From: Nemertoderma westbladi | Lineage: Eukaryota; Animalia; Xenacoelomorpha | Assembly (NCBI GenBank): GCA_032718475.1 | Contig: JAUCBJ010006632.1 | Span: forward strand, 1 to 64,000 | DNA length: 64,000 bases | Direction: 5' to 3' | In this document: one piece after another, positions 1 to 64,000 of the stretch | Position numbering within the stretch: the stretch's first letter is position 1 | Layout of the letters: each line of letters begins with the position of its first letter | Notes under the pieces: model-generated | The model's database searches: none | What the model was told of the DNA's origin: nothing | What the model saw: only the letters and a program-made list of their open reading frames with translations | Translations under genes and position numbers: made by a program

Positions 1-49
1 TTGTACCAACAATGGTAATAATGGGATTTAATTTAATTTCTCGCCACAT

Positions 50-461
50 TCGTAATGTGGTTGTTCCCTCGCCTCATTCGTGATGTCTGGTTGTTCCCAC
101 GCGACGTCTGGTTGTTCCCTCGATACGTACGGGATGTCTGGTTGTTCCCTCGATACGTACGGGATGTCTGGTTGTTCCCACGCGATGTCTGGTTGTTCCC
201 TCGATACGTACGGGATGTCTGGTTGTTCCCACGCGATGTCTGGTTGTTCCCACGCGATGTCTGGTTGTTCCCTCGATACGTACGGGATGTCTGGTTGTTC
301 CCTCGATAAGTACGGGATGTCTGGTTGTTCCCACGCGATGTCTGGTTGTTCCCACGCGATGTCTGGTTGTTCCCTCGATACGTACGGGATGTCTGGTTGT
401 TCCCACGCGACGTCTGGTTGTTCCCTCGACACGTACGGGACGTCTAGTTGTTCCCTCGCCA
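50..461. repeat. Compound minisatellite of interspersed 21-bp and 30-bp units
   Basis: Units GATGTCTGGTTGTTCCCACGC and GATGTCTGGTTGTTCCCTCGATACGTACGG share a 17-bp core. Both lengths are multiples of 3, which explains the repetitive ORFs on both strands. Confidence 0.95.
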
Positions 462-1165
462 TGTCAAATCACACACAGGTTTATTTGTTTGGAATATCTC
501 TTGGGTTACTTTGGTGAACATTGATTGTTTTTCAGGTATTGAGGTTAATAAAGATTGCGTCAGTATCGTTTGTTTTATGTAGATGAGGAATTTCTCTTTG
601 AATCTAATTAGTTCAGAGAGTTCTACTGATATAAACGTTTAATAATTTATTGCGTTTAGAAAGGTGTTTAGTAAAAGATCAATGACTCTTTATTTTATTG
701 TTGTACACACACAATGTGTTTGTAATTGTGGTCTGATGGCATTTCTAAGTATCGTGACGTATTATGTCGTGTTGTCGTGTTTTTTCTGTGGATATAATTT
801 TTCATTTTTTGGAATATCCCCAGCTATCTATCTCTATATTGATTATTGGTAATGTGCTGATTTATTTTAATGCATAATAATTGATTAAGATATGTTTAGG
901 AGATTAATTTAAATCGCAATTAAGAACAAATGTTATACGTATTTCAAGTAACCAAGTAACGATTGCCCGAAAATTGAATTCACTTCATTAGCGTTTATAT
1001 TTTTTCTTCTAACTGATATACGTCATGACTATCTCTATTTTATATATATATATATATTATGATGGTTGAACAAACATATAGAGCGTGCATTTTTTCTTGA
1101 GTTATTATTTAGGGAAATATTTATTAGTCCGAGTGCATTATAGCCTAAATAACAACTGGGAGCGG

Positions 1166-1918
1166 TATAAATGCCCGTATCCCTTATACTGTATACCAAA
1201 TTTGTTTACATTGTTGGCCTTGTTAATTTCCTTTATATTACGCCACCTAGCGAGGTATGGCAATACTGCTTTTACCGAATGTATATATAGTGCAATTTAA
1301 ATCATAAATATCAGACTCGGTATTATTTTACATACCCCACGTTGGGTTGCTAATAGGCCATACTTTTCAGCACTACACTACAACACTACACTACACTACA
1401 CTACCGGTACACTTACGCTCATTCGCACTCACGTTTCTGTTATTCTACTATTCTGTTTGATATTGTTATTATTATTGCTTTGATTGTTATACAATAAACT
1501 AACTGCTGAACTGGTTCAACCATCAGAAGAAGGGTTTTCCTCGATGTTATCCCTCAGTTAGCTTACAGAGTACTAGAGTAGCAGACTGCCGCTACTGGCT
1601 GACTGGAGAAAGCCACTGCAACGCCGCAATACTTCAGGTCGGTATCATATTTGCCAGCTGGTTACTGCCATTGACTGGCCCGAACTCCGGCATTCAACGC
1701 ACTGAGTGTGAGTGTCTCCCCCAAGTAACCTTATTGCAGTTGTGCTGTCCGTCCGCATTAGGCCTATACAAATCAGTTAAGCCTAATCGTCGTCGATGTT
1801 AATACCCTTCAGCCCTTTGCTTTGTGTGAGCGTGTGTCTGTGTGTAACAGTGTGGTAATGTGCCTGCGAATCCGCTAAACAACCCACGTAGGGCGCTAGA
1901 ATCTCTCTAGCACCAACA
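1166..1918 (+). mobile_element. Probable 3' LTR of an LTR retrotransposon
   Basis: Preceded by GGGAGCGG (1158-1165), matching the polypurine tract before the 3' LTRs of B and C. Contains AATAAA (~1493) and ends CCAACA at 1918, where the Gypsy protease frame stops. Alternative start TGTTGG at 1212. No partner LTR or TSD seen. Confidence 0.45.
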
Positions 1919-3161
1919 TTGGTTGTTCACCTCCAAACTGTATTTCAACAGCATGATGTTGTTTTAAGAAATCTTTTCCAAGTATCACATCCTCACATAA
2001 GTTTGGAAGAACGAGTAGGCAGACTTACTTGTAATGCCTGTTTGATAAAGAAATATCTTCTATACAACAGCCAGTAATCGAAGATGTGGATGAGTCAGCC
2101 ATCTTTACTGTACCAGTTGAAGGGAAGACGGTTAAGTTTTGGTTTCGGACTAATTTTTCGCCAATATAGCTATATACACTTCCAGTATCTATCAAACCAT
2201 TAAATTGTTTGTCTTTTATTAGAACTGATATCACAGTTTTATCAGGCCTATGACAAATCTGCTTAGTACCAGTAGTGGCTAGATATCCAAGATTATTAGT
2301 ACTAGTAGATACGGCCGCATCAAACATCGCAGCTGTTGTTGACGACGAGGAAAATTTTGCGCTCTGACAAACTTTAGCAAAATGGCCTCGTTTTCCACAC
2401 TTACTACAGGTTACCTCGCGAGCTGGACAGTTTATCCGTGAATGTCGATTGTTGCCACAGAAGAAACATTTCTGATTTGAAACAGGAGTGCTCATGTTTG
2501 TTGTAGACTTCGGTCGCGTTGTGTTTGAACTGGAGTTATTCTGATTAGTACCGGTAGTAGCAGCTACTAAAGATTCTGTACCGGTTGTCAATACTGCTAC
2601 CGGTGTTTGATTTGGGTTCAGAGAATCACCTTGCTCGTATTGTGCACTGTTCTTCTGAGCATTGTCTAGGGTGCGCGCCTGATTATAGGCGGAATCGAGA
2701 TCGAGCTTCTCATTTTCAAGTAACCGTTGGCGAATAGTAGGCGATGAAAGCCCTGCAATGAAAGCATCCCGCACAGATTCTTCTTTGTGCTGCTCAGCCG
2801 TCACGGCCCTATAATCGCAGTCTTTACTTAACGTTCGCAAGTTCTGAAGGAATTCATCGAGTGATTGGGATGATAGTTGTTTGTGGGTGTTTAGTTTGTG
2901 CCTCGCATAAACTTCATTCTTAGGTTTTACGAATATTTTCTCCAGTTTGTTGATTGCGGTTTCAAATGTTGTACATTCTGATACATACTCAAAGACAGAA
3001 GGTGTCAAATAGTTAATAAGCGTGTTCAGCTTGTTTGGTTGCAATAGCTCGACTGCCTGTATGAAGTTGTCGAAGGTGCGACGCCAATGTAGCCATTCTT
3101 TAGCCGCGTTTGGTGTATTTGGGTTTCCGTCAAACCTCTCTGGTTTTAGGAACTTCTCCAT
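1919..3161 (-). pseudogene. Gypsy/Ty3 gag-protease, truncated
   Basis: ORF 2025..3161 has gag, two CCHC knuckles (CFFCGNNRHSRINC, CSKCGKRGHFAKVC) and protease LIDTGS. The frame continues past a stop as VCLLVLPNLCEDVILGKDFL..FGGEQP until 1919. Confidence 0.85.
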
Positions 3162-3224
3162 TGAATATCTTAATGCAGTTTTATAAGGCTTTATTCCATA
3201 TTCAATTTTAGTTTATTAAATTGA

Positions 3225-3353
3225 TGTAATAATACCGGTTACCTTTCTGTAGGTTTTAATAAACTAAAAAAACAAAGACTGACTGATCAGATTACCGGTA
3301 GTAAACACCAGTAGCCTGAACCTAGGCCTAGCACATAATATCAATATATGACA
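3225..3353 (-). mobile_element. Short (129 bp) 5' LTR of the Gypsy element
   Basis: TGT...ACA termini, ~60 bp upstream of the gag ATG. Its outer edge abuts the Copia RNase H frame at 3354. Confidence 0.7.
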
Positions 3354-3756
3354 AGCTGTTATTGGGTGGAAGTCATATAGACTAAAGCGCGTCACTAGAA
3401 GTGCTCTTGCTGCAGAGGCTATATCTATGGTCGATGCTGTTGACGAGGCAGTCTATCTCAGGAGTTTGATATCGGAATTTAATCCTGCAACTTCTAAGAG
3501 AACTAGCATAAAACTAATTACTGATAATCGGTGTCTCTTCAATTGTATTAACAATGGATCCCTTTGTTCTGAGAAGAGATTACAACTAGACCTAGACTGT
3601 GTTAGGGAAGTGATAAACGAAGAAAGGCAATTTGGAAATGATCGACCCATCGAGTGGGTATCAACTGTTGACATGTTGGCAGATCCTTTGACAAATGAGA
3701 AGACGGGGAATGTTATGATTAACTCATTGAATAAGATATTCAATAAAAGACAATAA
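3354..3756 (+). pseudogene. Ty1/Copia RNase H fragment (GalEa-like)
   Basis: AVIGWKSYRLKRVTRSALAAEAISMVDAVD...LITDN...SEKRLQLD...WVSTVDMLADPLT matches Copia RNase H motifs (W.S, S..AE, TDN, LAD.LT). Confidence 0.85.
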
Positions 3757-3989
3757 ACTCTGAACTGAGACTAGATAGACTAATTAATAATTAGATAGAT
3801 TCACTTTATTGATTTATATTGTATACGACCTACTATACTTAAATGTATCAGTTGTTTGCAGCTGTTAGGCATTCAGCTGTAACAGGGATGTATTAGTATT
3901 TTCTGTTACTGTCTCTGCTTTACGTTTTTCATAGATATTATCTTATTATATTACCTTTCGTATTATACATTGATTTAATTCTTAACAAA

Positions 3990-4800
3990 GGGGTCATTAG
4001 TAGCAGAATTAGGATTGAGTTGGAGAATACGGTATTCTACTTCTACTGGTGTTGTTTCTGTAATTACGAAAGACTTCGGATTGGAGTGATGTACAAAACG
4101 TGTTGTGGAGCGGGTAGAACGGGGGATTTCATTGGCTAGGTTGGGTCCTATAATAGAAAAGTGGTCATTAAATTTTGAGGCTATTTCAGCTGGGTCGGTA
4201 ATGGTGGTCTTAATCGAATCGCCGCAGTGTAAATTGTAATCTGTTTTGGAATGGAGTGTTTGTTTGATTTATTTAGTGCACTATTAATAATCATCCATGT
4301 TTTTCTCGAATGTTCCCTGAGTTATCTTAAAATTTTTTGCGTAGTAGTTATTTTCAGCTGTTCGTAGAAGGGATGTCAGTTTATTTCTAAATCTTTTGAA
4401 GGACCTCAAGTTTTCGTCAGATGAATTTTTGATATGAATGGGAGAATGTTTTAGGCTCGTTAAGCCAAGGAATGCATGTTCACCACCATGGGTGATCTTC
4501 CACAGTAATCCCTTCCACTCTGTTTCCCAAGTTGCCTTGGTTCCCATTTATCGACCACTAAAGCATGAAAGCCGGGGTTGGGCTAGGCTGCAGCATTTAA
4601 AGCACTGTGCCCATTGAATTTTTGATATAAATGCGGTATAAATTATTTTTGATAATGGTTAATTTGATTAATTTATTTGTTATCCATGGGTTTTTTTGCA
4701 AGTGTTGGTGGAGAAAACGTTTTTTTGGGAACATGGGTATCGCATATTTTAATAAAATTACTTTAAAATTCATCAAATTTTTTCCGGGCTGGTACTGACG
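3990..4800 (-). pseudogene. Non-LTR retrotransposon (CR1/L2-like) ORF2 fragment, endonuclease-RT linker
   Basis: Minus-strand pieces KNPWITNKLIKLTIIKNNLY, FKRFRNKLTSLLRTAENNYY and IASKFNDHFSIIGPNLA are typical of LINE ORF2. Frameshifted. Confidence 0.75.
4436..4614 (-). mobile_element. Short retroposed insertion (5'-truncated SINE-like) with 14-bp TSD
   Basis: TGAATTTTTGATAT duplicated at 4422-4435 and 4615-4628. Minus strand has CGGCTTTCATGCTTTAGTGGTCGATAAATGGGAACC, resembling a conserved central domain of metazoan tRNA-SINEs (from memory). Confidence 0.65.
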
Positions 4801-4806
4801 ATGAGC

Positions 4807-5907
4807 TGTAAAAGCTTTTGCGGACATAACAAGCCATTTTTCTCCGCAATATACTGTGTAGGTGTTTTAGCGGACATAACAAGCCATTTTTACCCGCTGT
4901 GTCTGCATGTGTGCTTTAGCGGACATAACAAGCCATTTTTACCGCAATGCGCTTAATACTCTAAGACTGGAACTCAGATGACGACATCTACCAGCTGATT
5001 TACTGTACACGTGGAACCTGTCTTTGTTTTGCTTCAGCCAATCAGAGCGATTTTCACTTTGCGTTGAAAGGGGCCTACAGAAACCCACGCAATTCAGTGT
5101 TGGTTGTTGTTATATTTTTTCTAAGCCCAGAACACCGGCTTAGGATTCTTCTGTGCTTCTGTAGAAGTTTCAGACTTTGGCCAGAACATTAGATGGCTTG
5201 GATTATCGAAACGTAAAACTATTACCCCACCTACCTAACTGCACTACTGCATTCACCGCATTATTTTACTTTCTGTTATTAATTGTTATATATGTTGATG
5301 GATATATTGTTATATTTGGAGAATACCGATAAAGAATCCTAAAACCCCAATCTTCTTGATTACTGAAGGTGAGAGGACAGGTTACCGGTAGTAATTGCGA
5401 CTTACATTATAGTGGTTTTTGTGTGAATTAAATGCTATTTCATAATCCCTACATGTGTCAGTTGCTATCCTCCTTATATATGATCAAATTCAGTGACGGT
5501 CGGCAGATCAGTGTGAAGTTGTATGAGGTAGAGTGATTGGTAATAAAGCATCTCCTAAAGAATGTGCCTTTTACGAAACTCAGTAGCTATCTAGTTGTGA
5601 TTAGTATAAGTCATAACTCTGTTTTTATACTTAAAGCGCCACGTCCAAAAGGAACTGTTAATATTTCCCCGAAAGTAAATATATTGTTAGAGATTATATA
5701 GTAACGATCAATCGAATAATACAGTAGGTCTACAACGCAATAATAAGTCCAAGCTCCCGAATCCAGTCTCCCTTAACAGTGGGTGAATGGTCGCGCATAG
5801 ACTGGCTTCGGCTAATGTTATTTCAGTGTAATAAATAATTGTTATCGGCTAAAGTCGATTTATTAAATTAGTTTGGTTAATCTGCTAAAGGTCTAAAAGC
5901 GCAAACA
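4807..5907 (+). mobile_element. 5' LTR of element A (1101 bp)
   Basis: Starts TGTAAAAGCTTTTG like LTR B and ends GGTCTAAAAGCGCAAACA (B: GGTCTGAAAGCGCGAACA). Contains three ~50-bp repeats with GCGGACATAACAAGCCATTTT (4820-4945). Confidence 0.85.
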
Positions 5908-7583
5908 GTAATAGTTTTTTAGTTTCTTTATTGCACAGTAGGCAATAAAGTCGAAGGTACCGGTCGAACGGTAAGCTGTAGGCCTAACTGCCCAACTGCC
6001 CAAACCGGTACTTACAAGTACAACAGTATTATTCGATTTTTGATAATTATATACCGGTAGGTCTTGATATTTAATCAGGGAACTGCCGCCCTGGTTTTTA
6101 TTGGGATTTTACTTATTTCTGTCAGTTTTATTTATCTGTAAGTGAGATATTGAGCAGAAGGCGTGTATGCCCGCTCAGATTGTATAGAGAATTTGTAGGC
6201 TGGATTGTTGTCTGGCTGTTGTTAGGTCTGAAGAGATTGCAGTGTGTGTAGAGTGTATGTCCGATAAAGTACTAGTTAGGAAAGCGGGGGCATCCAGTGC
6301 TATAAGGTAAATCCCCCCGAAAGAATAAGTTGTACTACTCGGTTAGAACGCATACTAACTAACCATTTCGGAGTCTGCATATACTGTAGTTTATTTAGGC
6401 TTGACGGTAGTCTGCCAGCATTAAGTCTGTATTTTGTCTGTATAGTCTGCACGGGTAGCGTAATATTTATTATTCAGAGTTTATGCAAGTATTCGCAACC
6501 TACATAACTCCCCAAGTTCATTCCTACAGTAATTGTGCTTGTTATACATACTGTTATAGTTAAATTAACCCCGGTACTACATCAGGGCTGCTTGGCGTAG
6601 GTAAAGACTGGTGATTTTATGCTCAAGTCACTCCAGCAGATGCCGTGGTTCTTTTAGCTGTTCAAGTATATTTAACTGCTGGTTATTTGTTATATAAGTA
6701 TTTGTACATAATCTAGGGTTTAGAGTACAGTACTTTCCGAAGGTAATTGGTGTGTAGACAGTATATTGGTGTTGTAAAGTGGTTAATTAGGCAAGTTAGC
6801 TCTGGTTGGCTGCGGTAATTAACTTCTAGGTAAGGACACTCCGGGTACATAACGTAGTACTTATAGAGCTGTAGAGCAAAAGACTATAAGTCATCAGACG
6901 GTGGTATTTTCTTATCTGGACAACGCAATTTATTTACTACTGCTTAATTATTTTCAAATACCGTAGTATCCTGTCCGTTTGTAATAACCAGAAATTCTAA
7001 CTCCTTGTAAGACTGGTTTGTATATTCCCTGTAAAATTACCCTAAAATTTGTATGTGTAATTTGTTATTGTTTATTTAGAGATTGTAATCTCACATTGTA
7101 TGTAAGTAATTAGTAGTAATAAGTAACTTAGTAAAGTATAATTATTTGTTTTAGTGTCCAACAGGTAGCACTCCACTGAGAGCGTTCAGCTTCTGTGTAG
7201 TGACTACTCACCAGAAATAATAATATTTATTTCAAATATTGACAAAAACCCTTGTACGGGTACAAATATATTATAAATCAACTCGAACCGATTTATAACA
7301 TAGTAGGCCTGTTATACATCAATTAGGTCTTAATAACAGTTGGGCTACTGCTTAATAACAGTAATAAAGTAAAGTAAGGTAACCTTTAAATTCAGAAATG
7401 CAGTTATTATAAAATAATTGACATTACCGGTATTTAAGGTAGGCTTATTATATATATTTATATAAATTTATGGTGAAATTATATACCGGTATTCTATGAC
7501 TAAACCTAGTTTGTCACAATACTTATATATATGCTATAAGTGTATAAGTATATAAGGTTACTGCTCATCCACTATACAGTTGC

Positions 7584-7883
7584 TTGAAACCCGTCATCCC
7601 AGACTTTAAACGTGTCCATTTCACCAGACTCCGTCTCATGTCACATAGACTCCGAGTGGAAACTGGTCGATGGACTCGTGTTGCTCCTGAGTTACGTGTT
7701 TGCTATTGTGATAATACCTCTGTACAAAATGAACACCACGTACTATTAAAATGCCCGATATCTGAACACATTAGAATTAAGTTTGTACAGTTAGATTTCA
7801 CCGATTTATCTTCATTATTTTCTACCGATTTACTAGTTGATCTGTGCAGTTATGTCTCTGAAGTCCTATGTCTTTATTATTGA
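7584..7883 (+). pseudogene. 3'-end fragment of LINE ORF2 inserted in the leader of element A
   Basis: TRLRLMSHRLRVETGRW...RVCYCD...NEHHVLLKCP is the C-terminal Cys/His motif of non-LTR ORF2. Absent from the homologous leader of B. Possible (ACT)n tail at ~8025-8042. Confidence 0.8.
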
Positions 7884-8163
7884 ATTAATCTAGTGCTAAT
7901 TACTCTAGTTATTGATATTATTTCACGTATTAATTATTGTGCTATATATATATATTATTCAGAAATTGATTTGGAATTGTGCGCCATTATTATGATATTA
8001 TAGGCCGGACGGGCCGCATACCGTCTACTACTACTACTACTATACCGGTATTCTAATATTATATATATATATCGCGTTACATTGAGTAACGGTATCGGTA
8101 ATTGATCACTAGGCTTGCAGTTGATACTGAATTACTAGTAGGCATTCAACTGTACAATCAAAT

Positions 8164-11100
8164 ATGGCTGACACAAAGCAAACTCTGTCAGATAGTCTCC
8201 TAGAAAGAACAGTCTGCGGCTCAGACAGGAGTGCAGAAAATCCGAGACCGAAGTCCAAGTCCACTCCTACTATAAGAAAGGTCATCCCTTCAGTAGTAGT
8301 ATCAGACCCTAGGCTAGTCAAGCACCGTTGGTCTATTATAGGCACTTGGGCTCAAGTCAAGCGGGACCAAGAGGCAGCTGTTAAACAGCAGTACCAGCAG
8401 CGCACGAACCGGAAACTTATTTCTCAGCGGTCCAATAGCTCCAGTAGTTCAGATACTGTAGAGTTGATGCCCGAGATCACAGCGGGATGGCAGAGGCGGT
8501 TAATCCGGATCCACTTCTAATTCTTCCTGGAGCTGTACTTGCTGGAGTGTTGATAGCGGTGGAAGAACATGAAATCGATTGGGCGAGAAGTAAGCGATCG
8601 ACCAAGGACAGTTATGCGGGATACGCAAAGGAGGAACTGAAGTCTATCGTCGAGACGCAATGGAATTTCCCCGGACCCGGACTCCCGTTTAACTTATCTG
8701 AAGCTGCCTGGGAAGACTTATACAGAATGGGAGTAGTGAAGGACACTCGAGATCCAGCTGTGTGGAAGAGGTCGGCAGCAGGATATGTACAGGGATTCTT
8801 CAGCTCTTTGAAGCAATTAGAGGAATACCTGTTTCAACAACCTCACGGACCTCAAGAGCAGGGAGAGCTGCTATATCAAGTTCGAGAACGAATTCTACGG
8901 ATCAGACTAATCCTTTCAGCCTTTGAGAAAGCCTCGAAGAGAAGCCAAGACACGTCGTTGCAAGTCGCCGTAAAGACTCGGTTCCAACGAGTGAGTCTTA
9001 AAGTCCAAGGAACGACACAATGGAAAATTCAGCTAACCGAGCACTCGACCCAAGGAGAATCAACAGACGCTGTCTTTTCTCAAGTGGAAAGCGAAGCTAC
9101 GTCAGAAAGACCTCAGAAGAAGGACGCTATTGACATCTATCTGTCGGACTATCAACGATTCATAGGTGACAAAGAGTTAAGGAGACGGCTAGCTGGACTT
9201 CACCCTAAAAGTGAAGGGGCCAAATTTGTGTTAGACTCATTAGATGCGGAAATGTATGCTGCGGATTGAGCAAAATTTGATGAAAGAATCCGCATTGTTA
9301 AGGTCCAAGAAGAACAGCTAAAGAAAAGGCAGATAGAAGACAGAAAGGCAGCTGCATCGGCAGCGGCAGAAGCTGAAAGAAAAGCATCAGCGGCGGCGGT
9401 AGAAGCAGAAAGAAAAGCTGCAGAAGCTGAAAGAAAAGCGGCAGCGACGGCGGTAGAAGCGGAAAGAAAAGCTGCAGAAATTGAAAGAAAGGCGGCAGAG
9501 GCAGTGGCAGAAGCGGAACGGAGGGCATCTGAAGAGACAGCCCAACTAGAGTTGGAAAATCTTCAAGAGAAGCAAGACTATTTAAATAAACAGATAACAG
9601 CTAGTCATATGCAGATGATAAGTCAATCTACTCCCAAGAGACAGGGATTTACATCTTCAGATGAAGGCGATACAACCGATCCGGAAGGCGTAGGAAATGG
9701 ATCTCGTTCCAGCGGACGTAGAAGAGTGCCACACCGTCAGAAATTGCCTAATTTGCCTCCAGCAGTGAGAAGGCAACTAGCTAGTGTAGATTTAAGTAAT
9801 CCTGCGCCTACAGACCAAATTATTAGGGTAGAAAGATGAGCCTGAAATAATTAGGCCTGTTCTCGAAGCCACCCCCTCTGTGATAGAGACCCCTGTACTT
9901 CCAGAACCTAACTCTAAATTCCCTTTGCACAGTACTAAACTACCTGTGCCCAGTAGAACAGCCCCTGAATTGATCCCGGTCCTGGACGCCGAGCAAGACA
10001 TCAACGATTTGTCGCCCGTCGGCCCTCGTCTACCCGCTACTATGTTGGCGGCTCCCGCTTCGGCGGTAGAGTGGGTGGATGAGCGACGGCGGGGGATGGA
10101 TCTCCTGCTCGGGCAGATGGAGGAAAACCATGCGCGTTCCTCCCAACAGGTCCGAGAGTTGGAAGGGACTGTTCAGAAGTTAAAGGGAACAGGATGAGAG
10201 GGTAGGTTAGAATTGCAAGAAGTGCAGCAGAGTATTGCGTTAGAACGCGATAAGTTAGTAAATATACAAAAGGGTATACTACCATCCCCTGTAACAATGT
10301 GTCAACCTGTTAGGTCTGAAGTATTTCATGCACAAGGTGTGGAGCCTACACGCATCTCTACTGCTAGTGAAGTAGAAACTCCTATAGCAAACCCTATTAA
10401 GGGTAATTATAAACCTGTTGATAATAATATTCCATATAGACCTGATCATAATCCAAGAAATTTATACACCGATAACTCGATATTAAATAATACGATGGCC
10501 CAAGAAAGTTTTATGCGTCAAATGGCTAGAACCGAAGCCCGCCAAGCGGTAAAGGTGGGAGAGATCGTCAAGTTCAATGGAGATGAGATGAAATGGTTAC
10601 CTTTTAATGAATATTACAAAGATAACATACATAACTCTGTACTATCCAACAGAGAGAAACTTAGATTCCTCATCGAGTGCTTGGAAGGACCTCCCAAGTT
10701 AATGGCGTTAAAGTTTATTGGACATCCAGAAGGATTAAGACAAGTTTGGGATACACTAAACATCAGGTATGGTAATAGGACTAAAATAGCTAGGTATTTG
10801 TATGCGAAATTAGTAGCTCCCCGAAAGTTTCTTAGCAGCGGGAATATAGAATGTTCCGATGAGATCCTTCAGATCTGTAGACAGCTAGATTGGCTAGGTA
10901 AGTCCCATGAATATGAGAGTTCCATGGTTGTTGGAGCCGTAGCATCTACTTTGCCGAAGGGTGGAGTAGGCACGCGTTGGGACAAAAAAGTGCTCTATAT
11001 GATGGACCAGCAACAAAGAGACTCTACCATGGCTGATCTCATGTCATTCTTAAATGGAGAGGTAAGATTACAGCTCCTAAAGCAGTCCCGAGAGAAAATA

Positions 11101-13401
11101 CCGGAAAATAAGGTAAGTGAAAAACCCGTTTCTAGGAGAAAGGTAACACCAGTGTGTTATACAGACAACGGCAAAAGCCAAGCCTCCCAAGAGGAGAACA
11201 GCGGGAAAGACACCGAAAGATCTTACTATGTCAACAAAGCACCTAAAGACGTAAGTAAATTTAAGTCTCGAACCAGTGACAGGAGAGAACAGGTAATAAA
11301 AACTCCTCCTACGTCTCCTAAGAATTCATGGAAGAAAGCCCGAGGAAAGAACAAGTGTGCACAACACTACCCAAGTTAAAGTAAGTAACATCAAACCCAA
11401 ATGTGCATTGTGCGACAGGCCCCATCGTCTACGTGTATGTGATGAATTCTTAAAGAAATCCCTAAAGGATAGACGTGATGTCATGTGGGATAAGCGGTTA
11501 TGTTATAATTGTCTTAGACAAAGACACCAACGGCGGACCTGTGACTTAGACACGAGGTGCGCTAAGTGCGGCGCGAAACATCATATCTTGCTGCACACCG
11601 AATTTGAAAGAACCAGCCCGAGTCAGGTAAGTGAGTCCGAACTACATGTCCAATTCAGTGATGTGAATGACACTGACCACAGCTCTGAGATGGAAGGATT
11701 TTACACGGACAAATTCTCTGATGAAAATGAATCCTGTTATATGATAAACACCGCGGTGTATCAAGCGCTTACGTACGAGCCTGAAACCGATAACGAAGTG
11801 AAACCTACTATTCCTGACAGACAACCATCTTGGAAAGCACCAACTTCCAATGTCGGAATTCGGGAATTCCCGGTAGTTCAGCTGAGAGTCCACGGGCCCA
11901 TTAAGAGTTTTATAGTCAATGCTCTCCTGGACTCCAGCAGCACAGGAACATTCATCGACAAGGAACTAGCCGAAGACATCTTTGCTGGACAACCCAAGTT
12001 CCGAACTAAGTTGAACCTTTCAGGAATTATGCAGGTTTGGAAATCTACAGTAGCTACGGACTACTATGTAGGAGCGTTGTCCACTCCCCAGGACGAACTA
12101 GGAGAACACAGCATAAGGTCAGTAAAAATGGTGGCAATAAAGAACTTTGCTACCAGCCAAGTAGAACCTTACAACTGGGATGAAGACGATTTTACCCAGC
12201 AGCATGATATCCCTAGATTCAACACCGACTACCCAGGGGTGCAAATATTGATCGGTCAAAATGCGCATGAGGCGCTTGAGACATTAGAAAAACGGCCTGC
12301 TCGACCGCAACCATTGCAAACATATGCGGGAAGAACAAGAGTAGGTTGGTACTTCACTGGACCTTCCCGGAGAACCCTCATGGGACGAGTACCCACTGAC
12401 CATATACATCAGGTGAGTGATTGGGAAGAAGAATTCAGTGAGGGAGAGACCATACCTGAGGGAACACCATACTCCTCAGATAACGACGACATGACCCAAT
12501 TATTTGACGAGGAAAATACAATCGACCTCCTAACAGAGAGTGAAGTTTGGAGAAACCAAACGCAACTGTGCCATCTTGTCAATCATGGCGGACAATTCGA
12601 CTACAATGACGAGCTGAATGAGGTGATAGATCGATACAACGATAAGATTCGCAATGAACACGCCGTACGATTCTTTACTCAAGAAGTTGTAGAGCCTAAT
12701 TCCTACGACAAGGCTCTATCTGTCAAGGAGGAAAGAGCCAAGCAGATACAGGAAACGACCACCCGTTTTCTCAAAGATCAAGGTAGATATGAAATTGGTC
12801 TTCCATTCTGACGGCGAGAACCAAACTTTATCAATAACAGACCTTTAGTGGAGAAGAGAATCGCGCAACTACATCGGCATCTTACGGCCAATGCTTCCGC
12901 TAAGGAGATGTATAAGACACAGCTAAAGAAATTCATCGATAAGGGATACGCGGAGCGAGTACCAGAAGAAACACCCGTAACTGAGAGAACGTATTATCTA
13001 ACACATCATTACGTTCCCAAACCCAGTAAACCCAACGAAGTCCGGGTAGTATTCTACGGCTCCGCCCTTTACATGGGCCAATCACTTAATTCTGAGTTGT
13101 TGCCGGGACCCAACTTACTCCAATCCTTGTTGGGAATACTCTTAAGATTGCGGCAATATTCTATCGCTTTCGCCTCAGATATAGAAGGCATGTTCTTACA
13201 AGTTAAGGCGCTGGATAGGGATCGAGACAGCCTATGATTTCTGTGGTGGCCTGAAGGAGATCTCAACCTAAAACCGGTGGAGTACTGGATGACCATCCAG
13301 GCATTCGGGTTCATCTCAAGCCCCTCGAACGCTTGCTCAGTAGTGTGTACCACTGCTGATGACAACCGAGACGCCTTCTCTAAAGCGGTTATCGACAACA
13401 T
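8164..13401 (+). pseudogene. Element A gag-protease-RT (5' part), many frameshifts and stops
   Basis: Colinear with B's polyprotein. Bel/Pao triple knuckle (CALC..H..C, CYNC..H..C, CAKC..HH), protease LLDSSS, RT N-terminus YYLTHH..LNSELLPGP..DIEGMFLQV. Confidence 0.9.
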
Positions 13402-14595
13402 TGTTCGCGCTTTCAGACCTTTGGCAGTTTAACCCGCCAAATTAGGATGTCTTCTAGATATTAAATCGCCTTTTAGCCTATGACAAGTATTTGATTCACT
13501 ACACTAGTCGAAACCAATCTGTGCGCGATCATTCACCCGCTGGTTATACCCGGGAGATTGGGTTCGACGGCTTAATCTTATTGCTATGTAAGCCTAATGT
13601 ATTATTCGACTGACAGTATTATATAATCTCTGACAATATTATTCACCTTCGGGGAATATTAACAGTTCCTTTAGGACGTGGCGCTCTATCTATATAAACA
13701 GAGTTATGACTTAAACTACTCACAACGATATGGTTTAGTTATAATTCACATATATGGCGCATTCTTTAGGAAATGCTTCTTTAACAGACTCACTCATATA
13801 CAATGCTGCACAATACTGCACACTAATCTGCCGATCTTCACTGATTTTAGTCACATATAAAAGGAACACAGACTGACTCATGTAGGGTCTATCAAATAAC
13901 ATTCGATTCACTTCAAACCACTTTAACATAAGTCACAATCGTTTATCTGTAACCCTTCTCTCTTACCTTCGGTATATCAAGAATATTGGGTTTCGGGGTT
14001 ATTTATCGTTATTCCAAATATAATAATTCATCAACCATATTATGAATAACTGACAGTAAATAGCAGTATAAAACAACAACTGAACACTGATTGTTATGAG
14101 TTTGCAATGTTTCAGCAGTTTGTATGGTCAGATCAGGTCAGCAGTTAAAGGATATATGTCCTTATAATTAAACCTACTAGTGTTGGGCTAAAAAGCAGAA
14201 AAGCACAAAACACTACAAAGCCGTTCTTTCGTGGCTTTGAAACTCGTGACTACTGCTCTATACGAGGATACCAACTACACTTATTCCACGAAGCTCCCGT
14301 TCAACACAGAGAAAGAGCAGTGAGATAGGAAAAATTCAGTTCAGTAGCTCTGTGATAGGTCAAAATCAAGGCTAACTCAAATTCTATTGGGAGATACAAA
14401 AACAGGGCTATGACGCAACCTTCCTAGGCTGGTTGGCCGATTAAACAGAGCCCAGATACCTGCGTACAGCAAATCAGCCAATAAGCTGGTAGCTTGCACT
14501 ATTTTAACTATAGATCCCTTTTTGAGTATTCTAGCGACCGGGGGGGAACTGGCCAGCAAAGCAAACGAACCAGTTATCCCACAAAAGCTTTTACA
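13402..14595 (-). mobile_element. 3' LTR of element B
   Basis: Direct repeat of 28818..30011 with TG..CA ends. I noticed only two substitutions. Confidence 0.97.
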
Positions 14596-14603
14596 CCGCT
14601 CCC
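14596..14603 (-). promoter_or_regulatory. Polypurine tract of element B
   Basis: GGGAGCGG on the minus strand, immediately before the 3' LTR. Confidence 0.85.
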
Positions 14604-14689
14604 AGAAAATGGGATTTAAGTCTATAAAATATACAAAATCACAGTTTCTAAAATATTAAAATACTCTAAACAGTTAGTCTTTCTTGCGT

Positions 14690-16005
14690 GGACGGCGTTT
14701 ACGCAGTTTCTTGAGGCTAGCGAGAGTCCTTTTCTCTTTGGGGCGAGCCACTTTATGAGGAGGGCTGTAGCTCCTAGGCGAAGGGTGCAATATGATTGCA
14801 TTAGAAGGTTTGGGTTTACGGTCGGTGTCTCGTCCATTTCGATATGCTTCTCCTCGAGCTGATTTTCCTCCGCTTGTCATGGGATACGTTCGTCCAAAAC
14901 TCTCGCAAAGAATAGGGTTTTCTAAGCTTGATATCTTCTTTGAGATTCGAGATTTCCCAATCGAACTGAGATAAGGCCAATTCGTTTATCGATTGGACTT
15001 ACTGTTATAACTTACGTTTATCTGAACAAACGCAGATTTCTTTTTTGATCTTTATAGAATAGCGTTTAACTCGTTTTGTACAACGCTCTCCTTCACCTTG
15101 ATGAAGGGTTGTATCGCGTTAAACGGGACGACCATACGGTTGGATAGTGATATTAGGTGTCCGCGTCATAATCCGGCTAGGTAAGATGGGCGGCTAGGTA
15201 GAAATCACTGTCGGAGTGTTACCGATTAATTGTTAGGGTAGCACTAGATCTTTGAACAGTGAATACAGTCCGCGAGGATCCGCGACACCACCAGGATCGC
15301 AGGTCTGAGGTCCAACTAAGGAATGAGGAGGTTTGACCGAGTATTCCGGGACTTTGATCGTAGGTTTACTCCAGGATCGTTCGAGCCGAGTGAGCATAGG
15401 TGATACGTCAAACAAGTTTCGCTCGAAACTCCAGTAAATATAACGAGCACAACTGTGTTTAACACAACGTTTCCGTGGATGTTTATGTCTTTCCGTTTAT
15501 TAGTTGGGTCTAGGGCATTTATCGTAATAATACCAAAGACGCACGTCTGGTAGGGGAAACGCGGGTGATATTTATTTGTTGTTACAATGCTTCTGTCAAG
15601 AATTCCAAATATACGTTGGAGTTACCGCGTTTATTTGTTTCTTTAGTGTCTTTTCTTTCGAGTCTATTTCGAATAGAAATTTCGCATTCGAATTTCAGTT
15701 TATGGTTCTGACTCCGCTGGGCAGGATATATAGTCGACATAGTCCGTATTATGTAAATCGATAGGATGACCAGTAGTTAAGAAGACCATATACGTACCAT
15801 TACGCTGCATATATCGAGCGGCGAATTTTCTATAGTCCAACTCGCGCGCGAGCTGCTCTTGGGACATTGGCGGTTCGATATAACGACCATCGTCCTCCGC
15901 AGCAGTTGGACTAACGTCGCCGCGTATTAAGCTATCAACAAACGCTTGTAAAAGTAGAGTATATCGCTCCCCGATACCAAGACCATCTTCTATCAACTCC
16001 GTCAT
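14690..16005 (-). pseudogene. Deleted remnant of element B's extra 3' ORF (N-terminal part only)
   Basis: MTELIEDGLGIGERY.., FDVSPMLTRLERS.. and ..EMDE.. match A's 34614..36050. The exonuclease and knuckle region is missing before the PPT. Confidence 0.85.
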
Positions 16006-17632
16006 ATCTGCTATATATGAGTTTATCCATATTATAATGAGTTTATATTTAGGCGAGCGGGCGTCGCTGCCTACCCCAATCAACCCCCGGACAGTACGAG
16101 ATCCTCAGCGCCGATGTGTCGTCGCCGCTGTACTTTCGCCAACGACGTAGCCGCACAACGACAACGACAACCGGCACAAGTCACTCGACTGTCCGTCCCA
16201 AAGGCTTAGATATACCTCAGGTTCTTACTGGAGAGTTAGGGTTACTTTCACAATTGCGACTCGCTACTGTAAACACACCTTAGTAGTAACATTCGCCTAT
16301 AAACTCACAAATACCACACACACAACTTGTCACAAATTACACACACTCGGGTCACTTGTCCGTTAGTCAATGCCTTCCAGAATGTCACTGTATTATTATG
16401 TATCCTTGGATACTAGCAGTGCGCTATTTATTCCCTATGCTATTCAATGGGACAAGCTTTCTATTGTTCCTTTAACTCAATTCTAATTCTAGCGTGGTTG
16501 TTGCTATGGTGACATTATGTAAAGCTAGCGGTAGAATTAGGGTAATTCCAATGCATACAGATCTGGGATGTTATTTAATAGTAATTCTTTAATAGTCAAT
16601 GTCCTGTTTTATACATGACTTTATGAATTTTATCGGCTATTGACTATGTTTGGGAGACTTTCGTACACGCATACGCATAATAATATAAATCTCCGCTCCC
16701 CTGATCTATTAATTAATGGAATTTTGGGAATGTTATAAATTGCGTAAAATGGCAATTTATTAAATTCATTAAAAGACATGAATTTAAATTTATTCCCTGA
16801 AATTTTATTATTTGACACTTAAATAGACATATTTTGATTCTAAAACATGTCTGGGGACACAAGATCCTTAATTCTACGAAAATTGTCCTTTTAAGAATAT
16901 CGGTAAATGCTACGATATCTTAATCGACTAGAATTGTTAAAGGATCTGAATTTTGCAGATTTTGACATATTAGATTTGCAAATATTAAATAATTAATATT
17001 TGAGATGGGCACCGATTTATTCCAGAACTTGTCTGGGGACGTTAACCACTGATTCTATAATTTGTCTTTCAAGTATATCGGTGGGTGCCACGATATCTTA
17101 ATCGACTAGAATTACAGATGGTCAAAGGGTTTAACAGATTTATTTTGCGTTATACGCTACTGTTAAAGGGACATCACGCTACTATATGTATTATTTAATA
17201 TACGGTATGAGAGCAATATCGCACGAAGCAATGTCAGTGTGAAGAGGCAAGTCGTTTCCAAGGTCTACCAAGAGCTTGGTTTAGCCGAGACACGAGGATC
17301 TGAACTTTGCATTCCTAATACTCTGCCTACCAATAATACTTTAATATAGTAGTGGCTTTATTGTACTTTAATAAGTACGGACATTTCATCTTACTGTAGT
17401 TACGTATTTATAATATAATACGGACAGTAAGGAAAGAGAAAAATAATTATTTCTTCGCCGTCGCACTAAATATAATATAAGTAATTACGTACGTAATAAA
17501 CACGAATATATTGCACTATTCTACTAAATTAAATAAAACGATTATAATAAAATTACATAGTAATACATACATAAATATAAAAATAATAAAATAATATAAA
17601 ATAATAGAGTCACACGCCCACTCCGAACGATA

Positions 17633-20600
17633 TTAAGTTGGGGAGTCCCTAGATGTCGGTTGGATTAGGGAAGTGGTCGTGGGAAGAGTTTCTTGCCTTC
17701 CATAGTTTCCGGAGAGCTCTCTGTCTCTTTCCAGTAAACATAAACGACCCACTGGGCGATTGAGCTGTTGAGTCTCAAAGACTATCCCTGGTTTCTTAAA
17801 GTTCCGCCGCATGACGACGAGCTCTACTGATCTCACCAAACCATCGCTCGAGATATAAGTCTCGATGATACGTCCTGTTTGCCATCGCTTACGTGGGAGA
17901 TCGGGGTCCACAATAAGCACCATGTCTCCAGCGCTGACGTTTTCTTGCTGCGCAAACCACTTAGTTCGAAGTTGTAGAGTGGGCAGGTAATGTTTCTCGA
18001 AATGGTCAGCGAAACGACGGGATAGCAACTGCATAAGTTGCCAGGTTCGACGACAGTACTCGTCTCCGTCTGTGATCTCCGATCGTGGGAGCATGGCTAC
18101 GGGCTTCTTCAGTAGAAAGTGCGCGGGTGTTAGCGCTTCCAGGGAATCAGGATTTGAAGAGACTGGCATAAGCGGTCTTTCGTTGAGATAGGCGGCGATT
18201 TCCTCCATTAACGTCCGCAATAATTCGTCGGTGAGATAAGCGCGACAAGGCACAATAAAGTGGAACGCAGTCTTCACGCTCCTAATCAATCTCTCCCAAC
18301 TTCCTCCCCACCAAGGGGCGTCGGCGGCGTTGAAGGTCCAGCTAGACGCTGTTATCCTTAGCTGATCGTCCACCTGTCTTATGTTCCAGTCCTTTACGTA
18401 AGCTTGAATTTCGTTATTGGCGCCAATGAAGTTCGTTCCCTTATCCGATCTCATCGTGTTACTGGTTCCGAAGCGAGCGATCTGTCGTCGTAAACTCAAC
18501 ACGAAGCTGTTGGTGGATAGATCGTTTACCATATCGAGATGGATAGCTCTACAAGTCATACAAACGAAGATGACACACCATCTCTTGACTATAGTTCGGG
18601 CACGATATACTTCAATAGGGCCAAATAAATCCACACCGGTATTAGTAAAGGGTGGTTCATAGAAGCTTACTCTTTCCCTAGGTAATTCTGCCTCTCGCTG
18701 TGTTAAAGGCCTACTGAATGCTTTCTTACAGGGTATGCAGTTCCTAAGAACTTGGTTCAGAGCCCTACGGGGTTTATAAAAATAGTAGCGAGTTCGAATT
18801 TCACTCAGAACTCGTTCTCTACCAGCATGGTACAGTTTGCTATGAACATCTACAATTATCTTGATTTGTATGTCAAGATTTCTAATAAGTATGGGAAACT
18901 TAGTGTCAAAGGATAATGGGGCGTTTGTTAGCCGACCCCCAACACGTATTAACCCATCTATCATGGTACTAGAGAAGCGATCCCTTAAGCGCATCTGCGG
19001 ATTTCTTAACAACAGGAAATACTTATCGGAATCCTCATAGCATTGTAGGAGTCTCAGCATCTGTTTGTTGGTTTCATCATGCTCCTGGTAACTGATCTTC
19101 TCCTTTAGAAACCTGTCGGATATCTTGTACTTTGGAAGATCTTTAACAGCATGGACTCGTGCAGATGTTGATGGAGCATCATCACTATTCATCATTCATC
19201 ATCATCACTTTGTCCCGGAGTAACGATGATGAAAACATCGTTTCAAATAAGTAACAGCTTTACAAAGCCGATTCCAGGAACTGTAGTGACGTATCGCTCT
19301 CTGCAAGAGAGGTGAGAGTCCTTGCGAGATATCTGGTATTCCAGATTTCCAATCCTTGTCACGGATTTCCAAGATTTCTTTAGTCGTGGCAGTGGGTTTC
19401 TGATCCAAAGCATCCTCTCCGGAAGTAAATAATACAGATAGATCAACCGCAGGTTTAAACAACTTCGATTTACTCGCTCGAGTTTTGGGTTTAACTTTCT
19501 CCGCTCCCTTGGCCTGTCTGATCTCTGCGGTTGTGAGATGGGGAGGCCATTCTTCTTCTTCTCGGTAGAGAAAGCTGGGTCCACCTAACCATTCAGGAGT
19601 ATTTACCAATTCCTTTGGAGTCGCTCCTCGGGAAGCGATGTCTGCTGGATTAATCGTTCCGGGGCAATGTCTCCATTGGTCCATCGTCGTGCGACTAAGT
19701 ATGATGGATACTCTGTTGGTAACAAAGACGCTGAACTGACAGACTTCATTGGTTATATACTCTAACACGAGTAAAGCGTCGGTCCAATAGACAGTTTTCT
19801 CTAATGGATAGTCAATCTGTTCTGTTACATTCCGGCCGATGGCTGTAGCGTATAGAGCCGCTTTTAACTCCGCTCGAGGAACTTTCAACTTGTTGTTGAT
19901 TAATGCCTTAGAAGTAACCAAGGCGACTTTGATTCCATCCGGAGTTTCCACCCTTAGATAGGCTACTATACCTATTCCCATATTGCTGGCGTCTCCAAAC
20001 ACATGGAGTTGATAGGAATACGTAGGGAGAACATGACCAAAATATGAACGGGATATTATAAAATCCTCAATAGCTGGCAGAGAATCTTCCCATTTCATCC
20101 ACTTCTTTAATAATTCTCCCTTAAGTGGATCGTCCCATGAGTGGTTTTCAAGCCACATTTGTTGTACCAAACTCCGAGCAATCAATATAACTGAGCTAAT
20201 AAATCCCAATGGATCGAAATAAGTGCTCAGTATACTTAAGCAAATCCGTTTGGTTCGAACTGGATTATCTCGCTGTTTTAGTTGGAAAAACAGGATATCT
20301 CGCTCTGTGTCCCATTTCAAGCCGAGTGTCTTGTTTCTGGCAGATCATCTTTGATCAAATCGAGATCTTTCGCTCCTCGATCCTCCGCAGGGATCGACTC
20401 CAGAAACTCACGGGAGTTGCTGGTGAATTTCGTTAATCGAAACCCACCTCTTTTTAAGCACTCTACCGTTCCTTTAGCGACCTCAATGGCTTCCTCAACT
20501 GATGGAAGGGACTTCAGATTGTCGTCCATGTATATGTCCCTCTTAATGTTGTCGATCACTTCCTTAGAGAAGGCCTCTCGGTTGTCCTCTGCAGTGGTAC

Positions 20601-23600
20601 GCACTACTGAACAGGCGTTGGAAGGGCTTGAGATTATTCCAAAGGCCTGGATGGTCATCCAGTACTCCACCGGTTTCTGGTTGAGGTCTCCTTCGGGCCA
20701 CCATAGAAATCGTAGGCTATCTCGATCCCTATCCAACACTTTGACTTGCAAGAACATGCCTTCTATATCGGAGGCGAAAGCAATCGAATATTGTCTCAAT
20801 CTTAAAAGAATTCCCAACAAAGATTGAAGTAAGTTGGGTCCGGGTAACAATTCAGAGTTAAGGGATTGACCCATGTAAAGAGCGGAGCCATCAAACACTA
20901 CTCTCACTTCATGTGGCTTACCGGGTTTAGGAACGTAATGGTGAGTTAAGTAATACGTTCTTTCGGTCACAGGTGTTTCTTCCGGTACTCTCTCCGCGTA
21001 TCCCTTATTAATAAATTTTTCCAGCTGTGTTTGATACATTGCTTTAGCTGAAGAATTGGCCGTAAGGCGTCGATGGAGTTGCGCGATTCTTTTTTCCGCC
21101 AAAGGTCTGTTATTGATGAACTTCGGTTCTCTCTTGCGAAAAGGTAAACCGACTTCATACCTACCTTGATCTTTGATGAAACGTGTAGTCGTCTCTTGGA
21201 TCTGCTTGGCCCTTTCCTCTTCCACCGATAAGGCTTTATCGTAGGAATTGGGCTCTACCGCCTCTTGCGTAAAGAATCGTACAGCATGTTCATCTCGAGT
21301 CTTGGCATTACAACGCTCAATGACGTCATTTAACTCGTCGTTATAAGTTTCTCGTTCAGATGGATAGAGAAGTTGACATAAGTTCACTTGATTTTGCCAA
21401 GCCTCGTTTTCCTTAAGGAGATCAATGGTATTCTCCTCATCAAAAAGCTGGTGAATGTCGTCGTTGTCTGAGGAGTATGGAGTTCCCTCAGTTAAATCGT
21501 CTCCCTCACTAGTATCATCTTCCCATTCACTCACCTGGCAGACGCGCTCTTGCGGTAGTCTTTCTCTGAGTGTTCTACGGGAAGGTCCAGTAAAGTACCA
21601 ACCTACTCTAGTTCTTACCGCATAGGTCTGCAGTGGCTGCGGTTGAGCAGGCCGTTTCTCTAATGTCTCCAGCGCCTCATGCGCGTTTTGGCCGATGAGT
21701 ATTTGCCCTCCAGGATAATCAGTCTGGAATCGAGGTATGTTAAGATGTTGGATGCTCTCATCCTCGTCCCAATTATAAAGGTCTGCTTGGGTAGTAGCGA
21801 AGTTCTTTATAGCTACCATTTTCACTGACCTGATGCTATGTTCTCCTAGTTCGTCCTGGGGGGTGGACAACGCTCCTACATAATAATCCGCTGTTATTGT
21901 AGATTTCCAAACTTGCATAATTCCAGACATGTTTAGCGTAGTTCGGAACTTGGGTTGTCCAGCAAATATGTCTTCGGCTAGCTCTTGGTCGATGAATGTT
22001 CCTGTACTACCGGAGTCAAGGAGGGCGTTCACTACATAACTCCGTTTAGGTCCGTGAACCCTTACCTGTACCACAGGAAATTCTCTAATCCCTACATTGG
22101 AAGATGGCTCTTTCCAAGATGGTTGCCGTTCAGAAGTAGTTAGAGTGAGGTCGCTGTCTGTATCTTTTTCATATGTGAGTGCTCGATACACTGCGGTATT
22201 TATCAGGTAACAGGATTCGTTTTCGTCGGAGAACTCATCCGTATAGAATCCTTCCATCTCAGATTGATCAGTGTCGTTCACATCACTGAATTGGACATGT
22301 AGTTCGGAATCACTTACCTGATTCGGACTATTTCGCTCGAATTCAGCGTGCAACAAGATATGATGTTTCGCACCACACTTTGCACACCTTATGTCAGAGA
22401 AACAGGTACGCCGTTGGTGTCCTTGTCTGAGGCAATTATAACATAACCGCTTATCCCACATGACTTCGCGTCTCTCAGTTAATGATTTCTTTAGAAATTC
22501 ATCACACATATTTAAGCGATGGGTCCCGTCGCATAGCGCACATTTCGGTTTGATGTTACTTACCTTATTCTGAGTCACATTGTGTACACTTGCTTTTTCT
22601 TCGGGCTTTCTCACCTGAATTCTCTTGGGAGACGTAGGAGGAGTTTTTCTTACCTGTTCTCTCCTGTCATTTGTTCGAGACTTGAATTTACTTACCTGAT
22701 CTTTAGGCATTTTATTCACGTAATAAGATCTATCAGTGTCCTTCCCGCTATCTTCTCCTTGAGAAGTCTGGCTTTCGCCATCGTCTGTATAACACACTGG
22801 TGTTACCTTTCTCCTAGAGACGGGTTTTTCACTTACCTTGTTTTCCGGTGTCTTCTCTCTGGACAGTTTCAGGAGCTGTAATTTCACTTCTCCATCTAGG
22901 AATGACATGAGATCAGACATGGTAGGGTCTCTTCGTTGTTGTTCCATCATATATAACACTTTCTTATCCCAGCGTGTGCCTACCCCACCTTTCGGTAAAG
23001 TAGAAGCCACAGCTCCAATGACCATAGAACTTTGGTATTCATGAGACTTACCTAACCAATCTAATTGTCTACAGATCTCTTGAATCTCATCGGAAAACTC
23101 TATTATCCCACTGCTGATGAACTTTCTGGGCGCTACTAATTTCGCATATAAATACTTAGCGATATTATTCCTATTACCATACCTGATGTTTAGTGTATCC
23201 CAAACTTGTCTTAATCCGTCTGGATGTCCAATAAACTTTAACGCCATTAACTTGGGAGATCCTTCCAAGCACTCGATGAGGAATCTAAGTTTCTCTCCAT
23301 TAGACAATACAGAGTTCTGTATGTTATCTTTGTAATATTCATTAAAAGGTAACCATTTCATCTCATCTCCATTGAATTTGACTATCTCTCCCACCTTCAC
23401 CGCTTGCCGGGCTTCGGTTCTAGCCATTTGACGCGTAAAACTTTCTTGGGCCATCGTGTTATTTAATATCGAGTTATCGGTATATAAATTTCTCGGATTA
23501 TGATCCGGTCTATAGGGAATATCATTATCAACAGGTCTATAATTACCCTTAATAGGGTTCACTATAGGAGTTTCTACTTCGCTAGCAGTATAGATGCGTG

Positions 23601-26560
23601 TAGGCTCCACACCTTGCGCATGAGATACTTCAGACCTAACGGGTTGACACATTGTTACAAGGGGTGGTGGTATACCCTTTTGTAAATTTACTAATTTATC
23701 GCGTTCTAACGCGATATTTTGCTGCACTTCCTGCAATTCTAACCTACTTTCCTTTACTGTTCCCTTTAACTGTTGAACAGTCTCTTCTAACTCTCGGACC
23801 TGTTGGGAGGAGCGAATGTGATTCTCCTCCATCTTTCCGAGGAGAACGTCCATCCCCCGCCGTCTCTCGTCTACCCAATCAACCGCCGAAACGGGATCCG
23901 CCAACGTTGTAGCGGGCGGACGAGGGACAACGGGCGACAAACCATGAATATTTCGCTCGGAGTCCAGAGTATGAACTATCTCATGGGCTGTTCTGCTGGG
24001 CACAGGTAACTTAGTGCTGTGCAACGGGAATTGAGAGGTAGGTTCAGGGAGTACAGGTGTCTCTACGACCGAAAGTGTGACTTCGGGAACAGGCCTAACT
24101 ATTTCAGGCTCATCTACTATAGTAGGGAGTCTCTCTATTGTAATTATTTGTTCTGTGGGTTCTGTACTCGCTAAGTTGGTGTTATTTAGTTGCCTTCTAA
24201 CAGCTGGAGGCAAATCAGGCAATTTTTGACGGTGGAACGTTCTTTTACGTCTGCTTAGGCGAGATCGATTTCCTCCGCCTTCAGTGTCGGTGGTATCGCC
24301 TTCCTCAGATGATGTATAACCCTGTCTTTTGGGAGTCGATCGACTCATCATCTGCATATGTGGCTGGCCACGAGAAAAGGGACCTTATGTCGCAAAACCT
24401 GATTCTGAGATAATCGCGTTTAAAGTTTCCCTCTATTTTTGAACAAATTTAATTGGATTATCAATTTAGAAATGTATAAAACGATGAGGGAAATTCAAAT
24501 TGGTTCTGATATTCAATATACCTAGGAAATAACTAATTACAGGAAGCAATATAAGATGTTGCAGTATATAACACTGTCTTAGGGTTTTCATGTCTGAATT
24601 TAGGACTGTAATAAAATTGTAATTGCACTACTGTAATACAGTATGTAGGTACTGTAGGCCTACAGTTATTTTTTAAATGCAATATGGCTGTCATTTTCTT
24701 AATTTATCTTCGTTAGTTCTTAAATTTTGTAATCCCAATAAAGAATTCAAAATACAAATAATTTTAAATTTTGTTAAAAATATTTATCTTTTTGGAAAAA
24801 TTTTAAATTAAAAAAAAAAATTTTTTGGTTACATGTTTTTTTGAAAATTTTGCAAAAATTTTTTTAAAATAGTTCATGAACAATATTAATAGTTTCAAAG
24901 TGTTAAAAGTTGTATAAAAAGCCGAATAACATTGAGCTGCCTAACTATATAGTTAGAATGCTATGATATTATTAATCTTTTCCATTTTTTTAAATAATCG
25001 CTTATTATAACCGCTATTAATAAAATTAAAACTACCCGATTCACCTTCACATAAATCGCTATAACTTTTTTTTGGAAATAGATATTGAGACACCGTTTTT
25101 TTTGTTAGAATCTCTGGAAAATTCTGCATCTCATAGGCCTAATAACTCAAAATCGACCTCCGGTGACATAAGGTCCCTTTTCTCGTGGCCAGCCACATAT
25201 TACTAGCTACTAACTGTTTACTGAAGTCGTCTTGCTTCTCTTGAAGATTTTCCAACTCCAGTTGGATGATCTCTTCAGCCGCTCTCCGTTCTGCTTCCGC
25301 CACTGCTGCCGCTTTTGCCTCTGCCGCTGCCGCTTTTGCCTCTGCCGCTGCCGCTTTTCTTTCTGCCTCTGCCACTGCTGCTATCTTTCTGTCTTCTATA
25401 CGTTTTTTCCTTACTTGTTCTTCCTTTTCTCTAGCGATGCGGAGTTGTTCATCGAATTTAGCTTGGTTCGCCGCTAACCTATCCACATCAATTGCATCTA
25501 ACACAAGTTTGGCTCCTTCGCTATTAGGGCTAAGTCCCTCTAGCCTTCTCCTCAACTCTTCATCTCCCAAAGAACGCTGATAGTCTGACAGATAGATGTC
25601 AATGGCATCCTTCTTATGCGGTTTCTCTGCCGTCGCTTCACTTTCCACTTGGGAAAAAGTAGCGTCCGTCGATTCTCCATGGGTTGAGCGCTCCTCCAAC
25701 TGAGCTTTCCACTGAGCTGCTCCTTGAACCTGGCGTCTCACCCTTTGAAACCAAGTCTTTACGGCAACTTGCAACGACGTGTCTTGTCTTCTTTTAGAAG
25801 CCTCCTCAAAGGCTGATAAGATTAGCCTAATTCGCAGAATTCTTTCTCTAACTTGATAAAGCAGTTGTCCCTGCTCTTGAGGTCCTTGAGGTTGTTTAAA
25901 CAGTTGTTTTTCTACTCGCTCCATAGAGCTGAAGAATCCTTGTGCGTATCCGGCTGCGGACCTCTTCCATACAGCTGGATCGATGGTTTCCTTGGCTACT
26001 CCCATCCGGTGTATGTCTTCCCAGGCAGCTTCTGATAAATCAAACGGGAGTCCGGGTCCGGGGAAGTTCCATTGCGACTCGACAATAGACGTCAGTTCTT
26101 CCCTCGTGTATCCCGCATAACTATCTCTAGTTGATCGTTGACTTCTCGCCCAATCGATCTGGTGTTCTTCCACCGCGATCAATAACCTAGTGAGTACGGC
26201 TGCAGGAAGGATGAGAAGGGGATCCGTATAAACCGCATCCGTCATCTCTGCTCCGCGCTCGGGTGTCAGCTCTACAGTATCCTCACTACTGGAGCTGTTG
26301 GGCCGCTGAGGAATAAGTTCTTGACTCGCGGGTTGTTGCTGTTCCGCTGCTTCTTGGTCCCGCTTGACCTGAGCTCGGGTGCCTATGATAGACCTACGAT
26401 GTTGGACTAGCCTAGGTTCTGTTATTACTACTGGAGGGATGACCTTTCTCACAGTGGGAGGTGAACTGAACTTACGACTCGACGGTTCTATATCTCTATC
26501 TGAGTCGCAGATAGTTACATCTAATAAACTGTCTGACAGGTTCTGCTTAGTATCAGACAT
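17633..26560 (-). pseudogene. Element B gag-pol polyprotein (Gag, PR, RT, RNase H, IN)
   Basis: Triple knuckle, LLDSGS, YMDD, HVFGDAS, HAG..CIPC, GVDLFGP, SDKGTNF, WWGGSWER. Broken by a MITE (24360-25196), a frameshift near 20320 and four in-frame TGA at 19196-19207. Confidence 0.95.
24360..25196. mobile_element. Non-autonomous TIR DNA transposon (MITE), 837 bp
   Basis: Perfect 32-bp TIRs GTGGCTGGCCACGAGAAAAGGGACCTTATGTC, ATAT on both flanks, AT-rich non-coding interior. Removal restores B's gag frame (..LVASN-MQMMS..). Confidence 0.93.
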
Positions 26561-27889
26561 GTTTGTATGTACAGTTGAATGCCTACTGCTATATTACAGT
26601 CTAAGCAAGTCTAGTAATTCAGTATTAACTGCTAGCCTAGTAATTAACTACCGATACTGCTACTCAGTGCAGCGTGATATATATAATATATTAGAATACC
26701 GGTATGCTTATAGTATATATAAGTATTATTACAGACTATGTTTATCACAGAATACCGGTATAATTTTAGCACAAATATATATAAATATATAATAGGCCTA
26801 TCGGGAATACCGGTATACAGCTTACAGTTTGTAGTATATATAATTCTGGACTAGAATTAATTACAAGTACCGGTATAATTTCAGCCTAAATTTATAGAAA
26901 TAAAGATAATAGGCCTATCGTAAATACCGGTATATCAATTATTTTAAATAATTGAATTTCTGAACTTTAAGGGTTACTTGGTTACTCTACTTACTTTATT
27001 ACCGTTATTTGAGCAGTAGTCCAACTGATATTGAGACCTAATGGTTATATGGTAGGCCTACTATTTATAAATCGTTAGATTTGATTTATAATATATATAT
27101 ACCCGTTTTAATGGGTTTTGTCAATGTTTGAAATAAATGTTATTATTTCTGGGGAGTAATCACTACACAAAGCGGTGCGCTTTCAGTGAAGTGTTACTTA
27201 TAGGACACTAAAACAAATAATGCTAATTTACCTAAGTTACTTAATACTACAAATTACGTACAATTCGGGTGAGATTACAATCTCTAAATAAACACAAAAA
27301 TTTACAAAAAACACAAAATACGAATTTTTAGGGTAATTTTACAAGAAGTCTACAAACCAGCCTAACAAAGGGTTAGAAATCTGGTTATTACAACGGACAG
27401 GGTACTACGGTATTTGAAAATAATAAGTAGTAGTGAATACACTGCGCTGTCCAGATAGGAAAATACCACCGCCTGACGACCTATAGCCGTATCGCTATAG
27501 GTTCTACGTTATGTATCACGGAGTGTTCCTACCTAGAAGTTAATAGAGCTAATCGAACATGCCTATCAACCACTTTACAACACAAATATAATGCCTACAC
27601 TAATTACTTTCGGAAAGCACTGTACACTAAACCCTAAATTAGGTACGAGTACTTGTACAACAGATAATCAGTAGTTAAATATACTTGAACAGTTAAAAGA
27701 ACCACGGCATCTGCTGGAGTAACCGGTGCACAAAATCACCAGTCTTTACCTACGCCTAGCAGCCCGTGTAGTACCGGGGTTAGTTTAACTATAACGGTAT
27801 GTACAACAAACACAATTACTGTAGGAACAAACTTGGGGAATGAATGTTGTGAATAATCGCATAAACTCTGAATAATAAATATTACGCAA

Positions 27890-28450
27890 CGCGTACAAAC
27901 TACTCAAACAAAATGCAGACCAAATACCGACAGACTACCATCAAGCCTAAACAAACTACGGTATATGCAGACTCCGAAATGATTAGGTAGTATGCGTTCT
28001 AACCCAGTAGTACGACTTATTCTTTAGCTGGGGGTTTACCTTATAGCATTTGGCTGCCCCTACTTCCTAACCGTACTTAATCGGACAGGTGCTCTACACA
28101 CACTACAATCCGTTCAGACCTAATAACAGCCAGACAATTATCCAGCCTACAAATTATCTAAATAAATATTATACGCTACCTGTACAGACTTACACAAACA
28201 AAGTACAGACCAAACGATGGCAGACTACTATCAAGCCTAAATAAACTACAGGACATGCAGACTCCGAAATGATTAGGTAGTATGCGTTCTAACCCAGTAG
28301 TACGACTTATTCTTTAGCTGGGGGTTTACCTTACAGCATTTGGCTGCCCCTACTTCCTAACCGTACTCAATCGGACAGGTGCTCTACACACACTGCAATC
28401 CGATCAGGCCTAACAGCAATCAGACAACAGCTCAGCCTACAAATTGTCTG
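27890..28450. repeat. ~290-bp tandem duplication in element B leader
   Basis: GCAGACTCCGAAATGATTAGG... at 27967 and 28257. Single copy in A (~6180-6470). Confidence 0.9.
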
Positions 28451-28625
28451 TACAATCTGATCAGGCTTACACGCCTTCTGTTCAATACTGGCCTACAAAC
28501 AAATAAAACTTGACAGAAATAAGTAAAAATCTCAATAAAAAACCAGGGCTGCAGTCCCTGATTAATTATTAAGGCCTACCGGTATATAACTATCAAAATC
28601 GAATAATACTGCTGTACTTATACGG

Positions 28626-28747
28626 AAGTACCGGTTAGGACAGTTGGGCCTACGGACCTACAGAAGTACTGGTTCTGGCAGTTGGACCTACGGGCCTATG
28701 GCAGTACCGGTTCTGGCAGTTGGGCCTACTGACCTACAGATGTACCG
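28626..28747. repeat. Three ~37-bp degenerate tandem units in element B leader
   Basis: AGTACCGGTT.TGGCAGTTGGGCCTAC.GACCTAC-like units. Confidence 0.75.
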
Positions 28748-28817
28748 TTCAGGTTTACCGGTTGTCCGGTACTTTCAACTTTATTGCTTACTGCAATAAA
28801 GAAGCAATATCCTTTAA

Positions 28818-30011
28818 TGTTCGCGCTTTCAGACCTTTGGCAGTTTAACCCGCCAAATTAGGATGTCTTCTAGATATTAAATGGCCTTTTAGCCTATGAC
28901 AAGTATTTGATTCACTACACTAGTCGAAACCAATCTGTGCGCGATCATTCACCCGCTGGTTATACCCGGGAGATTGGGTTCGACGGCTTAATCTTATTGC
29001 TATGTAAGCCTAATGTATTATTCGACTGACAGTATTATATAATCTCTGACAATATTATTCACCTTCGGGGAATATTAACAGTTCCTTTAGGACGTGGCGC
29101 TCTATCTATATAAACAGAGTTATGACTTAAACTACTCACAACGATATGGTTTAGTTATAATTCACATATATGGCGCATTCTTTAGGAAATGCTTCTTTAA
29201 CAGACTCACTCATATACAATGCTGCACAATACTGCACACTAATCTGCCGATCTTCACTGATTTTAGTCACATATAAAAGGAACACAGACTGACTCATGTA
29301 GGGTCTATCAAATAACATTCGATTCACTTCAAACCACTTTAACATAAGTCACAATCGTTTATCTGTAACCCTTCTCTCTTACCTTCGGTATATCAAGAAT
29401 ATTGGGTTTCGGGGTTATTTATCGTTATTCCAAATATAATAATTCATCAACCATATTATGAATAACTGACAGTAAATAGCAGTATAAAACAACAACTGAA
29501 CACTGATTGTTATGAGTTTGCAATGTTTCAGCAGTTTGTATGGTCAGATCAGGTCAGCAGTTAAAGGATATATGTCCTTATAATTAAACCTACTAGTGTT
29601 GGGCTAAAAAGCAGAAAAGCACAAAACACTACAAAGCCGTTCTTTCGTGGCTTTGAAACTCGTGACTACTACTCTATACGAGGATACCAACTACACTTAT
29701 TCCACGAAGCTCCCGTTCAACACAGAGAAAGAGCAGTGAGATAGGAAAAATTCAGTTCAGTAGCTCTGTGATAGGTCAAAATCAAGGCTAACTCAAATTC
29801 TATTGGGAGATACAAAAACAGGGCTATGACGCAACCTTCCTAGGCTGGTTGGCCGATTAAACAGAGCCCAGATACCTGCGTACAGCAAATCAGCCAATAA
29901 GCTGGTAGCTTGCACTATTTTAACTATAGATCCCTTTTTGAGTATTCTAGCGACCGGGGGGGAACTGGCCAGCAAAGCAAACGAACCAGTTATCCCACAA
30001 AAGCTTTTACA
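28818..30011 (-). mobile_element. 5' LTR of element B
   Basis: Direct repeat of 13402..14595. Confidence 0.97.
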
Positions 30012-32907
30012 AACATCAAACGGTATATATACATGGACAACAATTTAAAGTCCCTCCCATCGGTGGAAGAAGCCATTGATGTTGCTAAGGGAACGGTAGA
30101 GTGCTTGAAACGCGGTGGATTTAGACTAACCAAATTCACAAGAAACTCCCGTGAGTTTCTGGAATAGATCCCGGTGGAAGATCAAGGTGTTAAAGATCTG
30201 GACCTTATCAAGGACGATCTTCCGAAAACCAAGACGCTTGGTTTGAAATGGGACACAGAGAGAGATATCCTGTTTTTCCAGCTAAAACGGCGAGATAATC
30301 CAGTTTGAACTAAACGGATTTGTCTAAGTATCCTGAGCACTTATTTCGATCCATTGCGATTTATTAGCCCCGTTATATTGGTTGCTCGGAGATTAGTACA
30401 ACAAATGTGGCTTGAAAACCACTCGTGGGACGATCCACTTAAGGGAGAACTACTAAAGAAGTGGATGAAATGGGAAGATTCTCTACCATCCATCGAGAAC
30501 TTAACGATTTCCTGTTCATATTTTGGTCACGTTCTCCCCACATATTCCTAACAACTCCATGTGTTTGGAGACGCCAGCGATATGGGAATAGGTATAGTAG
30601 CCTACCTGAGAGTTGAAACTCCGGTTGGAATTAAAGTTGCCTTGGTTACCTCTAAGGCCTTGATAAACAACAAACTACGAGTTCCTCGAGTGGAGTTGAA
30701 GGCGGCTCTATACGCTGAAGCCATCGGCCGGAATGTAACAGAACAGATCGACTATCCACTGGAGAAAACTGTCTATTGGACCGATGCTTTACTCGTTTTG
30801 GAGTATATAACCAATGAAGTCTGTCAGTTCAGCGTCTTTGTTACCAACAGAGTAGCCATTATACTTAGTCGCACTAATGTAGATCAATGGAGACATTGCC
30901 CTGGGACGATTAATCCAGCCGACATCGCCCCCAGAGGAGCGACTCCCCAAGAACTGATAGATACTCCAGACTGGTTAGGTGGACCCGACTTCCTAAGTAA
31001 AGAAGAAGATGAATGGCATCCTCATCTTACCACGGCTGAGATTAGACAAGCCAAGGGACCAGAAAATGTCAAACCTAAAACCCGGGCAAGTAAATTAAAG
31101 TTATTCAAACCCGTGATAGATCTGTCTGTACTACACATTTCTGGGGACGATGCTGTGGATCTCAACTCACCCGCCACCAATAAATCTGTTGTAGAAATCA
31201 GAGAAAGAGACTAGAAATCTGGAACACCAGACGTCTCGCAGGGACTCTCACCTCTCCTACAGAGAGCGATAAATCACTATAGTTCCTGGAATAGGCTTTG
31301 TAAGGCCGTCGTGTATTTAAAGCGATGCTTCCATCATTACTACTCCATGACAAAGATCGCTAGTGATACCGCTCCACTGACATCCGAGCAGGTCCATGCT
31401 ATTAAAGATCTTCCCAAATACAAAGTATCAGAGAGGTTTCTGACGGAGAAGATCAGTTACCAGGAGCATGAAGAAACCAATAAGCAGATGCTGAGACTCC
31501 TACAATTCTATAAAGATTCCAATAAGTATTTCCTGTTGTTGAGAAATCCACAGACGCGCTTAAGGGATCGGATCGTTCTCTAGCACAATGATAGATGGGA
31601 TAATACGTGTTGGAGGGAGACTAACTAATGCTCCAGTATCCTTTGACACTAAGTTCCCCATACTCATTAGAAATCTTGAAATACAAATCAAGATGATTGG
31701 AGATGTTCACAGTAGGCTTTACCATGCTGGTAGAGAACGAGTTCTTAGCGAAATTCGAACTTGCTATTATTTTCATAAACCCCGTAGAGCTCTCAACCAA
31801 GTTCTTAGGAACTGTATACCCTGTAGGAAAGCATTTAGTAGGCCTTTAACACAGCGAGAGGCAGAATTACCTAGGGAACGAGTAAGCTTTTATGAACCAC
31901 CCTTTACTAATACCGGTGTGGATTTATTTGGCCCTATTGAAGTATATCGTGCTAGGACTATAGTCAAGCGATGGTGTGTCATCTTTGTCTGTATGACTTG
32001 TAGAGCGATCCATCTAGATATGGTGAATGATCTATCTACCAACAGTTTCATACTGAGTTTACGCCGACAGATTGCTCGCTTTGGAACTAGCAACACGCTG
32101 AGATCTGATAAGGGAACGAACTTCATTGGCGCCAATAATGAGATCAACGCTTACGTTAGAGATTGGAACCAAAGACAGGTGGACGATCAGCTAAGGGTAA
32201 CAGCATCAACGCCGCCGATGCCCCTTGGTGGGGAGGAAGTTGGGAGAGATTGATAAGGAGCGTGAAGACCGCATTTCACTTTATAGTGCCTTGCCGCGCG
32301 TATCTCACCGATGAACTTTTTGCGGACGTTAATGGAGGAAATCGCTGCCTATCTTAACGAGAGACCGCTTATGCCAGTCTCATCCAGTCCCGACTCCCTA
32401 GAAGCGCTAACACCCGCGCATTTCTTACTGAAGAAACCTGTCGCCATGCTCCCACGATCGGAAATTACAGACGGAGACAAATACTGCCGACAAACTTGGC
32501 AGCTTATGCAGTTGTTATCCCGTCGTTTTGCTGACTATTTCGAAAAACATTATCTGCCTATGCTACAACTTCGAACCAAATGGTTTGCGCAGCAGGAAAA
32601 CGTCAGCGCCGGAGACATGGTACTTATTGTGGACTCAGATCTTTCACGTAAGCGGTGGCAGACAGGTCGTATAATCGAGACTCATCTGTCCGATGATGGT
32701 TTAGTGCGATCGGTAGAACTCGTCGTCATGCGAAGTAACTTTAAGAAACCTGGAATTGTGTTCGAGACACAGCAACTCAACCGCCCAGTTGGTCGTTTAT
32801 GTTTACTGGAAAGAGACAGAGTACTCTCCGGAAACTATGGAAGGCAAGATACTCCTCCCACGACCACCTCCCTAATCCAACAAACATCTAGGGACTCCCC
32901 AACGTAA
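30012..32907 (+). pseudogene. Element A RT C-terminus, RNase H and integrase
   Basis: YMDN (degenerate YMDD), VFGDAS, YWTDA, HCPGTINPAD, GVDLFGP, SDKGTNF. Several stops and frameshifts. Highly similar to B. Confidence 0.92.
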
Positions 32908-34613
32908 CAACGTACAGAGTGGGTGTGTGACTATACTATTTTATTTTATTTTTTTTTTTTTTATATTTATATATGTATTATTATGTAATTTTATTATAAT
33001 CGTTTTCTTTAATTTTATTTAGTAGAATGTTATTTTAGCGATTATTTAGTAGATTAGTGCAAAATATATATTCGTGTTTATTACTTAATACTTATATTAT
33101 ATATTTAGTTTAACTTTTAAAGCTTTAAAGCTTTCCTTACTGTCCGTATCATATTATAAATACGTGACTACAGTAAGATGAAATGTCCGTACTTATTAAA
33201 GTACAATAAAACTCCTACTATATTCAAGTATTATTGGTAAGTACAGTATTAGGAATGCAAAGTTCAGATCCTCGTGTCTCGGCTAAACCAAGCTCTGGGT
33301 AGACCTTGGAAACGACTTGCCTCTTCTCACTGACATTGCTTCTTGCAATATTGCTCTCATACCGTATATTAAATAATACATATAGTAGCGTAATGTCCCT
33401 TTAACAGTAGCGTACAACGCAAAATAAATCTGTTAAACCCTTTGACCATCTGTAATTCTAGTCGATTAAGATATCGCAGCACCCACCGATATACTTGAAA
33501 GACAAAATTCTAGAATCAGTGGTTAACGTCCCCAGACAAGTTCTGGAATAAATTGGTGCCCATCTTAAATATTAATTATTTAATATTTACGAAATCTATT
33601 TAGTCAAATACAATAGCGTAAACGCTAAGAAATTAAATCTAGAAAATCTACAAATTTAAATCTGTTACAATTTCGATCCTCTAAAAATTCTAGTCGATTA
33701 AGATATCGCAGCACTTACCGATACTCTTAAAAGACAAAGTTCTTCAAATTAAGGATCCTAGTCCCCAGACATGTTTGTTCTGGAATAAAATTTTTTTTTC
33801 TTTTTTAATATTAAATAATAAAATTTACAGGAATAAATTTAAATTCATATCCTCTCATGAATTTGATAAATTGTCATTTTATACAATTTATAACATTCCC
33901 AAAATTACATTAATTAATAGATCATGGGAGCGGAGATTCACCCTATTAAGTATATTAGTGCACAAGAATCTCCAACATATAGTCAATAGCCGATAAAATT
34001 CGTAAAATCGTGTATAAAGGGGAATATTGACAATTAAAGAATTACTATAAAATAGCATCCCAGATCTGTATGCATGAGAATTACACTAATTCTACTGCTA
34101 TCTTTCCATAATGTCACCATAGCAACAACCACGTTAGAATTAGAAGCGAGTTAAAAGAACAATAGAAAGCTTGCCCCATTGAATAGCATACGGAATAAAT
34201 AGCACACTGCTAGTATCCAGGGATACATAATAATAACGTGGCATTCTGGAAGGCACTTGACTAACAGACAAATGGCCCGAATGTGTACAATTTGTGACAG
34301 TTGTGTGGAATTTGTGCGTTTATAGGTGAATGTTACTACTAAAGTGTGTTTACAGTAGCGAGTCGCAGTTGTGAAAGTTGCCCTACCTCTGTAGCAAGAA
34401 CCTGAAGTAAATCTAAGCCCTTGGGACGGACAGTGGAGTGACTCGCGCTGGTTATTGTTGTCGTTGTATAGCTACTACGTTGGCGAGAGGCGCAGCAACG
34501 ACAGTACATCAGCGCAGAGGATCTTGCCCTGCCGGGGGCATTGAGGGGTAGGCAGCGATGACCGCTAGCCTAATTATAATTAATTATAATATTGATAAAC
34601 TCATATAGCAGCT

Positions 34614-37600
34614 ATGACTGAGTTGATAGAAGATGATCTTGGTATCAGGGAGCGATATACCCTACCGTTGCAAGCGTTTGTTGATAGCTTAATATGCGGC
34701 GACGATAGTCCCACTACTACGGAGGACGATGGCCGTTATATCGAACCGCCAATGTCGAAGGAACAACTCACGCGTGAATTGGACTATAGAAAATTCACCG
34801 CTCGCTATACACATCGTAATGGTACGTATATGGTCATCCTATCGATTTACACGATACGGACGATGTAGACACCGAAAGGGAAATGGTTCTATTTAAGTAT
34901 CATACCCAGCGGAGTCGGAAAGATAAACCGAGAATCGAACACAAGAATTCTATTCGAAACCGACTCGAAAGAGAAGACGTTGAAGAGCCGGATAAACGCA
35001 GTGACTTCAACGAATATCTGGAATTTTTGAGAGAAACATATCTCAATATTGCCAGTCAACAAAATCTAGAAACTCGATATCCTCAAGGTATACATCATGA
35101 CCCTATGATAGAACTCAAACGGCTCTATTTCACTATGATGTACCTTACCGCCGATCGACCGCTACCTGTTGTCCCGGATAGCTTCGAACAGATGGAGGAA
35201 ATTGTAAAACTGGAGAACGATCACCCGCGTTTCCCCTACAGGACGTGCGTCTTTGGTATTATTGCGATGAATGCCCTAGACCCAACCAGCAAACGGAAAG
35301 ACATAAACATCCGCGGAGACGTTGCACTAAACACAGTTTTACTCGCTATACTTACGGGAGTTTCGAGCGAAACTTGTTCGACGTATCACCCACGCTCGCT
35401 CGACTCAAACGATCCTTAAATAAACCCATGATCAGAGTTCCGGAATACTCGGTTAGACCTCCTCACTCCCTAGTAAGACCTCAAACTCTTGATCCTAATA
35501 GTATCACGGATCCTCCTGAACTGTATTCACTGTTCAAAGGTCTTGTGTTACCCGAACAATTAATCGGTGGCACTCCGGTAGTGGGCTCTCTAGATATTCG
35601 CCCATCCTACCTAGCCGGATTGGGACGCGGACATCTAATATCGCCGTTCAACCCATACAATCGTCCCGGTTTAACCCCGATACAACCCGTCACCAAAGTC
35701 AAGGAGAGCGTTATACGAAATGCGTTAGACTCTATTCGGCAGAAGATCGGAAAAGGAACTTACGATTGTTTAGAGAAACACAAATTGCAGCAACAAGTCC
35801 AAGCAGTGAAGGAGTTGGCCTTACCCCAGTTCGATCAAGAAATCAAGAACCTCGAGGAAGACATCGAACTTGGAGAAACCTATTCTCTACAAGAGTTTTT
35901 AAATGAACGCTTACAACGACAAGCGGAGGAAAATCAGCTCGAGGAGAAACACATCGAAATGGATGAGAGAGAAGAAGCAGCTTTAACCCAACCAGAAGCT
36001 CAAATCCTTATGACTGATCTCTATTCCAAAACCATCATTCATCCCTCAATGGTTCCCAATTTCGGAGACAAACTCTTCGCAACGGTACAACCCCAACTGG
36101 TTGATATCAACCTAAGATCCCGAGATCTTATCGCTGACGCTCCTATGTTACAGTGTCTGCCAATCGAGGCCGCTTGTGTCGACGGTATACTCGTTGAACC
36201 TCCGGACAATCGAGCGGATCTTGTCCGTCGTATGGTACACGAGGTCAACATACGCGCTAGACCTTTACCAAACTCGTTTTATGGGATCAAAGACCACCCT
36301 TATTATGTCAATCTAACTCAATATTATATGGTAAAACCTGAAGATCCGACACATAGTCTAAGGTTTCTACCACTAATAAATCCTCTCAACCTTGTCGAAC
36401 TCGAACAATTGCAGAAACATCTGGATCAGTTAGTAAAAGTAAACTCATTCAGAAAACCCTACAATGTTTCCAGAATAGAGAAGGATATAACGACTCCATA
36501 TAATCTCGATGGATTTATTAAAACTCGATTAGTCCATTGGAATCTCGACGTATTATTCGAGGAAGAGAGAATACAAAGATATGGAGATGTAGAGACGTAT
36601 ACTATACAGTATGTGGCGAATGCGCCACCTTGTGGCATCCGGTGGGGATTACCCTAGAGAACGCCACTAAAGAGTGGAACAAAACTCTTAACATTATCGA
36701 AATGTACGGAGTTGTCACTTATGATAACGAAGGTAGCGTTCCGGTCGGAGAACTGGGAACTACGCGCATGATACATATACGAGGACTATCTGGTTCTACC
36801 CACGTGTTTACTCGAGCGTGTTCCAACATGATTGATTATTCTTTTGAGACTCTCACCGAGATACAAAAGAAACTCCGACATGGACAATTCGAACTCGTGC
36901 AGCGTTACGTCACCAACACCGAGCGCAAACCGGCCATGGGTATTGATGGATTGATGTTACCCCAGCCCGTGCCGAGATGTTGTTTAACAAAAGAATCCTT
37001 AAAATCGGCTCAGCTGTTTATGGAGATCTCCAAAACGACTTCAGGAACATGGAGAATATCCCATATCCTTTCGTAGATATCCAGCTGATTGCTCCCTGGG
37101 CAGAAGGCCGAGGTTTCTTTCGAACTATGTATGCCAATACACCCAGCGGCATCAATAAAGTACAACGAACCTCCATCGGACATCTTGCTTTTCAAGAATA
37201 CGGATGGAATTTCAAAGTCAGAAACCCTATCAACTATCAACAAGTATATGGAGATCATTATTCTCGATTATACTTCGACGGACCATTGACCGCACCTAGC
37301 GTCGTGTATAGCTTCATGAGCGTTCCACTTCGTCCCTCATTAGCTATATACACTATCTTCGAAAACGCCGCACTTGTCGGTTGGCTAGCCGATGTGTGCA
37401 GTCGTACTATACGCGCCCATCCCTTGATACTTGGAACTAAACTCGCCAAGCTAGATAAACACAATAAATTCATCCGCTTTGAATGTTTTAGGCGATTCCT
37501 GACTCCGTTCCATAACGTTGATAGTCAGTTCAAGGACCGCGCTCTGACCAAGCTCAGCCAAAGAGACTCAGCTGCTGAGAAGTTAGACAGCGCTGGATTC

Positions 37601-38338
37601 GCCATTTTCAAAGACATTTGTATACAGAACTTACATTCCTCTGTTATACAAAGACCTCGAATCCCCATGGGTTATTCTATCGTGGAAGTTCAGACACTGG
37701 GTTCGCTTGAGGAGACAGCTACGCCTACCTCAGCTATGCAATTGGAAGACGAACCAATATGCTTAGAAACCGAGGAGATTCAGCCCACAGCGCCCCGGAG
37801 CAGAGACAACGACTACGTCTTGGAATGGTATCAAGGTCCACAATGTCTCACTGCGTACGATTATCAACATGCCAATTATGTTTCTAGGAAACGTTGCCGA
37901 TTGTGCGCATCTTGAGACCATTTCACCCCGGAGTACTCCAACGTGCCCTGCTCCTACTTCCATGAACAGCCTATGATGGAGATCTATTGTGCATATTGTA
38001 GACTCAATGACTTGCACATTTTCGCAGTCTGCCCCCAATTTATGACTCAATGCCATCATTGTCAGTTTAAAGGACATGCAAGTTTTGATTGCCCTTTCAA
38101 TCGCGATCTGGAAAGCGTAGATGAAATGATTACCCTACGCTATATCCGAGCCTGGGAAGCAAACACAGATTTACATTGTGAGTCACGTCATCGCTATTAC
38201 CCTGGACGTGCCTACGAAGGGGTTTATGCATTCCACCCGTACCTATTCGCGTCCGTGGAACAAAAATCTTGCACGCCGAGTTACGAACTAATGAAGCGTG
38301 TTGGCGAGAATATTTCGACCAAATTTGTTCATAAATAA
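34614..38338 (+). pseudogene. Element A extra 3' ORF: DEDDy 3'-5' exonuclease-like domain plus zinc knuckles (frameshifted)
   Basis: ExoI VTYDNEG (~36714), LP..V..MLFNKRILKIGSAVYGD, PFVDIQL, PLRPSLAIYTIFE. Then CRLC..H, CAYC..H..C and CHHCQFKGHASFDC. Colinear with C's 52272..55987. Confidence 0.75.
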
Positions 38339-38364
38339 ACTTATTAGGTTATGGGTTATGTATG

Positions 38365-39461
38365 TTATATATTATAGGTTATGAATTTCATAACCACATC
38401 TACTACATCCACGACTAGGAGAAAAAGTGGTGATCTCGACTTATCTGGTCGAGATTTGGATGCTGGGTGGGATCTGGATCTAGCAACTCTATTAACAGAT
38501 GAAAAACTTCCTCTTTTATCGCTATTCCATGTGGATTCAGCTTTTCGGCAGAAATCAAGTGTTTCTGGAAGAGTTGGGAATTCTTCCTTTTCAGATAGAC
38601 GGCGGGCAACCTCCCTATCCTGGAGGCTGGCTTGTATCCGGATCACAATACGTTTGTCATGGCATTCCTGACAGATATCTGCATCTTTTGCCAAATCACA
38701 GAGCGACAGATAGAAATCATCAAAAAATTCCCCTTGGCGTTGTTTACGAGCTTCAAATTGTATATGATCCACCCATGGATTTTGGCGTTTACGTAGATAG
38801 CGAACAATCGCATCCACAGTTTCATCGACGGTTGGTTGATCTGGATTTACAGCTTGAATTTCAATTGCATCGTGTTCAATCATCCGCTTTAAATCATCGC
38901 TGAGCATTGATCGAAGTCCGGCCATCTGTTCATCATAACCTAGTTGTGGCATATGTTGTAGTGTGGCGAAATCCCGAAAATTTTGTCTCCAGGCAATAAA
39001 ATCAGGATATGTGTCCTGATGTTTAAGTTTTTGAGGAAGGGAGCAGCAGCAGTGCGAGCGAGTGTAGTTTGAGATGTCCGTGCGCTAGGAGGTCGGGTTT
39101 GATCTCCATGCGGGGGCAGAGTCCGATCCTGATGTGTCACATTTCCATCTCCTCGTAGAACTTCAACTAACTGAATAAACTCATGTTGTCGTCGCTTTGC
39201 ATCTTCCTCTCGTCGAAGACATTCCTCCTCACAATCAATCCGCATTTGCTCTAACAATGTAGATAACAATTCATGGTCTGCGGGGTTCGCAGAAATTTTA
39301 CGGTGTCGCATCATGGGCATGGTGTCCGTTGGTGGGGAACCAATAATATCACTGGTAAAACCAAAAAATGGGGTTGAAAAATCGTCAGATCCGCCTACAG
39401 CACCTAAAGGCTGTTGGGGCGGACTATCGGTAGGTTTAACAGGTTGGGTAGACTGATCCAT
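38365..39461 (-). pseudogene. Gypsy-type gag, frameshifted and truncated at the zinc knuckle
   Basis: RKQRQGEFFDDFYLSLCDLAKDADIC gag motif; CSRCGYEIH in an adjacent frame. TGG-type PBS (TGGTGTAGTAAGG, minus strand, ~39524-39536). Probable short LTR split by element C (~39542-39551 plus 59789-59903). Confidence 0.75.
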
Positions 39462-39551
39462 TGAATTACAGAATTACCGGTAGTTTTTTTTTTGTAGGCC
39501 TATTTGTCTGTATGTGAATGTAGCCTTACTACACCAATATATGACTATACG

Positions 39552-41735
39552 TGTTACGGTATATGGCGCTGTATCCACAGTATTAGTCCATTATGCAGTA
39601 TGCAGTATTAGTCCATTATGCAGTATGCAGTATTAGTCCGTTATACTGTACGTAATATTAGTCCGTTGTGCAGTATAATTATTTAGATAAGGCGCAGTGT
39701 GGTGACATTTAGGTAAGGAAGTTAAAACGCCCATATATTTTGCATCCATTCATTTTGTATAGTATGTAGCCCTACCTACGTAATTTTGTATTAGGATATA
39801 TGTAGATAGTTCCAGGGTAGCGAGTTTACTCGGACCCTGGATTTTGTGCTTGCTGATATTAGTTTGATAGGGCTAGCATATAGGGACGCTGTCCTGGCCA
39901 TTCAGCAGCCAGAGACGTGATCCATTACCATATATGGTAATAATTTGAGGGCATAGGGCTACAATCCGGTCTCCTTATTGGATTAACTGCTTCCAGGTTG
40001 GTTTAATGCTAGCATGGACTGGAGAGCCAATGGGAGAGCGATTGAGTCACCTTATTGCATCACCCCATCGGGATCACCTATAAATTGGCGGTGTGCCGGT
40101 AGGGCCTTTTGTTGTTCATATGTTCATGCCTTATCACATGACACACCCCTGTTACAATTTACTTGCTGAGCTGTCTCTAATTTTGTATTAGGATATCGTA
40201 TTTTCTGCAATTTGCTAATTTTGATTAATTTCTTGGAATGATTTGCTAGTACGATTACTTTGCTTGTGTTTCTCAATAATTCCTTCGATTACTGCAAATT
40301 ACAATCGAACTATGATTTCTACCTTTGATTGATGGTTCTATGTGATTCTTTTCTGCGCAATAATCCCAAGGGATTCCTGAGACTGTCAGACTTTGTGATT
40401 TGCATGCGCCGCTACGGTAGCTATTAGCATCATGGAGGGCTAAGGTGCCAGTGGGCGGTGGGCGCATCGGGGGATTGAGCGACTAGGAGAGAGCGGAGGA
40501 TTCAAAGCGGGCAACGCTGGCCAGGGTCACCGTTGCCGCCGGGTATCTTGCACTGCGGCACGCAGACCGATCGCCGGTACAGTATCTAGGGGGCTGATGA
40601 TCCAGGTTTTGTCTCTATTTAGTATTAGGGGGGCAGGAATTGGGTTAGTTAGGAATCCTAGATGTACCCGGGAGAGGCCTGCGCGTCCGCGTATTACAAC
40701 GTTGAGTGTGGAGTACGAGTAGTGAATTGCACAATTGTAAACTGTGATTTCTAACGCTGATTGGTGTGTTATTGAAGTGTGCCTAAGATTACGAATGCTT
40801 AGATAGGCGCTCTTTTCCTTTGATTGATTTCTATTTCTTAGTTACAATAATTAGTTATTGATTAGGTCAAAGTAATACGGCAATTTAGGCTATTACTAGC
40901 GAAACCTGTTGCGTGATAAATTAGAATTACGTATTCTGGAACTCTTAGTAATTAGTACGCTGTTAAATATTTGTGACTGTAATTAATTAGTAAAAAATTA
41001 AGAATTAGTACGCAGCATAGCGGAGAGTAGCTAAGGTAATAATTAGTGTACTGTAAACTATTCACGCTGAGCGGTTATTTGCATTAGCGGGCAATCAGCT
41101 AGAACGCACTATTCGGTACGCACGATACGCTAGTAATTTTGCTGGCCTAAAGCCAGTCGCGGGCAGTTTTAGACTCGGAGTGGTATTATCCACGTAGAAA
41201 CAGATACTGTACCATTTTGATATTTTAAATATTCTCGCATTCACACATTACGTTAGGGAACCTCCAGTATTCGCGATTAGAAAGACGTAGGTAATAGCGT
41301 GCTTTAATAGTGATAGAATTAGGCGTAAGAATACTCTGAGTGCAAGGCCTCTCGCACTCGTCTTAAGTAAACTTAGGGAGCCGACTCGGGTTTATTGTTT
41401 TGGTTATTCCTGCGTGGCTCATAGATTCGAACAGTTAGCTCTCTATCGAGCAATCGGTAGAGAAAGGAACAAGCGATTTTGCAGGAGTTGTGTAAATTTA
41501 GTAAAATATATTAGCGGACGGCAGATTAGCGCCATCTAACGGTAAGTAGCGGTTTGTATTTAGCAACCCTTACAATTTAGTAATATCACGCTCCTGAGCC
41601 CCTTTACTTAACAGTAGAGCAGTCTTTGTGTCTTATTGGTTAGACGAGAACTTATTAGGTTGGCAGAAGGATATTAACGGGTATTGGTCTGTTCAACAGT
41701 TCTGCTGTTAGTATAGAGGTCGCGGTTGTTTATCA
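39552..41735 (+). mobile_element. 5' LTR of element C (2184 bp)
   Basis: TGTTAC...TTATCA, repeated at 57608..59788. Contains ~25-bp tandem units CAGTATTAGTCCATTATGCAGTATG at ~39578-39678. Confidence 0.97.
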
Positions 41736-43064
41736 GTAATACGCGTTTTTGTTTTGCTGTACTGCGTACAGTAAATACGAATTAGATTACTGTATTAGGT
41801 ACTGTACTGCGTACGGTGAGACAGAGAGTATTCTTAGGCTGATTAGTTTAGATTACTGATACTTCGTATCAGTAATACGCGCATATTGCTTTGCTGTACT
41901 GCGTATAGTAAGGCAGATAGTGTATTCTTAGGCTGATAGTAGTATCACAGTATTAAGTAATAAGTTGGAGCACGTGATCGTCTGCTGTAGGCTATAGGCT
42001 AGCGTACAGTAAGACATTGAGTTTATTCTATTAGGTTGTTAGTTTAGATTACTGTATTCACTGGCTGCGTACAATAGTACAGTAGTACATTAGGCTGATT
42101 GTTGTTACTGCGGACGGTAGAAGGACATTTGTTTGCCGTACCACACACAGTATCATTAGGCTGTTAGGTTGGTGTACTGTTTTACTTACTGTGCTGCATA
42201 CAGTGAATGTACGGTAGTGCGTTTTGCTAATTGCGAATACAGCAGTTCCTTAGGCCTTAGGGCAAACAGTAATTAGTAAGTTTTTTGAAAATTTTAGCTA
42301 GGTTTGCGAGAATTCAGTTTTCGGTCAAAATTATTTTGTAAAATTCTAGAGTTTTGTACCGGTATGTTAGGTAACCGCTTAGTTATTTTATACCATCTGG
42401 AGATACATGGCAAGACGGAACTTCTGAGTTTGGGGTTTGTGTGGGTCTGCGGGTTCGGTTTGCAATCAGCGAAGGGCCTGAATCTTTGGACGCGGACGTG
42501 GAATCTCACAGCAAACAAGGTTGGTTGTTCTGTTGGCACCAGTGTGTTTGTGGAAGCAGTAAAAAATTACCGGTTGTTTAACTGCGAAGCTGAACTCAAT
42601 TTATTAGTTAGGATATTTAGGTTTAGCCGGCCATGGTTTTTTGAATCGCTCAAGTTAGAGAGAGAGTTAGAGAGAGTCGCAACCCGAAGATGTAGCCACG
42701 CGCTAGTGGATACATATAATATTTGAAATTAAAATTACGTTGATTGGAGCTATATATATAAAATTAGAAATATTCGGGTGGCAAGTTTATTTTGAATATT
42801 TTGTATTAGATTCAAAGTTATTTTGTGCTATACCGGTATTTAATACTATATAGTAGCTATATAATAATATTTTTTGTTTAAATATTGTGTTAGTATTTGC
42901 TATAACTATATACCCCATTAAATTCACAATATTGCATTGCGAATTTATTTGACATTTGGACCAACTGATTATTTGACAAATAATTTGACCGTATTTCGGT
43001 TAAATTATAATTATATCTCGAACTTTTGCGAGATTTTTGCCAGAAGGCAAATATTATTTAGACT

Positions 43065-46000
43065 ATGAGTGTCTCAGACAAAGAGGCACTAGAGGACAGC
43101 TATGAGACGGCGGCTGGACCGCCGACTGACGATAGCGTAAATATTACTGTTGATGACAATGCCGACTATGACGACGCAGCGAGCGACGCTGACGTAAGTG
43201 AACAGGAGGACGAGACAGTGACTAGTGAGGAAGAACAGCAGCCTCAGGTAATAGTATTAGGATCCCCTACCGCTACTGATAGGAAGGACTGTATGGCAGC
43301 CCGGACAGAGGTGAGTGATAGGGAGGGTAGTGTAGTAGAAGCGAGAGCCCGGAGCCCGGTTTCCAGACCTGTGGGTATGGTAAGTGCCGTGGTCCCGACG
43401 GCTGTTAGGAGTACCTGTAGTTCCCGAAATAATCCTTCAAGTCCACCAAGTGTGAGTCAGGTAAGCGAGAGAGAACTTGATATCGCGATAAAGAAGAAAC
43501 TTCGCGCGCATGCCGGACATATAACTCGGACGGCGGACAAGGTAAGGAAGATGTTAGCTGACCCAGCGAACATCGGGAGGGTAGAGTTAGTAGAGATTAG
43601 AAGAGGATATAACTCAGCGTTATTCAAGCAGACGGAGGAGCTTGCAGTCCTAGCGAAGAAGGCAGTAGAGTCTCAGTCGAGCGACGTAGCAACGAGGATT
43701 TACGACAGGGTTTTAGCAGCCTTGTTAGAGCACCGCGAGTTATCGGAGCGATTCCGACGAGTTAGGACGGAGAACTGGCTGCTATGGGCATCACAAACGC
43801 AGGCGACTCAGGTGAGTGACGCAGAGTTAAGAGACTTAGTGGAGCGGGAAGAGATCCAAGATAAGGAAGAGCGCCGTTATCAGAGGGAAGTTACTAGCTG
43901 GCTGATGCAGAATGGAGTGGTGGTACCAGGCCAGGTGCTACCGACGACGGAGAACATTCAACAGAGGACGTTGACTCCACCCGACGACGCATCTAGAGAC
44001 AGCGGCGATTCCCAGGTTAGTCACGCGCGAGGTAAGGTAATATGTGCTAGATCCCTTGTTTCTCACAACTCGGCGGAGGAGAGAAGACGCCGACTAGACG
44101 AACAGCAGGCGGAAGTTTTGCGTGCACAGGAAGCACGGAAGGAAGCCGAGCGGGAACGGGAGCGCACACGTAAGTTGGACGCAGAGTTACGAGAGTTGGA
44201 AGAGATAAGTAAGCGCGAGCGAGCGGAACGCGAGCAAAGGGAATGTGAACTCCAAGCCGAGCGCGAGCGCGAGGAACTCGAATGCGAACAGAGAGAACGC
44301 GAACTCCAACTCGAATGCGAACGGGAAGCGAAGAAACGCGAACTCCAACTTGAATGCGAACGGGAAGCGAAGAAACGCGAACTCCAACTCGAACGCGAAC
44401 AGGAAGCGAAGAAACGCGAACTCCAAGCCGAACGCGAGCGCAAGAAACTCGATCGTGAACAGAAGGAGCGCGAGCTTCAACTCGAACGCGGACGCAAGGA
44501 ACGCGAACTCGAGATCGAGAAAAGAAGACGCGCATTGTATGAAGAAAAGGCGCGAGTGGAAGAAGAGAGCGCAGCGAGACGAGCGAGGGAAGAAGAAGAG
44601 CGTAAACTGGCGCAGTTGGAAAGTGCGAGATTAAGTTTAGAGAGCGAAGAACGGACTAGGAAGGCGAACGAAATCGCCGAGAAGGGGATGCGAATGCTCG
44701 AAGAATGTGGGGCGAGTGTGGGGACAGAGTTGCGAGAACTGTTCGCACTGCAGAAGGCCGAACAGGAAGCGAGAACTCCGACTATACGCGAGTCAACGAC
44801 GACCAGAATTCCTATACCCGGTCCAGCTATTACGAGTACACGGATCGTTAAACCGTTCTCTACATATCGCACGCCAGTTGGTATTAGTGCTTCACCTATC
44901 GCCCAGGATCTACGTCATCGGAACGCCGCACCACTGTATACCGAACGTGACAACGGAGAATTTAGAGAAGAAACTCCAACGGGACGAGTATTTGGCGAAC
45001 CGAACCCGCGGGTTTGGAATACGCGGACGGAGCGCCGACCCAGTTCGACGGAGAACTTCCGGGTTAAACCGGAAGAGGGATCATATGAGAGACAGCGGAT
45101 TACTCAGATAGAGCCGACTATACAACAGAACCCTAGCCAGGAATTTATTACGAGGGATGAGTTAAGTGCTAGTTTAGCGCAAGCTATATCGCCGCACATC
45201 CAACCTATAACGGACATGCTTAGCAACCTACGGTTAAAGGAAGCAGCCCAGGTAAGAAGTAATTCTAATCCTAGCAGGCCTGAGTTAGATAAAGTCCAGC
45301 CTAGTCAACGAGTACGCATATCGGAGGAGACTATACCACATAGACCTCAGGTAAGGACGCCTGTCCCGAATATCCATAATCCCAATTTCGAAAATTCGGC
45401 AGAAAGATTTATTGAGGAAGCTTGGGTCAGGGCCTCGGCGCGCAAACCATCGCGAGCGCTAAGGACTGACACTGAGTCAAGCGATGAAGAGGAAGAAATG
45501 AGATGTCAGAAGTCCCGAAACTATAAGGAAAGAAGGACGGACGCGGAGCAGGTAAGTTGGAACCACCGGGAAAGGACCAGACTTAACAACACTGCGGAAC
45601 TAAACCATTTGTTAACCCGGAACGACGCAACCCTTAGGGACATAGGTAAGTTTGCTGCTAGGCAAGGACTGCCGACGCAGCAACCCCAGAAGTTTATGGG
45701 TAACCATAAACATTGGAGGACCTTCAAAACCTATGTCGACGAGCAGCTAACCAACAGCACCTTTACTCCCAACGAAAAGTTCAACTATTTGCTTCAGATG
45801 CTCCATCGAGAACCTAGAGCCATTGCTGATAATTTCGTCGGCAATGAAAGAGCATTTGAGTTAGCGATGAAGATGCTTAGTGACATTTACGGGAATAAAA
45901 CCAAGATGGCGCAGTCGATAGTAGAAGACTTGGGTAAGGGCGGAAGGATTACAACTCCGTTAGAGCTGTTGAACTTAGCAAACGCTATTTCGAACGCATT

Positions 46001-49000
46001 GGACATCTTGAGGACGGTGAATCTACCTCATCATGGTGATCACGCCGAAGTTTTGAAAAGCGTAATAAGACGTTTAAACATGCGTTACAGACAGAAATGG
46101 CGCAAATTAGAGAATAAGTTGGAGGGCCAAGGTAAGGTGTTGACACTTCAGCATATTCATGACATGATAGCCACAGACGCAGTAGCAGAGATGAAATCAA
46201 ACTTCTCAGAAGAGAATATGAGGGAGTCTAAACCTGTTACCGGTAAGTCTATGGTAAGTTTTGACGATGACAGGACCACTGTGACATTTAACTCAGTAGA
46301 CAGATATAATTCGAATACCCCAGCCTTTAGATCAGACTCGCGAGTATGGTCAGGTGAGCGGTTAGATAGACCTAGGTTAAAGCAACAGGAGTTGCCGGAT
46401 GGATTTGTAGGTTGCCAATACTGTTTACTAAAGGAGGTAAGATCTGACGACCATAAGTTAGATAGTTGCAGACGGTTCAAAGAATTAAATTCGGAACAGA
46501 GAAGAGTTCAAGTGCGGACGTTGGACACCTGTTGGGCATGTCTTGCGCCAGGTCATGTACGGCGGCAGTGCCCGAACAGCAAGGACGGATGCATGGAATG
46601 CGGCAGACTACATCACAAGTTGCTACATGCGGATTTCCACACCCCAACGGACCGTTACTTACAGCGAAATCCTCAAAGGAAGGGGAGCAAAGAACCCGTA
46701 TCGATAAGGAGGAATACGTACACTGGCATCCAGGACGATGGTTACCAACCAGGTTCGTCGGACGAGGATGGCGAGTCGAGCGCGAGAGAAGTGACCTGCC
46801 AAGGTTTCACCGCGGATAGTTCATCGACCAGCGCGCGGACGTATTTATCATCGGCCACGTCGGAAATATTTAGCGTGATTCCGGTGAAACTCACTGGCGA
46901 TAAGGGATCGAAACGAATATATGTGATGCTGGACACTGCGTCCACATTATCGTATATCGACGAGGAAGTGGCGAGAGCCGTTTCTAGCTTCCAGGACGCC
47001 GAGGAGATCCAAATAGAGTTGAAGTCTATGCATGGGGTAGGAGACCTCAAGGTACACAGAATTTCGGTGGAACTAGATTCCCTACTTCCGAGAGACCAAC
47101 ACACTCGACAAGAACGGAAAGCTTTGCCATTGGACGGATTTAAGTGTCTAGCTATGAAGGGATTCGGCAGGCAGTTAGGTAAGGTGCCGCCGATGAGTCC
47201 CATAGCACAGGAGTATTTTGACAAGCTCAGGATACCCAGACACCAGGTAGGTTATAGGAATGTTTCTATGTTGATTGGTGCAGAACAGCTGATCGCACAC
47301 CAGATATGGGAAACGAGACCAGCTGAGCCGCATGTCAATGGACCACATGCCCATAGGACCATACTAGGTTGGTATACACGAGTACCCATGTCTTATGAGT
47401 TTACAGGTGGCGACAAGCCAATGGACAGATACGATGAATTACAGCCTATAATTCAACCACCGTTAGTAGAACCACCAGACATAGACGAGTTTAGGAGAAC
47501 CTGTATTGACCACTATAGTGACTTTAGCGAGTCGGACGAGGAGTTGATTCCCGATAATGTTAGGTTGTCGGAACCACTTCACAATGACCGGACAGATAGT
47601 GAACCCGAGGACTACTGTTATCAGACCCGTGGGTCTGGTTCAGCGGCCCACGCTACCTATTTGACTAACGTTTTGACTTATACAGACATAGTGGAGGGTC
47701 AAGTGGCTAAATATCGAGACCTAGACATTTTCCAATACAGTGAGGAGGAATTACAGAAGGAATTGATACGCCAGGACCTCGAGACAGGAGCCAGAACCGT
47801 CGAATGGCTGGACAGGGACGCAATGGAACCCGGTGGATATGACCTAGCCATGTCTACTGATGAGAAGCGGTCGCTGGAGATGATGGAAGATACCATACGT
47901 CTACTACCGACTGGACATTTTGAAGTTGGAATGTTGTGGCGTCGACAACCACCTAAGTTGGAGAACAACTACAGCTTAGCCTTGAAAAGATTAAACGGAG
48001 TAAGGGCTCGGTTGTTGAGGAATCCAGGCATTAGGGAGAAGTATTGCGCCCAGATCAACAACTATTTCGCCAAGGGATTTGCTGGGAAGGTAGAGGACCC
48101 TGACTTAGTGACAGACCAGACTTAGCTTCCACACCACTATGTGACTCACCCTGACAAGCCAGACAAAGTCCGAGTAGTCAACGACTGCGCAGCAGTCTAT
48201 AGAGGTATGTCCCTGAATTCAGAGTTGATGGATGGTCCCAACCTGAATAACTATTTGATTGGAATACTGTTGCGTTTTAGACAGCGGCGATTCGCATTTA
48301 CTTGTGACATCGAGGCGATGTTCCACCAGGTAAGAGCCTGTAAGGCAGACCAGGATAGCCTTCGATTTCTCTGGTTTGAGAATGAAGACTTATCCGGCCC
48401 AGTGGTTACATACCAAATGTACGTTAGGATATTTGGCGCCCGCGATAGTCCGAATGGCACGCTGTTCGTTCTAAAGAAAACGGCAACAGCCCAGATTGGT
48501 AAGTACCCAGTAGAAGTAATCGAGTCCATCTTGAGAAACTTCTATATGGACGACGGATTGGTGTCCAAGGACACAGCGGAACAAGCCATAGAAGTGGCTC
48601 ACGGCCTGCAAGAGTGCTTGGCTACAGGGGGTTTTCCTCTAACCAAGTTCACTACTAACTCGGAGGCCCTATTAGAATCGTTCCCGGTAAAAGATCGCGG
48701 GAGCGGAGACATTGAATTGGGGGTAGAACCAATCCCCATGGCGCGAGTACTGGGACTCGCTTGGAATCCGAACTCGGATAAGTTCCAGGTAAGAGTTAGA
48801 TTTGAGCCCAGTAGCCCAGACAAAGTTTTGACAAAGAGAATTTGCTTATCGACATTAAGTAGACTATTTGACCCGATGAACTTTATCAGTCCGGTTATAT
48901 TACAGGCACGAGCGTGCATGAGGAAAATTTGGTTGTCCGACTTAGAGTGGGACGAACCAATATCTCCTATACATGCAAAGCAGTGGAGGGAGTGGGAAGC

Positions 49001-51507
49001 CGAGTTGCATCTATTGAAAAATATAGATGTACCCCGTTCCTACTTTCCGAATCAGCTGGTATTTCCAGCTGATTTAGAACTGCATTTATTTAGTGACCGG
49101 CTTTGGTATGGTAGCCTACCTTCGCCGAGAGGTAAGTCAGGACAAATTTGAGACGGCCTTTGTGACTTCTAGATCAAAGACAATGCCGGTCAAATATATG
49201 ACTGTCCCTCGTGCAGAGTTACAGGCGGCTGTAGTTTCGGTCGAGGTAAGTAAGCAAATAACTGAGGAGTTAGACACGACATTGACCTTATTCTATTGGA
49301 CGGACGCATCCTTGGTGTTAGTATACATTGCGGCCGACAATATTGCACTAAAGACATTTGTGGCCAATAGACGCGCTCAGATCGTTGATTTTTCGACGAA
49401 GGAACAATGGAGACATTGTCCGGGAGTGTTGAACCCGGCCGACATAACTTCGAGAGGTGCAATGCCGGCGGAATTCTGTCGGGAAGAGTCGCAGGAGTTT
49501 TGGTTGCATGGACCTGATTTTCTAACGAGGACACAGGAACATTGGCCAGAGCGACTAAAGATAGTGACCAATCCGATGCCTGAAGATGCAGAAGTCAAGG
49601 TGGAGAAAGTCTCTAAGTCGAAGTCTAAAGCCAAACTTAAGTCATTGGAGCGGCCTGAAGAGTCATTGGAGCGGCCTGAAGAATCATTGGAGCGGCCCGG
49701 AGACCTGTCAGACCAACAGACTTACGTGACTACTAGGTCCGGAAGGGTAAGTTATGACGTAAAACCACCCTTACAGACTAAACCAGAGTCACAGTTGGTA
49801 AGTGACGGACAGAAAATGACCGACACAATGGAGTCTTTGGTTTCCAAACCTGCGGGTTTGGATTCGAAACTTCCATTAGTTAGCGGACAACCGTCGCTGG
49901 CATTAGAGTCATGCAGTATTTATGACAAATTACTAAATTCGTCTGCCTCTTGGCTGACAATTTGTAAAAGAACTGCGTGGTTAAGCCGATACGTTTCGTA
50001 CCTTTGTTTAAAACATTCGAAACATTTGAGAGAACCATTGAGCACCAATAGTGAGCGAATTCAGAAATTGAAACAACCTCTGACAGAGGATGAGATTGAT
50101 CAAGCGGAATTAAAGCATTTGAAGCATTATCAAATGTGTGCCTTCCCGAAAGAATTCCATCTATTATCGGCTCATCGACCAGTTCTCTATAAACCCCTTA
50201 GAAAATGGAGTCCATTAATCCATAAGGGTTTAATTTGTCATAGATCGAGAATCCAGACTGTCGACATAAACTCACAGTTTAGGTTCCCAGTGATAATCCC
50301 TAGTCACCCAATAGAATTGCAAAGAGCGATTCTATGGGATATACACAAGAGGTTGCATCACGCGGGAAAGTTACACTGTCTGTCGGCAGCGAGACAGCGA
50401 TTCATTCTATTGCAGCCAAGCAGGGCAGTAGGCACTATGTACGACGCCTGTCTGGTTTGCAAGAGAGTGAACGCCAGAGTATTGGAACAGGAGATGGCTG
50501 AACTCCCGGAAGCGAGAGTGCAGGCATATGACCCACCCTTTACGAATACAGGGGTGGACTGTTTTGGTCCGATTGAAGCAAAGAGTGGACGGCTGACCCA
50601 CAAGCGATGGGGTCTGCTACTGACATGTATGGCCAGTAGAGCCATACACATCGAGCGTGTGGCAGACATGTCGACCAAATCTCTGCTCCTGGCCTTAAAG
50701 AGATTTATGGCCAGGAGAGGACTAGTAAAGGCGTTCTACTCTGACAAGGGTACAAACTTTGTCGGAGGGAATAGCGAGTTGAACGCGGCTCATAAAGCAG
50801 CACAGAATAAGGAAATTTCTGCAGCACTTTTGCCGCAACGAGTAGAATGGAGATTCAATACTCCAGAAAGTCCTTGGAGAGGAGGAAGTTGGGAGCGTTT
50901 GGTTCGCTCTGTGAAGCAGGCCATTGCCAAAACATTGCCTGTGAACAAACAACTTACCGACGACGAACTGGTCACAGCTTTTATTGAAATCGAGCATACC
51001 CTAAACTCGAGGCCGATAGCTATGTTGCCAGACGGTGTTGCATTAACGCCGAATCATTTGCTAATGCAGAGTCCAGCATTTCTTGTGCCGGCATCAGAAC
51101 CCATTAGTGCCGACCTATATAGTCGTAAGAGCTGGAAAGTAACACAGTTTGTGGCGTACACATTCTGGGAATATTGGCGGGAATACTATCTTCCCACCAT
51201 ATCCACCAGAACAAAGTGGTACAAAACGGTTCGGAGTCTCCAAAGGGGAGATTACGTGTTGATAACCGAACCCATTGTCAAGAGAAAGTATTGGGAGACG
51301 GGAGTGATCTTGCACACACACCCAGACGTGCAAAACATAGTGCGCACAGTCACTGTGAAAATTAGGTGCAAGTGTCCGCACCCAAAAAAGTGTAAAACTA
51401 ATGGTTTACACACCTTGGACCGACCGGTCCAAGATATTGTGTTATTAGAGGAGACACGTATCGAGACGGGAGATTATAATTTGTCTCCTGCCTCAAAACT
51501 GAATTAG
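43065..51507 (+). pseudogene. Element C gag-pol polyprotein
   Basis: Coiled-coil Gag, triple knuckle, MLDTAS, FYMDD, HCPGVLNPAD, GVDCFGP, SDKGTNF, WRGGSWER. One in-frame stop (48123-48125) and a frameshift in the RNase H LHLFSD motif (~49095). Confidence 0.95.
44210..44520 (+). repeat. Coding tandem repeats (ERELQLECEREAKK-like, 42-bp units) in C Gag
   Basis: Repeated GAACTCCAACTCGAATGCGAACGGGAAGCGAAGAAACGC. A further 21-bp x3 repeat (SLERPEE) lies at ~49641-49698. Confidence 0.9.
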
Positions 51508-52271
51508 TGTTGGACGCAACTCACTTCGTATGCATTCCTCGTATGCAAATACAAGGAAATGCATAGGAGCGGGGTTGTGGTGATTTGCGTTGAGTTTTGT
51601 CTGGTGGGTATCAAAACAAAATTTTATTTCAAAAATTTTGGAAAAAATTAGAAAATTTTAAAAATTAGAAGTGAACCCAAGACAATTCCAGACGCTGTGT
51701 ATAGACGCGTTTTAGAATTCGTCTATAGATAAACAGTAATTTGAAAAGTCGTGAAGCCTGGAAAATAGCATTTAGAAACCATGGTGACGGCTATATTACG
51801 TAGGAGTGTAAATTGAGTTTAGCAACTTCCACAGATTGGTGCCAACAGTGCAACTAAGGTGCTAAAGGTTAGTAGCACCAGAGGGGTGCACGGACCCCAC
51901 TCAGTAGTTTGCAGGATGTGTGATGTTCGATTATCAAACCTGTGGGTTTGGTATAGTCGAGTATTGTGGCTATAGTCCTTTCTAACTACTGTAGTTTAGT
52001 ACGAGTAATGGGAGTAGTTTGGGCATCAAAAAGTGAGTTGGTCACGGCCAGTTTATCTCCAAAGTTTTTGCGCTATGCATGGGAATAGGTTAGAGGATAG
52101 TTAGTTAGGAAGAGACGGGATCTAGAGAGTCGAACCTGAACTGCTGGAAGGCGGGGGGGGGGGGTTCGGGAGGTCTGTCCTTCGGCGACATCTAACTGAT
52201 TTACCCACAGTGTAGTTGGTTACGTAACGGCACTTATTGGGATATATATATATGTATATACGCGTAACATA

Positions 52272-55200
52272 ATGGAGAGGGATATTAGAGCGCAACCGCG
52301 CAGAGGATTTACTGCCAGAGAGGAGGCGGAGCTACCATTCGCGCGACCAGGATGTAAAGACTCTAACGTTTACTACCATGGGCGGTCCGTGATGGAGCTG
52401 AACGGGAAGTATAAACCAAGTTATGATAAAGAATTACGGAGAGAAAGAATGAGAGCGTTGGGGGACCGGATGGAAGTCTTGCGGAGAGAGTATCGCACGC
52501 GGTATCCCTACGACTTTGCTTTGGACGTGTGCGACATTAGCGCAGATCCGGACGAGGAAATCGCACGACTATACCATATGAATATGTATTTACGACATGA
52601 GGAGCCTCTACCTGCAGTCCGAGACCAGTTCGACGGAATGCACCTGTATCGGAGGACTCGAGGCGAGGATCAGGAGACGCCGAAAGTCTTCAGCGTATAC
52701 AAGCTCTTCTACAAGTGTGGTGAATGCATGAATAAACAGGACGTGGCGATTCCCGACCGATTAGACGAGCAACATCCGGAACCGATATTAACGCGATGTC
52801 CAGCTCACCAATTCCTTAGATACAACGAGGGAGGTTACCTGATGAGCAACCCGATGATCAGTATCGACTTCAGTGGAAAGCGACCTCCGAGACCCATTAC
52901 GCCGACCGTTACGACATTAGATCCGTATACGGAGATTAAACCCTGTTCGACACCCAGTTTGATAGAGACGGCAGCGGCCATTTTGCTGTACCGATCCTAC
53001 AAGGATCTAGAGGCGCGGCGCGAAGCGGCGCGGGACTCGGGTACCAAACCCGTGGGTTTGGAGCTCTCGAGTCCCTGGACTGCGTTTACTTCACCTCACC
53101 GAGTGAGAAGCCTCACACCTGAGCATCAGGACGACATAGACGCGTTGCGGCAGGAGGAGCGAGTGGCGAAGGCGAAAGAGTTATCAGGATAGCTACTTAT
53201 TAACAGGATAGCGGAGTATAATAAGACCGCGGATAGACATCAAGAGGAGACGAGGAGAGTGACCGGATTTGTTCCACAGGTCGTATCTCAACCCGGACCG
53301 GTGTATTATTCCGACGGCACCGAACCTGCGATATTAGTAGATCATCCGGAGTCGCGAGAAGCGATACGATGAAGATGGTAAGAATGGCGGACCATTGGAA
53401 CGTTGACTGTCTACGGGAAGTTTTATGCGCGAAGTTCTTGCGTGATGTCCCAATGCAGATCACAGATTACGACACTTTGGACAAGATTGGAGCTCCGGGG
53501 AAGGAGAGTAAGTTATTCGGATGGTTGGATAAGTACATCAAGGTATGGGTCGCGGTGGCTACATTCCCAGATGACGAGGAAGTAGACCAGACGTGGCTGA
53601 GGAGGAAGGGTTCTTATACCCGATATGATGACCACAAGGCGATCGAGCGCATGTGGACCCCATCAGATGAGATTCAGCGTCAGTGGAGGAAAACGGAGGA
53701 ATCACTGCAGGATTGGAGAGTGATGTTCTACGACAATGAAGGAGGGTCCCATCAGGAATGCTTGACTAGCAAGTGTATTCAAATTCGTGCGGCCGATGGT
53801 GTGACTCATGTGTTTATGCGTGTGAGGGCGGATCGAGAGAGACCGGAGCCCATCATAACGACACAATATCGGAAAGGGAAGGATCCTAGGGAACAGATTT
53901 TGGAGGTATGCAGGCGAGGAGGTATGCACGGAGCGGAGCGTATCGACGCCAGGATGTTACCAAAGAAGGTTAGAGAGGCTATTCTCAACCAAGATTACGT
54001 CAAGGTGGGATCGGGAGTCCAGAGCGATTTGGAGAGCGACTTCAACGCCATGACTGATCTGGAAGATAGATTGCCGAGACCGTTTGTCGACACCAAGCTA
54101 TTGTTGCTATGGGCACAGGATATTGGAATTTATAGGGAGTATCCCAACTCTGCCAAGACTGGTATGGGCTTTATAGCACACTTGTTGTATAATTGGGACT
54201 TTAAGTTGAAGACGCAAAAGAAGTACGAGGAGGCGTATGGCGAATACAACACGCCACCGGGAGCGGAGTTCAAATCCCACTTCAAGCGGCAAGCGTTAGT
54301 GTATTGGAACATTTGCGCGCCACCCCGTGCGTCGCTACAATATTATTTGGTGCTTGAGTCGAACACGGTGACTTGTTTATTAGCGGATATCGTTGCGCGA
54401 GTTTTGAAGCGTCATCCATTGGTATTCGGAGGAGATCAATACGTTCGCTCGAAAGGGGGAATCCAATCCGACGTGATGAAGCGTTTCTTAACCCCGTTCT
54501 TCAACCAATCGTTAGAGAATACGTCGATGGTGAGGAGAGGATTAGCGATATTCGAAGGAGTATATCGACAGAACATCGGAGATTTGGGAGACCGACCGTC
54601 GATGGAATATCCGACGCCAGAAGCTTTGGAGAAGTGGTTCGGGAATCAAACCCGCGGGTTTGGTACTCCCTTCCACTCGGAGGCTGATAGACCTGTTAAG
54701 GAGGGCTGGCCGGAAACGTTAGTAGAGGTGTTCGGAGTAGATCTTCCGGTGGAGAAGACATATCCGAAACGAACGCGGGAGGAAATATTGGAGATAGAGG
54801 ACAAGGGCGAGGATGTTTACTTTGTTCCGGATCGACAACCGTTGACCGGAGAGGACGACATCGTATTAGACATTGGGAAGGAAGGAAGTGCGAAACCGAT
54901 TGGAGACCTCATATACGAGAGGGCCTGGTTTCCACAAGCGCGTAGGTGCAAATTGTGCGGCAGCACAAGGCACAATCTAAAGTCGTGCGACGCGGTAATA
55001 GAGGCGGCGCATAAGGTCTGTCGTTGGTGCAATGAGACCGACCATTCGTTTCACACGTGCACCGTCTTCATTTCTCAATGTGGATATTGTGGAGTAAAAG
55101 GACACCGTAGCGCGAGATGTCAGCTGCGAGATGATTCCTTTCAAAACCATAGCGCTAACCTACTTCGGGTGATGTTAGATAAGTGGGAGAGTGTGGCGGA

Positions 55201-55987
55201 TTACCATATTCAAGCGCAGATGCGTTGGTTACCATTTAAAGCGGGATATGGGTTTTGGGCGGTAGACCCATCGCATGTTGCGTACGAGCCATATCTACAA
55301 TCGCTACCACAATATCAGGAGCTCATCCTAACTGCTCAAGACCTTCCACAGAACACTGGAGTTATCGTAGTCCGAGAATACTTCAGACAATTGAACATGG
55401 ACAATAAGTACACATGGAACTTCGTTGCTATTTGCGATCGCATCACGAAGGGTGTATTTACGGAGACTAGAAAAGTGGTACGCGCGCGAGGTGATTGGAG
55501 GATGGCGGCTATACAATACCGCAACGAATTCTTGTTGACTCATGTGCCAGTGGGTTCATTGACCGCCGAGAGGATACAGGAACAAAGGATCGCAGCGACC
55601 ACAGCGACGACCGCTGGAGCTCAAGGCTCGCGGAAAGAACCAGGAGGAGGGGTCCAAGACAAGCGTCAAGTCAAGGACGACCACTACCACTCCATTATAG
55701 AAGCTCAACGGTTGCAGCGCAAGGCGCAGGGGGCGTCTGAGAAAGCGCGTGTGCAACTGCAGAAGGAAGAGTTGGCGGAAGCGACCACGGGAGCGCGACA
55801 ATTGGGACGAGGCCGAGGGAGAAGTTCAAGCCGAGAATCTGTCGGGGCTCAGGGAACGTCGTCGCCGGTTCCGGGGAGTGACGCCTCACGGACGCCGTCA
55901 ACGGAGTCGACTAGAGGTAGATTAGTGTATCTGGGAAGGGGACGAAAGAGAGGAGCGAGCCCAAAGAACCCAGGAGCGGGTCGATAA
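52272..55987 (+). CDS. Element C extra 3' ORF: WRN/EXD-type DEDDy 3'-5' exonuclease domain plus three CCHC zinc knuckles
   Basis: VMFYDNEG, CIQI, LPKKVREAILNQDYVKVGSGVQSD, FVDTK, TGMGFIAHLLYNWDFK, YW..PP..SLQYYLVLE. Knuckles CKLC..H..C, CRWC..H..C, CGYC..H..C. 52272..53192 reads on past one TAG and joins 53369..55987 by a frameshift. Confidence 0.8.
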
Positions 55988-57600
55988 TACATTATGGCAC
56001 AGGGCGACAGACTCTAGATATATACATCATCGTCGCTCTGATGTATATTGTAGCATTTGAAAATTTTCGACTAGACTCGTACCTAAAGAGGTGAGGTCTC
56101 TATAGGGGTGCGAGTAACAGGCGGCGGCGGACTCGTGAGGGTCTGGGGGCACGTTAAACACTAGTCTAAGTGCAAGGGAGATACTGATGGCCCTCGTGTC
56201 TAGCGAACCATGAATTGCCATGGTGCCGTGGTTCCGTCTAGTCGGCATGTTGCCGTACTGCCAGTCCTGTACACAGTAGGGGTGGTGGCATGGCGTGATT
56301 TGTGGTGTCATGTGGTGTGAACTGTGGTTTGTATGTGGGCGATCAGTGGCAGTTGCTTGGGGCTCGGATGGGTTCCTTTGGCCATCAGCTGTTCCGTTTT
56401 TTTGATACTATATGTTATTGTCTCCATGTTCAGCTGATTGGTTTTTGGGATTTGTTTGGGCCTTTGAGTTTTCTGTTGCTGTGGGTACGTGAGTACACGT
56501 GATTGTGTGTATGGCCACTGCGAGTGAGTGTGGGAAACCTTGCCGGTTGGACAAGACGCCGCTGGTATTAGTAGGACCATACTTTACTGCGCCCCAGCAT
56601 ACTTTGTGCACACAAGTTATTTTACCTTGTCGGTAAAATAAAGTACTCTCGACTTTCTCATTCTCTCTCAAGTCGATACAACTAGTCCCTCCCGATTTTG
56701 ACACCGATTTTGTCTTTCACGATTATGTCCTCTGTGTGTGCATGGTATGTGTCCGATTTTGTGTTTACCGTAGTGTACTTGATATTGTGAACATCTGTTG
56801 AGTACACGTGTATAGGACTGGTAAGTGGTTACTTGTTCCTAGCTTTCGAGCTAGTCAGTATTGTTTGTGGAACTTACTTCCCCTCAATACTGCCGGCGAG
56901 GCGGGTGAAAACGTGTCAATATTCCATGTTGGGTAGCACAAGCCCACTTGGGACAAGACCGTCGGTTAGGCCCAAGGGCGACCTTGGTGCTTGATCGCTA
57001 TCGACTGGTCCACCCGCCGGTTGACTCTCTGAGTTGGCTCAATGTACAGTCAGGCCACAGTAAGTTGACAGTAGCCGCCCATCTGGCTACACGTTCGACG
57101 AGCTGTGCCGGTGTGATCGGGGAATTGAAAATTGAACCCGGGAAGCATCGGGCCATCCCCCGGCCCGGTCTGATAATAACATCAGTCAGACTGGCCCCAG
57201 GGGTGGTGGAAACACGTCCGCCTCGTGGGTGCGCCTCGGGGAGGAGCCCAGAAGGACGTAAGCGATACACTAGTTGAGTTATTTGAATTTATATTATGAA
57301 AGAGGCGAAGGAAGTGATTGGGGAGACAAACCTGCAGGTTTGGCTTACTCCTTTCACTTGCCCTAGCAAAATTTTTATATTTGATTTTGTATGTAGTAAT
57401 CATTATGTAGTAAGAATGAACGAGAAACAATATTTTGTAAATTTAATTTGTATGTAATTCATTATGCAATATCTATGGCAATATTTGTAAATAGTAGAAT
57501 TATTATGTTATTTAGATTGGTTGGAAGAAATTTATTTTGTTTTGTATACATCACCTTATACTCTTCTACAATTGGAGGGAAACATTATATGATTTCCCTT

Positions 57601-57607
57601 GGAGCGG
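57601..57607 (+). promoter_or_regulatory. Polypurine tract of element C
   Basis: GGAGCGG immediately before the 3' LTR. Confidence 0.85.
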
Positions 57608-59788
57608 TGTTACGGTATATGGCGCTGTATCCACAGTATTAGTCCATTATGCAGTATGCAGTATTAGTCCATTATGCAGTATGCAGTATTAGTCCGTTAT
57701 ACTGTACGTAATATTAGTCCGTTGTGCAGTATAATTATTTAGATAAGGCGCAGTGTGGTGACATTTAGGTAAGGAAGTTAAAACGCCCATATATTTTGCA
57801 TCCATTCATTTTGTATAGTATGTAGCCCTACCTACGTAATTTTGTATTAGGATATATGTAGATAGTTCCAGGGTTGCGAGTTTACTCGGACCCTGGATTT
57901 TGTGCTTGCTGATATTAGTTTGATAGGGCTAGCATATAGGGACGCTGTCCTGGCCATTCAGCAGCCAGAGACGTGATCCATTACCATATATGGTAATAAT
58001 TTGAGGGCATAGGGCTACAATCCGGTCTCCTTATTGGATTAACTGCTTCCAGGTTGGTTTAATGCTAGCATGGACTGGAGAGCCAATGGGAGAGCGATTG
58101 AGTCACCTTATTGCATCACCCCATCGGGATCACCTATAAATTGGCGGTGTGCCGGTAGGGCCTTTTGTTGTTCATATGTTCATGCCTTATCACATGACAC
58201 ACCCCTGTTACAATTTACTTGCTGAGCTGTCTCTAATTTTGTATTAGGATATCGTATTTTCTGCAATTTGCTAATTTTGATTAATTTCTTGGAATGATTT
58301 GCTAGTACGATTACTTTGCTTGTGTTTCTCAATAATTCCTTCGATTACTGCAAATTACAATCGAACTATGATTTCTACCTTTGATTGATGGTTCTATGTG
58401 ATTCTTTTCTGCGCAATAATCCCAAGGGATTCCTGAGACTGTCAGACTTTGTGATTTGCATGCGCCGCTACGGTAGCTATTAGCATCATGGAGGGCTAAG
58501 GTGCCAGTGGGCGGTGGGCGCATCGGGGGGTTGAGCGACTAGGAGAGAGCGGAGGATTCAAAGCGGGCAACGCTGGCCAGGGTCACCGTTGCGGGCGGGT
58601 ATCTTGCACTGCGGCACGCAGACCGATCGCCGGTACAGTATCTAGGGGGCTGATGATCCAGGTTTTGTCTCTATTTAGTATTAGGGGGGCAGGAATTGGG
58701 TTAGTTAGGAATCCTAGATGTACCCGGGAGAGGCCTGCGCGTATTACAACGTTGAGTGTGGAGTACGAGTAGTGAATTGCACAATTGTAAACTGTGATTT
58801 CTAACGCTGATTGGTGTGTTATTGAAGTGTGCCTAAGATTACGAATGCTTAGATAGGCGCTCTTTTCCTTTGATTGATTTCTATTTCTTAGTTACAATAA
58901 TTAGTTATTGTTTAGGTCAAAGTAATACGGCAATTTAGGCTATTACTAGCGAAACCTGTTGCGTGATAAATTAGAATTACGTATTCTGGAACTCTTAGTA
59001 ATTAGTACGCTGTTAAATATTTGTGACTGTAATTAATTAGTAAAAAATTAAGAATTAGTACGCAGCATAGCGGAGAGTAGCTAAGGTAATAATTAGTGTA
59101 CTGTAAACTATTCACGCTGAGCGGTTATTTGCATTAGCGGGCAATCAGCTAGAACGCACTATTCGGTACGCACGATACGCTAGTAATTTTGCTGGCCTAA
59201 AGCCAGTCGCGGGCAGTTTTAGACTCGGAGTGGTATTATCCACGTAGAAACAGATACTGTACCATTTTGATATTTTAAATATTCTCGCATTCACACATTA
59301 CGTTAGGGAACCTCCAGTATTCGCGATTAGAAAGACGTAGGTAATAGCGTGCTTTAATAGTGATAGAATTAGGCGTAAGAATACTCTGAGTGCAAGGCCT
59401 CTCGCACTCGTCTTAAGTAAGCTTAGGGAGCCGACTCGGGTTTATTGTTTTGGTTATTCATGCGTGGCTCATAGATTCGAACAGTTAGCTCTCTATCGAG
59501 CAATCGGTAGAGAAAGGAACAAGCGATTTTGCAGGAGTTGTGTAAATTTAGTAAAATATATTAGCGGACGGCAGATTAGCGCCATCTAACGGTAAGTAGC
59601 GGTTTGTATTTAGCAACCCTTACAATTTAGTAATATCACGCTCCTGAGCCCCTTTACTTAACAGTAGAGCAGTCTTTGTGTCTGACGAGTGGTTAGACGA
59701 GAACTTATTAGGTTGGCAGAAGGATATTAACGGGTATTGGTCTGTTCAACAGTTCTGCTGTTAGTATAGAGGTCGCGGTTGTTTATCA
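57608..59788 (+). mobile_element. 3' LTR of element C (2181 bp)
   Basis: Direct repeat of 39552..41735 with a few substitutions and two small indels. Confidence 0.97.
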
Positions 59789-60177
59789 ATACGAGTAGGC
59801 ACTTTACTGAGAAGCCACAATGGGGCAATAACTGAGACAACCTGAGTTCCATTACTGCGCCATGGTATGTTTTGTATAATCTTATCCAACGATATCAAAA
59901 ACATATGTTCAGTTAACCAGTACAGCAGTGTATTTCAGTAGTTATAAAGATTTAAGATATCTGACTGTCAACCACACAGAATACCTAAATATAATATATG
60001 TATATATCTTTACAGCCCGGACTGGTACCCAATCACCTGTACCGCTTACACATACCGTTATACAGTATGATAATTGTATAATATTACATATCACACCAGT
60101 GTTGTAATGTTTGAGGACAGGGGTAGTGATAAGTATCCCTTTACATACAGAACAGTGCAATAATAGTAATGTTCTAG

Positions 60178-60714
60178 AACTTTCGCAAAGACGCGACGCT
60201 TCTACCTACAGAATACCGCCGGATTTCCTATACAAATCGAGGCGAAAATGTAAAACTGGAAACCTCTTCTCTTATCATGACAACCGACATCAGTCGCGCG
60301 ACTACGGGGTTTATTTCGACGAGAAGTTTGGGAAGTTTAAATCATACGGAGATAAGCGGCAGCATCTGTCTGCGAACCACATCGAGTGGGTGAGTGACAC
60401 AGCTGTGCGAGGTACCCAGCCCTACACGTCGGTTTACCGGAGGAGTTTCAACCGAGTCTTGTCTGTAACCCCGGATACTACCGCGGGGATATCGCTTGAT
60501 ATCCCTCCTGTATTCCGGGCCGCCACGTCGGAATCATTCCGAACCCACTCCCGCTCCCCCCGTAGTCAGGGCGACTGATCGCTCGGAATATATCCGGGTT
60601 GGTATGACAGCTCCTTTTCCGGTTCATTTAGGACTCCTCTTTGCTCCCTCACTTTGGCAAAGGAACCGTTCCAGAAATAACTGGCGATATTCAAACAGAG
60701 GCGTTAAAATATAA
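60178..60714 (+). CDS. TEX36: TEX36-like (HDNR-domain) host coding segment, exon or pseudogene
   Basis: LFSYHDNRH..YGVYFDEKFG..DKRQHLSANHIEW resembles TEX36 (FSVHDNRH..DKRQHVSRNFNLW, from memory). Possible acceptor TTCTAG at 60172-60177. The C-terminus appears to shift frame (60496..60714). Confidence 0.6.
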
Positions 60715-60723
60715 TAGGATTTA

Positions 60724-63700
60724 TGTTAGCTTAACCAATTCCGCTAACACAAACCCATAGAGTGAACCGTTAAGCAATATTGGGAGCACGAGGTTGATTA
60801 CCAATATCAACCTCCACCAAGGTGGGAAGGAGAGACACACACACAATAGGGGTCAGGGGTTACTCCCCTGAAAGGAGAGAGAACAACAGGGGCAAGGGGA
60901 AACACACCAGGGAAGGTGAAAGGGCGACAAGTAGGATATTAGCCAATCAGGGGGGGAGCATCGGCTGAGTAGCGTAACTTGGCCAACTGTGCAATATATT
61001 ATCATTTACTCAGTGTATCATCCAGTCAGTGTATCATTTGGTGTTAGTTAGGTTAGTTTAGCTAGGGAAGTACCGGGACTTTAATCACCATTTCCCGCCT
61101 TCCGTTTACTATATTACCAATTCTATATTATAATCATTTATCTATACTATTATACCCAAAGATTATATACGACGAACAACACAAACTCTTTTCACCTTTC
61201 ACACACGGCGGGGACGCGTAGATTAACAAACCGGATAAACCGGGATCCTTCGTGGATCCTGTCACAGTGATTAAATCGGAGCTGCTACCCTAGTTAACTA
61301 AACTCGAGCAGCTACTACAGTGATTAAAACCCAAGCAGCCGCCCCTAGTTGAACAGTGACTACCAGCCACCAATCTAAAGTACACAGAAGAGCCAAAGAA
61401 AGATGAGCAACGTAACGCCAACGCGGACCCCGGACGAAGAGCTAACGATCCGCGAGGCCGCGACCAGGCGGTATAGGCCCACGACGCTGGACCCATCCAT
61501 AATGGGTCATCCGGCAGTTCAGGATGAGGGGAACCACCTGGAGCCAGAGAGCGAGATGGAAGGAGAAAGAGACGAGTCGACACATGTCGGTCGACGTACC
61601 GATGTTGCCGGCCAGCCACAGGCCGAGGGCGACGGACGGCCCACCGGAACGGCGACGGTAGGGCCGCCGGTACGACGTCGGACCCGGAGAGATGGAGGAG
61701 AGGTCGGCGACGAAGACTTCGGGGTTTCTGATCGACTTTGACGGGCCTACAACGTGACCCGGAAACTACTAAAGGAGGCCAAAGAGAGGGCGAGGATAGA
61801 CGAGGTAAAGTTGACAAAAGGACTAGGTGAGTCGGATAGACATTTTAATTATCTAATGCGCTTTGGGCAGGGAGAACTGGCCAAGGAGAGAGCGAGAGGG
61901 GTTGCCAAAGAACTGTGTGATTTATGGCGGTGTAGGGGTATGCAACCTAGTGTAGTGTACATAGGGACATACTTAGTCGATGCCCAGGGTATAAAATTAG
62001 TGGGTTGGAGGAGACCTGAGAGAGGCCGAATCCGAGGTTAACCCCGAGGATTCGGTCTCGTCGGTCGGAGGGAATTCCAGTTCCGGGAGGCGGGGGGAGT
62101 TAGTAGGACAGGAAGGCGGAGGGAATCCGTCACAACCGATAAGTCTGCTACATCCTCCGTAAAAGGAAGACGGGGGATGGAAATTAACGCGGAGTACCAT
62201 CTCGATTTGATAGCGCAAGGCCAAAGAGAGGTAGAGAGACAGTTAGAGGAGGGGAAAGCGCTATTAGAGAAAGAGATGGGACTGGTTAGAGAGACCGGAG
62301 AGAGGGCCGAGAGAACTGCGAAAAGCTTTAGGGAGTGTGAGGAAATGGGATGGAAGGAACAAGAAGAGCATGAGGCGAGAGAGGAGAATGAGCGTAGGGA
62401 GCATGAGGCGAGAGAGGAGAGTGAGCGTAGGAAGCGTGAGGCGAGAGAGGAGAGTGAGCGCAAAGATCGCAAGGCGGAATGTAAAGAGCGCGAGGCGAGA
62501 CGAACGGAGAGAGTTGAGAGAGAGAGAAGGAACAGGCCGAACAGAGCGCGCGGGAGAGTCAGGAAATGATAGCAGAGGGGAGGCGTATGCGGGATGGTTT
62601 ACATGCCCGCCTAGGGGGGTTAATTCAGTACCAAACCAGACAGAAGCGCATACTGGAATTGGCGCGATTGGGGTTGTCAGAGAGTGAGGCTGAGTCGAGT
62701 GCTTTCGAGGAGCCAAGGGCCGAGGAAACATTTATTAATACTCCACTTACAGGGACCGCACGACAAACCCGAGACTGGTGTAACTGTACGGGCGGGGGGG
62801 GGGGGGGGGGGGGGGGGGTAATAATAATACTACAGTAGATGACGTTAATATTAATAGTACCGTATTGGATAACTCTAACCAAACTTTTATTGCAGGAAAT
62901 ATTTTACCTAGTAGTAGTAATTTAAATTTAAATCCGAATAATTCTAATATTAATGTAGTTACGCAAAATAATCTAAATAATAATCTGAATTCGAATTTAC
63001 AAAATAAACCAAGTAACGCAATTGCGCAAAATAATCCGAATAACTTTATTTTGAACGAACAAAATAATTCCGTTTCTAATTTGGGTGCACAAAATAATTT
63101 AACTGGGGTGGAAGACTTAATTGATTTAACCAATAACGGTTCCTGTGGTTCCTCAGGAAGCCAGTCTGATGGACCGCGTGATTAGTGAGCCAGAGGTGGC
63201 GGGGTTGAGCCAACCCAGGGTAGGCCTGGTAGGCCACGTAGTTAGTAGGCAGGAGGTGGCAAGGTTAAGCCAACCCGGGGTAGGCCTGGTGGGCCACGTA
63301 GTTAGTAGGCAGGAGGTGACAGGGTTGAGTCAACCCGAGGTGGGCCTGGTAGGCCACGTAATTAGTAGGCAGGAGGTGGCGGGGTTGAGCCAACCCGGAG
63401 TAGGCCCGGTAGGCCAGGTAGTAGTAGAGAGAGAAGCTGGGGTGAATAGACCTAGCCGCAGTAGAAAGATTGTGTCGACTGGAGAGGGGTGTAGAAGTGA
63501 AGTAACAGGTAGCGGCGTGATATGTGGCGAGCGGGGGGGGGGGGGGGGCTACAGGAGCCCCACAACGAGAAGTTAGTGATGAGAGGGGGGGCAGAGAGTG
63601 TCCCACAGGCGTCGGCGGATAATGCGCGGGCCGAATCAGGTAAACCACAACACCCGGCGACGGAGAGTAATAGGGGGATTGCGAGTATCCCCAGCGGCGT

Positions 63701-64000
63701 GCGATCGAGCAGAGAGAGGCAGGATGACGTCGCGAGAAGGCGGACGGAGCGTCGAGCCCGATCAGAAGAGGGAAGAAGAACAGTGGAGTTTAACCGGGAG
63801 GTCGACGAGAGATCTCACGAGCGGGAATACTGCACTGTAAAGAGAAGAAGAGAAGACAGTAGGAGAATTATCGCCGCGAACGATAGGAGAGCGAGGACGG
63901 ATAGCGAGCCGTCGGTAGTCAAGATGGAAAGAGAGTGTAGGTGGGGTCGAACTTCGGGAGATTGCCGTTGCCTCGGAGAAACGCGACCCGACGAGGCGCA
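60724..64000 (+). mobile_element. Possible 5' end of another decayed LTR retroelement
   Basis: TGT-starting ~480-bp LTR-like segment with CCAAT and TATA-like motifs ending ..TTCACA, then broken purine-rich ORFs with charged coiled-coil repeats (EHEAREESERR). No diagnostic domain within the window. Confidence 0.4.
63181..63420. repeat. Four 60-bp tandem units
   Basis: RTTAGTAGGCAGGAGGTGGC..GAGCCAACCC.GGGTAGGCCTGGT.GGCCACGTA x4 (VSRQEVAGLSQPGVGLVGHV). Confidence 0.93.

Follow-up and report, generated by a model that had tools for sequence, protein, structure and literature searches.

Introduction

Priming of reverse transcription by an element's own RNA has been described for Tf1/sushi and Tcn1 elements of the Gypsy superfamily (PMC4600332) and predicted for the TAR lineage of the Copia superfamily (PMC6317226), according to the sections of these papers that deal with priming. 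In the relevant part of PMC7175516, the first 11 bases of Tf1 pair with its primer-binding site (PBS), the RNase H cut falls between bases 11 and 12, and about half of the Tf1 cDNAs keep a copy of the PBS at their 3' end according to a portion of PMC11042837. The TAR lineage consists of plant Ty1/Copia elements (Houba, Osr-1), for which a match of at least 10 bp located 0–5 bp after the LTR serves as the mark of self-priming in the corresponding section of PMC6317226. For Bel/Pao elements, the ICTV Belpaoviridae profile gives an 18-nt PBS for tRNA-Arg or tRNA-Gly, genomes of 4.2–10 kb and LTRs of 0.2–1.2 kb, and it describes their replication as tRNA-primed and poorly understood (PMC8742986). 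The terms 'PBS' and 'tRNA' are absent from the main text of the Sinbad paper (PMC554778) and of a Bel/Pao survey (PMC3118150), and nothing on Bel/Pao priming is added by the relevant sections of PMC13524379, PMC6934838, PMC8220671 and PMC3601003. The listings from full-text literature searches contained no report of self-priming or of a splice-made primer in Bel/Pao elements; a prior mention in subscription journals, Repbase entries or bioRxiv supplements is possible.

Here, we describe three Bel/Pao elements (A, B and C) in the window, which is the whole 64-kb stretch of Nemertoderma westbladi DNA that was analysed. Like Tf1/Tf2 of Schizosaccharomyces pombe, Tj1, Tf1/sushi and Tcn1, as these are portrayed in the cited sections, they have no tRNA site and carry about 11 post-LTR nucleotides that are complementary to their own LTR. 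In the Tf1/Tf2, Tj1 and Tcn1 group an RNase H cut makes the primer, and we propose by analogy that the same would apply here. Unlike that group, the elements encode Bel/Pao rather than Gypsy proteins and their primer segment is situated 682–1038 nt from the LTR end. Also unlike Tf1, a primer consisting of the first 11 nt of the RNA is unsupported here, and most relatives have the segment split by a predicted intron. The matches have the length and position used for TAR, although superfamily and kingdom are different and a splice-made primer is not mentioned for TAR in the relevant section of PMC6317226.

Results

Complementarity between the PBS and the LTR of element A

The 5' LTR of element A (4807..5907, + strand; TG...CA, 1101 bp) was delimited by alignment to the LTR of element B, with which it has the first 12 and last 4 bases in common and whose own ends are given by the presence of two copies and of a 5-bp target duplication. 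No second LTR copy, and hence no 3' LTR of A, was found within the 64-kb window. The LTR ends with ...GCAAACA at 5907 and is followed immediately by GTAATAGTTTT (5908..5918, + strand), a PBS at offset 0 that lacks TGG, while AAAACTATTAC at 5215..5225 (+ strand) is its exact reverse complement and represents the predicted self-primer segment. This arrangement had been pointed out in a preliminary description of the sequence, and it was confirmed. Each of the two complementary 11-mers is found a single time in the window. Pairing anchored at the first post-LTR base runs for at most 11 bp, a length reached by 2 of 5000 dinucleotide shuffles of the LTR, and scanning offsets from −40 to +60 placed the pairing maximum at offset 0. 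The complementarity in A is real and far beyond chance. The extra GAAAC/GTTTC pairing mentioned in the same description is likewise present in the predicted duplex (−19.7 kcal/mol), in which 5208..5212 (+ strand) extends the helix upstream by pairing with 5922–5926 across an internal loop. TGG is absent from the ~50 nt following the LTR in A, B and C. A tRNA gene search of the window found none, and a self-encoded tRNA was dropped as a primer source in the window.

Anatomy of the window and pairing in elements B and C

The reading frames of all three elements are broken. In element A (+ strand), which contains stops and frameshifts, gag-protease-RT lies in pieces at 8131..13401 (+ strand; Pfam DUF1759), shows 65–91% protein identity to the pieces of B and is interrupted by the insertion of B, and the remaining pol (RT end, RNase H and integrase) follows in pieces at 30012..32907 (+ strand; Pfam Peptidase_A17, Integrase_H2C2 and DUF5641). 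Element B (13402..30011, − strand; 16,610 bp) is nested in A, has LTRs at 30011–28818 and 14595–13402 and is flanked by an AACAT target duplication. Its LTRs show 2 differences in 1194 bases; its pol is frameshifted despite these near-identical LTRs, and the frameshift may be real or an assembly error. Element C (39552..59788, + strand; 20,237 bp) has 2.18-kb LTRs at 39552–41735 and 57608–59788, an ATACG target duplication and a broken pol. The three form a nested cluster at 4807–59788, with B located within the RT gene of A and C just after the 3' ORFs of A.

Several further features were recorded in the window. The gag of B is split by a MITE-like, AT-rich insertion of ~800 bp (~24360–25200) that has 36-bp terminal inverted repeats and is absent from A. 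Gypsy-type gag-like fragments are situated to the left of A (2025–3212, − strand; a weak Retrotrans_gag match below cut-off) and between the extra ORFs of A and element C (38365–39473, − strand), and tandem repeats occur at 28–509 (21/30-bp units) and 63166–63465 (60-bp units).

All three window Bel/Pao elements with a 5' LTR junction have an offset-0 match, of 11, 11 and 10 bp. In B, the predicted self-primer segment (29561..29571, − strand) forms 11/11 pairs with the PBS at offset 0 (28807..28817, − strand), a result reached by 3 of 5000 shuffles, and alignment places it at a position homologous to that of A; a second match, of 10 bp, exists at offset 11. In C, the predicted segment (40688..40697, + strand) forms 10/10 pairs with the offset-0 PBS at 41736..41745 (+ strand), which 2 of 200 shuffles equalled. 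For the 3' LTR copy of C the match is 11 bp including one G.U, with 0 of 200 shuffles. A 6-nt indel immediately upstream of the primer segment distinguishes the two LTRs of C (40682–40687 versus 58738); both keep the 10-bp match, and the 3' LTR version has gained the eleventh, G.U pair.

The covariation over family members that the preliminary description looked to is present, as B and C pair with letters different from those of A. Between A and B, the PBSs have different letters at 5 of 11 positions, whereas their flanks agree at 26/30 and 34/43 positions, and every difference is compensated in the LTR segment. A swap of partners left only 4 bp between the PBS of A and the LTR of B, and likewise for the PBS of B with the LTR of A. 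Between A and C, 4 of 10 PBS positions differ, all of them compensated, and the first six PBS bases are common to both.

Bel/Pao ancestry of the elements

The Bel/Pao domains DUF1759, Peptidase_A17, DUF5641 and the integrase zinc domain were found above curated cut-offs in A and B; in C three Bel/Pao domains were above cut-off and the integrase zinc domain just below. Pol of the window elements is ordered PR-RT-RH-IN. The 120 RT matches listed are all Bel/Pao-type polyproteins by their Pfam sets, and the named relatives among them come from corals, a sea anemone, sea urchins, bivalves and fish, with 42–49% identity. B and C have TG...CA LTRs, 5-bp duplications and a common GGAGCGG polypurine tract. 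What the elements have in common with Belpaoviridae are the set and order of their domains, LTRs of the TG...CA type, a target duplication of 5 bp and the best listed RT matches. Unlike the Belpaoviridae profile (PMC8742986), they have no tRNA site, the 18-nt tRNA-Arg/tRNA-Gly PBS being absent from A, B and C, and B at 16.6 kb and C at 20.2 kb with its long LTRs exceed the sizes given there. By protein ancestry only, A, B and C are Bel/Pao elements, apparently variant in priming. They may belong to the Sinbad superfamily of Bel/Pao, a lead that comes from the survey, where each of the six published families selected by eye and on the basis of a shared RT motif is Sinbad. No chromodomain match was found, leaving A, B and C without the protein mark of Ty3/Gypsy chromoviruses, while an LTR-adjacent PBS complementary to ~11 nt of the own LTR, the Tf1/sushi trait, is present. 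By analogy, the three elements likely prime like Tf1 without being members of Tf1/sushi.

RNA folding and transcript signals

The primer segment and the LTR end enclose a long loop (682–1038 nt across A, B and C). The helices of B and C appeared in the predicted fold with pair probabilities of 0.89 and 0.94 when the RNA started at or near the primer segment, and vanished from it with 100 nt of upstream RNA added. For A, none of the three start points put the helix into the predicted fold (probability 0.00). That transcription begins near 5215, as raised in the preliminary description, is unsupported and also not required: none of A, B and C has a TATA box ~30 nt upstream of the primer segment, pairing in A continues upstream of 5215, and the split relatives described below need an upstream exon. 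The sole TATA-like word in C lies 609 nt upstream of its primer segment.

Neither AATAAA nor ATTAAA occurs in the LTRs of B or C. In A, a 9-bp hairpin enclosing AATAAA follows the PBS in the local fold (5926..5950, + strand) and by alignment is also found in B. Tf1/sushi elements have a U5 inverted-repeat stem-loop next to the PBS; the local folds beside the PBS differ among A, B and C, and A and B have only this post-PBS hairpin in common. A strong splice-donor-like site, AAG/GTGAG with the cut after AAG, is located 144 nt downstream of the primer site (5369..5374, + strand) and is kept in B (29382); it may serve a subgenomic mRNA that leaves out the PBS, or may keep early polyadenylation in check.

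Related families from metagenomes

A scan of metagenome contigs confirmed at least 539 candidates, from which at least 79 loci representing at least 52 families were kept; two scans of viral contigs turned up no relatives. Terminal direct repeats defined the LTR end of 12 families and the LTR start of 14; as one family belongs to both sets, 25 families were tested, and 27 of the 52 had no fixed LTR boundary. Contiguous offset-0 pairing was mostly short and failed in most relatives, and a splice test was therefore made. In the relatives, a pyrimidine tract and an AG precede the pairing piece, and a GT donor lies 74–366 nt upstream. The pyrimidine-AG motif had been considered as an initiator, an idea dropped in favour of the upstream GT donor, which extends the pairing and fits better.

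In all 25 testable families, Watson-Crick pairing of at least 10 bp connects the post-LTR bases with the family's own LTR. For 21 of them the match extends across a predicted GT-AG splice junction within the LTR, and in 4 it is contiguous, like that of A, B and C. The feature first noticed in A is common to a wide lineage, and the contiguous form in which A displays it is a minority there (4/25 families). A spliced primer was also tried for A, B and C and rejected, as the best spliced matches were 0, 6 and 8 bp versus 11, 11 and 10 bp for the contiguous ones.

Joining donor and acceptor exons in the 12 end-fixed families gave 11–15 bp in 8 of them with strict sites, and 10–16 bp across the junction in 10 of them with any GT donor. 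L037 in this set is contiguous with 10 bp, and L035 is without a match in this set, its LTR end being misplaced. In strict cross-family controls, 12 of 132 pairs reached at least 11 bp, all of them among four families with one common motif. None of the 12 post-LTR sequences starts with TGG; L059, whose match depends on a weak donor, has TGG at offset 1.

The 14 start-fixed families were searched without reference to the LTR end. The strict acceptor rule gave split matches in 4 of 14 on the first pass; the rule was relaxed to any AG after the sequences had been inspected, and only then were 11 of 14 reached (10–14 bp). In this relaxed search 33 of 182 cross-family pairs also gave at least 10 bp, and match length alone is therefore weak proof. 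Split targets fell 0–3 nt after ACA in 10 of 11 own-family cases versus 0 of 33 cross-family ones (Fisher 4e-9). The remaining 3 of the 14 have contiguous matches of 11–12 bp located 4–6 nt after ACA. The 27 boundary-less families (29 rows, 6 of which have no upstream DNA) gave at least 10 bp in 12 rows; this ACA-anchored search was uncontrolled and is kept outside the 25-family count. No contig among those 29 rows combined a spliced 5' copy with an unspliced 3' copy. In a separate observation, the L029/L030 family consists of head-to-tail copies with a 6138-bp period.

An RT tree was built from 245 columns and 28 rows (the 25 tested families and A, B and C, with untested families left out) and rooted at the midpoint. 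In this tree, which has no reference sequences, A, B and C form one long branch of their own (97/97). The contiguous state requires 5 changes, at least 3 of which are forced by well-supported branches, and its clustering is no greater than in shuffles. The simplest reading of the tree is repeated intron loss by copying of spliced RNA, with the direction of change resting on the midpoint root. The split/contiguous sister pair L032 and L037 can be aligned only over the first 50 LTR bases.

Extra 3' ORFs of elements A and C

Downstream of pol, A carries pieces of extra ORFs (34820..38335, + strand) that are ~30% identical to the extra ORFs of C. One of those in C lies at 52200–53192. The larger one (53237..55987, + strand) likely represents a captured DEDD-type 3'-5' exonuclease with zinc knuckles, as judged from a profile match, an alignment and an atlas lead (0.85). 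Only 8 relatives, all distant, were found for it at E≤0.001 among 1.84 billion representatives. Their alignment displays exonuclease-like motifs and zinc knuckles, and the profile of the family hits EXD2, an exonuclease (E 9.7e-8), as well as zinc knuckles. Juno and Vesta, bdelloid rotifer LTR retrotransposons with a DEDDy exonuclease ORF3, likewise have a DEDD-type ORF as an extra 3' one (in the relevant part of PMC5408684); unlike theirs, the ORF here is in a Bel/Pao element and comes with zinc knuckles. That this exonuclease might trim the primer is speculation.

Discussion

With the pairing, its start at the LTR end, the compensation of its differences and the lack of a TGG site established, we consider Tf1-like self-priming in cis, with a segment of the element's own LTR RNA and no host tRNA, as the best explanation for A, B and C, at a probability of about 75%. 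Self-priming as such, whether in cis or in trans, we regard as highly probable. The tRNA-independent priming of A proposed in the preliminary description is upheld to this extent, with the pairing in B and C and in the 25 families as its support. By analogy with Tf1, the LTR transcript of A would fold such that 5215–5225 pairs with 5908–5918, looping out 682 nt; the RNase H of the element would cleave just after 5225, and the reverse transcriptase would extend the new 3' end into 5907 and copy back to the cut. B retains a natural RNase H piece in which four acidic motif residues were recognized by inspection, presumably those of the RNase H acidic motif. For 21 of the 25 related families, splicing of a predicted intron within the LTR would put this primer together, whereas it is uninterrupted in A, B and C.

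During plus-strand synthesis, the PBS would be re-copied from the primer. Such re-copying would lead to fast and exact covariation without G.U pairs and to a PBS that changes faster than its flanks, and would also explain why all 25 families have at least 10 pure Watson-Crick pairs. In the split families, it would mean that the spliced RNA really served as the primer. The alternative that survives best, although unlikely, takes the helix for a conserved long-range RNA structure with a role in the control of translation, packaging, splicing or polyadenylation, and has priming occur by another route. The imperfect pairing upstream of the core and the hairpin and splice donor conserved nearby would suit such a structure, and the coupling to splicing in the relatives would suit a switch between mRNA and genome. 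Ordinary RNA helices usually admit G.U pairs, and the pure Watson-Crick matches of the 25 tested families argue against this alternative. It would also leave 28 families or elements without any primer site, and the helix begins 0–6 nt past the LTR end, in the manner of a PBS.

An improbable variant is that the same LTR segment acts in trans, as a primer from a separate short or spliced transcript such as that of a solo LTR or of a second particle RNA. This would explain the 682–1038 nt distance together with the helix missing from the fold of A, and how split relatives could keep the intron while using a spliced primer. The helices of B and C do fold in cis under one start assumption, and a primer in trans is a variant of the self-priming favoured here that brings no return to tRNA priming. 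Much less credible is a primer from the host, either a tRNA fragment or some other small RNA, with the LTR match being secondary. Half-tRNA primers are known in Copia lineages (in the section on primers of PMC6317226), and A and C have their first six PBS bases in common. Against a host primer, A and B are 73–83% identical in DNA, yet their PBSs differ at 5 of 11 positions and each PBS matches its own LTR only, and the relatives have many distinct PBSs, each matched by its own LTR or predicted splice junction. Chance complementarity, which AT-rich sequence and the 10-bp matches occurring off-site could suggest, is refuted by the compensated differences, besides the rare shuffle matches in three elements at offset 0 and the homologous places in A and B.

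Returning to self-priming, we lean, with less assurance, toward a wider scenario in which a broad marine Bel/Pao lineage gave up tRNA priming and splices an LTR intron to build its primer, with intron-less forms of the A/B/C type having arisen repeatedly. If true, this would make Bel/Pao the third independent superfamily with self-priming, and the split form would provide the first spliceosome-made primer of a retroelement. It would account for PBS-finding tools drawing blanks on these elements, and the self-primed branch would likely be beyond the reach of silencing by tRNA fragments. In the split form, reverse transcription would be licensed by host splicing, as only a spliced LTR copy would be usable as primer. 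With a self-primed Bel/Pao branch, each of the three LTR superfamilies would have evolved this escape from dependence on tRNA.

Follow-up and report, generated by a model that had tools for sequence, protein, structure and literature searches.

Three BEL/Pao LTR retrotransposons, here called A, B and C, are present in the window, i.e. the whole 64-kb stretch of DNA analysed here, and each carries directly behind its 5' LTR a PBS position that is exactly complementary to a short site within the LTR itself. This PBS-LTR complementarity is a real feature and not a product of chance. Taken together, pairing that begins at the first base after the LTR (+1), a PBS and an LTR site that have changed in step between A and B, and the lack of a TGG-type site make it likely that the elements prime reverse transcription from a site in their own LTR, similar to Tf1. 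Judging from the sequences and from this analogy, we put the probability of such self-priming at roughly 0.8.

BEL/Pao elements in the window

The elements were called by self-comparison of the window and Pfam searches (Table 1). B is a young insertion, located in opposite orientation in the pol region of its relative A, and as judged by LTR identities of 99.8% (two differences) and 99.1%, both B and C inserted recently. The target duplication of B occupies positions 13397-13401 and 30012-30016, and the 3' LTR of B, like that of C, is preceded by a short stretch rich in purines with GCGG at its end. The LTRs have the TG..CA ends and short target duplications of LTR retrotransposons, with 5-bp duplications in B and C; A was assessed without its 3' LTR, as neither this LTR nor a right-hand target duplication was found in the window. 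The nesting of B in a close relative creates a 30-kb inverted repeat.

The coding regions have BEL/Pao-type domains in the order PR-RT-RH-IN, and the closest homologues share the same Pfam families. In B, these are DUF1759, Peptidase_A17, Integrase_H2C2 and DUF5641. Above the Pfam cut-offs, DUF1759, Peptidase_A17 and DUF5641 were found in B and C, and DUF1759 in A. One of the reading-frame pieces of B (20317-24384) carries zinc knuckles, a DSG protease motif and YMDD. The gag-pol regions are in pieces in all three elements, that of B being interrupted by frame changes and in-frame stops. A and B are 73% identical in the distal LTR and 82-83% in pol, and the integrase cores of A and C share 84% and 45% identity with that of B, respectively.

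C has an extra open reading frame of 916 codons after the integrase (53237-55987, plus strand). Pfam gave nothing for it at E 0.5, and the ESM Atlas suggested a link (0.85) to DNA_pol_A_exo1/EXD1-like 3'-5' exonucleases with CCHC fingers. DEDDy exonuclease reading frames occur in rotifer LTR retrotransposons, as passages of PMC5408684 describe.

Table 1. Coordinates of the elements, their candidate priming sites and other features in the window.
Feature	Position	Strand	Description
Tandem array, 21/30-nt	28-509		window start
Element A, 5' LTR	4807-5907	plus	1101 nt
A candidate self-primer	5215-5225	plus	exact complement of A PBS, LTR start + 408 nt
A PBS position	5908-5918	plus	11 nt abutting the LTR
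A hairpin	5926-5950	plus	just 3' of the PBS; conserved between A and B
Element B	13402-30011	minus	BEL/Pao LTR retrotransposon, 16.6 kb; LTR pair, 5-bp target duplication, Pfam
B 3' LTR	14595-13402	minus	1194 nt, TG..CA ends
B identical 11-mer, 3' LTR	14145-14155	minus	sequence match
B gag-pol region	17633-26593	minus	four reading-frame pieces: 25139-26593, 20317-24384, 19205-20344, 17633-19195
B hairpin, 9 bp	28779-28801	minus	just 3' of the PBS; conserved between A and B
B PBS position	28807-28817	minus	11 nt abutting the 5' LTR; no TGG start
B candidate self-primer, 5' LTR	29561-29571	minus	exact complement of B PBS, LTR start + 440 nt
B 5' LTR	30011-28818	minus	1194 nt, TG..CA ends
Element C	39552-59788	plus	distant BEL/Pao element, 20.2 kb, 5-bp target duplication
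C LTRs	39552-41735 and 57608-59788	plus	2.2 kb, 99.1% identical
C candidate self-primer	40688-40697 (5' LTR), 58738-58747 (3' LTR)	plus	exact 10-nt complement of C PBS
C PBS position	41736-41745	plus	10 nt abutting the 5' LTR
Tandem array, 39-nt, coding	44188-44522		first open reading frame of C
Tandem array, 60-nt	63166-63465		near window end

Complementarity between the PBS and the LTR

A first-pass annotation of this DNA had described an 11-nt PBS that follows the LTR end of B directly, with a reverse complement in both LTRs, about 440 nt from the LTR start as compared to about 410 nt in A. We found the same arrangement: the positions are right, the adjacency is direct, the reverse complement occurs exactly twice in the window, once in each LTR of B, and the distances are 440 nt in B and 408 nt in A. 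The match in B stops at 11 nt, the 12th base being unpaired. A third element absent from that annotation, C, has the same layout with 10 nt. Therefore, all three BEL/Pao elements of the window have a perfect match at offset 0 (11, 11 and 10 nt for A, B and C), corresponding to the perfect LTR complement of about 11 nt, adjoining the LTR, that characterizes Tf1-type elements. A tRNA-type PBS is lacking, as none of the three elements has TGG among the 9 nt that follow the LTR. A search for a longer, spliced primer in these three elements gave none (scores of 6.5, 2.5 and 6).

The expectation that a given 11-mer would be present by chance in well under 1% of LTRs proved correct, with the match contained in 18 of 20,000 dinucleotide-shuffled LTRs of B; for A and C the counts were 21 and 46 of 20,000. 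As an empirical control, 11 paired bases were reached by 2 of the approximately 2,990 start positions in the first 3 kb after the LTR of B, the true site included.

Matched changes between A and B

A and B were reported to be relatives in which both partners of the duplex have changed, and this is indeed the case. They differ at 5 of the 11 positions on each side and full pairing is kept, with all five PBS changes mirrored at the LTR site. On the PBS side, the homology of the two elements is evident from the flanks, which agree at 26 of 30 upstream bases and at 38 of 43 aligned downstream bases. Compared to this flank mismatch of 12% (~88% identity), the PBS is a divergent island (5/11 changed; binomial 0.007).

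On the LTR side, MAFFT places the start of the A and B sites in one column. Pair-HMM posteriors are ~0.9 for the 13 nt directly upstream of the sites and 0.62-0.90 at the first duplex base (four parameter sets), and drop to 0.16-0.27 at the last duplex base because of a downstream indel. With a wider context, the pair-HMM log-odds were 6.1 versus -13.5 +/- 2.5 (maximum -2.4) for 60 shuffles. When the 60 nt ahead of each site were aligned locally, A and B showed no significant similarity (575 and 259 of 1000 shuffles). The pair-HMM register therefore suggests that the A and B duplexes begin at the same homologous place. An 8-base motif located ~30 nt before the duplex start is also kept (A 5185-5192, B 29593-29600; posterior 0.8-0.97), the surrounding LTR having diverged.

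The proposal that this covariation reflects a functional RNA duplex is supported by the sequences: the duplex is specific and located where a minus-strand primer must end. The covariation is a single A-B contrast. The matched changes could also be templated, if plus-strand synthesis were to copy the primer into the PBS. Retroviruses copy the primer into the plus-strand PBS, and Ty1 and Ty3 are said not to (passages of PMC7472051). Templated changes would still imply self-priming, though not a pair-by-pair selection. Either route, selection or templating, points to the LTR site as the likely primer.

RNA folding and signals around the priming site

Whole-RNA folding gave variable results for the three duplexes. 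With an RNA starting at the site and ending 60 nt after the LTR, the B duplex reached 0.90, decreasing to 0.46 with a 150-nt tail and to 0.07 or less with added upstream sequence. The C duplex reached 0.99 when the RNA started at the site and had a 60-nt tail, and stayed at or below 0.05 in the five other settings, and the A duplex was at ~0 in all six settings; these values shift with the chosen RNA ends, and such long-range predictions are weak either way. The three duplexes are themselves weak (-9.2, -10.3 and -13.1 kcal/mol), and span 690-1050 nt between primer and PBS. No TATA-like box was found at about -30.

The 3' arm of the hairpin just 3' of the PBS includes AATAAA, which may represent a masked poly(A) signal. 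None of the 27 consensus pairs in the A/B post-PBS hairpins is changed on both sides, i.e. there are no compensatory changes. Folding predicted a U5 hairpin in B. In Tf1-type priming, supporting stems are present around U5 and the leader (U5-IR-like). Rfam gave no matches at E <= 0.5 for the region 28000-30100, and no tRNA gene was found in the 64-kb window.

Several splice-like signals are present in the LTRs and the leaders. A strong splice-donor-like AAG/GTRAGA is conserved in the LTRs of A (5366-5374, plus strand) and B (29377-29385, minus strand), 154 and 189 nt past the duplex start, respectively, and all three elements have a CAG-containing pyrimidine tract 27-36 nt past the LTR end. 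As read from the sequence, splicing from this donor to the CAG would drop the PBS in A and B and yield a non-replicating mRNA. Acceptor-like pyrimidine tracts were also seen 32-65 nt before the primer site in all three elements. In the leader of C, the last 5 LTR bases together with the full 10-nt PBS (41731-41745) are repeated 136 nt downstream (41867-41881), followed by a similar hairpin start. This repeat is a possible second priming site, whose use would produce an incorrect LTR end.

In a sequencing run (X1, contigs only), coding and non-coding parts of B were covered alike and no variant letters were seen at the PBS or the primer site of B. A joint in the LTR (29188-29366) lacked GT..AG ends on the element strand. 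One contig matched B on the primer side, starting at 29557 and running upward, and had a different sequence just 3' of the primer on the element strand, so that the stretch after the primer may vary in the family, as hinted by this single contig.

Related elements and spliced matches

Relatives were fetched with a 28-row integrase alignment, from which the best 80 of 529 metagenome loci and 22 genome-contig loci were taken. A repeat flanked the integrase on both sides in 46 of these 102 loci. After inspection of 24 of the 46, 16 with a definable 5' LTR end were retained, three of them (L014, L022 and L093) with a less certain end that coincides with the contig end. Self-matches were scored in these 16 and in 13 further loci of the 46 with a known LTR start.

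The first-pass annotation suggested scoring matches in related elements against shuffled controls. In a matrix of 19 elements (A, B, C and the 16 relatives), exact contiguous matches of at least 10 nt were found in three of the 19 cognate pairs, those of A, B and C, versus none of the 342 non-cognate PBS x LTR pairs and the 18-46 per 20,000 shuffles given above. TGG was present near the LTR end in three of the 16 relatives (L008, L095 and L102), none of which has a self-match. A contiguous match of at least 10 nt is missing from all 13 non-TGG relatives whose LTR end is defined, eight of which (L017, L040, L042, L045, L065, L083, L085 and L089) have matches across an intron, with scores of 11-14. 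The strict splice rule used here allowed a GTRAG..AG intron inside the LTR with a pyrimidine-rich acceptor, counted G-U pairs as half and tolerated one mismatch (L040 and L065).

The eight spliced matches, representing about seven lineages (L040 and L042 are one family), start 0-2 bases after the LTR and have GTAAG or GTGAG donors and pyrimidine-rich acceptors. The upstream exon contributes just 3-9 paired bases. Because LTR shuffling destroys splice sites, these matches were judged by pseudo-PBS and non-cognate controls. For each of the eight, the score was reached by none of 100 pseudo-PBS positions. Non-cognate spliced scores reached 11 once in 342 pairs, inside the L013/L040/L042 family, and at least 9 in 12 of 342, six of them inside the same family. 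Of the other non-TGG relatives, L013 has a spliced score of 9, reached by 8 of 100 control positions, L022 reaches an exact 10 when the splice rule is relaxed, and neither form was detected in L014, L035 and L093. Of the 13 loci with only the LTR start known, for which the LTR ends are provisional, five (L019, L026, L048, L080 and L087) showed exact spliced matches of 10-12 and two (L031 and L048) contiguous ones of 11 and 14, as compared to 0 of 20 shuffles each, a lenient control. Sister elements with intron-split primers (L083/L087 and L013/L040/L042) have different PBS letters and are still matched across the exon joint.

In a 29-row integrase tree, built without named superfamily references (Pao, BEL, Tas, Suzu, Sinbad, Dan and Flow), A, B and C form one long-branched clade (98/96) with no resolved sister. 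From its sequences, this clade is the carrier of the contiguous, intron-less form. Its neighbours are left unplaced by the tree, and intron gain and loss are therefore not distinguishable.

The 22 BEL/Pao integrase loci from genome contigs (L081-L102) sit in contigs of prokaryote assemblies, some with both LTRs. They are probably host-animal DNA within these assemblies. The described hosts of BEL/Pao elements are animals. No relatives were found in viral contigs.

A model for self-priming

By analogy with Tf1, the genomic RNA of A, B and C would fold back, so that the LTR site pairs with the 10-11 nt PBS. The duplex would then be cut at the 3' end of the primer, probably by the RNase H of the element, and the freed 3' end, opposite base +1, would allow minus-strand DNA to begin at the LTR edge. 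The strong-stop DNA would be about 680, 740 and 1040 nt long in A, B and C, respectively, and would jump to the 3' LTR. The letters of the PBS would be free to drift as long as the partners match, a drift that primer copying into the PBS may speed up. The primer site would not need to be the cap site in these elements.

In the spliced relatives, splicing would join exons within the LTR to form the primer, and the upstream exon, being longer than the paired part, would leave an unpaired 5' tail. An intron located in the LTR upstream of the primer cut would be recopied from the 3' LTR, and thus retained. Taking both forms together, we lean toward self-priming as the normal start of reverse transcription in a large, tRNA-free part of BEL/Pao. 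This start would mostly use a primer built by splicing from two LTR exons, which would tie replication to splicing, with the intron kept via the 3' LTR; an intron-less, ready-made primer would serve the clade of A, B and C.

The alternative that survives best is that the duplex is real and has a structural role, for example in packaging, dimerisation or a switch hiding or exposing the PBS, with priming performed by another RNA, such as an internal tRNA fragment. In this case, A, B and C may be primed by a half-tRNA or a different small RNA of the host. Long-range pairings of the 5' leader are common among retroelements, and conserved hairpins are found around the PBS. Half-tRNA primers are known in some copia lineages, according to passages of PMC6317226. 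Nevertheless, we consider this explanation rather unlikely. The PBS differs between A and B at 5 of 11 positions, and again in C, such that no single host RNA fits. Moreover, the pairing begins at +1, the obligate primer end, in all three elements and ends after 10-11 bases, and the self-match is missing in all three TGG-type relatives.

It is quite improbable that the match is a relic or a by-product, left either by ancestral self-priming or by an inverted LTR snippet pasted in by the reverse transcriptase, on which the elements no longer depend. Such an origin would agree with the broken gag-pol of all three elements, and primer copying, described for retroviruses in passages of PMC7472051, can make matches without selection. 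However, B and C are recent, the perfect match survives five substitutions between A and B, and a one-off paste would not hit +1 in three elements with differing letters. Chance complementarity in AT-rich sequence is very unlikely to the point of being negligible: the A and B 11-mers are AT-rich, nearby positions reach 11 in 0.07-0.17% and 10 in 0.2-0.3% of cases, and 26 of 50 control positions attain the score of C if G-U pairs and any offset are allowed, but the position is preset by the LTR end, all three elements match, including the distant, GC-rich C, and none of the non-cognate pairs does.

Comparison with known systems

In Tf1, an 11-base stretch is complementary to the PBS, and is cut between bases 11 and 12 (passages of PMC7175516). 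Tf1/sushi elements are reported to self-prime, and the same has been predicted of Tcn1 and of the TAR lineage of plant copia elements (passages of PMC6317226). A, B and C resemble Tf1/Tf2 of Schizosaccharomyces pombe, Tj1 of S. japonicus, Tf1/sushi and Tcn1 in having no tRNA site and a 5' LTR complement of about 11 bases to the adjoining PBS (parts of PMC7175516, PMC4600332 and PMC6317226). They are not members of Tf1/sushi and work alike at most, as their Pol domains are those of BEL/Pao, unlike the Ty3/gypsy chromovirus Pol of that group. The primer-to-PBS distance of 690-1050 nt is also unlike that in the Tf1 group. Furthermore, the distant BEL/Pao relatives would need splicing to make the primer, a step absent from the Tf1-group descriptions in these passages. 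The prediction of self-priming in PMC6317226 was based, in the relevant passages, on a stretch of 10 bp or more in the 5' LTR with complementarity to the region 0-5 bp past the LTR. A, B and C have such a stretch, as do TAR/Houba/Osr-1 of plant Ty1/copia, from which they differ in superfamily and host kingdom.

The ICTV family Belpaoviridae (Semotivirus) is described as tRNA-primed, with an 18-nt tRNA-Arg/Gly PBS, a length of 4.2-10 kb and a poorly understood replication (PMC8742986). The group of A, B and C shares with it a zinc-knuckle Gag, protease, RT, RNase H region, integrase, TG..CA LTRs and the BEL/Pao Pfam families. Unlike this profile, the group lacks a TGG-type PBS, B and C are 16.6 and 20.2 kb long, and the LTR of C measures 2.2 kb. 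Similar to the fungal GalEa copia and bivalve biv-TRIM elements, there is no tRNA PBS and a 9-bp hairpin lies just past the LTR (passages of PMC5445492 and PMC6934838). For GalEa, those passages state that no LTR complement to the conserved hairpin site was found, whereas in A, B and C the complement is exact, and covaries between A and B.

The terms 'primer', 'PBS' and 'tRNA' are absent from the main text of a survey of metazoan BEL/Pao elements (PMC3118150), and 'PBS' and 'tRNA' from the Sinbad paper (PMC554778). No self-priming BEL/Pao element was found in the literature searched, in so far as its texts were accessible; supplements, Repbase/GyDB entries and subscription journals may contain one. 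The feature would be a variant of a known self-priming mechanism, in a superfamily described as tRNA-primed.

Implications

Self-priming has been shown for Tf1, a Ty3/gypsy element, and predicted for one plant copia lineage, and BEL/Pao is the third LTR superfamily. If confirmed, self-primers would be present in all three. This would bear on the question of whether hairpin priming had repeated origins or is the ancestral state, the latter having been proposed in passages of PMC3601003. It would also account for BEL/Pao elements without a recognisable PBS, and help annotators to locate LTR ends. Elements of the A/B/C type would be beyond silencing by tRNA fragments. Finally, intron-containing and intron-less forms occur side by side, which makes the splice-built primer directly testable.

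Follow-up and report, generated by a model that had tools for sequence, protein, structure and literature searches.

Among the LTR retrotransposons of rotifers, Juno and Vesta are gypsy-like. Juno, Vesta and the Terminons carry a DEDDy exonuclease as ORF3, and the available part of the report (Rodriguez et al. 2017, PMC5408684) presents the bdelloid ORF3 as an RNase D-like, non-env frame behind pol, patchy in distribution, with an Asp-to-Glu change of its own ('DEED') and an activity that is unproven there. The Dada DNA transposons are also mobile elements encoding a DEDDy exonuclease; in the sections of PMC3706591 available, that domain is a canonical DEDD inserted inside the DDE transposase. 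The RNase D of Trypanosoma brucei (TbRND; PDB 7c42/7c45), as far as described in the sections of PMC7797062 at hand, has a DEDDy domain followed by a linker and tandem CCHC knuckles, and is a cellular enzyme with four knuckles that trims the U tails of guide RNAs. EXD2, with a Tyr-x3-Asp-Ala signature in ExoIII, belongs to the cellular EXD/WRN/Nibbler (mut-7)/Egalitarian group, whose members have no knuckles. Nematode Cer elements, of the Bel/Pao group, may once have been said to hold an exonuclease-like extra domain. According to the profile of the family Belpaoviridae (PMC8742986), Bel/Pao elements are 4.2-10 kb long with LTRs of 0.2-1.2 kb and a tRNA primer, and env is the only third gene. 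In a literature search that covered mostly open-access sources and does not establish absence from print, we found no report of a Bel/Pao exonuclease ORF, of its fusion to knuckles or of a Glu in ExoIII, nor a precedent for an active Tyr-x3-Glu DEDD enzyme. The parts available of PMC6431247, PMC5718144 and PMC3706591 added nothing on a Bel/Pao exonuclease, those of PMC11599104 and PMC7968707 were uninformative here, and the word 'exonuclease' was absent from PMC3118150, PMC554778 and PMC9094657. We describe here two Bel/Pao elements of Nemertoderma westbladi in which, as judged from sequence comparison, ORF3 is a true accessory gene of long standing that is under selection, with an authentic Glu in ExoIII that occurs also in part of a wider, unnamed family.

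The window, that is, the whole stretch of 64,000 nucleotides analysed, is a nest of LTR elements: the copy A1, a second copy of the same family, A2, nested inside it, and C downstream. A1 lies on the forward strand and begins with a 5' LTR at about 4807-5907; its broken gag-pol, split by A2, ends at 32907 (LTR to pol, 4807..32907), and no 3' LTR of A1 was found within the window. The ORF3 of A1 (34614..38338, forward strand) was delimited by three-frame translation and tblastn and comprises about 1,240 codons, its start codon being a guess. The frame is broken, with frame changes near 35240, 36630 and 36970, probably another near 34850, and one in-frame stop at 37913-37915. The copy A2 (13402..30011, reverse strand) has 1194-bp LTRs with 2 site differences, and its ORF3 consists of the N-terminal part only (about 14828-16016), without exonuclease and without knuckles. 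In addition to this deletion, A2 has four stops in the RNase H-integrase region and, in gag, an insertion of about 845 bp (24356-25200) with perfect 36-bp terminal inverted repeats, which is likely a non-autonomous DNA transposon; despite this damage its LTRs are nearly identical, and A2 is probably a defective copy mobilised in trans.

Element C (39551..59788, forward strand) is 20.2 kb long, with 2.19-kb LTRs that are 99.2% identical, gag-pol at 43062-51507 and an ORF3 of about 1,235 codons at 52281..55987. One stop (53190-53192) and one frame change (about 53370-53400) interrupt this ORF3, and its exonuclease and knuckles lie in a single unbroken frame. The LTRs of both A2 and C have TG...CA ends and are flanked by 5-bp target duplications. 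Like Belpaoviridae (PMC8742986), the elements combine LTRs and gag with a pol whose domains are in PR-RT-RH-IN order; the Pao-type Pfam domains PF03564, PF05380, PF17921 and PF18701 are present in A and C, and their pols are nested among Bel/Pao pols in the tree. In contrast to the profile of that family, C is 20.2 kb long, has 2.2-kb LTRs and an exonuclease ORF, and lacks a tRNA-type site; the assignment of A and C rests on pol, size and primer being typical described traits only. In both, ORF3 is a separate, non-env frame located 0.8-1.7 kb behind pol. A reading of ORF3 as env was rejected, since no transmembrane stretch was found in it (best 19-residue hydropathy, 1.44). The rotifer comparison differs in the host element, which is Bel/Pao here, whereas the text available of PMC5408684 does not contain BEL or Pao as whole words.

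The preliminary description of this DNA had claimed that A and C, with unrelated-looking LTRs, keep the same exonuclease ORF with three knuckles and a shared Tyr-x3-Glu. This was confirmed. All eight motifs quoted for each element occur once each and in the same order, at 35120, 36720, 36798, 37001, 37067, 37349 (YTIFE), 37382 and 37490 in A and at 52566, 53729, 53804, 54002, 54080, 54344 (YLVLE), 54377 and 54479 in C, and the LTRs of A and C have no common word longer than 13 bases. A tblastn search of the window with the ORF3 of C matched A with E 1e-34 (26% identity over 484 columns), and the upstream ORF3 pieces of A were matched with E 7e-6 and 4e-8. Of six piece-to-piece alignments, five scored higher than every one of 300 shuffles. 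The sixth, in which the middle of A (35422-36654) was compared with the long frame of C, was at chance level, with 70 of 300 shuffles scoring as high. Identity between A and C is 41-51% in RT, 34% in RNase H-integrase, 24-26% in gag and 26-30% in ORF3. On these alignments, A and C are distantly related Bel/Pao elements with a homologous extra gene behind pol.

The predicted product of ORF3 is a DEDDy-type exonuclease domain followed by three zinc knuckles and a conserved tail. Upstream of these lies an N-terminal domain (35070..35420 in A1, forward strand), common to A and C only, with an RLY.....YL motif and a C-x2-C...C-x2-H cluster; it had no Pfam match, and its best Atlas score (0.78) pointed to no relative. 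In A1 (forward strand) the putative ExoI is YDNEG (36720..36734), ExoII is VYGDL (37016..37030) and ExoIII is YTIFE (37349..37363), with three knuckle-like Cys/His clusters, the first of which holds the stop codon, and the tail at 37895..38300. The exonuclease domain of C (53630..54420, forward strand) has YDNEG at 53729, VQSDL at 54017 and YLVLE at 54344-54358, and its three clusters and tail are at 54947..55330. No exonuclease domain was detected in ORF3 by Pfam; the Atlas gave a PF01612 cluster at rank 3 (0.91, 160 shared features). Word-seeded homologue searches yielded nothing beyond a query row, and a single-sequence search of the PDB yielded two weak non-nuclease matches only. A search of 1.84 billion representatives, however, yielded nine remote homologues (P0001-P0009) of 246-727 residues with E 5e-9 to 9e-4, most of which have an exonuclease, a variable linker, three knuckles and the conserved tail. 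In P0001 the knuckle-and-tail module is duplicated and the exonuclease site is degenerate, the ExoI Glu and the ExoII Asp being lost.

With a profile of the nine-row family, human EXD2 was the top match (E 8.7e-8), and the ExoIII helix aligned on that of EXD2, this stretch being weak by itself. EXD2 and its group resemble the ORF3 domain also in the N-terminal strand and helix that precede ExoI and in the fold matches below. The second match was T. brucei RNase D, mainly via its knuckles; its exonuclease part contributed 7 bits only, so that the common design may be convergent. Lin28 and nucleocapsids were matched via their knuckles, and Egalitarian (E 0.003) and WRN (E 0.16) were lower matches. 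Folding of a single sequence was not usable (pLDDT 33.5). An AlphaFold model from an 18-row alignment (pLDDT 68, pTM 0.69) places the Tyr and the Glu of ExoIII on the long final helix, H234-261. Among the fold matches listed, this model met DnaQ-like 3'-5' exonucleases throughout (Z 9.2-11.2, rmsd about 4 A over 148-174 residues; best Foldseek E 7e-4), including NrnC/diDNase, Pol I proofreading domains, Nibbler, WRN, RNase D, EXD1 and Egalitarian, and a search of BFVD returned generic 3'-5' exonucleases only. The match to TbRND (Z 9.2) was tied with many others. DNA-acting enzymes score as high as RNA-acting ones, and with the top scores tied the fold does not choose between an RNA and a DNA substrate. 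Profile, Atlas, model and fold matches all point to a DnaQ/RNase D-like fold. Compared with the rotifer ORF3, to which it is likened by description only (PMC5408684, in the part available), the frame here is fused to three knuckles and a tail and has a long N-terminal part.

We also scanned contigs for the pattern of this cassette. Among viral contigs, none of 53 pattern matches was confirmed; among metagenome contigs, 11 of 50 were, all from one other assembly. In five of these 11 loci (L001, L003, L006, L007 and L009) the ORF is closely preceded, on its own strand, by a Bel/Pao pol; no pol was detected in the other six. The elements with the cassette include L007:1-9745, L009:4013-5899 and L001:5484-7154, and L007 has the order LTR end, gag, pol, ORF3, LTR. 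The ORFs of these L loci have D-T-E in ExoI and Tyr-x3-Asp in ExoIII; their ExoII appears to be Glu, in a region that is shortened and aligns less surely.

Conservation of the active site was counted in 13 lineages (C, A, the nine remote homologues, L003 and L005; near-copies were left out) over 204 columns, each filled in at least eight of the 13. Only five columns are at least 90% acidic, and four of these are catalytic: ExoI D (11 of 11), ExoI E (10 of 11), ExoII (11 of 12) and ExoIII (11 of 11), the fifth being the Asp of the family's D-T (12 of 12). Median column identity is 0.33 and the flanks average 0.32-0.52. The possibility, raised in the preliminary description, that the catalytic positions are no more conserved than flanking residues was therefore not borne out. 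A and C have the D-x-E of DEDDy enzymes in ExoI and, in ExoII, an Asp aligned to that of EXD2, but Tyr-x3-Glu in place of the canonical Tyr-x3-Asp in ExoIII, so that the domain is best classed as a variant of the DEDDy fold family and not as a canonical member; the 'variant active site' of the preliminary description stands as a fact of alignment. At the ExoIII position, four lineages (A, C, P0002 and P0008) have Glu and seven have Asp, and the residue is missing in two. The residue that follows is Asn or Ser behind Glu (4/4) and Ala, Gly or Val behind Asp (7/7). An Asp ten residues downstream (LAD) was rejected as the ExoIII ligand, since its column is not acidic in homologues. The four Glu rows do not form one clade on the ORF3 tree, where the best tree has two changes, but their grouping as one clade is not rejected (AU; P = 0.34). 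The Glu codon is not among the variable places shown for copies of A (40 of 63) or C (40 of 237), although the remaining places could include it. In the notation of the rotifer 'DEED', whose position is read from the motif name alone (PMC5408684, in the part available), A and C are D-E-D-E, whereas the L loci appear to be D-E-E-D.

Copies of ORF3 in public DNA runs, where the A and C families are multicopy (4861 and 2427 contigs), are under purifying selection. In the core of A, 15 of 19 places polymorphic among copies are third codon positions (P = 6e-5; 40 of 63 variable places shown), compared with three of 14 at places that set the window copy apart from nearly all others, a pattern of decay after insertion, and six of seven at the places in between. 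In the long frame of C, 14 of 18 variable places are third positions (P = 1e-4; 40 of 237 shown), and in its N-terminal frame 10 of 17, five places near frame breaks being left out of the count for C. This third-position excess is in line with the earlier claim that the gene is selected. Constraint does not look uniform, however: between A1 and A2, dN/dS is 0.07-0.12 in pol and gag but 0.76 (74 codons) and 0.37 (170 codons) in the N-terminal part of ORF3, with the caveat that the truncated ORF3 of A2 was free to decay. A2 is recent by its LTRs and yet lacks the exonuclease part, suggesting that the exonuclease is dispensable in cis, although the deletion could postdate the insertion of A2.

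We read ORF3 of A and C as an inherited gene for a DEDDy and knuckle protein, which would be an active, RNA-binding 3'-5' exonuclease serving the element as an accessory in trans, and give this reading a probability of roughly 0.55. Activity by itself is probable: the other catalytic residues survive 74% divergence, and the ExoIII column never leaves Asp/Glu. The protein would be made from a transcript of its own and act in trans. More likely than not, two metal ions would still be bound by the four carboxylates and the Tyr, with a local adjustment that makes room for the longer Glu. In T. brucei RNase D the knuckles raise RNA binding and cleavage (PMC7797062, in the part available); by analogy, those of ORF3 may bind single-stranded RNA and pass its 3' end to the two-metal site. 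As for the job, anti-silencing, by trimming or destroying the host small RNAs that silence the element, seems the likeliest single candidate, but we propose it tentatively and at less than even odds; it is favoured by the patchiness of the gene, by its dispensability in cis and by several close cellular relatives in small-RNA pathways. Nibbler acts in such a pathway. The same applies to mut-7 and EXD1, according to the available part of PMC5408684. The fullest version is doubtful, namely that the exonuclease and zinc-knuckle family, on several Bel/Pao lineages, is a small-RNA-destroying anti-silencing factor whose two-metal site has been retuned by Asp-to-Glu shifts at positions that differ among the lineages, with an active Tyr-x3-Glu nuclease among its forms.

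Instead, the ORF3 protein might be an RNA-binding adaptor or decoy with little or no catalytic activity, in the manner of EXD1, Egalitarian or Maelstrom, with the Glu marking lost catalysis. Replacement of a metal-binding Asp by Glu often lowers activity greatly, and P0001 has lost two catalytic residues; EXD1 and Egalitarian, both among the fold matches, are catalytically dead RNA binders (PMC5408684, in the part available). However, A and C, only 26% identical, retain the Tyr and all other catalytic residues, the ExoIII column is acidic in all 11 lineages with the residue, and in the L group of Bel/Pao it is ExoII that appears to have changed from Asp to Glu, a pattern that resembles tolerated retuning more than decay. 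We consider a dead adaptor unlikely.

Slightly less likely again is a role of the exonuclease in the replication of the element itself, where it would, for example, trim an RNA primer made by the element itself, or RNA or cDNA 3' ends in the particle; 3'-end processing has been proposed for the rotifer ORF3 (PMC5408684, in the part available). No tRNA-type primer site was found behind the 5' LTR of A1, A2 or C. Instead, the 10-11 bases right behind it (A1, 5908-5918; A2, 28807-28817, reverse strand; C, 41736-41745) are exactly complementary, in reverse orientation, to a site in the element's own LTR (positions 409, 441 and 1138), with letters that differ among the three elements, suggesting a Tf1-like self-priming signature. 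Chance matches are expected at 0.001-0.002 each, although matches are also seen at 1, 3 and 4 further offsets of 399. Such a signature would suit a replication role, but L007 has the cassette together with a TGG-type primer site behind its LTR, described Bel/Pao elements have gag, pol and sometimes env only (PMC8742986), and ORF3 is a separate frame outside the polyprotein.

That ORF3 is inherited, as the preferred reading of an accessory exonuclease holds, was examined with trees of pol and of ORF3; C was the query with which the outside pol rows were collected. The RNase H plus integrase tree, built on 37 of 125 rows chosen to keep diversity and limit run time, joins A and C as sisters (100/99) within a group of 15 rows (97/92), and on integrase they are sisters with an SH-aLRT of 99.9 among 113 rows and 98 with the mixture model. 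On the ORF3 tree, from which the ExoII and ExoIII columns were removed, A and C also group (98/97), with a long-branch warning. Sisterhood in both pol and ORF3 trees suggests that the gene is old and was likely inherited from the common ancestor of A and C, in agreement with the preliminary description, which had called for this comparison and had argued against a one-off capture. Later exchange of ORF3 between the two families in one host is very improbable: the cassette is patchy across Bel/Pao, both branches are long and could attract, and exchange between retroelements has been proposed for rotifers (PMC5408684, in the part available), but A and C are sisters in the pol trees just described and their ORF3 has diverged like gag and more than pol.

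The elements from the other assembly fall into another pol group than A and C (98/90, RNase H plus integrase). Forcing A, C and L together on this region costs 27 log units (AU; P = 0.054), so that one origin for the three cassettes is not rejected; with 46 integrases, the tree with A, C and L together scored higher than an unconstrained tree from a quick search (P = 0.77), a result that speaks against separate origins. Two separate Bel/Pao lineages with the cassette, A/C and L, are our best estimate and not a proof. The earlier term 'lineage-defining' therefore overstates the case, since a Bel/Pao group with another position in the best tree has the same cassette behind pol, the ExoIII Glu is also found in two remote homologues, and A2 is without the exonuclease part.

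With these elements, the range of exonuclease accessory genes widens from the retroelements of rotifers to Bel/Pao, for which env is the only third gene described; they also define a family that Pfam misses. The natural Glu and Asp versions of one catalytic position offer a direct test of the tolerance of a two-metal site. Should small RNAs prove to be its target, the enzyme would represent a rare case, in animals, of a counter-defence against piRNA/siRNA silencing that a transposon encodes.

Some further features of the window were noted. In the gag of C (43062-48125) the N-terminus is greatly extended and includes a charged coiled-coil repeat, of 39-nt units at 44188-44522. A fragment on the reverse strand (38365-39473), whose gag-likeness is suggested by our own reading and which had no Pfam match, abuts the stop of the A1 ORF3 and is cut off by C. 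Another gag-like fragment on the reverse strand (2025-3212) has matches to Retrotrans_gag, a knuckle and a protease, all below the cut-off. Short tandem arrays of 21/30-nt and 60-nt units are located at 28-509 and 63166-63465.

Follow-up and report, generated by a model that had tools for sequence, protein, structure and literature searches.

In the 64-kb window (the whole stretch of DNA that was analyzed), minus-strand synthesis of element C is likely primed by an LTR-derived segment of its RNA. A second copy of its priming site (PBS2), together with an overlapping hairpin, is probably an old duplication; we give this reading as a whole a probability of roughly two-thirds. Taken by itself, self-priming of C and of the neighboring elements A and B by their own RNA is quite likely, as judged from complementarity between the PBS and the LTR in all three.

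Self-comparison of the window revealed a 2.19-kb direct repeat of 99.1% identity, corresponding to the LTR pair of element C: 10 difference events were found over ~2190 columns, both LTRs were closed by TTATCA (at 41735 and 59788), and the full length of the element was 20237 bp (20.2 kb). The main features of C, together with the 5' LTR of element A, were as follows.

39547..39551 and 59789-59793, + strand: left and right copies of the target-site duplication of C (ATACG, 5 bp)
39552..41735, + strand: 5' LTR of C (TG...CA, 2184 bp), 99.1% identical to the 3' LTR
43062..51507, + strand: gag-pol of C, in three frame pieces
52200..53192, + strand: accessory ORF of C, with weak similarity to A 35182-36657 (pairwise E 3e-05)
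53237..55987, + strand: accessory ORF of C, with a predicted DEDD-like 3'-5' exonuclease domain and CCHC knuckles
57608..59788, + strand: 3' LTR of C (2181 bp)
4807-5907, + strand: 5' LTR of element A

The gag-pol of C was broken by a stop at 48123-48125 and a frame change near 49078-49151, and domain profiles matched it in the order DUF1759, Peptidase_A17, Integrase_H2C2 (scoring under the curated cut-off), and DUF5641. Pao-type Gag-Pol domains with the integrase after RT/RNase H, and LTRs with TG...CA and a short target-site duplication, are both found in BEL/Pao, and C is an LTR retroelement of this type, as assigned by its proteins only. Relatives numbered 89, with ~40% identity. Upstream of the 3' LTR, where a polypurine tract of ~10 nt was sought, only a short purine-rich end common to elements B and C was detected. 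A 6-nt microduplication (40682..40687, + strand) lay directly 5' of the primer segment in the 5' LTR, and not in the 3' LTR; the shorter form without it was found in the latter, in 15 contigs of public run X1, and in 5 of X3.

The window contained two relatives of C, with B (minus strand) nested inside A. Element B (16610 bp) is the youngest, its LTRs (30011-28818 and 14595-13402) being 99.8% identical. In an RT tree built from unnamed loci only, C grouped with the pieces of A and B in one clade (support 0.989); the tree contained neither named references nor an outgroup. The LTR of C was not alignable to those of A and B, and A and B were not independent of each other. The priming sites and the LTR segments complementary to them are listed below.

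41736..41745, + strand: PBS1 of C, adjoining the LTR end, with no TGG
40688..40697, + strand: candidate self-primer in the 5' LTR of C, with 10 Watson-Crick pairs to PBS1
58736..58747, + strand: candidate self-primer in the 3' LTR of C, with 10 Watson-Crick pairs and 1 G-U pair to PBS1, and 12 Watson-Crick pairs to PBS2
5215..5225, + strand: candidate primer segment of A, pairing with the A PBS at 5908-5918
29561..29571, - strand: candidate primer segment of B, pairing with the B PBS at 28817-28807

The 10 nt following TTATCA (41735) and their complements were located exactly where the sequence-only reading had placed them: within the 64-kb window, GTAATACGCG occurred only at 41736 and 41872, and CGCGTATTAC, the complement of the PBS, only at 40688 and 58738. 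The complement anchored at the first base past the LTR was 11 nt long in A, 11 nt in B, and 10 nt in C (plus one G-U in the 3' LTR form), and its offset from the LTR end was 0 in 3/3 elements, such that the 3' end of the segment abuts the LTR end when paired to the PBS. Dinucleotide shuffles of the LTR matched the observed complement in 7/2000 (C), 3/2000 (A), and 3/2000 (B) cases, and cross-element controls, pairing the PBS of one element with the LTR of another, reached 4-7 nt. When wobble and mismatch were allowed, the value for C alone was borderline (reached in 19-26/300 block shuffles), and, since C alone is weaker under this test, the case for a self-primer rests on A, B, and C jointly. 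In the A/B alignment, the primer segments were orthologous, and 5/11 pairs were altered on both sides, with none broken; a helix as good as this one arose in 1/1500 null replicates. Among the 229 helices of ≥8 bp in A, 38 were kept in B, versus 20.1 ± 3.4 under the null (0/1500 replicates). No TGG (tRNA-type site) followed the LTRs of A, B, or C, and no tRNA gene or Rfam match was found nearby. A PBS complementary to ~11 nt of its own LTR and abutting the LTR end is the arrangement of the Tf1 type, and a Tf1-like start would be consistent with the 11-nt length and with the pyrimidine-purine step seen at the 5' edge of the segment in A, in B, and in the 3' LTR of C.

In the global fold of 40688-42000, the primer paired with PBS1 at a probability of 0.0 and with PBS2 at no more than 0.02, and the consensus fold of A/B left out the primer helix. 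A TATA at -30 was absent from A, B, and C and found in 1/8 relatives, and no poly(A) signal was found directly upstream of the segment. Splice-junction primers for A, B, and C found no support, as 181-200/200 shuffles reached them; the complements in these elements are contiguous. One contig of run X3 had different letters at the C primer position. Summed contig depth, which is not copy number, dipped at the primer and at 41720-41963 (X1 and X3). Contigs of X5, a run presumed to hold RNA data, left 40500-40804 and 41659-41963 uncovered, which carries no weight as evidence.

Relatives of C from metagenomes extended the comparison. A flanking repeat was detected at 37 of 80 loci (~40% RT identity), of which 13 were taken and 11 had usable LTR ends; L006 and L032 were left out because of undefined ends, and L018 and L050 were kept with uncertain ends. 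A self-complementary site was detected in 8/11 relatives. In seven of these (6 families), a 10-15-nt complement appeared only when LTR exons were joined, spanning the exon-exon junction (0-3/200 shuffles each), with the donor GTAAG in all 7, though the test required only GT. That such a complement exists only after splicing points to RNA as the pairing partner. L043 was the sole match in the contiguous test, and both of its LTRs, which are 74% identical, retained the complement. L061 carried a tRNA-type site, and neither a self-complementary nor a tRNA-type site was detected in L018 and L050 (2/11). The PBS differed between every tested family. The use of these relatives as negative controls was abandoned as wrong, because only contiguous matches had been tested and the splice-junction test reversed the result. 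A 25-nt LTR-end pattern gave 0 matches in the metagenome contigs, none of 42 viral contigs was confirmed, and a blind scan across 15 loci, using candidate LTR ends, yielded noise, with scores up to 13.

Further pairing was found between the LTR and the regions around the primer.

5173..5204, + strand: three segments of A upstream of the primer, in nested pairing with 5847-5856, 5812-5819, and 5746-5754; compensated in B
41323..41337, + strand: LTR segment of C complementary to leader 41825-41839 (duplex -24.1 kcal/mol)

In A and B, three nested compensated helices joined U5 to the 42 nt that precede the primer, and they crossed the primer helix; the null value was 2/1500 in a test defined post hoc, and each helix alone was weak. 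Their compensation suggests that the upstream sequence lies in folded RNA. A pure 5'-terminal primer model would accommodate them only via 5'-3' pairing; they would be in keeping with such pairing to aid strand transfer, or else with a primer at the 3' end. A 13-bp U5-leader helix was present in A and B, and pairing of 41323-41337 with 41825-41839 is a possible counterpart in C. A candidate lock of the 3' primer copy by the upstream flank in C (58728-58740 : 59390-59403) was rejected: its predicted probability was ~1, yet 11/200 shuffles reached it.

The larger accessory ORF of C encodes a putative DEDD-like 3'-5' exonuclease, which A encodes as well and which is new here. The family profile of the protein matched EXD2 (E 1.1e-06), the atlas lead for a DEDD-like exonuclease was 0.87, and the top fold rows for the predicted model (pLDDT 62.7) were DEDD-type enzymes, a weak match with none at E ≤ 0.001. 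The acidic motifs D-x-E and Asp were present in C and A, and the third motif was Glu. A word-index search for the protein gave 0/6302 candidates, and a single-sequence PDB search gave spurious rows only. The ORF was absent from element B. Any tie between this exonuclease and priming is speculation.

The second site of C lies in a leader with the following features.

41731..41774, + strand: module 1, comprising the last 5 nt of the LTR, PBS1, a spacer, and a hairpin-capable unit
41750..42210, + strand: leader array of degenerate hairpin-capable repeats
41852..41876, + strand: 11-bp hairpin, a variant of the repeated leader hairpin
41867..41911, + strand: module 2, a copy of module 1 holding PBS2 at 41872-41883; 40/45 columns identical (89%)

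The sequence-only reading had placed the second site at 41867-41882, paired it over 12 nt with the 3' LTR form, and overlapped it with a perfect hairpin. The site was present, with its true end at 41883; within the 17-mer spanning 41867-41883, the 12-nt match to 58736-58747 was exact, and the stem at 41852-41876 was the only perfect 11-bp stem among 6 distinct stems of ≥10 bp in the window. That reading had missed two points: the site belongs to a duplicated module of 45 nt, and the hairpin is alignable with a hairpin-capable unit that recurs through the leader, relative to which it has one additional base per arm. The expectation of a chance 15-nt repeat of the LTR/PBS junction was 5e-7, and the 15-nt core of the duplication was unaltered (differences 0/15 vs 5/30 elsewhere; Fisher p 0.15). 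Since the modules are far more diverged than the LTR pair, the duplication predates it, and the resemblance of the 3' arm of the leader unit to the LTR/PBS junction may have provided short homology for joining. Region 41700-41940 was strongly structured (z -4.86), and in the predicted fold the hp1 arm of the leader paired with 41811-41827. The hairpin covered 5/10 nt of PBS2, and a 7-nt overhang of PBS2 lay outside it. The opening cost was 8.1-10.3 kcal/mol for PBS2 vs 3.3-6.2 kcal/mol for PBS1, while the duplex of the 12-nt primer form was -18.7 vs -15.6; given this stronger binding at PBS2, the two sites have overlapping net energies. Priming at PBS2 would make the LTR 136 nt longer. Both LTRs and the target duplication of the integrated copy are delimited by PBS1, and two further insertions in run X4 ended at 41735/41736. 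One X1 contig joined 41746 to 41917 and was thus without the hairpin and PBS2 (weak, with a 23-nt side). Two more joints across PBS2 (41774 to 42031 and 41774 to 42156) begin in the repeated unit and are ambiguous. No second site was found within 600 nt in A or B. PBS2 and the hairpin probably represent an old local duplication, in which the site is part-covered by the hairpin, and the duplicated site is by itself of little wider significance.

The proposed mechanism starts from what was observed in A, B, and C: a single LTR segment is the complement of the first 10-11 nt past the LTR. Pairing of this segment with the PBS would form in the genomic RNA, aided by U5-leader helices, and a free 3'-OH would arise after the paired segment. 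In the preferred, Tf1-like route, which takes about half of the total probability, the segment would lie at the RNA 5' end and be cut after ~11 nt; most of the remainder goes to a primer located internally or at the 3' end. The LTR pair and target duplication of this C copy do end at PBS1. Plus-strand synthesis, as established for LTR replication, would copy the primer back into the PBS, and consequently primer and PBS could co-change quickly. The proposal that C is a third example of self-priming was strengthened by the offset of 0 in 3/3 elements, the compensatory changes between A and B, the lack of TGG, and the splice-junction complements of the relatives, and stands as likely only.

The conformational switch that had been proposed along with it fared worse. 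There, the hairpin at 41852-41876 would open and its 5' arm would cover the true LTR/PBS junction, such that priming is blocked or moved to PBS2. The arm did match the junction (41731-41740) over 10 nt, with a free duplex of -10.8 kcal/mol, and PBS2 had a 12-nt match, a 7-nt overhang, and an overlapping net energy for the 12-nt primer; however, under each of three span settings arm:junction pairing had a predicted probability of 0.0, whereas the hairpin core reached 0.8-0.97. With no such duplicate in A or B, with both LTRs and two other insertions ending at PBS1, and with a hairpin that is a member of a repeated family and missing from one contig, we consider the switch unlikely. Priming from the 3' end is also unlikely, if slightly less so. 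In this alternative, the segment in the 3' LTR would serve as the primer, the RNA circle would be held by the upstream helices, and the RNA end would be cut back as far as the PBS duplex, perhaps by the putative DEDD-like exonuclease that the element itself encodes. It is favored by the nested helices in A/B, because they cross the primer helix and this is easiest with a free primer end, by the putative exonuclease encoded in C and A, and by the intact 11-12-nt complement in the 3' LTR of C. However, the youngest element, B, is without the exonuclease ORF; other retroelements also carry DEDDy ORFs, as described in the accessible part of PMC5408684; both C and A have Glu at the third acidic motif; a poly(A) signal directly upstream of the segment is lacking; the analogous helix in C was not significant (11/200); and the nested-helix test was defined after the data had been seen. 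The corresponding generalization, that a giant BEL/Pao lineage primes from the 3' end of circularized RNA with DEDD exonuclease trimming, using neither a tRNA nor a Tf1-type cut, is equally doubtful.

It is similarly unlikely that the true primer is a host RNA, for example half of a tRNA or another small RNA, and that the LTR complement forms a helix with a structural or regulatory role, masking the PBS. ICTV describes the family as tRNA-primed (PMC8742986), half-tRNA priming without TGG is known in Copia lineages from the accessible part of PMC6317226, and a tRNA-type site was present in one of the 11 relatives. On the other hand, the PBS of A and B differ at 5/11 positions, each matched in the LTR, which speaks against this alternative because a fixed host RNA would keep the PBS constant; each tested family also had a different PBS. 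Chance complementarity in AT-rich repetitive sequence has very little probability left, in spite of the borderline wobble-tolerant value for C alone and the noise of the blind scan with undefined LTR ends: the equal offset in three elements, the orthologous position, the five double changes, and the splice-junction matches in 7/11 relatives all argue against it.

Self-priming from an LTR segment, the reading preferred here, would have consequences beyond this window. BEL/Pao elements are abundant across animal genomes. If the pairing represents the primer, each of the three LTR superfamilies has self-priming members, and self-priming may be a common trait of marine BEL/Pao lineages, with two or more forms: contiguous in A/B/C and splice-built in the relatives. 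Annotation tools requiring a tRNA PBS would miss or mislabel such elements. Since primer and PBS can freely co-change, A, B, and C provide a natural covariation set for 3'-OH formation without a tRNA. The nematode element Cer7 has reportedly been proposed to use its own encoded tRNA-like primer, which is a different route.

In the literature searched, with most subscription papers outside its reach, no report of self-priming in BEL/Pao was found. Priming terms yielded nothing relevant in the accessible text of the BEL/Pao papers PMC3118150, PMC554778, and PMC6238403, or in that of PMC12440569 and PMC9094657, and a reference only in that of PMC11042837. Self-priming has been reported for Tf1, Tj1, and Tf1/sushi and predicted for Tcn1 and Copia TAR (accessible parts of PMC7175516, PMC4600332, PMC6317226, PMC3601003, PMC5443660, PMC6934838, and PMC5445492). 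Similar to Tf1/Tf2 of Schizosaccharomyces pombe, Tj1, Tf1/sushi, and Tcn1, as far as described in the accessible parts of PMC7175516, PMC4600332, and PMC6317226, the PBS beside the 5' LTR is complementary to ~11 nt of LTR-derived RNA from the element itself, and there is no tRNA site. Unlike Tf1/sushi, which are Ty3/gypsy chromoviruses, A/B/C belong to a different superfamily with Pao-type domains, and C is not a member of that group. They further differ from the Tf1 group in the primer-PBS distance (0.7-1.05 kb), the putative accessory exonuclease ORF, and the duplicated PBS module. Element C resembles Belpaoviridae (BEL/Pao, Semotivirus) in its TG...CA LTRs, target duplication, DUF1759, Peptidase_A17, and DUF5641. 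For this family, ICTV gives an 18-nt tRNA-Arg/Gly PBS, genomes of 4.2-10 kb, and LTRs of 0.2-1.2 kb (PMC8742986), whereas C has no 18-nt tRNA PBS, a length of 20.2 kb, and LTRs of 2.18 kb, and B is 16610 bp long. In Copia TAR (Houba and Osr-1), self-priming was likewise predicted from PBS-LTR complementarity (accessible part of PMC6317226), but these are plant Copia elements with an unrelated domain order and host. The putative DEDD-like 3'-5' exonuclease of C and A recalls the DEDD-type enzyme (DEDDy ORF3) encoded downstream of pol in the bdelloid Juno/Vesta LTR elements and Terminons (PMC5408684, in whose accessible text PBS or self-priming gave 0 matches); those are other lineages, and by our reading the Asp-to-Glu change is at another motif position. 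The fungal GalEa Copia elements (Conserved Hairpin Site) also have no tRNA PBS and a hairpin just past the 5' LTR, but the accessible part of PMC5445492 reports no LTR complement found there, whereas here the complement exists and covaries. Self-priming is likely in A/B/C, outside the lineages in which it has been described, by a kind of mechanism that is already known; new here are the covarying contiguous form of the self-primer, the giant size, the compensated upstream helices of A/B, and the putative DEDD-like exonuclease in C and A.

The region 4807-59788 of the window is a nested arrangement of three related BEL/Pao-type LTR retroelements (A, B and C), in which the pol of A holds B in reverse orientation and C is inserted in sequence downstream of the accessory ORFs of A; the 3' LTR of A falls outside the window. 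An interrupted region with a Gag-like ORF of another retroelement lies upstream of A, and a frame at 60108-60578 (plus strand), matching the HDNR domain (PF15115, E 5.8e-14), is probably a host exon.

Features of the elements and their surroundings
2025-3212, minus: Gag-like ORF (Retrotrans_gag and zf-CCHC matches, below cut-offs)
5173-5204 with 5746-5856: nested compensated helices, A
29612-29582 with 28993-28884: nested compensated helices, B
5926-5950: 9-bp hairpin, A
28801-28779, minus: 9-bp hairpin, B
6206-6420: long leader helix, A
28429-27925, minus: long leader helix, B
52200-53192: Cys/His-cluster ORF, C
35182-36657: Cys/His-cluster ORF, A
53237-55987, plus: DEDD-like 3'-5' exonuclease ORF with CCHC knuckles (predicted), C
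36522-37915, plus: the same (likewise predicted), A

In both A and B, three nested compensated helices were found 5' of the primer segment (the LTR stretch complementary to the primer site, PBS), and these cross the primer helix. The 9-bp hairpin shortly past the PBS, invariant between A and B, contains AATAAA in its 3' arm and may mask a poly(A) signal. The long leader helix spans 39-47 bp in A and B, and in B it has a 290-bp tandem duplication.

A 39-nt tandem repeat in the gag of C (44188-44522) gives a long charged coiled-coil-like stretch; the corresponding region of A and of B carries repeats of a different kind. The predicted exonuclease of C and A, absent from B, had 8 relatives among 1.84 billion representatives. 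The second accessory ORF common to C and A gave no match in Pfam, and a broken copy was found in B near 14828-15569.

Among distant BEL/Pao relatives from metagenomes, the exon-exon junction of an LTR intron (GTAAG...AG, 67-149 nt) was complementary over 10-15 nt to the PBS, starting 0-4 nt past the LTR end, in seven loci (L001, L007, L008, L012, L015, L039 and L040). In another locus, L043 (753-766 and 912-925), a contiguous 13/14 complement was retained in both LTRs, a pair only 74% identical.

What the first reader, a model, noticed from the sequence alone, without database searches (positions are those of the whole stretch)
52272..55987. Bel/Pao retrotransposon with a 3'-5' exonuclease + zinc-knuckle ORF in place of env
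Seen: between the integrase stop (51507) and the PPT, element C has a ~1240-codon ORF (one stop, one frameshift). It carries ordered WRN/EXD2/Mut-7-like motifs (YDNEG; IQI; LP..V...I.....VKVGSGVQSD; FVD; GM..IA..L...FK; W..P...LQY), followed by three CCHC knuckles and an RG-rich tail. Known: Bel/Pao elements normally carry nothing or an env here. From memory, DEDDy ORFs were reported in bdelloid rotifer Gypsy-type LTR and Athena/Terminon retroelements, but I know no Bel/Pao case with this architecture. Inference: an RNA-binding exonuclease used for primer/RNA processing, proofreading or countering small-RNA silencing.
Basis: partly seen in the sequence, partly recalled or inferred. Interest (0 to 1): 0.9.

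Follow-up and report, generated by a model that had tools for sequence, protein, structure and literature searches.

The report
Bel/Pao retrotransposons carrying an exonuclease gene
A retrovirus-like jumping gene, and two distantly related ones, carry an extra gene where an envelope gene usually sits; its protein is predicted to fold like a 3'-to-5' exonuclease joined to zinc fingers, and it likely trims RNA ends, probably to blunt the host's small-RNA defence or to shape the element's own primer.

Summary
Confirmed. Element C (39552-59788, 20.2 kb, LTRs 99.2% alike) is a Bel/Pao retrotransposon with a ~1238-codon third ORF (52272-55987; one stop, one frameshift) and no transmembrane segment. 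Its middle part is a DnaQ-like DEDDy domain: Pfam misses it, but family profiles and a medium-confidence model both rank EXD2 first. ExoI D/E, ExoII D and ExoIII Y are present; the last Asp is Glu. Three canonical CCHC knuckles follow. The ORF is not a one-off: a second Bel/Pao family in the window has it (26% identity), an unrelated metagenome contig has it directly behind a Bel/Pao-type integrase end with intact DEDDy, and three further protein clusters share it. Among family copies 21 of 29 displayed substitutions are synonymous. Sister element B moved after losing it, so it is not needed in cis. New here: all three window elements lack a tRNA primer site and carry a 10-11 nt site complementary to their own LTR, a Tf1-like self-priming signature. 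Best guess: a trans-acting RNA 3'-end exonuclease used against host silencing; primer trimming is the boldest rival. Activity is untested. Precedent: DEDDy ORF3s in rotifer gypsy-like and Athena elements.

The parts
39552..41735 (+). 5' LTR of element C (2184 bp, TG...CA); 5-bp TSD at 39547-39551
40688..40697 (+). LTR-internal 10-mer, exact reverse complement of the bases right after the LTR: candidate self-primer
   Evidence: (16 of 3000 shuffles reach it)
41736..41745 (+). Primer-binding position; no tRNA-type TGG start; pairs with 40688-40697
41748..41781 (+). Predicted hairpin just behind the primer-binding position (a similar hairpin is predicted in A and B)
43065..48125 (+). gag-protease region (DUF1759, weak zf-CCHC), ends in a stop
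48126..49151 (+). RT (YMDD) and start of RNase H (Peptidase_A17)
49078..51507 (+). rest of RNase H and integrase (Integrase_H2C2, DUF5641); frame change from the previous piece
52192..52210 (+). Branch-point-like CTAAC, pyrimidine-rich run and CAG: predicted 3' splice site 61 nt before the ORF3 ATG
   Evidence: sequence; consensus recalled; inference
52272..55987 (+). ORF3, ~1238 codons, broken by a stop (53190-53192) and a frameshift (near 53369-53373); no transmembrane segment (best 19-residue hydropathy 1.34)
52272..53192 (+). N-terminal region of ORF3, no known family; a short stretch is shared with element A (36% over 70 aa, E 8e-7)
53657..54410 (+). DnaQ-like DEDDy exonuclease domain, unbroken in this copy
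53732..53740 (+). ExoI D-x-E, on a predicted strand
54026..54028 (+). ExoII Asp (aligns with the WRN GIEGD / EXD2 GCSED Asp)
54344..54358 (+). ExoIII Y-x3-E (Glu where DEDDy enzymes have Asp), on a low-confidence predicted helix
54947..55120 (+). three CX2CX4HX4C zinc knuckles
55121..55330 (+). conserved segment after the knuckles, shared with element A, P0001 and P0003
55780..55984 (+). low-complexity RG/S-rich tail
57600..57607 (+). short purine-rich tract before the 3' LTR; its last 8 bases are the same in element B
57608..59788 (+). 3' LTR (2181 bp); TSD at 59789-59793
34614..38338 (+). Homologous ORF3 of element A (another Bel/Pao family), with several breaks; same domain order, ExoIII also Y-x3-E
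5215..5225 (+). Element A LTR-internal 11-mer complementary to 5908-5918, the bases after its 5' LTR
   Evidence: 4 of 3000 shuffles
14830..16005 (-). Decayed ORF3 remnant of element B (sister of A): 9 stops in the aligned stretches, ends before the exonuclease domain
29561..29571 (-). Element B LTR-internal 11-mer complementary to 28807-28817, the bases after its 5' LTR
   Evidence: 3 of 3000 shuffles

Best explanation
ORF3 is an accessory gene kept by several Bel/Pao families that encodes a predicted DEDDy-fold domain followed by CCHC zinc knuckles, and it likely works in trans as an RNA 3'-to-5' exonuclease that probably shortens or destroys the host's silencing small RNAs or the 3' tails that mark element RNA. 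Shown: position after integrase, domain order, homology across families, synonymous bias, loss from a copy that still moved. Predicted: the fold and the active-site positions. Inferred: expression from a spliced message, as env is; knuckles gripping single-stranded RNA and feeding it to the active site, as in trypanosome TbRND; catalysis despite Glu at ExoIII; the target. My odds: DnaQ-like fold 0.95, active nuclease 0.6, counter-silencing as the main role 0.35-0.4.
For: Fold: family profiles hit EXD2 (E 2.4e-4 to 1.1e-3), mouse WRN (E 0.009-0.02) and TbRND. Model (pLDDT 52.8, pTM 0.56): the 6 Foldseek hits at E<=0.001 are all EXD2 chains; VIA-align top row EXD2, Z 9.0, rmsd 4.8 over 121 residues, and all 50 rows shown have titles I recognise as DnaQ-like nucleases or polymerases/complexes with that domain (recognition recalled). 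ExoI D-x-E and ExoII D are kept in 6 of 6 families aligned (C, A, L004, P0001, P0003, P0004). Lineage feature: element A; L004, 1 of 30 pattern loci, E 1.9e-26, 80 nt behind a DUF5641 integrase end at E 1.1e-21. Selection: 21 of 29 displayed substitutions in ORF3 are synonymous against 29% expected. Trans action: separate ORF with a 3'-splice-site-like sequence before it in C and L004; B's ORF3 is decayed and truncated while its LTRs differ at 2 of 1194 bases. Generic role: the same domain type was taken up by gypsy-like Juno/Vesta and by Athena elements (PMC5408684), which I recall prime differently. TbRND is a DEDD + CCHC enzyme whose fingers are needed for RNA trimming (PMC7797062).
Against: No activity, expression or substrate data. 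The ExoIII Asp is Glu in 3 of the 5 families where the motif can be read (C, A, P0001; Asp in L004, P0003), and the nearest folds include inactive or non-catalytic RNA binders (Exd1, Egalitarian; their inactivity is recalled). Pfam does not reach its cut-off for any family member (best E 0.011). The model is medium to low confidence, the ExoIII helix lies under pLDDT 50, and only 2 of 48161 chains reach Z 8. EXD2 and WRN also cut DNA (recalled), so RNA specificity rests on the knuckles. The substitution rows are the 40 best supported of 323, only 4 fall in the exonuclease domain itself, and they are not independent events. The splice site is a consensus match only; none was evident before A's ORF3. 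Nothing here ties ORF3 directly to small RNAs. PMC5408684 reports no clear departure from neutrality for the rotifer ORF3s.
Confidence: 0.4

Rival explanations
1. Primer maturation: these elements self-prime, and ORF3 would anneal an LTR-derived RNA to the primer-binding site with its knuckles and chew the unpaired 3' overhang back to the 10-11 bp duplex, leaving the 3'-OH at the LTR edge.
For: 3 of 3 window elements lack a tRNA-type site and have an exact 10-11 nt complement in their LTR, ending exactly at the LTR boundary (C 16, B 3, A 4 of 3000 shuffles; internal controls 3 of 2249 and 1 of 2019). The A and B sites lie at homologous LTR positions and differ at 5 of 11 bases, each matched on the other strand. 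The duplex forms in folds of C and B. DEDDy enzymes trim single-stranded tails and stall at duplexes (recalled; TbRND).
Against: Tf1 makes its self-primer with RNase H alone (PMC7175516), and C's RNase H D/E/D motifs look present (motifs recalled). B kept the signature after losing the exonuclease. Earlier unchecked notes report the same signature in Bel/Pao elements of at least 5 other genomes with no exonuclease mentioned. In A's fold the duplex has probability about 0 because a local helix competes, and all folds were started at the primer base, which favours closure. Transcript ends are unknown; L004 lacks its 5' end.
Confidence: 0.22
2. Pseudo-nuclease adaptor: the domain binds structured RNA without cutting, as Egalitarian, EXD1 or Maelstrom do, and ORF3 routes or shields the element's RNA, for example into the germ line.
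For: Asp-to-Glu at ExoIII in C, A and P0001; Egalitarian (Z 7.5) and Exd1 (Z 7.0) are among the top ten folds; knuckles and RG tail are RNA-binding parts; PMC5408684 itself points to EXD1/Maelstrom.
Against: ExoI D/E and ExoII D are invariant in 6 of 6 families at 22-31% identity, and L004 and P0003 keep the full DEDDy set; Glu keeps a carboxylate.
Confidence: 0.2
3. Proofreading or cDNA end-polishing for an unusually long genome, analogous to nidovirus ExoN.
For: C is 20,237 bp and B 16,610 bp against 4.2-10 kb given as usual for BEL/Pao (PMC3118150); polymerase proofreading domains share the fold.
Against: ORF3 is not fused to Pol and has no evident route to RT; B is long and moved without it; nearest folds are EXD2/RNase D-type rather than polymerase domains; L004's ORF3 is short and its element length is unknown.
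Confidence: 0.1
4. A captured host gene that is only a passenger, or a chance resemblance.
For: This copy and A are broken; deletion derivatives exist among family contigs (table 5); Pfam finds nothing.
Against: Synonymous bias; same position in three families with integrases about 30-35% identical; intronless; gag-pol of this copy is broken as often as ORF3 (two breaks each), as expected from decay after insertion; contigs from 4 of 4 runs differ in length from this copy at the frameshift.
Confidence: 0.04

Closest known systems
DEDDy ORF3 of bdelloid Juno and Vesta LTR retrotransposons and Athena/Terminon elements (Rodriguez et al. 2017, PMC5408684)
   Same: A DEDDy-type exonuclease ORF downstream of pol, in place of env; family-specific, gained and lost; activity not demonstrated.
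   Different: Those are gypsy-like and Penelope-like, not Bel/Pao; their motif is DEED, here DEDE or DEDD; no triple CCHC array is described there (0 occurrences of 'CCHC'); this ORF is ~1240 codons. Whether the domains share an origin was not testable (no rotifer sequences at hand).
Trypanosoma brucei RNase D, TbRND (PDB 7C42; PMC7797062)
   Same: DEDD exonuclease followed by CCHC fingers; top or near-top profile hit (E 1.1e-4) and a fold hit (Z 6.9).
   Different: TbRND is a 351-residue cellular guide-RNA trimmer with four fingers close behind the domain; here three knuckles lie ~190 residues downstream, with a long N-terminal region, inside a transposon. The domain itself is closer to EXD2, so the architecture may be convergent.
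EXD2 / WRN / Nibbler-Mut-7 / EXD1 / Egalitarian exonuclease domains
   Same: Same fold, ExoI and ExoII motifs and the LP...KVG.G...D stretch.
   Different: 10-15% identity in structure alignments; insertions after the third strand and before ExoIII; ExoIII Glu; no helicase, HRDC, HNH or membrane anchor.
env-bearing BEL/Pao elements (roo F-type env, mosquito Chuviridae-like glycoprotein; PMC13524379, PMC3118150)
   Same: Third ORF between integrase and 3' LTR, probably on a spliced message.
   Different: No transmembrane segment and no fusogen similarity; an enzyme-like, RNA-binding cargo.
Tf1/sushi self-primed reverse transcription (PMC7175516, PMC4600332, PMC6317226)
   Same: 10-11 nt right after the LTR complementary to an LTR-internal site; no tRNA site.
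   Different: Reported for gypsy-type Tf1/sushi/Tcn1 and copia-type Houba/Osr-1/TAR, not Bel/Pao, in the passages I saw; transcript start not mapped here; Tf1 needs no exonuclease.

Membership tests
Bel/Pao LTR retrotransposons | Bel/Pao-type Gag, RNase H and integrase domains in PR-RT-RH-IN order | tested here: met
   DUF1759, RVT_1 (weak), Peptidase_A17, Integrase_H2C2, DUF5641 in that order
Bel/Pao LTR retrotransposons | TG...CA LTRs and a short TSD | tested here: met
Bel/Pao LTR retrotransposons | Placement in a named clade by RT phylogeny | not tested
   no reference sequences were fetched
DnaQ-like DEDDy 3'-5' exonucleases | RNase H-like DnaQ fold | tested here: met
   medium-confidence model
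DnaQ-like DEDDy 3'-5' exonucleases | ExoI D-x-E and ExoII D | tested here: met
   aligned with EXD2 and WRN; kept in 6 of 6 families
DnaQ-like DEDDy 3'-5' exonucleases | ExoIII Y-x3-D | tested here: inconclusive
   Y-x3-E in C, A, P0001; Y-x3-D in L004, P0003; helix under pLDDT 50; the strict motif is not met in the window copy
DnaQ-like DEDDy 3'-5' exonucleases | Pfam DNA_pol_A_exo1 above cut-off | tested here: not met
   no hit for the window protein; homologues E 0.011-0.2, below the cut-off
DnaQ-like DEDDy 3'-5' exonucleases | Two-metal exonuclease activity | not testable with these tools
   needs an assay
Bdelloid retroelement DEDDy ORF pool | DEED motif and clustering with Juno/Vesta/Athena ORFs | tested here: inconclusive
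   third residue here is D, not E; clustering not run, sequences not at hand
env genes | Transmembrane anchor / fusogen homology | tested here: not met
   best 19-residue hydropathy 1.34; no env family in Pfam
Tf1-type self-primed elements | Bases after the LTR complementary to an LTR-internal site, no tRNA site | tested here: met
   3 of 3 elements
Tf1-type self-primed elements | The complementary site is the transcript's 5' end and RNase H releases the primer | not testable with these tools
   no usable RNA ends; no clear TATA/Inr at the expected distance

The most novel reading that the evidence does not exclude
A Bel/Pao lineage has replaced tRNA priming by self-priming and carries its own primer-maturation enzyme: ORF3 anneals an LTR-derived RNA to the primer site with its knuckles and trims it 3'-to-5' to the duplex edge, a priming route not described for any LTR element in what I could search.
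Probability: 0.2. Interest if true: 0.88.

Novelty: new variant of a known kind. Interest (0 to 1): 0.66.

Why it matters
Extra genes of Bel/Pao elements are generally taken to be env. A DEDDy nuclease with zinc knuckles held behind the integrase of three distant families, under purifying selection, shows that a third retroelement class has adopted this enzyme after gypsy-like and Penelope-like elements, so it likely gives a general advantage. If it attacks small RNAs it would be one of few transposon-encoded suppressors of animal small-RNA silencing; if it trims the self-primer it adds a new way to start reverse transcription. The nuclease domain is unbroken in this copy and has a natural DEDD counterpart (L004), so the 2017 open question of whether retrotransposon DEDDy ORFs are active can be tested directly.

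Tried and rejected
No genome is held for this window, so no count of full copies. Pfam scans of the ORF and its pieces: no exonuclease family. Single-sequence PDB search: only a rotavirus VP4 stretch (E 0.008), which faded to E 0.87 with the A+C profile and is rejected. Single-sequence fold: pLDDT 33, unusable. Word-index homologue searches: 0 of 4596, 0 of 7997, and only the query among 907 candidates; they are insensitive here, since one search missed members of its own alignment. The search for related loci: alignments too diverged; P0001 gave 0 of 182. 29 of 30 pattern loci were chance (next best E 0.03). The genomic context of P0001-P0006 could not be seen, so they are not counted as transposon-borne. 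Atlas: one answer, for P0001 (DNA_pol_A_exo1 + zf-CCHC cluster, score 0.86, a lead only). BFVD: no hit at E<=0.001, top row a viral 3'-5' exonuclease. No RNA holder is listed; run X4 is a guessed RNA run under another organism label with low depth and is used neither for expression nor for horizontal transfer. A finer table of variants in the exonuclease domain was not obtained. The stop-start overlap at 53369-53372 as programmed reinitiation is rejected: A is continuous there and other copies differ there. Whether the stop at 53190 is shared by other copies is unresolved (only 12 of 67 indel rows were shown). No tRNA genes in the window. Whether Glu can replace the ExoIII Asp could not be checked in print. 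Paper searches with the phrase 'bel pao' are blind to the spelling with a slash and carry no weight for absence.
Full report
The element. The finding lies in element C, 39552-59788 (20,237 bp), bounded by TG...CA LTRs of 2184 and 2181 bp (2169 identities, 9 mismatches, 9 gap positions) and a 5-bp target duplication. DUF1759, Peptidase_A17, Integrase_H2C2 and DUF5641 make it Bel/Pao. Its gag-pol has two breaks (stop at 48123-48125, frame change near 49100), so this copy is dead. Two more Bel/Pao elements lie in the window: A (+ strand, from 4807) and its sister B (- strand, 13402-30011), nested in A, about 82% alike to A and with LTRs that differ at 2 of 1194 bases. C's RT is 41-51% and its integrase 34-35% identical to A/B.

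The ORF. From the ATG at 52272 to the stop at 55987 there are about 1238 codons, with a stop at 53190-53192 and a frameshift near 53369-53373. There is no transmembrane segment (best hydropathy 1.34), so it is not env. A branch-point-like CTAAC, a pyrimidine-rich run and CAG end at 52210, 61 nt before the ATG; I read this as a splice acceptor by recalled consensus, untested.

The fold. Pfam finds nothing and a single-sequence model failed. A profile of C plus A found 3 proteins among 1.84 billion (E 1e-9 to 2e-4) and their clusters gave 3 more; P0001 and P0003 repeat the whole order of exonuclease-like domain, acidic linker, three knuckles and a conserved segment behind them. Profiles of this family hit EXD2 (E 2.4e-4 to 1.1e-3), WRN (E 0.009-0.02) and TbRND (E 1.1e-4, knuckles contributing), and place C's D-x-E and QSD Asp on the EXD2/WRN ExoI and ExoII residues. 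A model from the 7-row alignment reached pLDDT 52.8, pTM 0.56. The 6 Foldseek hits at E<=0.001 are all EXD2; among 48,161 chains VIA-align ranks EXD2 first (Z 9.0, rmsd 4.8, 121 residues), 2 chains reach Z 8, and all 50 rows shown are, by their titles, DnaQ-like nucleases or proteins holding that domain (my recognition). Each test is modest, but they agree. ExoI D/E and ExoII D are kept in 6 of 6 families; ExoIII is Y-x3-E in C, A and P0001, Y-x3-D in L004 and P0003, and unreadable in P0004. The ExoIII helix is modelled under pLDDT 50. Whether Glu supports catalysis there I could not check in print.

A lineage feature, under selection. Element A has the same ORF in the same place (26% over 484 aa, E 1e-34), N-terminal region included. 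A motif scan of metagenome contigs gave 30 loci; 1 of 30, L004, is a true homologue (E 1.9e-26, next 0.03). In L004 the ORF (585 aa stop to stop, intact DEDDy, one knuckle) starts about 80 nt after the end of a DUF5641 integrase (E 1.1e-21), again just behind an AG preceded by a T-rich run. Its integrase end is about 30% and its exonuclease 22% identical to C; its host is unknown. The context of P0001-P0006 could not be seen. Contigs of two runs from different studies cover 30 of 30 bins of 51400-57700, two other runs 23 and 26; contigs in 4 of 4 runs show a length difference from this copy at the frameshift (X3 6990 of 7326 depth; X1 only 490 of 5522, with loose ends there), so that break looks private to this copy, while the stop is unresolved. 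Some contigs skip parts of ORF3, so deletion derivatives exist. Of the 40 substitution rows shown (of 323), 9 lie outside ORF3 and 2 at the frameshift were dropped; 21 of the remaining 29 are synonymous against 29% expected, 9 of 10 in 53369-55400. The rows are the best supported, not a random sample, and only 4 lie in the exonuclease domain.

Dispensable in cis. B's ORF3 holds 9 stops in the stretches aligned to A, its longest open stretch is 116 aa, and it ends before the exonuclease domain, although B's LTRs are nearly identical. B therefore moved after the gene decayed; ORF3 is either optional or supplied in trans.

Unexpected: self-priming signature. None of the three elements has a tRNA-type TGG site after its 5' LTR. 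Instead the next 10 (C) or 11 (A, B) bases are the exact reverse complement of a site inside the same LTR, and the pairing ends at the LTR edge; 16, 4 and 3 of 3000 dinucleotide shuffles reach this, and 3 of 2249 and 1 of 2019 internal control positions. The A and B sites are in register in an LTR alignment and differ at 5 of 11 bases, each matched on the partner strand. Folds started at the site form the duplex in C (10 of 10 pairs at P>=0.9) and B (9 of 11) but not in A (0 of 11). This is the Tf1 signature (PMC7175516, PMC4600332; passages).

Mechanism. Shown: a separate, selected, losable third gene with DEDDy-like and knuckle domains. Inferred: a spliced message, an RNA substrate held by the knuckles as in TbRND (PMC7797062, passages), and action in trans. 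Because unrelated retroelements took up the same domain (PMC5408684, passages and one fifth of the text) and a cheater copy moved without it, I favour a general role against host RNA silencing (0.4) over primer trimming (0.22), a non-cutting adaptor (0.2), proofreading (0.1) and a passenger (0.04). None is tested.

Novelty. DEDDy ORF3s are in print for rotifer Juno, Vesta and Athena elements. For Bel/Pao I found none: whole-word searches gave 0 papers with Pao + retrotransposon + DEDDy and 6 with five of BEL, Pao, retrotransposon, exonuclease, ORF3, envelope, none on this by title or abstract (listing only); 'exonuclease' does not occur in the main text of PMC3118150, PMC8905726 or PMC13524379 (passages). 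Self-priming was tied only to gypsy- and copia-type groups in the passages seen (PMC6317226, PMC3601003, PMC6934838, PMC5443660). PMC6431247 (passages) names DEDDy only for Terminons. Searches with the phrase 'bel pao' were blind, one search returned mostly coronavirus papers, no supplements were read, and Repbase, GyDB and subscription journals were not searchable, so an earlier annotation cannot be excluded. Verdict: real, a new variant of a known kind, interest 0.66.

Noticed in passing
window 40688-40697 / 41736-41745; 5215-5225 / 5908-5918; 29561-29571 / 28807-28817 (-): Self-priming signature in all three Bel/Pao elements, with compensatory differences between A and B and a predicted hairpin just behind each site.
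   Followed up: yes
window 41867-41900: A second internal copy of C's LTR-end plus primer-site sequence; it pairs over 12 bases with the 3' LTR version of the site, whereas the 5' LTR version carries a short duplication there.
   Followed up: partly
window 4807-38338 and 13402-30011: Element B is nested in opposite orientation inside the RT of its sister family member A; B has an extra ~0.84 kb AT-rich stretch (24360-25196) in gag.
   Followed up: partly
window 38365-39473 (-) and 2025-3212 (-): Gag-like fragments of other LTR elements: 2025-3212 has weak Retrotrans_gag, knuckle and protease hits; 38365-39473 has no Pfam hit, cuts A's ORF3 and flanks element C.
   Followed up: no
window 52272-53650 and 34614-36600: The N-terminal ~450 codons of ORF3 match no known family; only a short stretch is shared between C and A, and L004 lacks the region.
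   Followed up: partly
window 39552-41735: LTR of 2.18 kb with no AATAAA or ATTAAA; B's LTR has none either. Long for Bel/Pao (0.2-1.2 kb in PMC3118150).
   Followed up: partly
window 44188-44522 and 9329-9523: Tandem repeats encoding long E/R/K/A-rich coiled-coil stretches in the Gag of C and of A.
   Followed up: no
window 52252-52274: A short out-of-frame upstream ORF in a TA microsatellite whose stop overlaps the ORF3 ATG.
   Followed up: no
window 55988-57607: 1.6 kb non-coding GT-rich stretch between ORF3 and the 3' LTR; family contigs show a recurrent ~1.2 kb deletion in it (56078/56080 to 57265).
   Followed up: no
P0001, P0003, P0004: Unnamed proteins with the same exonuclease-plus-knuckle layout on contigs of 2-9 kb; whether they sit in retrotransposons is unknown.
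   Followed up: partly
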